Sequence record: DRR723986_11331 | Strand: one strand, 5' to 3' | DNA: 35,916 nucleotides | Part shown: piece after piece, positions 1 to 35,916 of the stretch | Numbering within the stretch: position 1 is the stretch's first letter | How the letters are laid out: each line of letters starts with the position of its first letter | Program-made: the position numbers and the translations under genes | The notes under the pieces: generated by a model | Database searches by the model: none | Told to the model about the DNA's origin: nothing | The model's input: the letters and a program-made list of their open reading frames with translations, nothing else

Positions 1-415
1 GCAAGACGCGATGATGCGGCTTTGGCGCATGGCTCCCAAGTGGGAGCAAGGGCAGGCCAAGGTTACGACCTGGCTGTATCGTGTGACGTTGAATTTGTGT
101 CTGGATCTAAAGCGCCTGCGGCGAACCGTCGACTTGGACGCAGTGGCAGAACCAGAAGATCCTGCGCGCAGTGTGCCAGAGCAAATGCAGGATGCGGCGC
201 GTGTTGATGCGTTGCAGGGGGCTTTGATGGAATTGCCAGAGCGGCAGCGCCAGGCGGTGGTTTTGCGCCACATTGAAGAGCTTTCAAACCCCGAGATTTC
301 GGGGATCATGGACATCAGCGTTGAGGCAGTCGAAAGTTTGACCGCCCGAGGCAAACGAACGTTGGCCAAAGCTTTGGCCGGGCGGCGTGCAGAACTGGGG
401 TATAGCGATGGCTGA
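1..415 (+). CDS. ECF RNA polymerase sigma-70 factor (5'-truncated by window edge)
   Basis: Frame is open to the window start. Region 2 motif TWLYRVTLNLCLD and region 4 LPERQRQAVVLRHIEELSNPEISGIMDISVEAVESLTARGK. Confidence 0.9.
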   Translation, partial: QDAMMRLWRMAPKWEQGQAKVTTWLYRVTLNLCLDLKRLRRTVDLDAVAEPEDPARSVPEQMQDAARVDALQGALMELPERQRQAVVLRHIEELSNPEISGIMDISVEAVESLTARGKRTLAKALAGRRAELGYSDG

Positions 416-767
416 CGAAGATCTGGATCTACTCTTTTCGCAAGCGCGGGACTCGCGCGATGCTATGCCGTCTGATCTAGCGACCCGAATGTTGCAGGAT
501 GCGGATGCCGTACAGGCAGAGTTAACCGCGCCACCCACGTCCGAGCACGTGCACCGCCACCGAGGGCTGTGGGCACAGGTGCAGCAAGCTTTGGGTGGAT
601 GGACCGGGATGAGCGGACTGGCGACCGCTTGTGCTGCTGGCGTTTGGATTGGGTTGGCACCGCCGGACTTCTTACCGGATCCTGTCGAGTTGGTGCTGCA
701 ACAACAAATGGAAACAGATCTGTTTCAGGAAACTGGGTTGGGCATGTTTCTGACCGAGGAGGGATAA
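408..767 (+). CDS. Putative single-TM anti-sigma factor-like protein
   Basis: ATG 408 overlaps the sigma stop. Short N-terminal helix (DLDLLFSQAR...LATRMLQDA) then hydrophobic GGWTGMSGLATACAAGVWIG; position directly after an ECF sigma gene. Confidence 0.6.
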   Translation: MADEDLDLLFSQARDSRDAMPSDLATRMLQDADAVQAELTAPPTSEHVHRHRGLWAQVQQALGGWTGMSGLATACAAGVWIGLAPPDFLPDPVELVLQQQMETDLFQETGLGMFLTEEG

Positions 768-1253
768 ATGAGCGAGCCAAAACAGAAAACACGGCTTTGG
801 TTGCGAGTCCTTCTGGGGGTTTCGTTGGGCTTGAACCTATTGGTTGCAGGATTGGCGGTCGGAGCCGTATTGCGCCTGGGAGGGCCGGACGGGATGCGTC
901 CGCCGCCGTCTAGTCTGGGATCAGCTTTGTTCCGTGCCATGCCACGTGAACATCGATCTGAAATGCATCAGAAATTTCGGGATCGTCGGGGCGATCGGGG
1001 CAAAAACAGAAAAAAGGATGCTCAGATGGTTGCCACGCTTTTGCGCGCGGTACCGTTTGATCCGGCAGCTTTGTCTACAGTGCTTAAAAAGCAAAAGCAG
1101 GACCGTGACGCGTTCTTTGAGACGCTGCAGACCTCATGGTTGGAGCGGATTAACGTGATGAGCGATGCCGAGCGATCAGATTATGCGGATCGACTGGAAA
1201 GCATGGCAAAGCACAAACGAAAGTGGTCGGACCGAAAGCGTGACGAACACTAA
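768..1253 (+). CDS. Periplasmic heavy-metal sensor / Spy-CpxP-like helical protein
   Basis: GAGGAGG RBS. N-terminal TM LLGVSLGLNLLVAGLAVG, helical body with PFDPAAL and MSDAER...ADRL typical of this family. Confidence 0.7.
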   Translation: MSEPKQKTRLWLRVLLGVSLGLNLLVAGLAVGAVLRLGGPDGMRPPPSSLGSALFRAMPREHRSEMHQKFRDRRGDRGKNRKKDAQMVATLLRAVPFDPAALSTVLKKQKQDRDAFFETLQTSWLERINVMSDAERSDYADRLESMAKHKRKWSDRKRDEH

Positions 1254-1263
1254 GTCCTGCAGG

Positions 1264-2658
1264 TCACGCAGCGGACGCGATCATGGATACTTGGTTGCGT
1301 CCCGCTCCTTTGGCCTCGTAGAGCGCGCGATCGGCTTGTTCGATCAGATCCGGAACTTGGTTGGATCGAATGCTTTTGCTCCGGGTTTCTGTGCGTTGCA
1401 GAGCCAGACCGATACTGGTGGTGACCTGAATTGGCTCGGGTAAGCCGCGGATTTCAAACGGTTCCCCGTTGATGCGACGGCATAGGCGATCAGCGATCTG
1501 AAGGGCCTCTATGCGGGTGGTGTTTGGCAAGACAATCATGAACTCTTCGCCACCAATTCGGGCAATCAGATCCGTTGGGCGCAGCTGAGTGCGCAGACGT
1601 TGGGCGGTTTCGACCAGCACTTTGTCCCCGACTGGGTGACCATAGGCATCATTGATGCTTTTGAAATGGTCCAGATCAGCCAGCATAACCGCAAAGCTTT
1701 CACCGGATTCAGCGGCGTTGCGGGCAATGCGGTGCAATTCGGGCAAAGCAAAGCGGCGATTGTGTAAGCCGGTCATGGGATCCGTCAAAGCTGCAAGAAG
1801 CCCATCCCGTACTGTATCGCGATAGCTTTCAGACCGGGCGCGGCGGCGCAGTTGTGTCTCAAGCCGAAGCACAAGCTCATCCACACAGAACCCAGAAGGC
1901 ATAACATCATCAGCTCCGCGATCTAGCGCATCGGCCGAAAGATAGGCGTTTGCAGGGTTTGGGATGGCAATGACGGCAGCGTGGCGGGTGCTACTGCGCG
2001 CGCGCAGGTCTGCAAGCAGGCGCAGCCCAGTTTCGCTGTCGCAGAGTTCAACAATGATAGCGTCCGGGGTGCGGTCGCTTAGCAAACTCTGAATGTCGTC
2101 GATTTTGTGCAGGTCCAGCTGATGGCGGGTATTGCCTTTGAGGCGGGCGCGCCAGATGGCCCCTGTGCCGGGGCTTTGGGTTACCACAGCGATATTGGCA
2201 GCAGGCAACAGAGTTGGAAAACCCGCTGCGGGTTCTGCCATGCCTACAGGCTGTGCCCCGCTTTGAATACGCAGCTCTTCGGCGGTTGTATGAGCCCGGA
2301 TCAAGCTGCGGATGCGTGCGAGAAGGATCACATCGTCATAAGGCTGGCTAAGCACATCTTCGATGCCGGCGCCCAAAGCGCGGAAATTGGCTTTGCGATC
2401 ATTTTCAGCAGTCACTGCGATGATTGGGATGCCAGCGAGTTCTTCGTCCACCTGTAAGGCGGCACGTACGTCAAGCGCATCCCCATCCGGTAGAGACATG
2501 GCAGTCAAAATAAGGTCTGGCCTGACACGGCGCACAAGGGGCACCAGCCCCTCAAGCCGGTCGCCTTGAGCCACACGGTACCAAGCAGCCGAAAGCTGCA
2601 CTTTGAGCATGATCCGATTGGTGGAGACACCATCGAGTACTAATATTGTTCCCTGCAC
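1264..2658 (-). CDS. pleD: PleD-like REC-REC-GGDEF diguanylate cyclase
   Basis: Probable GTG start at 2658 (VQGTILVLD), two receiver-like folds, TDPMTGLHNRR, DLDHFKSINDAYGH, RxxD I-site (RPTD) and intact GGEEF. Confidence 0.85.
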   Translation of the reverse strand: MQGTILVLDGVSTNRIMLKVQLSAAWYRVAQGDRLEGLVPLVRRVRPDLILTAMSLPDGDALDVRAALQVDEELAGIPIIAVTAENDRKANFRALGAGIEDVLSQPYDDVILLARIRSLIRAHTTAEELRIQSGAQPVGMAEPAAGFPTLLPAANIAVVTQSPGTGAIWRARLKGNTRHQLDLHKIDDIQSLLSDRTPDAIIVELCDSETGLRLLADLRARSSTRHAAVIAIPNPANAYLSADALDRGADDVMPSGFCVDELVLRLETQLRRRARSESYRDTVRDGLLAALTDPMTGLHNRRFALPELHRIARNAAESGESFAVMLADLDHFKSINDAYGHPVGDKVLVETAQRLRTQLRPTDLIARIGGEEFMIVLPNTTRIEALQIADRLCRRINGEPFEIRGLPEPIQVTTSIGLALQRTETRSKSIRSNQVPDLIEQADRALYEAKGAGRNQVSMIASAA

Positions 2659-2690
2659 GGCGTTAGCCTTTCGACTATTGCTTTCATTTG

Positions 2691-2721
2691 TTGTTAAATT
2701 GTTTATGAGACAGGTTAACAA
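2691..2721. promoter_or_regulatory. Possible CtrA-type sites in the divergent pleD / DUF3572 promoter
   Basis: Inverted TTGTTAA-N17-TTAACAA; each arm carries a TTAAC half-site with a degenerate partner at N7. Confidence 0.4.
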
Positions 2722-2753
2722 ACCCTTTCCGCGCCAGAGACACGGGAACATTT

Positions 2754-3038
2754 ATGCAACTTTCCGCCGATGCATCCGAAACCCTGGCGCTGAAAGCGTT
2801 GGCTTGGTTGGTCACCAATGATGAGCTTTTGCCCGTGTTTTTAGGGGCTACGGGGGCTTCAGAAGCCGACATTCGGGCACGTGTCAGTGATCCAGAGTTT
2901 CTTGGGTCCGTGTTGGACTTTCTTATGATGGATGATGCCTGGGTGATCGCATTTTGTGATGCGAGCGAGATAAAATATGACTTGCCGATGCACGCGCGCG
3001 CTGTTTTGGTCGGCGCGGCTGACACGCACTGGACCTAA
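2754..3038 (+). CDS. DUF3572 family protein
   Basis: 94 aa, AETLALKALAWL...FLGATG...DPEFLGSVLDFL pattern; divergent from pleD as is usual in Alphaproteobacteria. Confidence 0.8.
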   Translation: MQLSADASETLALKALAWLVTNDELLPVFLGATGASEADIRARVSDPEFLGSVLDFLMMDDAWVIAFCDASEIKYDLPMHARAVLVGAADTHWT

Positions 3039-3074
3039 TCCGTTAACCTCTCAACCACCGGAGTACCCCCCGCA

Positions 3075-3764
3075 ATGGCTATCTCTGCTTTGCTGTTTGA
3101 TAAAGACGGCACGCTTTTTGATTTCGCTGCAACCTGGGAAAGCTTTGCCCGCGCGTTTCTTTTGCGGGTTTGCGACAATGAAGAAATCCGCGCGACGGCT
3201 GTTGGCCTGACCATTGGGTTCGACATGCAAAGCAACAGCTTTTCCCGTGACAGCATTGTCATCGCTGGCACGCCTTCGGAAATTGCGGCGACCCTATTGC
3301 CGCATTTCCCGGAAACCACTCAGGATGCGCTTGTTGTGTTGTTGAACGAAGAAGCAGCAAACGCGCCCCAAGCCGAAGCCGTGCCTTTGGCTTCGTTTTT
3401 GGACAACCTCCGGGGGCAGGGGCTCAAGCTTGGAGTGGCAACAAATGATGCCGAAGCACCTGCTATGGCACATCTGACCAAAGCCGGTGTTTCGGGCCGC
3501 TTTGATTTCATCGCGGGGTTTGACAGTGGCCATGGGGCCAAGCCCGGGCCCGGCCAGTTGCTTGCGTTTGCCAAACACATCGGGATGGAGCCGACGCAAA
3601 TCGCGATGGTGGGGGACAGCACCCATGATCTGATCGCGGGGCGCGCAGCGGGCATGACCACGATTGGTGTTCTGACAGGCATGGCGCAGGCCGAAGATCT
3701 TGCCCCGCACGCAGATGTTGTTCTGCCTGATATTGGGCATATCCCGGCTTGGCTGGCGGCTTAA
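3075..3764 (+). CDS. HAD-family hydrolase (phosphoglycolate phosphatase-like)
   Basis: Motif I FDKDGTL, motif II ATND, KPGP, motif IV VGDSTHD. Confidence 0.9.
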   Translation: MAISALLFDKDGTLFDFAATWESFARAFLLRVCDNEEIRATAVGLTIGFDMQSNSFSRDSIVIAGTPSEIAATLLPHFPETTQDALVVLLNEEAANAPQAEAVPLASFLDNLRGQGLKLGVATNDAEAPAMAHLTKAGVSGRFDFIAGFDSGHGAKPGPGQLLAFAKHIGMEPTQIAMVGDSTHDLIAGRAAGMTTIGVLTGMAQAEDLAPHADVVLPDIGHIPAWLAA

Positions 3765-3801
3765 ACGTCTATCGCGTCTTGAATTCGCCGGTCTAAGAGT
3801 G

Positions 3802-3826
3802 GAACGCGACATTTTCTGTCGCGTTC
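3802..3826. promoter_or_regulatory. Perfect 10-bp inverted repeat between HAD gene and mttB (operator or terminator)
   Basis: GAACGCGACA-TTTTC-TGTCGCGTTC. Confidence 0.5.
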
Positions 3827-3887
3827 GGAGCGGAGACGCGCGACTGCCTTGGTGCCTTCTGGTTCATAAGAGAACCGGGAGAATACC

Positions 3888-5447
3888 ATGACAGATAATT
3901 CAGCACGCCGACGTCGCGGTGGTGGGCGCGCCGGAGCAGCAGCGCGCCGGGGCGGGGATGTGATCGAACAGATGCCATGGCGTTTGCCGGTCAACGTAGA
4001 TCGCCCAACTGAACCTCTGGGGCCCGAAGGGGTCGAAGCGATTCACGAGGGCGCCATGCGGATCCTCGAAGAGGTTGGTGTGGCATTTCTGAACACCGAA
4101 GCGCTGGGTCTGCTGCGCAAAGCCGGATGTAAGATCGACGGCGACATCGTACGTTTTGATCGCCATTGGATCATGGAAATGGTGGGTAAAGCCCCCAGCA
4201 CCTTTACCATCACACCGCGCAACACGGATCGCGAGCTGACCGTAGGCGGCAATACTATGCTGTTTGGCAACGTGTCTTCGCCTCCGAATTACTGGGACAT
4301 GTCCATCGGGAAAAAAGTGCCCGGAACGCGCGAGATGTGCGCCAACTTGTTGAAACTCACGCAGTATTTCAACTGTATCCACTTTGCGGGCGGGTACCCG
4401 GTTGAACCGGTGGATATTCACGCCTCGGTCCGTCATTTGGACGTGTTATACGATAAGCTGACGATCACCGACAAAGCGATGCATGCCTATTCCTTGGGAA
4501 AAGAGCGTGTCGAAGATGTCATGGAAATGGTGCGGATCGCGGGTGGGTTGACCGAAGAGGAATTCCAAGCCAAGCCACGCATGTACACCAATATCAACTC
4601 GACCTCTCCGCTGAAACATGACCATCCGATGATTGATGGCTGTTTGCGGTTGGCGCGCCGGGGGCAAGCGATTGTTGTTACGCCCTTTACGCTGGCGGGG
4701 GCGATGGCACCGGTGACCATGGCAGGCGCAGTCGCGCAATCCTTGGCCGAAGCGCTGTGCGCAATTGCGCTGTTCCAATATGTGAAACCCGGTATTCCCT
4801 GTGTCATCGGCACGTTCACGTCGAATGTTGACATGAAATCTGGTGCGCCTGCTTTTGGGACGCCGGAATATATGCGTGCGACGCAGATGACGGGGCAGAT
4901 GGCGCGGTTCTATGGCCTGCCGATGCGCAGCTCTGGCGTGTGTGCAGCGAATGTTCCCGACGGCCAAGCCATGTGGGAAACGTCAAATTCGCTCTGGGCG
5001 TCGGTGCAGTCGGGCACCAACATGGTGTATCACGCTGCGGGTTGGTTAGAGGGCGGTTTGATCGCAAGCCCCGAAAAGTTCATTATGGATTGTGAAATCC
5101 TGCAGCAGATCCAACGGTATATGGAGCCAGAGATAACAGCGACGGGCCCAGAAGAAATCGCGTTGGATGCGATCAAATCTGTCGGCAACGACGGGCACTT
5201 CTTTGGCATCAAACACACCCAGGATCGGTATACATCTGCGTTTTACCAACCCTTCTTGAGTGATTGGAAAAATTACGAAGGCTGGGAGGTTGCCGGGGCG
5301 ATTTGGACCCCGGAGCGCGCGCACCATATGTTCAAGGAAATCATCGCCAATTTCGAAGAGCCGCCGATGGATATCGCGATCCGCGAAGAATTGGCCGACT
5401 TCGTCGCCCGGCGCAAATCCGAAGGGGGCGCGCCGACCGATTTCTAA
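3888..5447 (+). CDS. mttB: Trimethylamine methyltransferase (MttB superfamily, non-pyrrolysine)
   Basis: 519 aa with Arg-rich N-terminus, NSTSPL, GAMAPVTMAG, VDMKSGAPAFGTPE, HAAGWLEGGL. No in-frame amber codon. Confidence 0.9.
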   Translation: MTDNSARRRRGGGRAGAAARRGGDVIEQMPWRLPVNVDRPTEPLGPEGVEAIHEGAMRILEEVGVAFLNTEALGLLRKAGCKIDGDIVRFDRHWIMEMVGKAPSTFTITPRNTDRELTVGGNTMLFGNVSSPPNYWDMSIGKKVPGTREMCANLLKLTQYFNCIHFAGGYPVEPVDIHASVRHLDVLYDKLTITDKAMHAYSLGKERVEDVMEMVRIAGGLTEEEFQAKPRMYTNINSTSPLKHDHPMIDGCLRLARRGQAIVVTPFTLAGAMAPVTMAGAVAQSLAEALCAIALFQYVKPGIPCVIGTFTSNVDMKSGAPAFGTPEYMRATQMTGQMARFYGLPMRSSGVCAANVPDGQAMWETSNSLWASVQSGTNMVYHAAGWLEGGLIASPEKFIMDCEILQQIQRYMEPEITATGPEEIALDAIKSVGNDGHFFGIKHTQDRYTSAFYQPFLSDWKNYEGWEVAGAIWTPERAHHMFKEIIANFEEPPMDIAIREELADFVARRKSEGGAPTDF

Positions 5448-5471
5448 AGGCGGTTTGCAAGAGTTCTGGCG

Positions 5472-5503
5472 TCCCCAAGCAGAGCACGCGCTTTGCTTGG
5501 GGA
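5472..5503 (+). terminator. Stem-loop downstream of mttB
   Basis: TCCCCAAGCAGAGC-ACGC-GCTTTGCTTGGGGA, 14-bp stem with one G-U pair; weak U tail. Confidence 0.6.
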
Positions 5504-5631
5504 TTAGTCATGCGTGGACGGTAACTGGGCCTGCCGGTTCACTGTGACATTTGGCCAAACCACCACATCTGGTGCGAGGCGATGCAGGTTGTTACCCTTG
5601 CTCATAGGGTGCAGCAATAAAGGCCTCTCAC

Positions 5632-7410
5632 ATGTCTGATCAAACAGAGACCACCGTCGTGTGGAACAGAGTGGCGTTGTTCTGGATCGGTGGGTTGAGC
5701 GCAGTTGCGATTTGGGCGCTGGGTGAAAACTGGGACAATCCGCTGATTTCACCGACAGTTTACTTGGCGTTGTTCACTTTTGTCGCGGTTCACGCGTCGG
5801 TGGCCTTGGCGCTGGCAGGGCCAATCGGACCGGTGCGTGCAATTTTTAGTGCTTTGGTCCTGTCCCTACCGGTAACGGGCTTGATCAGTCTTGCTGCATT
5901 ACGATTTACTCAGGCTACCGAGCTGCTTGATGAACCCATCATGCTAAGCGTCACACTGATGTTGGTCTTTTTATCGACACCGTTTTTGTCGGTTTGGATG
6001 CAAGACAAACACGCGGTTTTGAAATACAGCGCTTTGTTTGAAACGGCATGGCTCATAACGATCCGATATGGCGTCGCGCTTTGTTTTGTTGGTGTCTTTT
6101 GGGTGGTTGTCTTTCTGTCCGACAGCTTGCTGGAGCTGGTCCAGATCTCGATTGTTGATACGCTTCTCAGAACGGATTGGGTGCGCTTTTTCCTGAGCGG
6201 GGCTGTCTTTGGTTTGGGCTTGGCGGTTGTTTACGAGCTGCGCACCACGATGTCGCCCTTTGTGGCGCTGCGGTTGTTGCGCCTGCTCGTGCCCGTTGTC
6301 TTGGGTGTCATCGGTGTCTTTCTCATTGCGATCCCGATACGTGGACTAACCCATGTGTTTGGTGACTTTTCGGCGGCAGCCACATTGATGGTTACGGTGC
6401 TGGTTTCGATTACGTTGATTTCAACCGCTTTGGACCGGGGGCGTGAATACGAGGTCAGGCATCGTGGTTTGCGATCTGCGACACGCGGGCTTGCGATGGT
6501 ATTGCCCATTTTGGCCGGTTTGGCGGGGTGGGCGGTGTGGCTGCGTGTGGGGGCTTATGGCTGGACGCCGGATCGCGTTCTTGCCGCTATGGTGGCCTTG
6601 TTTGTGTTGTCCTATGGGGTCGGATATTGCGCCGCGGCTGTCTTTGGTCAGGATTGGATGCGCCGGATACGTGCGCTGAATGTGGCGTTGGTGATTGGCG
6701 TGATTGCTGCGCTGGTGTTTTGGATGACCCCTGTGCTGGATCCTTATCGCATCGCAACGCGCAGTCAGATCAATCGGTTTGAACAGGGGCACAGTACCGC
6801 CAACCAGTTGCCGCTGTGGTCCATGGCACACGAGTGGGGCCGGGCCGGGCAGACAGGGCTTGAGGACTTGTCGATCATCGCTCAAGAAAGCGGAGCGCAA
6901 GATCTGGTGTCTCGCATCGCCGAAGCGCAAACCGCGACGAGCCCGTTCATCTTTGAGCGCTCGGTCGTCGATCTTGGCCGACCCGACACGCTGGAAGAGA
7001 TACTGTCCGTGATGCCTGCGCGTCCGCTGGGGGTTCGGTTGCCAGTAGAGTTGATGTCCAAAGTTCCGGCGTACCGTCTGGAACAATGGGCGCGCGGATG
7101 TCGAGAGATCTTGGGGAGCGGGGGGCCAGGGTGTGTGTTTGTGCAAGGTGCATTTATGCCGGGCGTTCCTGCACTGGATCAGGGGATGGTTCTTTATCTT
7201 GCCGAAGGGGACGTGGTTCGGGGCAATCACGTGATGGTCCGAGGTGCAGAGCGCGCCGTGGTGCGCGATCTTTTTGATCCAATGGATGACACCTGGCCTG
7301 AACTTTCGCTTGCGACCTTAAAAGCGGTGTTGGACGAGCAATTCATAGTTGCACCCAGCGGGAAACAAGCGCTGATCGTTGGGGGAAAGGTCCTGGCTCC
7401 GGCAAACTAA
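5632..7410 (+). CDS. Polytopic membrane protein, DUF4153-like
   Basis: About 11-12 hydrophobic segments, RVGAYGWTPDR motif, PVLDPYRIATRSQINR, then a soluble C-terminal domain. Confidence 0.75.
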   Translation: MSDQTETTVVWNRVALFWIGGLSAVAIWALGENWDNPLISPTVYLALFTFVAVHASVALALAGPIGPVRAIFSALVLSLPVTGLISLAALRFTQATELLDEPIMLSVTLMLVFLSTPFLSVWMQDKHAVLKYSALFETAWLITIRYGVALCFVGVFWVVVFLSDSLLELVQISIVDTLLRTDWVRFFLSGAVFGLGLAVVYELRTTMSPFVALRLLRLLVPVVLGVIGVFLIAIPIRGLTHVFGDFSAAATLMVTVLVSITLISTALDRGREYEVRHRGLRSATRGLAMVLPILAGLAGWAVWLRVGAYGWTPDRVLAAMVALFVLSYGVGYCAAAVFGQDWMRRIRALNVALVIGVIAALVFWMTPVLDPYRIATRSQINRFEQGHSTANQLPLWSMAHEWGRAGQTGLEDLSIIAQESGAQDLVSRIAEAQTATSPFIFERSVVDLGRPDTLEEILSVMPARPLGVRLPVELMSKVPAYRLEQWARGCREILGSGGPGCVFVQGAFMPGVPALDQGMVLYLAEGDVVRGNHVMVRGAERAVVRDLFDPMDDTWPELSLATLKAVLDEQFIVAPSGKQALIVGGKVLAPAN

Positions 7411-7416
7411 ATACAA

Positions 7417-7430
7417 TTGAACAAACTCAA
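7417..7430. promoter_or_regulatory. FNR/DNR-like box upstream of H-NOX gene
   Basis: TTGA-ACAAAC-TCAA fits TTGA-N6-TCAA, about 70 nt upstream of the ATG at 7499. Confidence 0.4.
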
Positions 7431-7498
7431 CTTGGCGCGTTGGCTGTTTTTTAAGAACTCGAGGGCGAAGGTGGCCCTGAACAACTTGGGGACCGTGT

Positions 7499-8086
7499 AT
7501 GCATGGTTTAATCAACAAAGCGATTCAATCGTTTGTCTGCAATACATATGGTCTAAGCCGGTGGGTTCAGATCACCGAAGCAGCACAGCTGGGTTTTGTC
7601 GAATTCGAAGCAATGTTGGTTTATGATGATGACACCTCGATGCGGGTGCTGGCTGAGCTGTGCAATGAAATGGATCGCCCCCAAAACGAAGTGTTAGAGG
7701 ATGTAGGGACCTATCTGGTGTCGAACCCTGCAACCGAAGCCTTGAGGCGGTTGTTGAGGTTTGGTGGCGTGACCTATGTCGAATTCCTACATTCGCTGGA
7801 CGATTTGCCAGATCGGGCGCGCTTGGCGGTTTCGGATCTGTCGCTTCCTCCCTTGGAATTAAGGGAACACACGCAGGGCCAATTCACCTTGACCTGTCAC
7901 CCCGGGTTGCCGGGGTATGCCAACGTCATGATGGGGGTCCTGCGTGCCATGGCGGATGACTATGGGGCCTTGGTGTTCCTGGATCATGATGGAAAACACG
8001 GAGAATCCGAGGTGATATCGATTACCTTGGTTGAAACAGCATTTTCCGAAGGGCGTAGTTTTGATTTGGGAGCACGAGCCAGATGA
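7499..8086 (+). CDS. H-NOX (heme NO-binding, HNOB) domain protein, degenerate heme site
   Basis: MHGLINKAIQSFV..YG...W start, VYDD, EFLHSLDDL, MGVLRAMA; 195 aa. Confidence 0.85.
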   Translation: MHGLINKAIQSFVCNTYGLSRWVQITEAAQLGFVEFEAMLVYDDDTSMRVLAELCNEMDRPQNEVLEDVGTYLVSNPATEALRRLLRFGGVTYVEFLHSLDDLPDRARLAVSDLSLPPLELREHTQGQFTLTCHPGLPGYANVMMGVLRAMADDYGALVFLDHDGKHGESEVISITLVETAFSEGRSFDLGARAR

Positions 8087-9123
8087 TCGGAATGGACGAT
8101 TTGGCCCATCTTCTGGAACGGTTGTGCCCAATGTATGTGCTGCTGGATCCGACCGGGCACATTTGTGAAGTTGGCCCCACCTTACAAAAGCTGCGCCCAG
8201 AGCAAGCCATGTCGGGGCAGCGATTTCTAGAGCTCTTCGAATTGCTTCGTCCGCGGTCTATTACGACAATGCCGGCATTGCTTGCCACTTCTGGGGCAAA
8301 GCTGCACTTGCGTTTGCGGGATGATCCTCAGACCGCATTGAAAGGGGTTATTGTGCCGCTGCCAGATGGGCAGGGGGCTGTCGTGAACCTGTCGTTTGGG
8401 ATTTCAATCTTGGATGCGGTACGGGATTATGCCCTGACCAGTGCAGATTTCTCGGGGACGGATCTTGCAATCGAATTGTTGTATCTGGTGGAAGCCAAAT
8501 CCGCTGCGATGGAGGCTTCGCGCACTCTGAACCTGCGACTGCAGGGGGCAATGATTGCTGCCGAAGAACAGGCCTTTACTGACACATTGACTGGGCTCAA
8601 AAATCGCAGGGCCATGGATCATATTCTTGACCGCTATAAAACGGGGAATACTCCGTTTTCGATGATGCACCTCGATCTCGACTATTTCAAAACGGTGAAT
8701 GATACATTGGGGCATGCCGCGGGCGATTTCGTGTTGCAGCAGGTTGCACGCCTTATCGTTGAGGAAACGCGCGGCGATGATACCGTTGCGCGCGTCGGTG
8801 GGGATGAATTTGTTTTGCTGTTTGCAAATCTTCTCAACAAAGAGCGGCTGGATGGGATTGCAAAACGTCTGATCGAACGATTGGAAGAACCCATGCCATT
8901 TAACGGCGATGTATGCCGCATTTCAGCAAGTGCGGGGACTGTGTTGTCTACGCAGTTTGCGAAACCGGATGGGGCTGAAATGCTTCATGCTGCTGACTTG
9001 GCGCTTTACGCAGCAAAACGCGCCGGACGTGCCTGTCACTTTTTCTATACTGAAGACATGGCAAATAGTACGGCCCAGCCAACAGCGCTTCCGCGTGCTG
9101 AGCACCCAAAATCGGGAACATAA
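8083..9123 (+). CDS. Diguanylate cyclase with HNOBA/PAS-like N-terminus
   Basis: ATGA overlap with H-NOX gene. N-terminus (PMYVLLD...VGPTL...FELLRP...LKG) resembles the H-NOX-associated PAS domain. TDTLTGLKNRR, DLDYFKTVND, RGDD I-site, GGDEF. Confidence 0.9.
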   Translation: MIGMDDLAHLLERLCPMYVLLDPTGHICEVGPTLQKLRPEQAMSGQRFLELFELLRPRSITTMPALLATSGAKLHLRLRDDPQTALKGVIVPLPDGQGAVVNLSFGISILDAVRDYALTSADFSGTDLAIELLYLVEAKSAAMEASRTLNLRLQGAMIAAEEQAFTDTLTGLKNRRAMDHILDRYKTGNTPFSMMHLDLDYFKTVNDTLGHAAGDFVLQQVARLIVEETRGDDTVARVGGDEFVLLFANLLNKERLDGIAKRLIERLEEPMPFNGDVCRISASAGTVLSTQFAKPDGAEMLHAADLALYAAKRAGRACHFFYTEDMANSTAQPTALPRAEHPKSGT

Positions 9124-9267
9124 TCCTCGCTCGGTGATTGCGCCCATTCACTGGGTGGTCTCCCCGGCCTGACTGTGGGGGCGAGCGGGGAGGACCGAAA
9201 TCACTTTGCTTGCGGGAATCGAGGACGGCGAATTTCTGCATCAAATTTCCTTTGAAAAATAAGACAC

Positions 9268-9297
9268 TTGCAGCGGATTAGAGCCGCAGCATAAGAT
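9268..9297 (+). promoter_or_regulatory. Candidate sigma70 promoter of the srf operon
   Basis: TTGCAG-18 nt-TAAGAT with an AT-rich upstream tract; short inverted repeats at 9241-9255 and 9297-9316. Confidence 0.35.
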
Positions 9298-9371
9298 CAA
9301 CTGAATTGAGAGTTGAGGTCGGGCGCTTCGCAATTGCTTAGATAGCCCGAATATTGCCGATCGATGTTGAC

Positions 9372-10061
9372 ATGCGTCTATTGATTTCAGTCTTGGTGAT
9401 CGTGTTGATTGCGCTGGTGGGCGCATCAGCCAATTTACTGTTGCAAGCCTGTGGCGTGACCCTCCCATTTACTGGCGATCGATTTGGGGACTGCGAACAA
9501 AGCCCAGTTGCATCTGTGGTTTTGGCCCAATCTCAGGCGGATCAGGATGCAATTGCTCTGACCCAGAGAATACAGAGTCTGGAACAGAGGTTGGCGCGAT
9601 TGCAGTGCAAAGCCGACCCACCGCCACCTCCGCCGCCGCCACCTCCGCCGAAGCCCAAAACCCCCAGCGGGCTGAAACCAGATGCTTTTGATGAGGCGGA
9701 TATTTCGGTCATGGAAGGATGCTGGGAGCTGTCTTCTGACTACGCGGTACGGGAAATTAATACGGGGCAAATCACGCGTTTCAAATACTGGCGCATTTGT
9801 TTTGACAAAAACGGGCGGGGCACTGAGCAGATGCGATCAACCAATGGGGTACGCTGTAATGGGCGGTTGACGGGTCGCATGCCGGGAAACGGTGTTTTGA
9901 CCATGCGAGAGCCCGGCAATTTGAAATGCGATAACGATTCTTCTATATTCCGCAGGGACATCACCTGCAGAATTGACAGTCGCGGTCGGGCGAATTGCGA
10001 TACCTATCAACCAGAAACCAACGGCCGCAGCTCTGCTACGTTGCGGCGGGCGAGGAGGTAA
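9372..10061 (+). CDS. Membrane-anchored SrfA C-terminal-domain-like protein with poly-Pro linker
   Basis: N-terminal hydrophobic anchor, coiled coil, 11 consecutive Pro, then a Cys-patterned beta domain (EGCW...RC.G...G.L...C......ITC......ANC) matching recalled SrfA C-terminus. ATG 9372 preferred over TTG 9354. Confidence 0.6.
   Translation: MRLLISVLVIVLIALVGASANLLLQACGVTLPFTGDRFGDCEQSPVASVVLAQSQADQDAIALTQRIQSLEQRLARLQCKADPPPPPPPPPPPKPKTPSGLKPDAFDEADISVMEGCWELSSDYAVREINTGQITRFKYWRICFDKNGRGTEQMRSTNGVRCNGRLTGRMPGNGVLTMREPGNLKCDNDSSIFRRDITCRIDSRGRANCDTYQPETNGRSSATLRRARR
9621..9650 (+). repeat. 15-bp tandem duplication inside poly-proline tract
   Basis: CCGCCACCTCCGCCG x2. Confidence 0.85.
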
Positions 10062-10065
10062 GGCC

Positions 10066-11733
10066 ATGGCTGATCAGTTCCTGTCCAAAATTCGCGTGAA
10101 GTCGCAGGATTTTGTTGACGCCGATGGGCAAGCCGTTTTGCAGCGCCACGGCGAACTGCGGGCATTGCTGACAGAGCGGATTGGGCCAGAGGGGGCGGCG
10201 CTTTTTGCGGAACCTTTGATCAACCGGGGCAACGACGCGGCGATGGGCAGTGTGTCTTGGTATTGCGATACGGTGGGGGATGTCCTGCCGTTTTCTCAAT
10301 TGAGCTCTGCGAGGCAAGAACAGACCGAAACCTATCTCAAGGATCATCTGCGTCCGTTGCAATCCATGGCAGAAGATCCCGCAACCGCTGATTTGATTTG
10401 GGGCGCGCTCAGTTCTTACGGAACCGATGATATTGTCGTGGTTGGGGACCGTCCGTTCATAGTCAATTGGGGTTTGTTACCAGACGGAAACGGCGCCAAT
10501 GTGTCGGCACGTCCTCGGCATTTTGAAAATACGCTGGGTCGCTTTCTGCAGGCACCGGTGCGGGCACGACCTGTGGCCGATATTCCACCTGTTGCGCCAG
10601 CGGCGTTTGTATCGAGCCCAGTTCCTGAAGCCCCTGCCGCACGTGCGCTGAGCCCGGTTGCTTGGGTGCCTTTGGTCGTGTTGTTGTTGCTGGCAGGTGG
10701 AGTCCTGTTTTGGTTACTCCAACCGGGTACACGCTTATTCCCGCCTAAATCACCGGTGGTAACGGCGCAGGCAACCTTAGAGGCGCAAGAGGCTACGAAC
10801 GTAAGCCTCAGAAACCGATTGGAAACGCTTCAGGATGCACTGGCGGGGGCAGTCTGTCGCAAAGATGGCGTTCTGATTTTGCCAGATGGGCTGACTCCTG
10901 AAGGGTTGACGCCGCCCAAGCAAGGCACTGGTTTTCCTGAAACGGCTCGAGTGTCACCCGATGCGGTGCTGCCAAATGTGCCCGAACGGGTTTTGGTCCC
11001 TGATGGGCAATCTGGCGAAAACACGCAGACCTTATTGCAGCACATCGAAGCAAGTACCGTGCTTATTCTGTCTCGCGGACAAAAACGGAGTTCTATTGGG
11101 TCGGGCTTTGTGGTTGGGCCGGGTTTGATCGTGACCAACCAGCACGTCATCGCAAATGCAGCCGAAGGCGGCGTTCGGGTGGTGCATAAGAAAGGCGGGG
11201 ATCCTTTGACTGCGCAGGTCCTCAAGGTGCAAGGCCCCTTGGCAGAAACGGGGGGTGATTTTGCACTGTTGCGTGTCGAGGGAGCGGATTTGCCAGCCTT
11301 TACTCTGTTCCGGTCAGCTGAAACTCAAAAGCTGCAACACGTCATTGCCGCTGGGTTTCCCGCAGATGTTCTTGAGTTGGACGCGGATTTTGCGGCTTTG
11401 AAAACAGGGCAGGCGACGTCCATTCCGGACCTGACGGTGACGGATGGGATCATCAATACAGAACAGCAGCTTGGCCCGAACACACGGGTATTGATGCATT
11501 CTGCGCCTCTGAGCGCTGGCAATTCTGGGGGGCCATTGGTGGATATGTGTGGTCGCGTGGTTGGCGTAAACAGCTTTGTTCGCAAAGGGCCGCTGCAAAA
11601 CCGAAGCTATGCATTGTCGATCGAGACGTTGTTTACCTTTCTCGAAGGGACCCCAGCGGATCCGATTGTGACGGATGTCGCGTGCGAAGCGCTTGCCTCG
11701 ACGTCTCCGTTTGTCGCACGGGCAAAGGACTAG
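10066..11733 (+). CDS. SrfA-N-like domain - TM - coiled coil - trypsin-like serine protease
   Basis: GAGGAGG RBS, ATG 10066. N-domain with FAEP...SWY...PFIVNWG, TM WVPLVVLLLLAGGVLFWLL, catalytic triad motifs TNQHV / DFALL / GNSGGPL. Confidence 0.85.
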   Translation: MADQFLSKIRVKSQDFVDADGQAVLQRHGELRALLTERIGPEGAALFAEPLINRGNDAAMGSVSWYCDTVGDVLPFSQLSSARQEQTETYLKDHLRPLQSMAEDPATADLIWGALSSYGTDDIVVVGDRPFIVNWGLLPDGNGANVSARPRHFENTLGRFLQAPVRARPVADIPPVAPAAFVSSPVPEAPAARALSPVAWVPLVVLLLLAGGVLFWLLQPGTRLFPPKSPVVTAQATLEAQEATNVSLRNRLETLQDALAGAVCRKDGVLILPDGLTPEGLTPPKQGTGFPETARVSPDAVLPNVPERVLVPDGQSGENTQTLLQHIEASTVLILSRGQKRSSIGSGFVVGPGLIVTNQHVIANAAEGGVRVVHKKGGDPLTAQVLKVQGPLAETGGDFALLRVEGADLPAFTLFRSAETQKLQHVIAAGFPADVLELDADFAALKTGQATSIPDLTVTDGIINTEQQLGPNTRVLMHSAPLSAGNSGGPLVDMCGRVVGVNSFVRKGPLQNRSYALSIETLFTFLEGTPADPIVTDVACEALASTSPFVARAKD

Positions 11734-11737
11734 AATA

Positions 11738-12637
11738 GTGTTTGGGGATCATCTCATAACCACCTCGACCGAAGGGTTGCAGCCGCTAGGGTCTGCGGCA
11801 CAGCGGTCTTATGAGCTGGTGTCTGGGACCTTACGCGATAGGTTAAGCCCGGCTCATGCGGTGTTGCTGGCAGAACCTGTTGCGGCTGAACATGGAGACC
11901 AGATCGACTGGCATGCTCCGCTCTCTGGTCATATTGTTCGTTTGTTGGATTTAACCGCTTCAGAGCAGAAACTGGTGCGTCTTGAATTGGCGCAGCGCAT
12001 CAGTGAGATTTTGGAGGAATCCAAGATCTTACGCGCAAACCCTGATCCGAGTATGCAACGGTTAGGCGAAGCTTTGACCAATGTTGTCGAGGTGCCGTCT
12101 GAGGCGATGATCTATGTTGTGAAGACTGCAACAGGACTGCATCCGGTTCTGGTTCATTGGGCCTGGGTTAAAGATGAACAAACGCGGGTGCGTGGTGTTC
12201 TGACAAGTATGATCGCGCGGCCGGCCCCGATTGAGCCAGCCGCACCACCAAGGTCGGTTTGGGCAAACCCAATTTGGCGATGGGTGGTGCTTTTGGGATG
12301 GTTTTTGTTGGCTGCAGTGTTGGGACTCATTTTATGGCTGATGGTTTATCCCTGCGGGTTGTCCCTTTGGGGGCCAGAATATTGCAAAAAAGAGGAACAG
12401 GCGCTCGCGGCCCTGTATTCGGAACAATACGTGATTGCGGATCGCATATTGCAGGTCGAACGCGAAATCGCATTGGCAGACCGCCGTTGCATTGCTGTGA
12501 TCCCTGTTGCGCCAGTAAAACCGAAGCCGGAACAGAAGGGCGCACTGCCAGAAGATATTCGAGGCGTAACAACACGCTTTGCAGGTCTGGTGGGGGCGCT
12601 CTACACTCCTTTGAACCGAACAAGATCAGGGAATTAA
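11738..12637 (+). CDS. srfA: SrfA N-terminal-domain protein with TM and coiled coil
   Basis: GTG 11738. LLAEP...GDQIDWHAP...QRLGEAL...PVLVHWAW parallels recalled SrfA N-terminus; TM segment; directly upstream of srfB. Confidence 0.65.
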   Translation: MFGDHLITTSTEGLQPLGSAAQRSYELVSGTLRDRLSPAHAVLLAEPVAAEHGDQIDWHAPLSGHIVRLLDLTASEQKLVRLELAQRISEILEESKILRANPDPSMQRLGEALTNVVEVPSEAMIYVVKTATGLHPVLVHWAWVKDEQTRVRGVLTSMIARPAPIEPAAPPRSVWANPIWRWVVLLGWFLLAAVLGLILWLMVYPCGLSLWGPEYCKKEEQALAALYSEQYVIADRILQVEREIALADRRCIAVIPVAPVKPKPEQKGALPEDIRGVTTRFAGLVGALYTPLNRTRSGN

Positions 12638-12646
12638 AGAACCGTT

Positions 12647-15600
12647 ATGCAAAGCTCTGAACATTTGGCTCGGTTGGTCGACTGGCGGGATGAAATCACG
12701 CTGGTTCCATATTCGGGGATTCAAATCCTCGATTTTGGGTTTCAGCTTGATGCAGTGGAATTGAAAAGTGCGCGTTTTATTGAGCGTGTCGTTGGTGGGG
12801 ATGATGCCCAAGAAGAGTGGGCGTTGGTCCCTTTAACTGGGGTCGAAGATCAAGACGCAGCAATCGAAGCGGGTGCCCGCGCTGATGACGATCCTTATTC
12901 CATCCGGTCGGTTGCAGCGTTGGAGCCCTTTTTGTCAAAGTGGGTTCCGGTGCCAGTTTTGCGTATCAAAACGGATCGTGGCGCGGGCGGCGAAGAAAGG
13001 TTTGATCCGGGCCCTTCGACGTGGTCGCGGATGCGCGTTGTTGAATTGGATGAACCCGACGCTGAAACAGGGCACACGCACCGGGTTCAGCTTGCCATCG
13101 ACACGTCCTTGATCGAAGCGGATCAATCGTTTCAATATTTGTCGCCCGAACGTATGGACGCAGAAAAATCCCGGGAATTCAGGTTTGTGTCTGATCCAGT
13201 GCGCATGGACTGGTTTTTGCGCCGTTTGGAGAGGGATCCAGACGGGGGCATGTTGGATCTTCAGAAATGGGTGTCTGATTGGCTGGATGATCTGTTTATG
13301 GCGTACAAACGGGCAGAACGTCCGGGACGGCGCATCACCAAAGAAACGCTGAACCACAAATTTGAACACTGGGCGCGTTATTTGGGATTCTTGCGGCTGA
13401 TCGATCACGCGATCCAAGTGCCACGCCTGCGGCTGGCCAATACAGTGAGCGCACGTGAAGGGGTGACCCCGGTTGATGTCGAGTTGGTTTTGGACGTTGG
13501 CAATTCACGTACCTGTGGGATCTTGATCGAACGGTTCCCCGGCGAGACGCGCTTGGATCTTGCGCGTTCCTTTCCGCTGGAGGTGCGTAATCTATCGCAA
13601 CCAGAGCTACAGTATTCAGGGCTATTTGACAGCCGGGTCGAGTTTTCCGAATTTCGATTGGGGAATGAACGGTTCGCAAGCCGGTCAGGGCGCCGCAACG
13701 CCTTTGTATGGCCAAGCTTTGTTCGCATGGGGCCGGAGGCCTTGCGATTGGTCGCGGGCGAAGAGGGGACCGAGACCGCCTCGGGACTAAGCAGCCCGAA
13801 GCGATACCTTTGGGACGATACGCCGCTTCAGCAGGATTGGCGGTTTCACCATCATTCAGACCCGAACAATCTGCCTAAATCTTTGCGGGCTGGTATGCGG
13901 TTCTTGAACGAGAATGGCGATGTGCTCGAACAAATCGAAGCGGACGAGCGCGCGCGACTGCGCCCAAGGGGGAAATCAGTCAAGACGCCTGCGATACGGC
14001 CAAGGTTTGCACGGGCTTCGCTCTTTGGGTTTATGCTGGCCGAGATCATTTCGCATGCGTTGATACAGGTGAATGCGCCCGCCTCGCGTGCACGGCGCCC
14101 GCAATCAGAGTTGCCGCGCCGGTTGGACCGCATCATTCTGACCCTCCCGACAGCGACAACCGCGCAGGAACAGGCAATCATTCGATCCAAAGCTAAGGGC
14201 GCATTGGCTTTGGTCTGGTCTTTGATGGGGATGAAAGACGGGGAAAGCGCCATATCGCGCCCGCCAGAGTTGATCGTCGACTGGGATGAAGCCAGCTGCA
14301 CACAACTGGTCTATCTCTATTCAGAACTGACCCAGAAATTTGATGGGCGCATTGATCGGTTTTTGTCCCTCAAAGGCACCCCCCGCGTTCAAGCCTCAGG
14401 TCAAGAACCGACGCCATCCCTGCGTTTGGCATGCATAGACATCGGGGGTGGGACAACCGACCTGATGGTGACGACCTATTGGGGCGAAGCCGGTCGCGCC
14501 CTTGTCCCGCATCAAAATTTCCGCGAAGGATTCAGGGTCGCGGGGGATGAACTGCTGCAACGGGTTATCGCTGCCGTTGTTCTACCCGGACTGCAATCTG
14601 CAATCGAGGCAGGTGGGGGACAGTTTGTTGGCGAAAAGATCCGCGAACTGTTCACGGGTGATATTGGCGGGTTGGATCAGCAGAGCATACAAAAGCGGCG
14701 CCAATTTGCGTTGCGTGTGCTCATGCCTGTGGCGGTTGCCATTTTGGAAAGCTGCGAAACCGCAGATGAGTTTGAGCCTTTGACTTTGGCGGTGTCTGAT
14801 GTGCTGTCTCTTGGGGCCGATGACACTGCACAGCCTGTCCCGCAGGCGTTGACGGCTTATATCGAAGAGGCGGCGCAGGCGCTGGGCGCAGATGGGTTCC
14901 ATCTGGGGCAAGTGTTTCTGACCTATAGCCGAGAAGATGTTGATGCGATTGCGCGTGAAGTGTTTCAAAAGGCGCTGGGCAACTTATCCGAAGTTATCGC
15001 ACATCTCGGGGTGGATGTGGTTCTGTTGACGGGGCGGCCTTCGCGTTTGCCGGCCGTGCGGGCCATCTTGCAGGAACTTATGGCTGTTCCGCCGCATCGT
15101 TTGATTTCGATGCACAGTTACAAGACTGGGCGCTGGTATCCCTTTAGGGACCCGGTCACTCAGCGGATCGGGGACCCGAAATCGACCGTGGCTGTTGGCG
15201 GTATGTTGATTGCACTTAGTGAAAGCCGGATCCCGAACTTCAAGGTAATGACACAAGCTTTTCGAATGCAGTCAACGGCCCGGTTTATCGGTGAAATGGA
15301 CAGTTCCGGGCAGATCATGGCGGACCGTGTTTTGTTTTCCAATGTGGATTTGGATGATCGCAAGCCACCCTCGGATATGGAATCTACCATATCCATGTAT
15401 ACGCCAGTTTATCTGGGGGCCCGGCAGTTACCGTTAGAGCGCTGGACTACAACGCCGCTTTACAGACTTGATTTTGCATCGCAATCCGCACAGTCTCGTG
15501 CCCCGCTTAGGGTTACGTTCGAGCGTACGGATTTTGACGACGATGTGGATGTGGATGTGGAAACGTCGGAAACGGTCCTGCGCCGCGAAGCGATGCGCGA

Positions 15601-15730
15601 GGCGTTTACCGTGACTGAGGTGGAAGATGCCGAGGGCGATGGCATGAAGCGATCCGAAGTGCAGCTGCGGTTGCATACGCTTGGATTTGAAGATGACTAT
15701 TGGATTGATACCGGCCTGTTCCGGCTCTAG
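12647..15730 (+). CDS. srfB: Virulence factor SrfB family protein (Hsp70/actin-like ATPase fold)
   Basis: 1027 aa. ITLVPYSGIQILDF, THRVQLAIDT, LDVGNSRTCGILIE, SSPKRYLWD, WDEASC, IDIGGGTTD, LTGRPSRLP, DPKSTVAVGG. Confidence 0.92.
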   Translation: MQSSEHLARLVDWRDEITLVPYSGIQILDFGFQLDAVELKSARFIERVVGGDDAQEEWALVPLTGVEDQDAAIEAGARADDDPYSIRSVAALEPFLSKWVPVPVLRIKTDRGAGGEERFDPGPSTWSRMRVVELDEPDAETGHTHRVQLAIDTSLIEADQSFQYLSPERMDAEKSREFRFVSDPVRMDWFLRRLERDPDGGMLDLQKWVSDWLDDLFMAYKRAERPGRRITKETLNHKFEHWARYLGFLRLIDHAIQVPRLRLANTVSAREGVTPVDVELVLDVGNSRTCGILIERFPGETRLDLARSFPLEVRNLSQPELQYSGLFDSRVEFSEFRLGNERFASRSGRRNAFVWPSFVRMGPEALRLVAGEEGTETASGLSSPKRYLWDDTPLQQDWRFHHHSDPNNLPKSLRAGMRFLNENGDVLEQIEADERARLRPRGKSVKTPAIRPRFARASLFGFMLAEIISHALIQVNAPASRARRPQSELPRRLDRIILTLPTATTAQEQAIIRSKAKGALALVWSLMGMKDGESAISRPPELIVDWDEASCTQLVYLYSELTQKFDGRIDRFLSLKGTPRVQASGQEPTPSLRLACIDIGGGTTDLMVTTYWGEAGRALVPHQNFREGFRVAGDELLQRVIAAVVLPGLQSAIEAGGGQFVGEKIRELFTGDIGGLDQQSIQKRRQFALRVLMPVAVAILESCETADEFEPLTLAVSDVLSLGADDTAQPVPQALTAYIEEAAQALGADGFHLGQVFLTYSREDVDAIAREVFQKALGNLSEVIAHLGVDVVLLTGRPSRLPAVRAILQELMAVPPHRLISMHSYKTGRWYPFRDPVTQRIGDPKSTVAVGGMLIALSESRIPNFKVMTQAFRMQSTARFIGEMDSSGQIMADRVLFSNVDLDDRKPPSDMESTISMYTPVYLGARQLPLERWTTTPLYRLDFASQSAQSRAPLRVTFERTDFDDDVDVDVETSETVLRREAMREAFTVTEVEDAEGDGMKRSEVQLRLHTLGFEDDYWIDTGLFRL

Positions 15731-15736
15731 AGGGTG

Positions 15737-18364
15737 ATGATGAGCGTAGATGCACAGACGAAACTGGCCGCCTCATGTAGCGATATTGCTGAGCTGTCCG
15801 GACAGGCGTTGGCCTGGATCGAAGATGGTGAAAATAGCGCGCTGATCGGGGCTGAAACACGGTCCTTGGTTCAGGTGATGCGTAAATCACAACGCCGGGC
15901 ACGACGTTTGGCGCGCGCGGCAACGACACGGATGTCGGTCAGTGTGTTTGGGCCAAGCCAAGCGGGTAAATCGTTCCTTGTGTCCGTACTTGCCCGCCCG
16001 GAAACGGGCCCTTTGGTCGCCGATTTTGATGGGCCGAATGGACAGCTAGACTACATTCGCGAGATCAATCCCGAGGGGGAAGGTGAAAGCACCGGATTGG
16101 TGACACGTTTCACCATGGAAAAGCACGCATCGCCTGATGGCTATCCGATCCGCCTGACCCTGCTGAGCGAGGCCGATCTGGTCCGGACGCTGGTGAACTC
16201 GTTTTTCATGGACGGCGACCGTTCAGAACAGGTTCCGTCGCCAACGGACCTTGCAGCGCATCTGGACCAATTCAAGGCGCGTAGCGGACCAACACAGCCG
16301 GGTATTGATGCCGATGAGATCCATGAGATTGGCGACTACATCGACAACCTCTTTGGACGAGAGGCCTATGCCGCAGCACTCAAACCGCTTTGGGATGAGG
16401 CAGCCGAATGTGTGCCGGGCCTGTCGCTTGCGGATCGCGCCGCGTTTTTTGCGGTTCTTTGGGGCGGGCATACGCCGTTTTCGGAACTTTATCTCAAGCT
16501 GGGCGGTGCCTTGGCTCAACTGGGGCATTCTGAAACTGTCCATGTTGGACTAGATGCGCTGATCCCGCGTGAAACGTCGATTATTGATGTCAAAACGCTT
16601 AGTGGTGTGGGGGATGCCGCACCGTTGGCTGTTCTGACCGAGGCGGGTGCGCGTGTTGCATTGCCCCGGTCCGTGGTGTGCGGATTGGCGGCAGAACTTG
16701 TTTTACCGATGCGGGATTTGCCTTCAGAACTGTTCTCTGAAACGGATCTGTTGGATTTCCCCGGTGCGCGCAATCGCTTTGAACAGGATCTGTCCAAGGC
16801 GTTCGTGAATGCAGAGGCCATCCTTCCTGAGCTGCTGTTGCGCGGGAAAGTGGCTTATCTCTTTGATCGTTATGTACAAAATCAAGAGATCACGTCGATG
16901 TTGCTGTGCATCCCAGACAGCAATATGGAAACGGTTGATTTGCCGGGATTGGTGCAAACTTGGATTGCCTCAACACACGGATCGACCCCAGAACAGCGCG
17001 CCGGGGTCGATCCGGTCCTGTTCATGGTCCTAACCAAGTTTGACAAACATTTGGGTGACAGTGCTGCCGAGGGCGGGGACGAGACACGGTTTGAACGCCG
17101 TATGCAGGCATCATTGCTGGAAAAATTTGGCAAGGGCAGCGACCCTTGGGTGCGGGATTGGCAACCGGGGCGGCCATTCAGCAATTGTTATTGGCTGCGC
17201 AATCCCAATTTCTATGTCGATGGGCTGCTCGAGTATGGGCCAAACAAAGTTGAAACCGGCATTCGCCCGGATAAGGTTGCCCGGATTGATGAGTTGCGCC
17301 GTGGATGCTTGCAAGCACCGTCGGTTCAAACGCACTTCACCGACCCCCAAGCTGCATGGGAGGCTGCACTTTCGTTGAATGACGGGGGGGTGGGGTATCT
17401 GTTGCAGAACCTTCAAGCGGTGTGCCGACCTGATCGCAAGCTTGAACAGATCCAAATCCAGCTTGAACAACTGCGCACGGGCTTGCAGCAAGCAATGTCC
17501 CCGTTTCATGTGTCCGATGATGTTGAGGTCCGCATTTCTGAGAAGCAAGAAGCAGCAGGTCGGGTGATTGATGACTTGGAGCAGGTGTTTTCGCGGCATC
17601 GGTTCGGGGCCTTGATCGCCGCGTTGATGGTGGATCAGGAAGAAATCGAAGGGCGGATCAGCCGAGTACCAAGCACGGTACGGATCACAAACGCGGTGCA
17701 AGCAGCGACCGAAACGGCACCGCGATCGGCGGGGTTACAGCGACCGGGTCGGGGCGCACGGCCACAATCGAACTCAGTCTCTGCTGCGTCAGAGATCCGA
17801 ACGATGAGCCTGGCCGAGTTTCAGGCCGAAACAGCGTTGTCGATCTGGATCGACACGATCAAGAACTTCCGCGAGGATAGCGCGCGGCGCGGTGCTTACG
17901 GCTTAGGGGATGCGGCTGCGCAAGATTTGATCAGTGAGTTGATTCATGCGGCGCGGCGCACCAAGCTGAGCCATCGGACTGCGATCCAGCTTGAGGACGT
18001 GAATTTTGGCCTGACGGTAGAAAAGCAAGCGCAACCTGCCTCTATCTTGGGGGCCGAAGCCATCAACACCTTTGTGTCCACTTTGGGGATGCTGGACATC
18101 CCAGAAAACAATCGCCCCAAGATAGACTTGGTTGACGGCGAAACACGCCCGATTTTTGCAACTCTTGAGGCATCAGATAGCGCGGATGACTTGCCTGCGC
18201 ATCCTGCCCCTGTCGGTGAACGGGTGTGGACCGATTGGGTCTTTGGGCTGGATGCATTGTTTGTGGCGAATGCGAAAGAGGGGCTTGGGGGGCAAGTGAA
18301 TGTCGATCAAAACTTGCGGTTGGGACGCATTTTGACCGCGCTGAATGGGTCGTCTCAGGTATGA
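15737..18364 (+). CDS. srfC: Virulence factor SrfC family protein (P-loop, dynamin-like GTPase motifs)
   Basis: GPSQAGKSFLVS, ESTGLVTRF, DLLDFPGAR, LLRGKVAYLFDRY, LTKFD; follows srfB. Confidence 0.92.
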   Translation: MMSVDAQTKLAASCSDIAELSGQALAWIEDGENSALIGAETRSLVQVMRKSQRRARRLARAATTRMSVSVFGPSQAGKSFLVSVLARPETGPLVADFDGPNGQLDYIREINPEGEGESTGLVTRFTMEKHASPDGYPIRLTLLSEADLVRTLVNSFFMDGDRSEQVPSPTDLAAHLDQFKARSGPTQPGIDADEIHEIGDYIDNLFGREAYAAALKPLWDEAAECVPGLSLADRAAFFAVLWGGHTPFSELYLKLGGALAQLGHSETVHVGLDALIPRETSIIDVKTLSGVGDAAPLAVLTEAGARVALPRSVVCGLAAELVLPMRDLPSELFSETDLLDFPGARNRFEQDLSKAFVNAEAILPELLLRGKVAYLFDRYVQNQEITSMLLCIPDSNMETVDLPGLVQTWIASTHGSTPEQRAGVDPVLFMVLTKFDKHLGDSAAEGGDETRFERRMQASLLEKFGKGSDPWVRDWQPGRPFSNCYWLRNPNFYVDGLLEYGPNKVETGIRPDKVARIDELRRGCLQAPSVQTHFTDPQAAWEAALSLNDGGVGYLLQNLQAVCRPDRKLEQIQIQLEQLRTGLQQAMSPFHVSDDVEVRISEKQEAAGRVIDDLEQVFSRHRFGALIAALMVDQEEIEGRISRVPSTVRITNAVQAATETAPRSAGLQRPGRGARPQSNSVSAASEIRTMSLAEFQAETALSIWIDTIKNFREDSARRGAYGLGDAAAQDLISELIHAARRTKLSHRTAIQLEDVNFGLTVEKQAQPASILGAEAINTFVSTLGMLDIPENNRPKIDLVDGETRPIFATLEASDSADDLPAHPAPVGERVWTDWVFGLDALFVANAKEGLGGQVNVDQNLRLGRILTALNGSSQV

Positions 18365-19335
18365 GTTTGGAACTACACGGTGATCCACAGCATAGGGCGG
18401 GTGGGTACGGATTTCTGGAATTGCCGGAACACAGCTTGCCGGACACTGTCGAAATCGCCGTGCAGGATGCCTATTCAGAACGGTGGTTGAACCCATCCCC
18501 TGAACAACGCGTCACGGTTGGAGAGGCCAACTGGCAACCGGAACGTCATGCGTTCGGCCCCTATCAGGTGTTGCGTCACGAAGGTGCGGATTGGGTTCGG
18601 ATTGGTCCCGAAATCATCAATAAGATCGAAGAGTACACAGCGGTACGTTTGGACGTAAATGGCCAGAGGCACGAGGTGGTTTGGCCAGATATCCTTACAC
18701 CTTTGGCGGGGGCTGCTGCCTTGGGCGGTTTGCAGGTCACACCGAAAGTTATGCCGGTTCAAGATCCAGAACCGAAATCATCACCCCCACGAGAACAAGT
18801 TGAGATCCCAGTTCAGAGTGCTGTTTCAGAGGGGCAGAAACCAACGTCTAGGGGTTGGATTTGGATCTTGCTCTTGTTGGTTCTACTGGGCGGGGCTGCA
18901 TTGGCTTGGAACCTGTTCAAGGGTGAGACGGCCCCGGTTGTTGCGCAATCGGATGGGTCTGCAAGTGATTGTAACTTTGAGACATTGTCAGCTCTGCCTG
19001 ATTTCAAGGCTCGTAATTCAGCAATGCGGAGCTGTGGCAAAGAGATCTCTCCTGATGTGGTGTTGCGCGTCATTGAGGATGCGTCCAAAGCAGGAAACGC
19101 GGAGGCTTTGCTGTTGTTTGGGACGCTCTATGATGAGGATGAGCTGGACCCACGGATAGAGGTGTTGATTGGGCTCACCTTTGCTGATGATCCGGCGCGG
19201 GCGGTTTACTATTATGCTCAGGCACAGGCGGCTGGTTCAACAGAGGCAGACGCGCGCCTCGCTGGTGCGTGCAAACGGCTAACAGGGTCTACGCAGACCT
19301 TGGAAAAGGGGGCATTTGATGATTTCTGCGGTTAG
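18361..19335 (+). CDS. Bitopic membrane protein with C-terminal Sel1-like repeats
   Basis: ATGA overlap with srfC. N-terminal soluble domain, Pro-rich linker, TM WIWILLLLVLLGGAALAW, then GNAEALLLFGTLYD...DPARAVYYYAQAQAAG. Confidence 0.7.
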   Translation: MSLELHGDPQHRAGGYGFLELPEHSLPDTVEIAVQDAYSERWLNPSPEQRVTVGEANWQPERHAFGPYQVLRHEGADWVRIGPEIINKIEEYTAVRLDVNGQRHEVVWPDILTPLAGAAALGGLQVTPKVMPVQDPEPKSSPPREQVEIPVQSAVSEGQKPTSRGWIWILLLLVLLGGAALAWNLFKGETAPVVAQSDGSASDCNFETLSALPDFKARNSAMRSCGKEISPDVVLRVIEDASKAGNAEALLLFGTLYDEDELDPRIEVLIGLTFADDPARAVYYYAQAQAAGSTEADARLAGACKRLTGSTQTLEKGAFDDFCG

Positions 19336-21232
19336 TAAACTCGTTAGTCTTATCGGATTTGGTCTAACGCTGGCCTTACCGGTTGCTGCTCAGTCGACTG
19401 AGCGCCCTTTGCTGGTTGAGGGACGGCAAACGATTTATCAGCGCGTTCTAACACGCCCCGGGGCACTGATGTATGAGGCTCCGGATGGCGCAATTGAACG
19501 ACAGTACCCGGCTTTTCAACCCTTATACGTCTATGGCGTCCAGGGATCGTGGCAACAGGTTGGCCCGTCTCTGTCCCAAGGTCCACAAGGATGGGTCAAG
19601 ACTGAGCAAGTCGTTCCGTGGAAGCAAAATATAGTTGCGAGTTTCACCAATGCGGCCGGGCGTAAGCGACAGGTGTTGATGCAGAGCGAGGCCCACTTGA
19701 AGGCCTTGTTGGATCATGAATCCCTGCGCGAGGTGCAAGATCAGATCCTTGCCGAAGTGGCGAAGGGAGAGGTGCTCGAAGAGCGCGGTGTTGTGGCTGC
19801 CGAACCAGAGGAATACGTGAATATTGTCGAGCGGCTGTATTTGATGCCCATTCTTGACTTTGTTCAGGACCTACACCCATCGAATTATCAGGAAAACCTG
19901 TTGATGCAGGTGGCCTCGGTTCCATTGCAGGAAAGTGGCGTTCAAGCGGGCGCGATTGCGGATAATTTCGATGCAGGGATTGTGTTTGTTTTTGATACGA
20001 CCCAATCCATGAATCCCTATATTGAGCGGACACAGGCCGCCGTTGAACGGATCGTTGATGGCTTGCAAGACACTGAAATCGGAAAACGTGTTCAATTTGG
20101 GGTGGTTGCATTTCGTGACAATACTGATGCTGCGCCGGGTTTAGGGTACCGCACAAAAACGCTGTTGCCTTTGCAACGGCGCAGGGACCAAGGGCAAGTT
20201 GTTGCAACCATTCGCGCAGCAACGGATGTGGCTGGAGTGAACTCGCCGGGATTTAACGAGGACAGTTTGGCCGGGGTCGAAGATGCGATTGAGTTGACCG
20301 ATTGGACACCCGAAGGGAACGATCCTTTTGATGCGCGTATCGTCATTCTTATCACCGACGCAGGACCAAAAGACCCCCGCGATGCCAACGCGCGATCTGA
20401 TATCGGCCCGTCCGAGCTGCAACGTGCCGCACAAGACAAAGGTGTGGCGGTCATGACATTGCATTTGCAAACTGCAGCGGGCGGTGCGGCGCAACATCAG
20501 TGGGCCAAAAAACAATACCAAGCCTTGTCGCGTTTCAACGACGAAACCTATTATTATGGGATTGAGAATGGCGCGCCGGCAGCGTTTGAGGCAACGGTTA
20601 CACGTTTGGTGACGGCTTTGACCGATATCATCCGCGTGGCGCGCAGTGAGAAACCTGTTCTGGATCCCAAAGACGCTGGCAAAGTGGTGAACTTGGGGTT
20701 GGCGATGCAGTTGGCCTATCTCGGGCGTTTGAAAGACACGCAAGCCCCTGATGTGATCGAAGGGTGGGTATCTGAGAAAGCGATCGAAGACCCATCACGC
20801 CTTGCGATTGAGCCGCGCTTGTTGGTGTCTAAGAATGAATTGGCGACGATGGCGGATCTGCTGTCTGAACTTTTGGATTTGGGCGAGCAAAGTCGAAATG
20901 CCGAAGATGCACAGGCGTTCTTTACACAAGTTCAAAACGTTGTCGCGCGCATGGCGAAAAACCCGGATCGCCTGTTGAACCCTGAATCCGAGACATTGGG
21001 GGGCGCACTCGAATTCTTGGAGGACTTGCCCTACGAAAGCCAGTTGATGCTGACCACCCAACAACGATGGCAGCAAAGCGCAATGGTCCGCCGGTCTATC
21101 CTTGATGGGATGCGGCAGAAATTGGTGCAGTACCGAAAATGGTTGCATGATCCGACGGTTTGGACCGCTTTGTTCGATGGGGCAACGGACGGGGAATACG
21201 TCTTTGCCATGCCCTTTGACGTCTTGCCGTGA
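19319..21232 (+). CDS. Exported vWA-domain protein resembling the PpkA periplasmic region (no kinase domain)
   Basis: Signal peptide ending PVAA-Q; PLLVEGRQTIYQRVLTRPG; SH3-like GWV...W; MIDAS FDTTQSM, VAFRD, LITDAG; C-terminal LPYES...LP. Confidence 0.8.
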   Translation: MISAVSKLVSLIGFGLTLALPVAAQSTERPLLVEGRQTIYQRVLTRPGALMYEAPDGAIERQYPAFQPLYVYGVQGSWQQVGPSLSQGPQGWVKTEQVVPWKQNIVASFTNAAGRKRQVLMQSEAHLKALLDHESLREVQDQILAEVAKGEVLEERGVVAAEPEEYVNIVERLYLMPILDFVQDLHPSNYQENLLMQVASVPLQESGVQAGAIADNFDAGIVFVFDTTQSMNPYIERTQAAVERIVDGLQDTEIGKRVQFGVVAFRDNTDAAPGLGYRTKTLLPLQRRRDQGQVVATIRAATDVAGVNSPGFNEDSLAGVEDAIELTDWTPEGNDPFDARIVILITDAGPKDPRDANARSDIGPSELQRAAQDKGVAVMTLHLQTAAGGAAQHQWAKKQYQALSRFNDETYYYGIENGAPAAFEATVTRLVTALTDIIRVARSEKPVLDPKDAGKVVNLGLAMQLAYLGRLKDTQAPDVIEGWVSEKAIEDPSRLAIEPRLLVSKNELATMADLLSELLDLGEQSRNAEDAQAFFTQVQNVVARMAKNPDRLLNPESETLGGALEFLEDLPYESQLMLTTQQRWQQSAMVRRSILDGMRQKLVQYRKWLHDPTVWTALFDGATDGEYVFAMPFDVLP

Positions 21233-21236
21233 GGGG

Positions 21237-21944
21237 ATGATGGCCGGGCTTAGTCTCAGAGATGCGTGCATCAGCCTTGTCGATGGGGAGCGGACCTTCA
21301 AAGTCGAAATTGATGCTTTGGATCTGTCAGCCGGGCAGGCCGTCGCCCTGACAGGGGTAAGTGGGTCTGGAAAAACACTGGTGCTAGAGCTTTTGGGCCT
21401 GTTGCGTGCGCCAGATGCAGGTGCGAGTTATTTCTGGAAAGGGCAAAACCTTGCTGCGCTTTGGTCCAAAGGGCCGCGCAGCCAAGCGTTGGCGCAATGC
21501 CGTGGACAGGTGTTTGGTTTTGTACCCCAAACCGGGGGGCTGCTGCCGTTTTTGACGGTGTCGCAAAATATCGGGTTATCGCAATCGTTGACAGGGCGGG
21601 TGGATCACGATTGGCAGACTGCTTTGATTGAACGCCTGGATCTAGGGGACGTATCGGCGCTTTTCCCTGCCGCTTTATCAATAGGGCAGCGCCAGCGGAC
21701 GTCCATAGCGCGGGCACTTGCGCACCGTCCGGCGTTTGTCATTGCGGATGAACCCACGGCCGCGCTTGACCCAAACAGCGCGGATCAGGTGCTGGAGCTG
21801 TTTTTGGAAATCGCACAGGACCAAGGCAGTGGTGTTATCCTATCTTCACATGATCATGATCGCATCGCGCGTCATGGGATCGGGCAATTGCGGCTCTTTA
21901 TGGTTCCGGGGGGCAGGCCGCTGAGCCGGTTAGAGGTGGCATGA
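21237..21944 (+). CDS. ABC transporter ATP-binding protein (LolD/TagT-like)
   Basis: Walker A GVSGSGKT, signature LSIGQRQR, Walker B VIADEPT, H-loop SSHD. Confidence 0.92.
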   Translation: MMAGLSLRDACISLVDGERTFKVEIDALDLSAGQAVALTGVSGSGKTLVLELLGLLRAPDAGASYFWKGQNLAALWSKGPRSQALAQCRGQVFGFVPQTGGLLPFLTVSQNIGLSQSLTGRVDHDWQTALIERLDLGDVSALFPAALSIGQRQRTSIARALAHRPAFVIADEPTAALDPNSADQVLELFLEIAQDQGSGVILSSHDHDRIARHGIGQLRLFMVPGGRPLSRLEVA

Positions 21945-23140
21945 AACAGATCGCCTGTCTTGCCGTACGTGATCTGTTCCATTCGCGGGTCTTTTTGTTC
22001 TGTAATACTGCCATCATGGTTGGCGTATTGGTCCCATTGTTGCTGCTGTTTGGGGTAAAAAATGGGGTCTATTCGGCTTTGATCGGTGAAATGCTGGCCA
22101 ATCCTGCCAATCTGCAAATCGATACTAGTGGCAATGCAACGTTTTCGCCTGCAGATGTCGAACAACTTGGTACTTGGCCCGAGATTGCATTCTTTACGCC
22201 CAAAGTTCGAGGGCAATTTGACTACATGAATGTACGGATCCAGGGGGGGCGTCGTTTGAAATCGGCTGTGGTCATTCCATCTGGCGCAGGCGATCCCACG
22301 CTGCCTGTAGGGGTAAATTTGCCAGAGGGGCATGTGGCTGTCAGTGCGCAGCTGGCCCGACAGCTGCAGATTTCAGCGCATAGCGAAATCGAATTGATCA
22401 GCCAGGCCGAAGGGCGCTCAAAACAGCTGCGACTGCCGATGAAGGTCGTGACGGTTCTCCCCGAAGGAGCGATGTCAGGACGTGCTGTACTGTTGGCGTT
22501 TCCGACACTGGATGTGATCGAGGCCTTTTATGAATCCTATACGTTGCCAACCTATGGCATTAAGGGGGCTCGGAATCTTGAGGATCGTGTGCCGTCTTAC
22601 GAAGGGGTGCGGGTGTTTGCCGATCGGTTAGAGGACTTAGCTGCGCTGCAGTCACGACTAGAAACAACGTTGGGGGTTCGGACTCTGGCCCGGACTCAAG
22701 AGGTGAATACCTTGCTAGGGTTGGGGCAAAAGCTCAACCTGGCGTTGGGGTTGACCGCAGCATTGGCGGCATTGGGTTTGGGGGCTGCTCTGGTCTTTGG
22801 ATTTTGGTCAGACGTTGCGCGCAAACGGCAAACCTTGGCAGCCATTGCATTGCTGGGCGTGCCGGGACGCACGTTGGCACTGTTCCCTATGGTGCAAGCT
22901 AGTCTGACGGCAACCTTTGGGCTGGGCCTGTCGTTCCTTTTGTATTTGGGCGCAGGCCAAATTGCTGACAGCTTGTTTGGTCAGGGGTTGCCAGATGGCG
23001 CGGTTTTGGCTCTGATTTCGCAAGGGCAGGCCACGGGCATTTGCATTGCGGTGTACCTCTTGGTCTTGGCAGCGGCGGGTGCAGCTGCTTGGTCTGCTTT
23101 GCGATTGGACCCAGCGACTGTTTTGCGAGAAACATCATGA
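21941..23140 (+). CDS. ABC transporter permease, FtsX/MacB-type (TagS-like)
   Basis: One N-terminal TM (PLLLLFGVKNG), large periplasmic loop, three C-terminal TMs, ending ALRLDPATVLRE. Confidence 0.88.
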   Translation: MKQIACLAVRDLFHSRVFLFCNTAIMVGVLVPLLLLFGVKNGVYSALIGEMLANPANLQIDTSGNATFSPADVEQLGTWPEIAFFTPKVRGQFDYMNVRIQGGRRLKSAVVIPSGAGDPTLPVGVNLPEGHVAVSAQLARQLQISAHSEIELISQAEGRSKQLRLPMKVVTVLPEGAMSGRAVLLAFPTLDVIEAFYESYTLPTYGIKGARNLEDRVPSYEGVRVFADRLEDLAALQSRLETTLGVRTLARTQEVNTLLGLGQKLNLALGLTAALAALGLGAALVFGFWSDVARKRQTLAAIALLGVPGRTLALFPMVQASLTATFGLGLSFLLYLGAGQIADSLFGQGLPDGAVLALISQGQATGICIAVYLLVLAAAGAAAWSALRLDPATVLRETS

Positions 23141-24687
23141 TCTGGCGCTTACTTGTTGCCCTGTGCTTCTTGCCGGGAGGGCTAAATGCTCAGCCCACAG
23201 TGTGGCCTTTGGACATGACCGATCCAGCGGCCAAGCACCACGCCCCTGCTGATCTGGTTCTGCCAATGCCATGCGGCGCCTCTATGGCCTTTCAAAAGGT
23301 AGAGGTGCCTGTTGATGCGCGTGATCCTTTGGCGGACCGGCGGATGCGGTTGGGGCAATCTGTAAATCTGACAGGGTATTCGGATTATCTGCGTTCGGCC
23401 TTTTTGCGTGGCCCCTTTTCTGATCGAAGCAACATCACGTATTTCTATATCGCTCGGTATGAGCTGACACAGGGCCAATTTCGCGTTCTACAAGGCGATT
23501 GCACACCGCCCACACGTGCGGACCGTATCGCACGGGGTGGTATGAGCTGGTATGACGCCGTGACTTTGGCCAAGAACTATACCTCTTGGCTGTATCTGAA
23601 TTCACCCAAAGCTTTGCCGCAATCGGACGGTGCACGTGGTTTTCTACGTCTCCCGACCGAAGTGGAGTGGGAATTTTCTGTGCGTGGCGGGACGGCAGTT
23701 GATGCAAATACCTTTCCCAAACTCACCTATATCGATGATGACGAAATGCGGGACCATGCGTTGCACCAAGGGGTTGGGTCAGGAAAGGGGCGCTTGGGCG
23801 CTGTAGGGGTGCGGGCGGCCAATCCGCTGGGCCTATACGATGTATATGGCAACGTCGAAGAATTGATGCTTGAACCCTATCGCATGAATGCACGCGGGCG
23901 CGCGCATGGGCAAATTGGTGGTGTGGTCACCCGGGGGGGATCCGTCTTGTCTGAGGTGGATCAAATCTACAGCGCACAGCGGACTGAATACCCGCCCTTT
24001 GACCCGCAAACCGGGCATCCGCTGCGCGGCGAAACATTTGGCGTGCGTTTTGTGATTTCCGCCCATGTCGCGACATCCGATGCGAAACTGGCAGAGATCC
24101 AGAAACGTTGGGGGGAAATGGCGAGCTTAGATCCAAATGAGGCGGCGGACCCTGCCGCTGTTCTTGCAAATCTTGCGCGTGACGAGCCGGATCTGACTCG
24201 GCAAGAGCAATTGACCGACCTGTTGCTGGGGTTGCGGCGCAATCAAGATCAGATGGATATCGCTATCCAGCAATCGGCGCGCGCTTCGTATTTGGCCGGG
24301 GCTGCGTTTGTTGAAGCCTTGAAAACAAGCGCAGAAGCGATCGAAGCAAAGGCAATCAACATCCGCATGTTGGCCTCACTTCAAAGGGCGGGAAACCAGA
24401 GCGACATGTTTGACCGTCAACTGCAAGGGCATGTGCGCCAAATCGCTGAGATGCGGGCCCGCCAAACAGGCGTGTTGCTGTCTTACAGAGCTGTCTTGGA
24501 TGTTCTGAGCGAAGACGTTCCGCCCGATATCCGCGCCTCTGTTCTGCCGGTGCTCCGCGAGGAGTTGAGCCTGTCGGGGCAGACGCGGCGGGTACATCAT
24601 CTGGATGATTTCGCGCGCGATTTGGAAACGTTTATCAAAAAACCGGATCTGAGTACCGAGGAATTGATGTCCGGGGCGCTGAAGTAG
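23137..24687 (+). CDS. Exported FGE-sulfatase (SUMF1/EgtB/PvdO) domain protein with helical tail (TagR-like)
   Basis: Signal peptide; DLVLPMPCG; YELTQGQF; RLPTEVEWEF; NPLGLYDVYGNVEE; TRGGS; FGVRFV. Confidence 0.85.
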   Translation: MIWRLLVALCFLPGGLNAQPTVWPLDMTDPAAKHHAPADLVLPMPCGASMAFQKVEVPVDARDPLADRRMRLGQSVNLTGYSDYLRSAFLRGPFSDRSNITYFYIARYELTQGQFRVLQGDCTPPTRADRIARGGMSWYDAVTLAKNYTSWLYLNSPKALPQSDGARGFLRLPTEVEWEFSVRGGTAVDANTFPKLTYIDDDEMRDHALHQGVGSGKGRLGAVGVRAANPLGLYDVYGNVEELMLEPYRMNARGRAHGQIGGVVTRGGSVLSEVDQIYSAQRTEYPPFDPQTGHPLRGETFGVRFVISAHVATSDAKLAEIQKRWGEMASLDPNEAADPAAVLANLARDEPDLTRQEQLTDLLLGLRRNQDQMDIAIQQSARASYLAGAAFVEALKTSAEAIEAKAINIRMLASLQRAGNQSDMFDRQLQGHVRQIAEMRARQTGVLLSYRAVLDVLSEDVPPDIRASVLPVLREELSLSGQTRRVHHLDDFARDLETFIKKPDLSTEELMSGALK

Positions 24688-24922
24688 GCCAGTTTTGGCC
24701 GAGAACTGAGCGGTCAGATGCTTGGTTCGGGTAGGGGCAGCGGCTGGCTGTTTGGGTGTGTTTGATGTAGAATGGTTCTTGAGATCGAGAAGCCTGTACA
24801 AGACAACCTTGACATCGGTCGATGTACTTGGTGCTCTGAAACAGTTCTTTTTCAAAAGTTGAAAGAGCCATGTGTTACACCGATATTATTGTATCACCTA
24901 CGGCTTTTGCGAGGTAAATCAA

Positions 24923-26212
24923 ATGTATAAGAAATTTCTCTGTGCGGGTTTTGTTGCCAGTAGCTTGGTTCTGGTTCCTGCAAAAGAAACCCGGGCCAAT
25001 GATGCGGCTGCTTTGATCGGTGGTGCCTTAATTGGTGGAATTATTATCAACGAAGTTCATAAAAACAAACAACGTCAGCGCCAAACCACAACGCAGACGA
25101 CGCGAACAAAGAAACGGTCTTCGGGCATTTCAACTGCGCAACGCCAGCAGAACAGGGATGTTCAGACATCTCTGAACTACTTTGGGTACAATGTTGGTGC
25201 TGTTGATGGCTCTTTGGGGCGAAAGAGCCGTGTCGGGATTTCACGATACCAATCCGACATGGGCTATAATACGGACGGCTACCTTGATGATCACGAACGT
25301 AGCTTTCTTGTCGGATCGCACCAACGGGCCTTGGCCAGTGCACATGTCGCACCATACAATCAGATCTTGGCCTCTCAGGGGCAACAGGGCCTGCTAAGAG
25401 CGTATCGGAACGAGCAGCTTGGGATTCCCATTCAACAGCCATCCCAAGCGCCAATTCAGCACACGACCGCAGCGGCTCCGGCAGCGGTTCCACAAGCTCC
25501 GAGCACCGTTCCAACACGGGCCAGCACCGCAGCTTTGCCTGACTTCACGTTTGGTCAGACTTCTCGAACGGCCAATGCGCTGTGTAACGAGGTCAATATT
25601 TTGACCGCAGCAAATGGGGGGCTGACGACGGCCAACCGTGTGACGGATGCAAACTTTGCCCTGAACGAACAATTCTGTCTCTCGCGCACACAAGCCATGG
25701 CTGAAAGTTCACGGATCGAGGCAACAATCCCGAACCTGACAGCCCCTCAGATTGAACAGCAATGCGAAGGCTTGACCCAAGCTATTGCGCCTATGATGGA
25801 AGGGGTCGAAGCGGCCCAAGCTGGACAGGTGCTGGCCAAGACATCAACCTTCCTCACAAACTCTGGAAAACCCATGAACCAGCTGATTTCTGGTGGTAAA
25901 GTGTGTCTCGGGATTGGGTACAGAACCGACAATGCCAAAATGGCAATGGCTTCTGGGCTGTTGTTGGCGGGGGCAGGTGAACTTGGATATGGCGAAACCG
26001 TCAGCCACCATCTGCGCGAAGGCATTGGGACCAATCGTGCAGCGGGTCAACAACCCACGGAATGGATGCGGCTGGCGTTGAATGGTGTTCAAGCCGGGAG
26101 CACGGTACCAGGGCAATCTAGCGATCGAATTGCGGTGTTGAGCGCAGCGGTGAATGCATCATCTGCTGGTGGGGGGGCTTTCCCTGTGTTCCCAACGGCA
26201 ACTGGAAACTGA
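24923..26212 (+). CDS. Exported peptidoglycan-binding domain protein
   Basis: GAGG RBS, signal peptide, PG_binding_1 pattern VQTSLNYFGYNVGAVDGSLGRKSRVGISRYQSDMG..DGYL, Pro/Ala linker, four-Cys C-terminal domain. Confidence 0.85.
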   Translation: MYKKFLCAGFVASSLVLVPAKETRANDAAALIGGALIGGIIINEVHKNKQRQRQTTTQTTRTKKRSSGISTAQRQQNRDVQTSLNYFGYNVGAVDGSLGRKSRVGISRYQSDMGYNTDGYLDDHERSFLVGSHQRALASAHVAPYNQILASQGQQGLLRAYRNEQLGIPIQQPSQAPIQHTTAAAPAAVPQAPSTVPTRASTAALPDFTFGQTSRTANALCNEVNILTAANGGLTTANRVTDANFALNEQFCLSRTQAMAESSRIEATIPNLTAPQIEQQCEGLTQAIAPMMEGVEAAQAGQVLAKTSTFLTNSGKPMNQLISGGKVCLGIGYRTDNAKMAMASGLLLAGAGELGYGETVSHHLREGIGTNRAAGQQPTEWMRLALNGVQAGSTVPGQSSDRIAVLSAAVNASSAGGGAFPVFPTATGN

Positions 26213-26230
26213 ACCGACCTTCGTGAACGC

Positions 26231-26262
26231 AAAAAGCCCACTTCGAACCGAGTGGGCTTTTT
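26231..26262. terminator. Bidirectional rho-independent terminator
   Basis: AAAAAGCCCACT-N8-AGTGGGCTTTTT between convergent genes. Confidence 0.9.
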
Positions 26263-26287
26263 GTATCTCGATTAGCGGATGGCGGGA

Positions 26288-26494
26288 TTAGCCATTCTTT
26301 AGGATGTCTTTGCGCTTCTTTTCATACTCAGATTGAGAGATCGCGCCTTCGTCCAAGGCTTTCTTTAGGTCGGTAAGTTCTTGTCCAGTTGTCGTGGTTT
26401 TTACTTCCGTATTTTGCTCTGAACGGCCACCGCCACATGCGCTCAACCCGACCATCGCGACTACAAGCAGGCCTAAAAATCCCAAACGTCCCAT
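26288..26494 (-). CDS. Small lipoprotein with SHOCT domain
   Basis: Lipobox LSA-C; C-terminal ELTDLKKALDEGAISQSEYEKKRKDIL; AAGGA RBS. Confidence 0.85.
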   Translation of the reverse strand: MGRLGFLGLLVVAMVGLSACGGGRSEQNTEVKTTTTGQELTDLKKALDEGAISQSEYEKKRKDILKNG

Positions 26495-26601
26495 CGTTCC
26501 ATCCTTACTGGAAATTATTCGTACCTTCTGTCTAAAGCAGAGGAAACATAGGTCAACAGCTTAACTCAGCTCAATTTTTTCAAGAAACCGAGACGCGGTG
26601 A

Positions 26602-27300
26602 TCAAGGCTGGGCAAGCGCTTTGACGATCGATTGCGCGATTAATTCAGGAACCGCTGAGAGCGCCCCGAGGACGGGCATATGCTCCCCTTGAAAATTGGC
26701 TGCGCGCAGTGCGGTTGGGACGTCTTCATCAGCATGGCCCCCTTGAGCCGCAAAAAACGGCAAACAGATCGCGTATTTGTCGGTTGCATGGGCCGCGTGT
26801 TCAATAGTCGGTTCTTCTTCGACGAAACCGACCTTTAAATCTTTGCATCCAAGCCGCGCTTGCAAAGCATGTCCAAAGTCACGCGTGACCGCTGCGGGAT
26901 TGCGGCTGCGACCGGACCCGTGTGCAGCCAATACCACCTCAAGATCTGATACAGACCAGCCATTGCGGGTTGCCAAAGCTTGGATCGCTTCGGCTGCCAG
27001 TGTGGGCAAGGATGGGTCCAGTCCAAATGGTTCAAGGATCTGAACCTGTGCGGCACCCAATCGCTTTGGCAGAGCTTGGGTGACAAACCATCCCTTGGTC
27101 ATGAACAGGGGATAGATCACCGCAAGATCGGCAGACGCCTCAAGAACGGCCTCAAGGGCATTGGGCGCTGCCAGGGTTGCCGAACCTATACTGTACCCTT
27201 TGGCATGTGTTTGAACCTGTGCTGCAAACTCAGCAAGAGAGGCTTCGGCCTGATCTGGCGAAGAGGGTTGTCCATGTGCGACAATCAAAGCTTGGGGCAT
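26602..27300 (-). CDS. cbiX: CbiX/SirB-family sirohydrochlorin chelatase
   Basis: Two repeats: AHGQPS...YPLFM..G and AHGSGR...GFVEEEP...PFFAAQGGH...DVP. Confidence 0.8.
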   Translation of the reverse strand: MPQALIVAHGQPSSPDQAEASLAEFAAQVQTHAKGYSIGSATLAAPNALEAVLEASADLAVIYPLFMTKGWFVTQALPKRLGAAQVQILEPFGLDPSLPTLAAEAIQALATRNGWSVSDLEVVLAAHGSGRSRNPAAVTRDFGHALQARLGCKDLKVGFVEEEPTIEHAAHATDKYAICLPFFAAQGGHADEDVPTALRAANFQGEHMPVLGALSAVPELIAQSIVKALAQP

Positions 27301-27369
27301 ACGAGGTCCTGAATTCGAGCAGAGCGGGGGCAAGCATATGCCGGTTTCAAAAAGAGGGCAATTCGAAGG

Positions 27370-28302
27370 TCACCCAAGAAGCATCAACCAGAACCAGACC
27401 GTTAGGATCGACCCCCCAGTGGCGATTAGAACCGAAGATGCGGCGATCCGTTTCGCACGCCCATACATGTTTGCGAATATATAGGCGTTGAATCCCGGGG
27501 CCATGGCGGAACACAAAATGGCCGAGCGAAACAAATCCTTTGGCAGGCCAAAGCTTTTGCCAAACATCCACACAAGGGCAGGATGGAGGAGCAGAGAGAC
27601 GGCACAGACAAACCCAATTGCACGCAGATCCCCCTCGGGACGGTATTGGACCAGCACACCGCCCAAAGCAAATAGGGCAACGGGGAGAGCCGCACGAATG
27701 ATAAGGTTCAAGCCATCGTCGAGGGTGGCTGGCAGCACAATACCCGACAGATTGACGATGAACCCCAAAACGATGCCAAGGATCAGAACGTTCTTGAACA
27801 TGGCAGACAAAACGGCGCCAGCCAGTTTTTTGCCACCACGCCCACGATTGCGGAAAACCTCCATAACGGTGATGCCAACACAGTAACAAAATGGCGAATG
27901 AAACGCGATGATGGCATAGTTTCCTGTAAGGTTTTCAGTACCATAGGCGCGTTCAGTAATCGGAAGGCCCAGCAATACGGTGTTGGAAAACAGGCAGCAA
28001 AACCCGATTGCCACGCAATCTTCCCAGTCCCTTTTGAAAATCAGGCGGGCCCCGGTCATGCCCACCATGAAACACAAGCCGGCGCTTAGGTAGAAACTGG
28101 CCAGAAGACGCGGATCAAAACTGGCTTGCAGATCAAGTGTTGTGATCGCTCGAAACAACAAACACGGGATGGCAAAGCTTTGCGTGAAACGCATCAGCCC
28201 GTCGATGTGACCATCTGAGAAATACTCAGCCCGCGTTAAAATGTAGCCAGCGCCAATGACCATAAAAACAGGCAGGATGACATCGACCAAGCTTTGGAAC
28301 AT
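27370..28302 (-). CDS. AEC (auxin efflux carrier) family transporter
   Basis: ILPVFMVIGAGY, IPCLLF, SNTVLLGLP, PVALFALG; about 10 TMs. Confidence 0.88.
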   Translation of the reverse strand: MFQSLVDVILPVFMVIGAGYILTRAEYFSDGHIDGLMRFTQSFAIPCLLFRAITTLDLQASFDPRLLASFYLSAGLCFMVGMTGARLIFKRDWEDCVAIGFCCLFSNTVLLGLPITERAYGTENLTGNYAIIAFHSPFCYCVGITVMEVFRNRGRGGKKLAGAVLSAMFKNVLILGIVLGFIVNLSGIVLPATLDDGLNLIIRAALPVALFALGGVLVQYRPEGDLRAIGFVCAVSLLLHPALVWMFGKSFGLPKDLFRSAILCSAMAPGFNAYIFANMYGRAKRIAASSVLIATGGSILTVWFWLMLLG

Positions 28303-28360
28303 TTGGCGGCCTCCCTGTTTTGGCTCAGCGAACTTGTGCAGATGCAGGATTCAAAGCTGG

Positions 28361-29161
28361 CTAAATTGGATAGCGAATAACCATACCATCATACGCAGGG
28401 GTGATGTGTGAAGGCGTTTCGTCTTCAACTTCTGCATAGTCCAAATCGATATGCATATTCGTCAACACGGCACGTTTGGGCTGCATCTTGGCGATCCATT
28501 CCAGTGCCTTGTCCAGATGGGCATGGGTTGGATGTGGCGTCCGGCGCAGCGCGTCCAGAATCCAGCAATCCAGATCCTTGAGCTCGTCCCAAGCGTCATC
28601 ATAAATTTCAGCAACATCAGGGAGGTACGCCAGATCATTGATCCGAAACCCGAGCGAGTCGATTGCCCCGTGATTGACAAGAAAGGGGCGTAGCGAAATT
28701 GGTCCACCGGGGCCGTCAATGTCGAACGGGCCACTGATCGATTTTAAGTCCAGAATAGGCGGATAGGGCGACCCTTCGGGTTGCACAAAGGCATAGCCAA
28801 AGCGCGAAAGCAGAGCATTTTGGGTATCCCCATCGGCATAGATCGGAATTCGAGAGCGCATATTGAATACGATCATGCGCAGGTCATCGATCCCATGCAC
28901 ATGATCCGCGTGCGAATGGGTATAAACCACAGCATCCAGTCGCCCGGTGCCGGTATCCAATAGCTGGCTGCGCATGTCGGGGGTGGTGTCAATCAGAACG
29001 GTCGTTACGCCCTCTGGACCCTCACGCTCCACCAGCAAAGAACAGCGCCGGCGGACGTTACGCGGGTTGTTGGGATCGCAATCACCCCAATGCCCACCCA
29101 ACCGTGGAACACCGCCTGACGATCCGCATCCTAGAATGGTAAAACGCAATTCACTGGTCAT
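28361..29161 (-). CDS. MBL-fold metallo-hydrolase (PhnP-like)
   Basis: LGCGSSGGVP, THSHADHVHGIDD. Confidence 0.9.
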   Translation of the reverse strand: MTSELRFTILGCGSSGGVPRLGGHWGDCDPNNPRNVRRRCSLLVEREGPEGVTTVLIDTTPDMRSQLLDTGTGRLDAVVYTHSHADHVHGIDDLRMIVFNMRSRIPIYADGDTQNALLSRFGYAFVQPEGSPYPPILDLKSISGPFDIDGPGGPISLRPFLVNHGAIDSLGFRINDLAYLPDVAEIYDDAWDELKDLDCWILDALRRTPHPTHAHLDKALEWIAKMQPKRAVLTNMHIDLDYAEVEDETPSHITPAYDGMVIRYPI

Positions 29162-29973
29162 GTGGCGACCTTATGGGCAGCGACCTTGGTGAACAAGCGT
29201 TCAAAGTTCGCCTGCGTTTGTGCTGCAAAATCTGCATACTCCATGCCAAAGACTTCGGCGCCTTTGCGGGCTGTGTGTGCGGTGTACGCCGGTTCATTGC
29301 GCTTGCCACGAAACGGCGGGGGCGCAAGGTAGGGTGCGTCTGTTTCAACAAGCACTTTGTCCACCGGAGCGGCTGCAAAGATATCGCGCACCTCCTGGCT
29401 TTTGGGAAAGGTCGCGATGCCAGACATCGACAGGTAAAACCCCAGATCCAAAGCTGTTCTGGCCAACTCGGGAGAGGACGAGAAACAGTGCATGACGCAG
29501 GAATACGGCGCGTTTGCCAGTTCTTCGGACAGGATGCGCGCCATGTCATCGTCTGCTGCCCGCGAATGGATGATCAACGGCAGGCCCGTACGCTGTGCCG
29601 CTTCGATGTGGATACGCAGGCTTTGTTTTTGAACATCTGCGCTGTCGGCGGTGTAATGGTAATCTAGCCCGGTTTCGCCGATGCCCACAAATTTGGGATG
29701 CTGCGCCAGCGCGACCAGCTCATCAACGGTGGCCATCGGCTGGTCAGCAGCACTCATCGGGTGGGTGCCTGCGGCATAGAACACAGGTGCGTGTGCCTCT
29801 GCGATGGCACGCACTGACGGTTCATTCACCAGTTTGGTGCAAATCGTGACCATGCGGGTTACGCCTGCGGCGGCGGCATTGGCAACGATGCGATCCAGCT
29901 GCCCTTCGAAGTCTGGAAAATCGAGGTGGCAGTGGCTGTCGGTGATTTCGGGGGTGATCGTGATTTCGCTCAT
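29158..29973 (-). CDS. tatD: TatD-family hydrolase
   Basis: DSHCHLD, GTHP, GETGLDY, IHSR, HCFS, ETDAPYLAP. Confidence 0.95.
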   Translation of the reverse strand: MSEITITPEITDSHCHLDFPDFEGQLDRIVANAAAAGVTRMVTICTKLVNEPSVRAIAEAHAPVFYAAGTHPMSAADQPMATVDELVALAQHPKFVGIGETGLDYHYTADSADVQKQSLRIHIEAAQRTGLPLIIHSRAADDDMARILSEELANAPYSCVMHCFSSSPELARTALDLGFYLSMSGIATFPKSQEVRDIFAAAPVDKVLVETDAPYLAPPPFRGKRNEPAYTAHTARKGAEVFGMEYADFAAQTQANFERLFTKVAAHKVAT

Positions 29974-29989
29974 TGGCCTCAACTGGCGG

Positions 29990-31105
29990 TTATCCCGCTG
30001 CGGTTTCCTGCATCTTGAAAACCGTATCTAGAACAAGAGAGGCGGGGTCAAGGTTCACCGCCTGACCATGACGCGTGCGGGCTGTGATCGTCGTCGCAAT
30101 CTCTGCCCACATGCGGCCTTTGCGTGGATTTGGGGCGAGCTTGGCCAGCACTTGTGCCTCACCCTGGGCGGCCTCGGGATGTGGTGGTTGGCCTGTGGCC
30201 CCGGTCCGCGCAAGGCGTGCCAAGGCGATATCGATGAGCGAGAGCAACAATTCGAATTTGTCGGCTGCGTTGCGTTGTGCAGCAGCGTCAGCCAATGCCA
30301 TCGCGCGTTGTCTATCCAACCGTGGCATGGTGCCAAGTATGGCAATCAATTCGGAATAGATCTGTAACCCACCCAAATTCAAAAGCCGCAATGCCGCACC
30401 AACGGATCCTGCAGCCAGCGCCGCCAAGTGGTCTGGATTATCAGGCACTTGGGCATTGGCTTGTTCCAGTGCGGCCTGCATGTCTGACGCGTTCAGCTGG
30501 CCCAACCTGAGCGTACGGCACCGAGACCGGATCGTCGGCAACAGGCGCGAGGGTTGGTGTGAGATCAACAAAAGCGTCGTCCGCGCGGGCGGCTCTTCCA
30601 ACATTTTCAACAAGGCATTTGCCGCGCTTGTGTTCATTTCGTCAGCGGAATCCACGATCACGACACGACGTCCACCATCCGTGGACGAGAGTCCGAAAAA
30701 CCGGCCCAATTTGCGAACATCGTCTACGACGATTTCTTTGCGCAACTTGCCGTTGTCGTTCAGCGAGCGGGTGATTGACGCCAGCCCCGGCTCTGCACCT
30801 GCTTGAATGCGATGGGCTATGGGGTGATCCGGGGAAATATCCAACGATGTCGGGGCAGGGAGCGCTCCGAACAACCCGTCGTTGTCAGCGGGTGGATTCG
30901 CCAGCAGAAACAACGCGATCCGCCACGCAAGGGTCGCTTTGCCTACCCCCTGTGGGCCGGTCAACATCCACCCATGATGCAAACGTTCTGAATGGAACGC
31001 CGTCAAAAATGCCGCTTCGGCAGCCTCTTGGCCGAAAAGGCGTGTCGTTTCACGCGGATGCGGGGCGCCGGGGGCTTGATCCGGGGCTGGAATATCGTCG
31101 CTCAT
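29990..31105 (-). CDS. holB: DNA polymerase III subunit delta'
   Basis: GPQGVGKATLA, AANALLKMLEEPP, LLPTIRSRC; follows tmk. Confidence 0.95.
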   Translation of the reverse strand: MSDDIPAPDQAPGAPHPRETTRLFGQEAAEAAFLTAFHSERLHHGWMLTGPQGVGKATLAWRIALFLLANPPADNDGLFGALPAPTSLDISPDHPIAHRIQAGAEPGLASITRSLNDNGKLRKEIVVDDVRKLGRFFGLSSTDGGRRVVIVDSADEMNTSAANALLKMLEEPPARTTLLLISHQPSRLLPTIRSRCRTLRLGQLNASDMQAALEQANAQVPDNPDHLAALAAGSVGAALRLLNLGGLQIYSELIAILGTMPRLDRQRAMALADAAAQRNAADKFELLLSLIDIALARLARTGATGQPPHPEAAQGEAQVLAKLAPNPRKGRMWAEIATTITARTRHGQAVNLDPASLVLDTVFKMQETAAG

Positions 31106-31749
31106 ACTAGCGCCTTATCCAGCGCTTGCAGAGTGATCCGAACCAACTCCTCAGTAATGGCATCCATACCTTGTCCGCCATCCACGACTCGAAAACGATC
31201 AGGGAATTCCTGTGCCAGAGACAGAAACCCCGCCCGCATTTTATGTTGCAACTCGGGGCCGAAATCTTCGAACCGTTCTTCGGTGCCTTGCCGGGCTTTG
31301 GCGCGCGACAGACCCACGTCTGGGTCCATATCGATCAGCATTGTCAGGTCTGGTTCGCGTCCAATCATCAGCTGATGGAGCTGATCCACAAGGGCGCGCA
31401 AATCACCGCGCGACAGCCCTTGGTACATGCGGGTGCTGTCGGCAAACCGGTCACAAATGACCACTTTCCCTGCGGCCAACGCGGGCAGAATAGTGCGTTC
31501 CAAATGGTCACGTCGCGCGGCTGTGAACAGCAGGATTTCCGTTTCGGCAGACCAGCGATCTGGATCCCCCTCCAGAACGAGACGACGGATTTCTTCGGCA
31601 CCCGGTGAACCGCCGGGTTCGCGAGTCAACACGACATCGTGCCCCAAACCGCGCAAATGTTCCGCGAGCCTGCGGGCTTGCGTGGATTTGCCCGAGCCAT
31701 CAATGCCTTCGAAAGTCAGGAACAGGCCTGAATGCGTGTCGTTAGTCAC
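31102..31749 (-). CDS. tmk: Thymidylate kinase
   Basis: FEGIDGSGKSTQ, TREPGG, CDRFADST..YQG. Confidence 0.97.
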   Translation of the reverse strand: MTNDTHSGLFLTFEGIDGSGKSTQARRLAEHLRGLGHDVVLTREPGGSPGAEEIRRLVLEGDPDRWSAETEILLFTAARRDHLERTILPALAAGKVVICDRFADSTRMYQGLSRGDLRALVDQLHQLMIGREPDLTMLIDMDPDVGLSRAKARQGTEERFEDFGPELQHKMRAGFLSLAQEFPDRFRVVDGGQGMDAITEELVRITLQALDKALV

Positions 31750-32912
31750 AGGGCCCCCGACGGGCTATCAGAAAGTTGTTTCACGATCACTTGAGCCACG
31801 GCCTTCATGCGGACAAGAAAACCGCCCGAGGAAACCTCGGTTGCGGCAACGAGCGGGCGACGAATTTCTGGCAGACCTTCGGGTTTGAGCACCAGTTCAG
31901 CCAATTTCTGGCCTTTGACAACCGGAGCATTCACCGGGCCATTGTAAACAACCTCGGCCTTGATGGTTTTGTCCGAGAGCACAGGCAACAGCAGGCTCAA
32001 ATCCTCAGCTGGGACCAACCCTACCGATTGTTGGCTTCCCATCCAGACTTTGGCGTGGGCGACGGGAGTATCTGCACGGGCGACGGTTTTTTGGCTAAAG
32101 TGGCGAAACGACCAGTTAACAATGGCCTCAGCCTCCTCTGCGCGCTTTGCGTTGCTGGTCAGACCAGACAGCACAAAAATGACACGGCGACCGGATTGCT
32201 TAGCGGATCCAACCAAGCCAAACCCAGCTTCTGAGGTGTGGCCGGTTTTTAGCCCATCTGCCCCAATATCCAGTTTCAATAACGGGTTCCGGTTCTGGGT
32301 GTTGCTGGGCGCGCGTCCATCAAAGGCGAATTTCTTTTCTGAGAACAGCGGGTAGTACTCAGGAAAATCTGTGATCAGTTTGTTCGCCAAGAGAGCCAGA
32401 TCATGCACAGACATCCGGTGCCCCGCCGCAGGCCAGCCATTTGAGTTCGCAAAGGTTGAGTTTGTCATGCCCATTTGCTGGGCGCGTTTGGTCATGTAGC
32501 GGGCGAAACCGGCCTCGGTTCCATCTGGGCTCAGCGCCTCTGCGATGACGGCGCAGGCATCATTGCCTGACAACACGATGATCCCACGCAGCAGATCTTC
32601 GACTCGAACGCGGTCTTGAGTGTTCAGGAACATGGTCGAGCCTTTATAGCTCATGGCATGTTGGGATACGGGCAGCTCTTCGTTTAAGGTCAACCGCCCG
32701 TCGCGCAAGGCCTCGAACGCGACATACAGCGTCATAAGCTTGGACATCGACGCAGGGGGCAGCGCTTCGTCAGCATTCTTTGCCAATAATACGGTGCCTG
32801 TGCCCTGATCCAGAACATAGGCTGCGGTTGCAGACGTGTCATAAGCAAAGGCAGGAAAGGCTGTGACTGCTACCGAAACAGCAAGGGTGATAGAGCGGAG
32901 TGAAGACAGCAC
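31746..32912 (-). CDS. dacA: D-alanyl-D-alanine carboxypeptidase (PBP5/6 family)
   Basis: Signal peptide, SxxK (SMSK), SGN, KTG and a C-terminal PBP5 domain. Confidence 0.92.
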   Translation of the reverse strand: MLSSLRSITLAVSVAVTAFPAFAYDTSATAAYVLDQGTGTVLLAKNADEALPPASMSKLMTLYVAFEALRDGRLTLNEELPVSQHAMSYKGSTMFLNTQDRVRVEDLLRGIIVLSGNDACAVIAEALSPDGTEAGFARYMTKRAQQMGMTNSTFANSNGWPAAGHRMSVHDLALLANKLITDFPEYYPLFSEKKFAFDGRAPSNTQNRNPLLKLDIGADGLKTGHTSEAGFGLVGSAKQSGRRVIFVLSGLTSNAKRAEEAEAIVNWSFRHFSQKTVARADTPVAHAKVWMGSQQSVGLVPAEDLSLLLPVLSDKTIKAEVVYNGPVNAPVVKGQKLAELVLKPEGLPEIRRPLVAATEVSSGGFLVRMKAVAQVIVKQLSDSPSGAL

Positions 32913-32924
32913 GGGAAGGTCTCC

Positions 32925-33797
32925 TTATTTGCTGACTGCATATGCGTCAGAGAAGCCGGTCGCTTTGACCTTTTTCAACAACGTGGAACGTTCGGATTTA
33001 CTTTGGGCGGGGCCGACGACCACGCGCCAGAATGGCTTACCGTTTGCGGCTTGTTCGAACACGGTGGGGGTCATACCCGCACTGCGCATTTGATCAGCGG
33101 TGCGGTTGGCGTTGGCTTCGACACTGAAGATACCGATTTGGACATATGGTTTGCTGAGCGATGATGTTTTCGCCGGGGCGGGTTTGGCTGCCTGCTCGGT
33201 TGGCGCAGTCGGAGCCGCGGGCGTGGACGCGGCAATTGCAGCGGCTGCGCCACCCGCAATTGGATCAAGGGGCGCTTCGGTGATTTCGCCGCCCGGTTCG
33301 ATTGCTTTAGCCGGGGCAAGCGTGTCTTCGATCTCGGGCTCTTCATCGACCGCTTCGCGCCGCAGGGCGGTGACGTTTAGCTCAACCGGCGCACCGGGGA
33401 GCATGCCAAGCGCGGATGCTGCATCGGATGAGGCCTGAATACGTGGCCCTGGAATGTCTCTCTCCCTGCGGAACAACGCGCCGATCACGAATTTACCGTT
33501 TGCGCTGTTGCGGATGATCACGCGTTCGGGATCGGTGGCATCAGGGTGTGCCACCCAAACGCCGCCCAGTGATGGTCGCCCATCCCAGAGCCCCGACTCG
33601 GTGACTTGAAACACTTCGGGCGCCTCGATGTCGCGTTCAATCAGCTTGGTGCTCTGAGATTGGGTTGGTTCAGCGGTTTCCTTTGGTTGCAAAAATGGCA
33701 ATTTGGCACCGTCGTCACAAGCCGCCAAAAACGTGAGGGCAACCGTAAGCATCGCCAGACGCGGACCGAACTGGGTTGTCGCTGCTTCTCGAATCAT
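32925..33797 (-). CDS. SPOR-domain lipoprotein (RlpA-like position and architecture)
   Basis: Lipobox LAA-C, C-terminal SPOR YVQIGIFS..ANA...WRVVVGP...GFSDAY. Start uncertain (33797 or 33752). Confidence 0.82.
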   Translation of the reverse strand: MIREAATTQFGPRLAMLTVALTFLAACDDGAKLPFLQPKETAEPTQSQSTKLIERDIEAPEVFQVTESGLWDGRPSLGGVWVAHPDATDPERVIIRNSANGKFVIGALFRRERDIPGPRIQASSDAASALGMLPGAPVELNVTALRREAVDEEPEIEDTLAPAKAIEPGGEITEAPLDPIAGGAAAAIAASTPAAPTAPTEQAAKPAPAKTSSLSKPYVQIGIFSVEANANRTADQMRSAGMTPTVFEQAANGKPFWRVVVGPAQSKSERSTLLKKVKATGFSDAYAVSK

Positions 33798-33964
33798 TTT
33801 TTGTCCCTTGCCTGTCTCGGGCGCTGCGTCTGAGCCCAAAATGCCGGTTTACCGGTCGTTACCTCACCAGAGCCAGATAGCCCATTTGCGGCAAAGCATA
33901 GCCTGAGCGTTGCGGCAATGAAAGTGGTCAGAAATGGGGCCGGCAAGAATTCCCTATTTTCGAC

Positions 33965-33993
33965 TTGCCATAGGCGCGCGGACCCCCTAAATC
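33965..33993 (+). promoter_or_regulatory. sigma70 promoter of tRNA-Ser
   Basis: TTGCCA-17 nt-TAAATC, ending 11 nt before the mature tRNA. Confidence 0.65.
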
Positions 33994-34004
33994 ACATTTC
34001 CAAC

Positions 34005-34094
34005 GGGGAGGTGGCAGAGTGGTCGAATGCGGCGGTCTTGAAAACCGTTGAACGTGAGAGCGTTCCCAGGGTTCGAATCCCTGTCTCCCCGCCA
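34005..34094 (+). tRNA. tRNA-Ser (anticodon TGA)
   Basis: Acceptor GGGGAGG/TCTCCCC + G + CCA; anticodon arm GCGGT-CTTGAAA-ACCGT; long variable arm; GGTTCGAATCC; 90 nt. Confidence 0.97.
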
Positions 34095-34333
34095 CTTTGC
34101 ATTAAATTCAGTACCTTCCAGCTTGGCGAACAGTCAGGTGTCGACTGGGAACGGTACGCTGGCATCGGGTGAATGCTCGTCGGCTTTGTGGGCGGTTACC
34201 CAAGATATTGACCGCAGGCGTGCCGACTTCCTTTACGTGGGATGCAGGGCTTGCACGCGTTGAATATTTGAAAATTCAAATGCATCCCATATGTGAGGAT
34301 ATGTAGCGCTTTAGCTTTGAAAGATCATGGCCA

Positions 34334-34888
34334 ATGGAAAGCGGCATCGACATCGGGGAAATCTGGACACAATACCGGTCTGGCCTGAAGGCTTTTGTAC
34401 ATGCGCGTGTATCCAACCCCGCGGATGTCGAAGATCTGATGCAAGAGATCCTAATCAAAACACATATCAAACTGGGCACTCTAAAGACGCAAGACAGCTT
34501 GCGGGCGTGGCTCTATCAGGTTGCCAATCACTCCATCGTTGATTTTTACCGCCGCGATAAAAGCAAACGACCGATCAACCCGGACGATCTGTGGTATGCG
34601 GCGATTGACGATGATCCGTTGCCCGATCTGACGCAATGCATTGAGCCGTTTATCGATGCCCTGCCTGTTGAATTTGCGGATCTTTTGCGCGCAATCGATC
34701 TGGAGGGGAAATCCCAGAAGGAGCAGGCTGAGACTTTGGGGGTCAGCTATTCCACTCTAAAGTCCCGTGTTCAGAGCGGCCGCAAGCAACTGCGCCAGGT
34801 GTTTGAGGCGTGCTGCGATTTCTCAGTCGACCAACGTGGTACTGTCGTTGATTACCAGAAAAAATCTGATCAGTGTGGGGATTGCTGA
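34334..34888 (+). CDS. sigZ: ECF sigma factor, SigZ-like
   Basis: DVEDLMQEILIK, AWLYQVANHSIVDFYR, SQKEQAETLGVSYSTLKSRVQ.GR, C-terminal ACCDF...D.RG. Confidence 0.85.
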   Translation: MESGIDIGEIWTQYRSGLKAFVHARVSNPADVEDLMQEILIKTHIKLGTLKTQDSLRAWLYQVANHSIVDFYRRDKSKRPINPDDLWYAAIDDDPLPDLTQCIEPFIDALPVEFADLLRAIDLEGKSQKEQAETLGVSYSTLKSRVQSGRKQLRQVFEACCDFSVDQRGTVVDYQKKSDQCGDC

Positions 34889-34931
34889 TCCTTTTTGGGC
34901 CCAATCCTTTTTTTCCCGATCCGCGCAAAAA

Positions 34932-34966
34932 TTGAAAAAAGCGGGGCACGGCTCCGTCTTTTTCAA
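34932..34966 (+). terminator. Imperfect hairpin between sigZ and GST
   Basis: TTGAAAAA-A-GCGGGGC-ACG-GCTCCGT-C-TTTTTCAA. Confidence 0.45.
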
Positions 34967-35012
34967 ATGACCCGCGTCTTACTCTTTGAACACACTCAAA
35001 GAGGATCGACCA

Positions 35013-35726
35013 ATGATCAAAATTGTTAGCTTTAAGATTTGCCCATTTGTGCAGCGCGTCACTGCGTTGCTTGAGGCAAAACAAATCCCCTATGACATCG
35101 AATACATCCAGCTTTCAGATAAGCCGCAGTGGTTTCTAGATCTCTCGCCCACTGGTCAGGTGCCGGTCCTGATCACCGAAGAAGGCGAGGCACTGTTCGA
35201 AAGTGACGCCATTGTAGAATACATCGAAGAAGTCACCCCTGCGCTGGTTTGGGGCGTTTCCCCAGTGCAACGCGCCAAGGATCGCGCTTGGGCATATCAG
35301 GGCGCCAAACACTATTTGGTGCAATGTTCGACCATGCAAAGTGCCGACAAAGACACGCTGCTGGAGCGCAGCGCCAATTTAAATAAAGCGTTCGAGAAGG
35401 CCGAGAAACAGTTGGGTGACGGACCCTTTTTTAATGGATCGCTCATGGGCAACGTGGACATCGCGTGGCTGCCTTTGCTGCATCGGGCACTGATAGTGAA
35501 ACAGCAAAGTGGTTATGATTTTCTGATGGCCTATCCCAAAATGCAGGCGTGGCAATCGGCCTTGGCAGAGACTGGGATTTTTAAAAAATCGGTGCCCGCG
35601 GATTTTAAGGAGGCGTTCACGAACTTTTACCTGTCGCCCAGAACATTTCTAGGGCGCGGTGCGGATTTGAGCGAAGAGGTCTCCGACTTAGGGTCTCCGA
35701 AAATATCTGGTGGGTGCTGTGGCTAG
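35013..35726 (+). CDS. Glutathione S-transferase, Cys-type (omega-like)
   Basis: GAGGA RBS, ICPFVQRV, KPQWFL..SPTGQVPVL, FESDAIVEYI, VDIAWLP; ends GGCCG. Confidence 0.9.
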   Translation: MIKIVSFKICPFVQRVTALLEAKQIPYDIEYIQLSDKPQWFLDLSPTGQVPVLITEEGEALFESDAIVEYIEEVTPALVWGVSPVQRAKDRAWAYQGAKHYLVQCSTMQSADKDTLLERSANLNKAFEKAEKQLGDGPFFNGSLMGNVDIAWLPLLHRALIVKQQSGYDFLMAYPKMQAWQSALAETGIFKKSVPADFKEAFTNFYLSPRTFLGRGADLSEEVSDLGSPKISGGCCG

Positions 35727-35741
35727 GGACTGAAAGTTAGA

Positions 35742-35767
35742 CCTGCCTCCCTGTGTTGGGGGGCAGG
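35742..35767 (+). terminator. GC-rich hairpin after GST
   Basis: CCTGCCTCCC-TGTGTT-GGGGGGCAGG; no clear U tail. Confidence 0.5.
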
Positions 35768-35891
35768 CAGCTTATTGTTCGAACAGCTGCCATATTGATG
35801 GAGTGTTTGTGAGATGCATGTCCCGCGCGGCTGTATATCGGGGCCGAATCTTACGGAAAATACCGGTAAAGCAAAATGTTCAGGGGAGAAG

Positions 35892-35916
35892 TGGCAGCCC
35901 GTAGGGGAATCGAACC
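35892..35916 (-). tRNA. 3' end of a tRNA, probably tRNA-Glu (truncated by window edge)
   Basis: Reverse complement reads GGTTCGATTCCCCTACGGGCTGCCA (T-arm, acceptor strand, CCA). Anticodon lies outside the window; identity rests on recalled alphaproteobacterial tRNA-Glu 3' ends. Confidence 0.8.

What the first reader, a model, noticed from the sequence alone, without database searches (positions are those of the whole stretch)
19319..24687. Kinase-less PpkA-like ectodomain heading tagT/tagS/tagR-like genes
Seen: the vWA protein starts with a cleavable-looking signal peptide and has no Ser/Thr kinase motifs or internal TM. No PP2C phosphatase (PppA) or FHA gene is in the window. Inference: the threonine-phosphorylation output of the canonical pathway has been replaced, so the signal must cross the membrane another way, for example through the SrfA-like or Sel1 bitopic proteins or mechanotransmission by the MacB/FtsX-type ABC.
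Basis: partly seen in the sequence, partly recalled or inferred. Interest (0 to 1): 0.75.

Follow-up and report, generated by a model that had tools for sequence, protein, structure and literature searches.

The report
Secreted PpkA sensor with swappable transducer
This marine bacterium carries the envelope-damage sensor parts known from the Pseudomonas type VI secretion system, but its sensor protein has no kinase and is linked to the srfABC genes, probably through a separate membrane protein; this two-piece form is the common one, and the textbook kinase looks like a later fusion.

Summary
19319-21232 encodes a signal-peptide protein matching the whole ectodomain of Pseudomonas-type PpkA (30%, E 5e-81), with no kinase or internal TM, followed by tagT/S/R homologs. 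The nearest genomes show no Ser/Thr kinase, FHA, PP2C or T6SS sheath.

The direction 'kinase replaced' is probably reversed. Free ectodomains dominate (2 of 150 clusters carry a kinase), and fused PpkA nests among them, arising at least twice. In a Pseudomonas-type genus sample all 7 short forms go with srfB and 0 of 42 long forms do.

The best transducer candidate is the overlapping upstream TM-Sel1 gene (18361-19335). It precedes 67 of 72 free ectodomains and 0 of 5 fused ones. In three loci it carries a Ser/Thr kinase, one 61% identical to the kinase of a fused protein.

Here the output is probably SrfA (degenerate kinase fold), SrfB (ATPase motifs) and SrfC (GTPase motifs). Binding and function are inferred, not shown. 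The gene neighbourhood is in print (2013, 2026); the kinase-less, swappable-transducer reading was not found in my searches. New variant of a known kind.

The parts
9372..10061 (+). SrfA C-terminal-like periplasmic protein with N-terminal membrane anchor
   Evidence: NF040486 positions 274-425, E 3.9e-17; hydrophobic N-terminus
10066..11733 (+). SrfA-N domain + TM + periplasmic trypsin-like protease with H/D/S motifs present
   Evidence: NF040486 E 2.7e-8, Trypsin_2 E 7e-25; motifs; same architecture in L077, L078
11738..12637 (+). Second SrfA-N domain + TM; degenerate protein-kinase-like fold, no catalytic motifs
   Evidence: NF040486 E 3.6e-18; model pLDDT 90.7; top 50 VIA rows read from their titles as kinase-fold chains, Z 3.6-5.0; no VAIK/HRD/DFG
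12647..15730 (+). srfB; actin/Hsp70-type ATPase motifs (motif identity recalled)
   Evidence: PF07520; DxGN, DxGGGTTD, GR and DEA core residues invariant in 62 sequences
15740..18364 (+). srfC; P-loop GTPase-type G1-G4 motifs (motif identity recalled)
   Evidence: PF10139; motif conservation in 64 sequences
18361..19335 (+). Bitopic protein: cytoplasmic N-domain of unknown fold, Pro-rich linker, TM, periplasmic Sel1-like domain; proposed transducer; overlaps srfC by 4 nt and the vWA gene by 17 nt
   Evidence: TM; Sel1; upstream of 67 of 72 free ectodomains; overlaps
19319..21232 (+). Secreted PpkA-ectodomain homolog: signal peptide, beta-rich N-domain, vWA with MIDAS residues, helical C-domain
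21237..21944 (+). TagT-like ABC ATPase, Walker A/B and H-loop present
   Evidence: 44.5% to T6SS-locus TagT; motifs
21941..23140 (+). TagS-like four-TM permease
   Evidence: 4 hydrophobic segments; 31% to T6SS-locus TagS, E 3e-25
23137..24687 (+). TagR-like periplasmic FGE-fold protein, no Cys in the C-terminal part of the domain; Gly-rich loop in register with the TagR loop predicted to contact PpkA
   Evidence: PF03781 E 1e-19; 29% to T6SS-locus TagR; loop alignment; Cys only at 10, 46, 122
24923..26212 (+). Secreted peptidoglycan-binding protein in the tagQ position; not a TagQ homolog, no lipobox; separated by 235 bp
   Evidence: PF01471 E 1e-7; conserved in many roseobacter loci

Best explanation
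A modular trans-envelope signalling cassette. Periplasmic sensor parts (TagR-like protein, TagST-like ABC, free SH3-like/vWA ectodomain) are homologous to the Pseudomonas H1-T6SS membrane-damage sensor (shown). A TagR dimer would gather two ectodomains, as modelled for PpkA (inferred). The ectodomain docks on the periplasmic Sel1-like domain of the bitopic protein encoded just upstream, so that clustering is passed through its TM (inferred). That bitopic protein has a swappable cytoplasmic end: a Ser/Thr kinase in some loci, an uncharacterised domain here (shown). Here the cytoplasmic output is the SrfA/SrfB/SrfC set: a membrane-anchored degenerate kinase fold as scaffold, an Hsp70/actin-type ATPase and a large GTPase, assembling at the stimulated membrane site without phosphorylation (inferred). 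One-piece PpkA arose by joining a kinase-TM to the ectodomain with loss of the Sel1 domain and signal peptide (well supported for P0172, inferred for Pseudomonas).
For: Homology and gene order. TM-Sel1 gene directly upstream in 67 of 72 free loci, 0 of 5 fused loci. Kinase-TM-Sel1 in that position in L090, L092, L099 (E 3e-8, 5e-5, 3e-14 among 5544 ORFs). L099 kinase+TM is 61% identical to that of fused P0172, and L099's ectodomain is sister to the P0172/P0272/P0273 clade (100/99). P0273 is a signal-peptide form 97.5% identical to the P0172 ectodomain. Free form goes with srfB: 7 of 7 against 0 of 42 long forms in a Pseudomonas-type genus, 6 of 7 against 0 of 5 in the phylum, 16 of 21 in the family. 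Fused clade nested, two kinase fusions rejected as one clade (p-AU 5.7e-5). SrfA-N kinase-like fold. TagR loop kept. In reduced srfABC loci without the cassette SrfC is shorter, and 4 of 6 lack GK[ST].
Against: No binding or activity data. 4 of 72 free loci lack the Sel1 gene (L004, L079, L094, L095), and 2 srf loci have it without the ectodomain (L086, L087), so the pair is not obligatory. Most of the 72 loci are close roseobacter relatives, and 8 distant ones helped build the profile. L092's Sel1 score is near that of an unrelated-looking Sel1 protein (E 2.6e-4). No TagQ homolog here, though TagQ starts the Pseudomonas response. 8 of 14 srfB genomes in the phylum sample lack the ectodomain. 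20 of 27 ectodomain genomes have some kinase match elsewhere. VipB is commoner in ectodomain genomes (10 of 21 against 55 of 230, p 0.034). The tree is unrooted and built from the best hits to this query. SrfA-N Z scores are low.
Confidence: 0.55

Rival explanations
1. Same sensor, but the signal crosses through the SrfA-type bitopic proteins (degenerate kinase fold inside, lipocalin-like or protease domain outside); the Sel1 protein is accessory.
For: Two SrfA-N TM proteins in the operon. Kinase-like fold and PpkA-like topology. The 2026 preprint models SrfA-N binding SrfB then SrfC.
Against: SrfA persists in loci without the ectodomain (L080-L085), and the ectodomain persists with Sel1 but no SrfA (L090, L092, L099-L101). 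No significant profile match between SrfA-N and the PpkA kinase (E 0.18).
Confidence: 0.15
2. The cassette is an export or maturation accessory for a SrfABC toxin (Lol-like ABC, modifying FGE enzyme, vesicle export), as the 2026 preprint proposes.
For: Preprint section 9. SrfABC of Xenorhabdus reported as cytotoxic (listing of PMC6950479). LolD/LolCE-like family hits.
Against: The same four genes occur without srf genes, in T6SS and kinase/FHA loci. The FGE protein has no Cys after residue 122, so catalysis is unlikely (catalytic Cys pair recalled). The preprint text has no mention of PpkA or TagR. The operon sits in free-living marine bacteria.
Confidence: 0.12
3. One reading: a canonical PpkA lost its kinase and the output was replaced secondarily, perhaps by ABC mechanotransmission.
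For: The tree is unrooted. Only the best 150 of 1038 representatives were seen. TagST ATPase activity is needed in vivo in P. aeruginosa.
Against: Fused Pseudomonas forms are a shallow clade (73.5% identity between two members) whose nearest relatives have signal peptides, against about 30% identity across free forms. Loss would need the root inside or on the stem of that clade. The ABC is kept in fused loci too.
Confidence: 0.08
4. The free ectodomain is a sensor or decoy that works with a kinase or T6SS encoded elsewhere in the genome.
For: VipB enrichment (p 0.034). Kinase matches in 20 of 27 genomes. A free form next to tssA in L098.
Against: 11 of 21 family genomes lack VipB. 7 of 27 have no kinase match, including the two nearest relatives. 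No genome of 52 in the Pseudomonas-type genus holds both forms.
Confidence: 0.07

Closest known systems
TagQRST-PpkA-Fha1-PppA threonine phosphorylation pathway of P. aeruginosa H1-T6SS (PMC13713981, PMC13584744)
   Same: Ectodomain, TagT, TagS and TagR homologs in the same order; TagR loop position kept
   Different: No kinase, TM, PppA, Fha, TagQ or T6SS core genes; extra TM-Sel1 gene; srfABC upstream
srfABC + tagQRST + 'ppkA' neighbourhood of host-associated Deltaproteobacteria (Campbell et al. 2013, PMC3608642; passages read)
   Same: Same gene set, noted there as mostly without T6SS
   Different: That paper treats PpkA as a kinase. A Desulfovibrionaceae homolog retrieved here is 647 aa, too short to hold the kinase; their exact strains were not checked
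SrfABC with vWA, Lol-like ABC and FGE cassette (bioRxiv 10.64898/2026.09.18.752743; abstract, passages, most of section 9 read)
   Same: Same cassette; SrfA-N as a bitopic, non-catalytic kinase-like fold
   Different: Read there as toxin export by vesicles, with no link to PpkA or TagR; here SrfA-type domains are spread over three genes, one with a protease
P. syringae 'ppkA locus' (Sarris et al. 2010, not held; known from citing passages in PMC7146990 and PMC8959697)
   Same: Probably this operon type: an srfB gene is listed among T6SS genes there, and L106 shows the operon in a Pseudomonas-type genome
   Different: Counted as a putative T6SS cluster; I could not see whether the missing kinase was noted
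EssB of type VIIb secretion (PDB 4ano)
   Same: Kinase-like cytoplasmic fragment (Z 4.1, rmsd 4.5, 116 aligned to SrfA-N); bitopic pseudokinase role recalled
   Different: Analogy of fold only; no evidence of homology

Membership tests
PpkA (TagE) kinase | C-terminal periplasmic vWA-containing ectodomain | tested here: met
   30% over 643 columns, E 5e-81
PpkA (TagE) kinase | N-terminal Hanks-type kinase domain | tested here: not met
   No motifs, no Pkinase hit
PpkA (TagE) kinase | Inner-membrane TM between kinase and ectodomain | tested here: not met
   Only hydrophobic stretch is residues 2-20
H1-T6SS threonine phosphorylation pathway | tagT, tagS, tagR downstream of ppkA | tested here: met
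H1-T6SS threonine phosphorylation pathway | TagQ glycine-zipper lipoprotein | tested here: not met
   No NF041250 hit, no alignment, no lipobox in the window; best match in G001 is E 3e-4 elsewhere
H1-T6SS threonine phosphorylation pathway | PppA, Fha and T6SS core genes | tested here: not met
   Absent from the window; not found in G001-G003; the window's own genome is not held
H1-T6SS threonine phosphorylation pathway | Activation by membrane damage | not testable with these tools
   Needs experiment
srfABC operon | srfA, srfB, srfC in order | tested here: met
   PF07520 and PF10139 far above cut-off; SrfA model matched in three pieces, each below cut-off
srfABC operon | Toxicity to animal cells, as reported for Xenorhabdus | not testable with these tools
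   Listing only
Protein-kinase-like fold (SrfA-N) | Kinase-like fold without catalytic motifs | tested here: inconclusive
   Top 50 rows are kinase-fold chains by title but Z only 3.6-5.0; Foldseek best E 0.037; agrees with the preprint
Formylglycine-generating enzyme | Catalytic cysteine pair (recalled) | tested here: not met
   Cys only at 10, 46, 122; none after the RGGS motif at 266

The most novel reading that the evidence does not exclude
TagRST plus a free PpkA ectodomain is an old, widespread envelope-damage sensor whose transducer is a TM-Sel1 protein with exchangeable cytoplasmic ends. Its commonest output is SrfABC acting as an ATPase/GTPase membrane-repair or remodelling machine recruited to lesions, not primarily a toxin. 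The T6SS 'tit-for-tat' response of Pseudomonas arose by fusing a kinase onto this sensor.
Probability: 0.3. Interest if true: 0.85.

Novelty: new variant of a known kind. Interest (0 to 1): 0.62.

Why it matters
A 2026 paper calls the TagQRST-PpkA pathway a unique membrane-damage response and leaves the role of TagST open. These data suggest it is one wiring of a broader sensor with at least three outputs: SrfABC, a separate kinase with FHA/PP2C proteins, and fused PpkA. That gives a testable origin for T6SS retaliation and a testable cellular job for srfABC, whose function in Salmonella is described as undetermined. It also offers T6SS-free, harmless hosts in which to study TagST. Annotation matters too: many 640-aa proteins named 'serine/threonine-protein kinase PpkA' have no kinase.

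Tried and rejected
The window's own genome is not held, so genome-wide absence rests on relatives at 94%, 98% and 80% identity. Complex prediction of ectodomain with Sel1 domain was not available; binding is untested. PDB sequence searches gave nothing for the ectodomain, SrfB or SrfC, and Foldseek found only generic vWA domains. 'Split PpkA with SrfA-N as the decayed PpkA kinase' was considered and dropped: profile match E 0.18, and SrfA and the ectodomain each occur without the other. The Atlas gave no usable hit for the Sel1 protein's N-domain. A search with the Sel1 region of the kinase-Sel1 protein returned only itself, so the frequency of that architecture is unknown. Promoter and terminator scans were at chance level. 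No RNA holder listed. Earlier scan findings: nothing shown. Sarris 2010 not held; bioRxiv supplements were not seen and may bear on the cassette. Literature searches were swamped by unrelated papers.
Full report
Observation. The window holds a tightly packed + strand run from 9372 to 24687, with gaps of -17 to +9 nt, then a 235-nt gap and a peptidoglycan-binding gene. The order is: SrfA-C-like, SrfA-N/TM/trypsin, SrfA-N/TM, srfB, srfC, TM-Sel1, vWA, ABC ATPase, permease, FGE protein. The 637-aa vWA protein has one hydrophobic stretch (2-20) and no kinase motifs. Residues 19-637 align to 403-1028 of P0210, a kinase-TM-ectodomain protein 83% identical to named P. chlororaphis PpkA (30%, E 5e-81). 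The next three genes match the genes between ppkA and tagQ in T6SS locus L074 (44.5%, 31%, 29%). The model is confident (pLDDT 90): a beta-rich N-domain (SH3-like by my reading, not tested), an integrin-type vWA and a helical C-domain. The gene in the tagQ position is not TagQ.

Host and genome check. Nearest loci are Rhodobacteraceae at 98% and 94%. The window's genome is not held. In 3 of 5 relatives searched, including the two nearest, Pkinase, FHA and VipB gave no match; the other 2 have all three elsewhere. PP2C gave none in those three. Of 27 ectodomain genomes, 7 have no Pkinase match and 20 have some (18 over cut-off). Completeness of these genomes is not given.

The free form is the common one. 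126 plasmid records hold a match over at least 80% of the query, 114 of them Klebsiella. 3 of 4 regions read show srfB-srfC-bitopic-vWA-ABC-permease and a TagR-like gene. Of the best 150 of 1038 representatives at 50% identity, 5 are 900 aa or longer. Among the 22 longest or N-extended ones scanned, 2 carry Pkinase and 1 an ExeA-type AAA domain. In a tree of 161 rows (25 partial or duplicated rows dropped), 15 Pseudomonas-type fused proteins form one clade (support 1.0). Its nearest relatives P0231 and P0206 have signal-peptide N-termini. A second fusion, P0172, lies elsewhere; holding both together is rejected (p-AU 5.7e-5, 35 rows), and a careful 41-row tree agrees. The tree is unrooted and sampled from hits to this query, so 'ancestral' is an inference from nesting and diversity.

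Partner genes switch with the form. Phylum sample: 12 of 401 genomes have the ectodomain; srfB is in 6 of 7 short forms and 0 of 5 long ones. The long ones lie in T6SS loci with pppA, tagF and tagQ (two loci annotated by family scan). Family sample: 21 of 251 have it, none with a frame over 853 aa; all 16 srfB genomes are among them; VipB is in 10 of 21 against 55 of 230. Pseudomonas-type genus sample: 52 of 121; the 7 short frames (665-693 aa) are exactly the 7 srfB genomes; 42 long frames (968-1345 aa) have none; 3 are broken; none has both. One short locus read shows the full operon. Eight phylum genomes have srfB without the ectodomain. Six of them have a short SrfC and no Sel1 gene, and 4 of these 6 lack GK[ST]; two keep the Sel1 gene.

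The transducer. A TM protein ending in a Sel1-like domain lies directly upstream in 67 of 72 free loci with a complete 5' end (4 truncated frames and 15 duplicate loci dropped), and in 0 of 5 fused loci. Exceptions: L004, L079, L094, L095 and one contig edge. Most rows are roseobacter kin, and 8 distant rows helped build the profile; L071, L090, L092, L098-L101 and L103 are independent of it. In L090, L092 and L099 the cytoplasmic part is a Ser/Thr kinase with HRD and DFG. L090 also has three FHA proteins, PP2C, tagT/S/R and a TagQ-like gene; its genome has no VipB or srfB match. L099's kinase and TM are 61% identical to those of fused P0172, and its ectodomain is sister to the P0172 clade, which also holds signal-peptide form P0273 at 97.5%. 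P0273's own contig shows a Sel1 end upstream and tssA downstream. The simplest reading is fusion by loss of the Sel1 domain and signal peptide, which implies that the Sel1 domain normally tethers the ectodomain to the membrane protein. This is inferred; no complex model could be run.

The output here. SrfA-N folds confidently (pLDDT 90.7). The top 50 rows of 48,161 chains are kinase-fold proteins by their titles, but at Z 3.6-5.0 only, and catalytic motifs are absent. This agrees with the 2026 preprint. SrfB keeps invariant motifs that I recall as actin/Hsp70-type, and SrfC motifs that I recall as GTPase G1-G4; neither has a PDB sequence match. The TagR loop that AlphaFold3 places in a PpkA pocket, and whose deletion stops duelling (PMC13713981 section 13), aligns with a Gly-rich loop ending in Arg here. 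I therefore propose: envelope stimulus, TagR dimer, paired ectodomains, clustering of TM-Sel1, local assembly of SrfA/B/C. Homology and co-occurrence are shown; every interaction and the stimulus are inferred. The lack of TagQ here weakens the damage-sensing step.

What is in print. PMC3608642 (passages) describes the srfABC-tagQRST-ppkA neighbourhood and assumes a kinase. The preprint (abstract, passages, most of section 9) notes the cassette and SrfA-N fold, with 0 mentions of PpkA or TagR, and proposes vesicle export; its supplements were not seen. PMC13713981 (abstract, introduction, sections 13-14, passages) and PMC13584744 (passages) have 0 mentions of srf. PMC7146990 and PMC8959697 (passages) cite a P. 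syringae 'ppkA locus' from Sarris 2010, which was not held. Searches found no paper stating the kinase-less form, the Sel1 transducer or the fusion origin; the library lacks most subscription papers.

Verdict. A real, widespread system and a new variant of a known kind. Interest 0.62.

Noticed in passing
window 7499-9123: H-NOX (HNOB) gene followed by an HNOBA-GGDEF gene, directly upstream of the operon: a likely NO-responsive c-di-GMP pair.
   Followed up: no
window 1264-2751 (-): PleD-like response regulator diguanylate cyclase.
   Followed up: no
L090:1728-16337: Cassette with two kinases, three FHA proteins (one with vWA, one with trypsin), PP2C-TM, tagT/S/R, TagQ-like gene and free ectodomain, in a genome with no VipB match; a similar locus in L092.
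   Followed up: partly
P0207, P0170, P0257: Ectodomain fused to an ExeA-type AAA ATPase plus TM, or to a short Cys-rich domain plus TM: further outputs.
   Followed up: partly
L002:3188-20043: The full operon with a TagQ-like glycine-zipper gene sits between IS elements on a Klebsiella plasmid; 114 Klebsiella plasmid records hold the ectodomain gene.
   Followed up: partly
L080-L085: Reduced srfABC loci without the sensor have a shorter SrfC with decayed GTPase-type motifs.
   Followed up: partly
L094:446-9178, L095:780-9538: N-terminally extended ectodomains with tagT/S/R, a glycine-zipper gene and a PG-binding trypsin, but no Sel1 gene; L095 has a TIR-domain gene upstream.
   Followed up: no
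L096:9858-11165: One ORF joins SrfA-N, part of a trypsin and the SrfC C-terminus, with no srfB in the genome: internal deletion or misassembly.
   Followed up: no
L098:1-8138: Free ectodomain with Sel1 gene upstream, tagT/S/R and TagQ-like genes, then tssA: a two-piece sensor beside a T6SS gene.
   Followed up: partly
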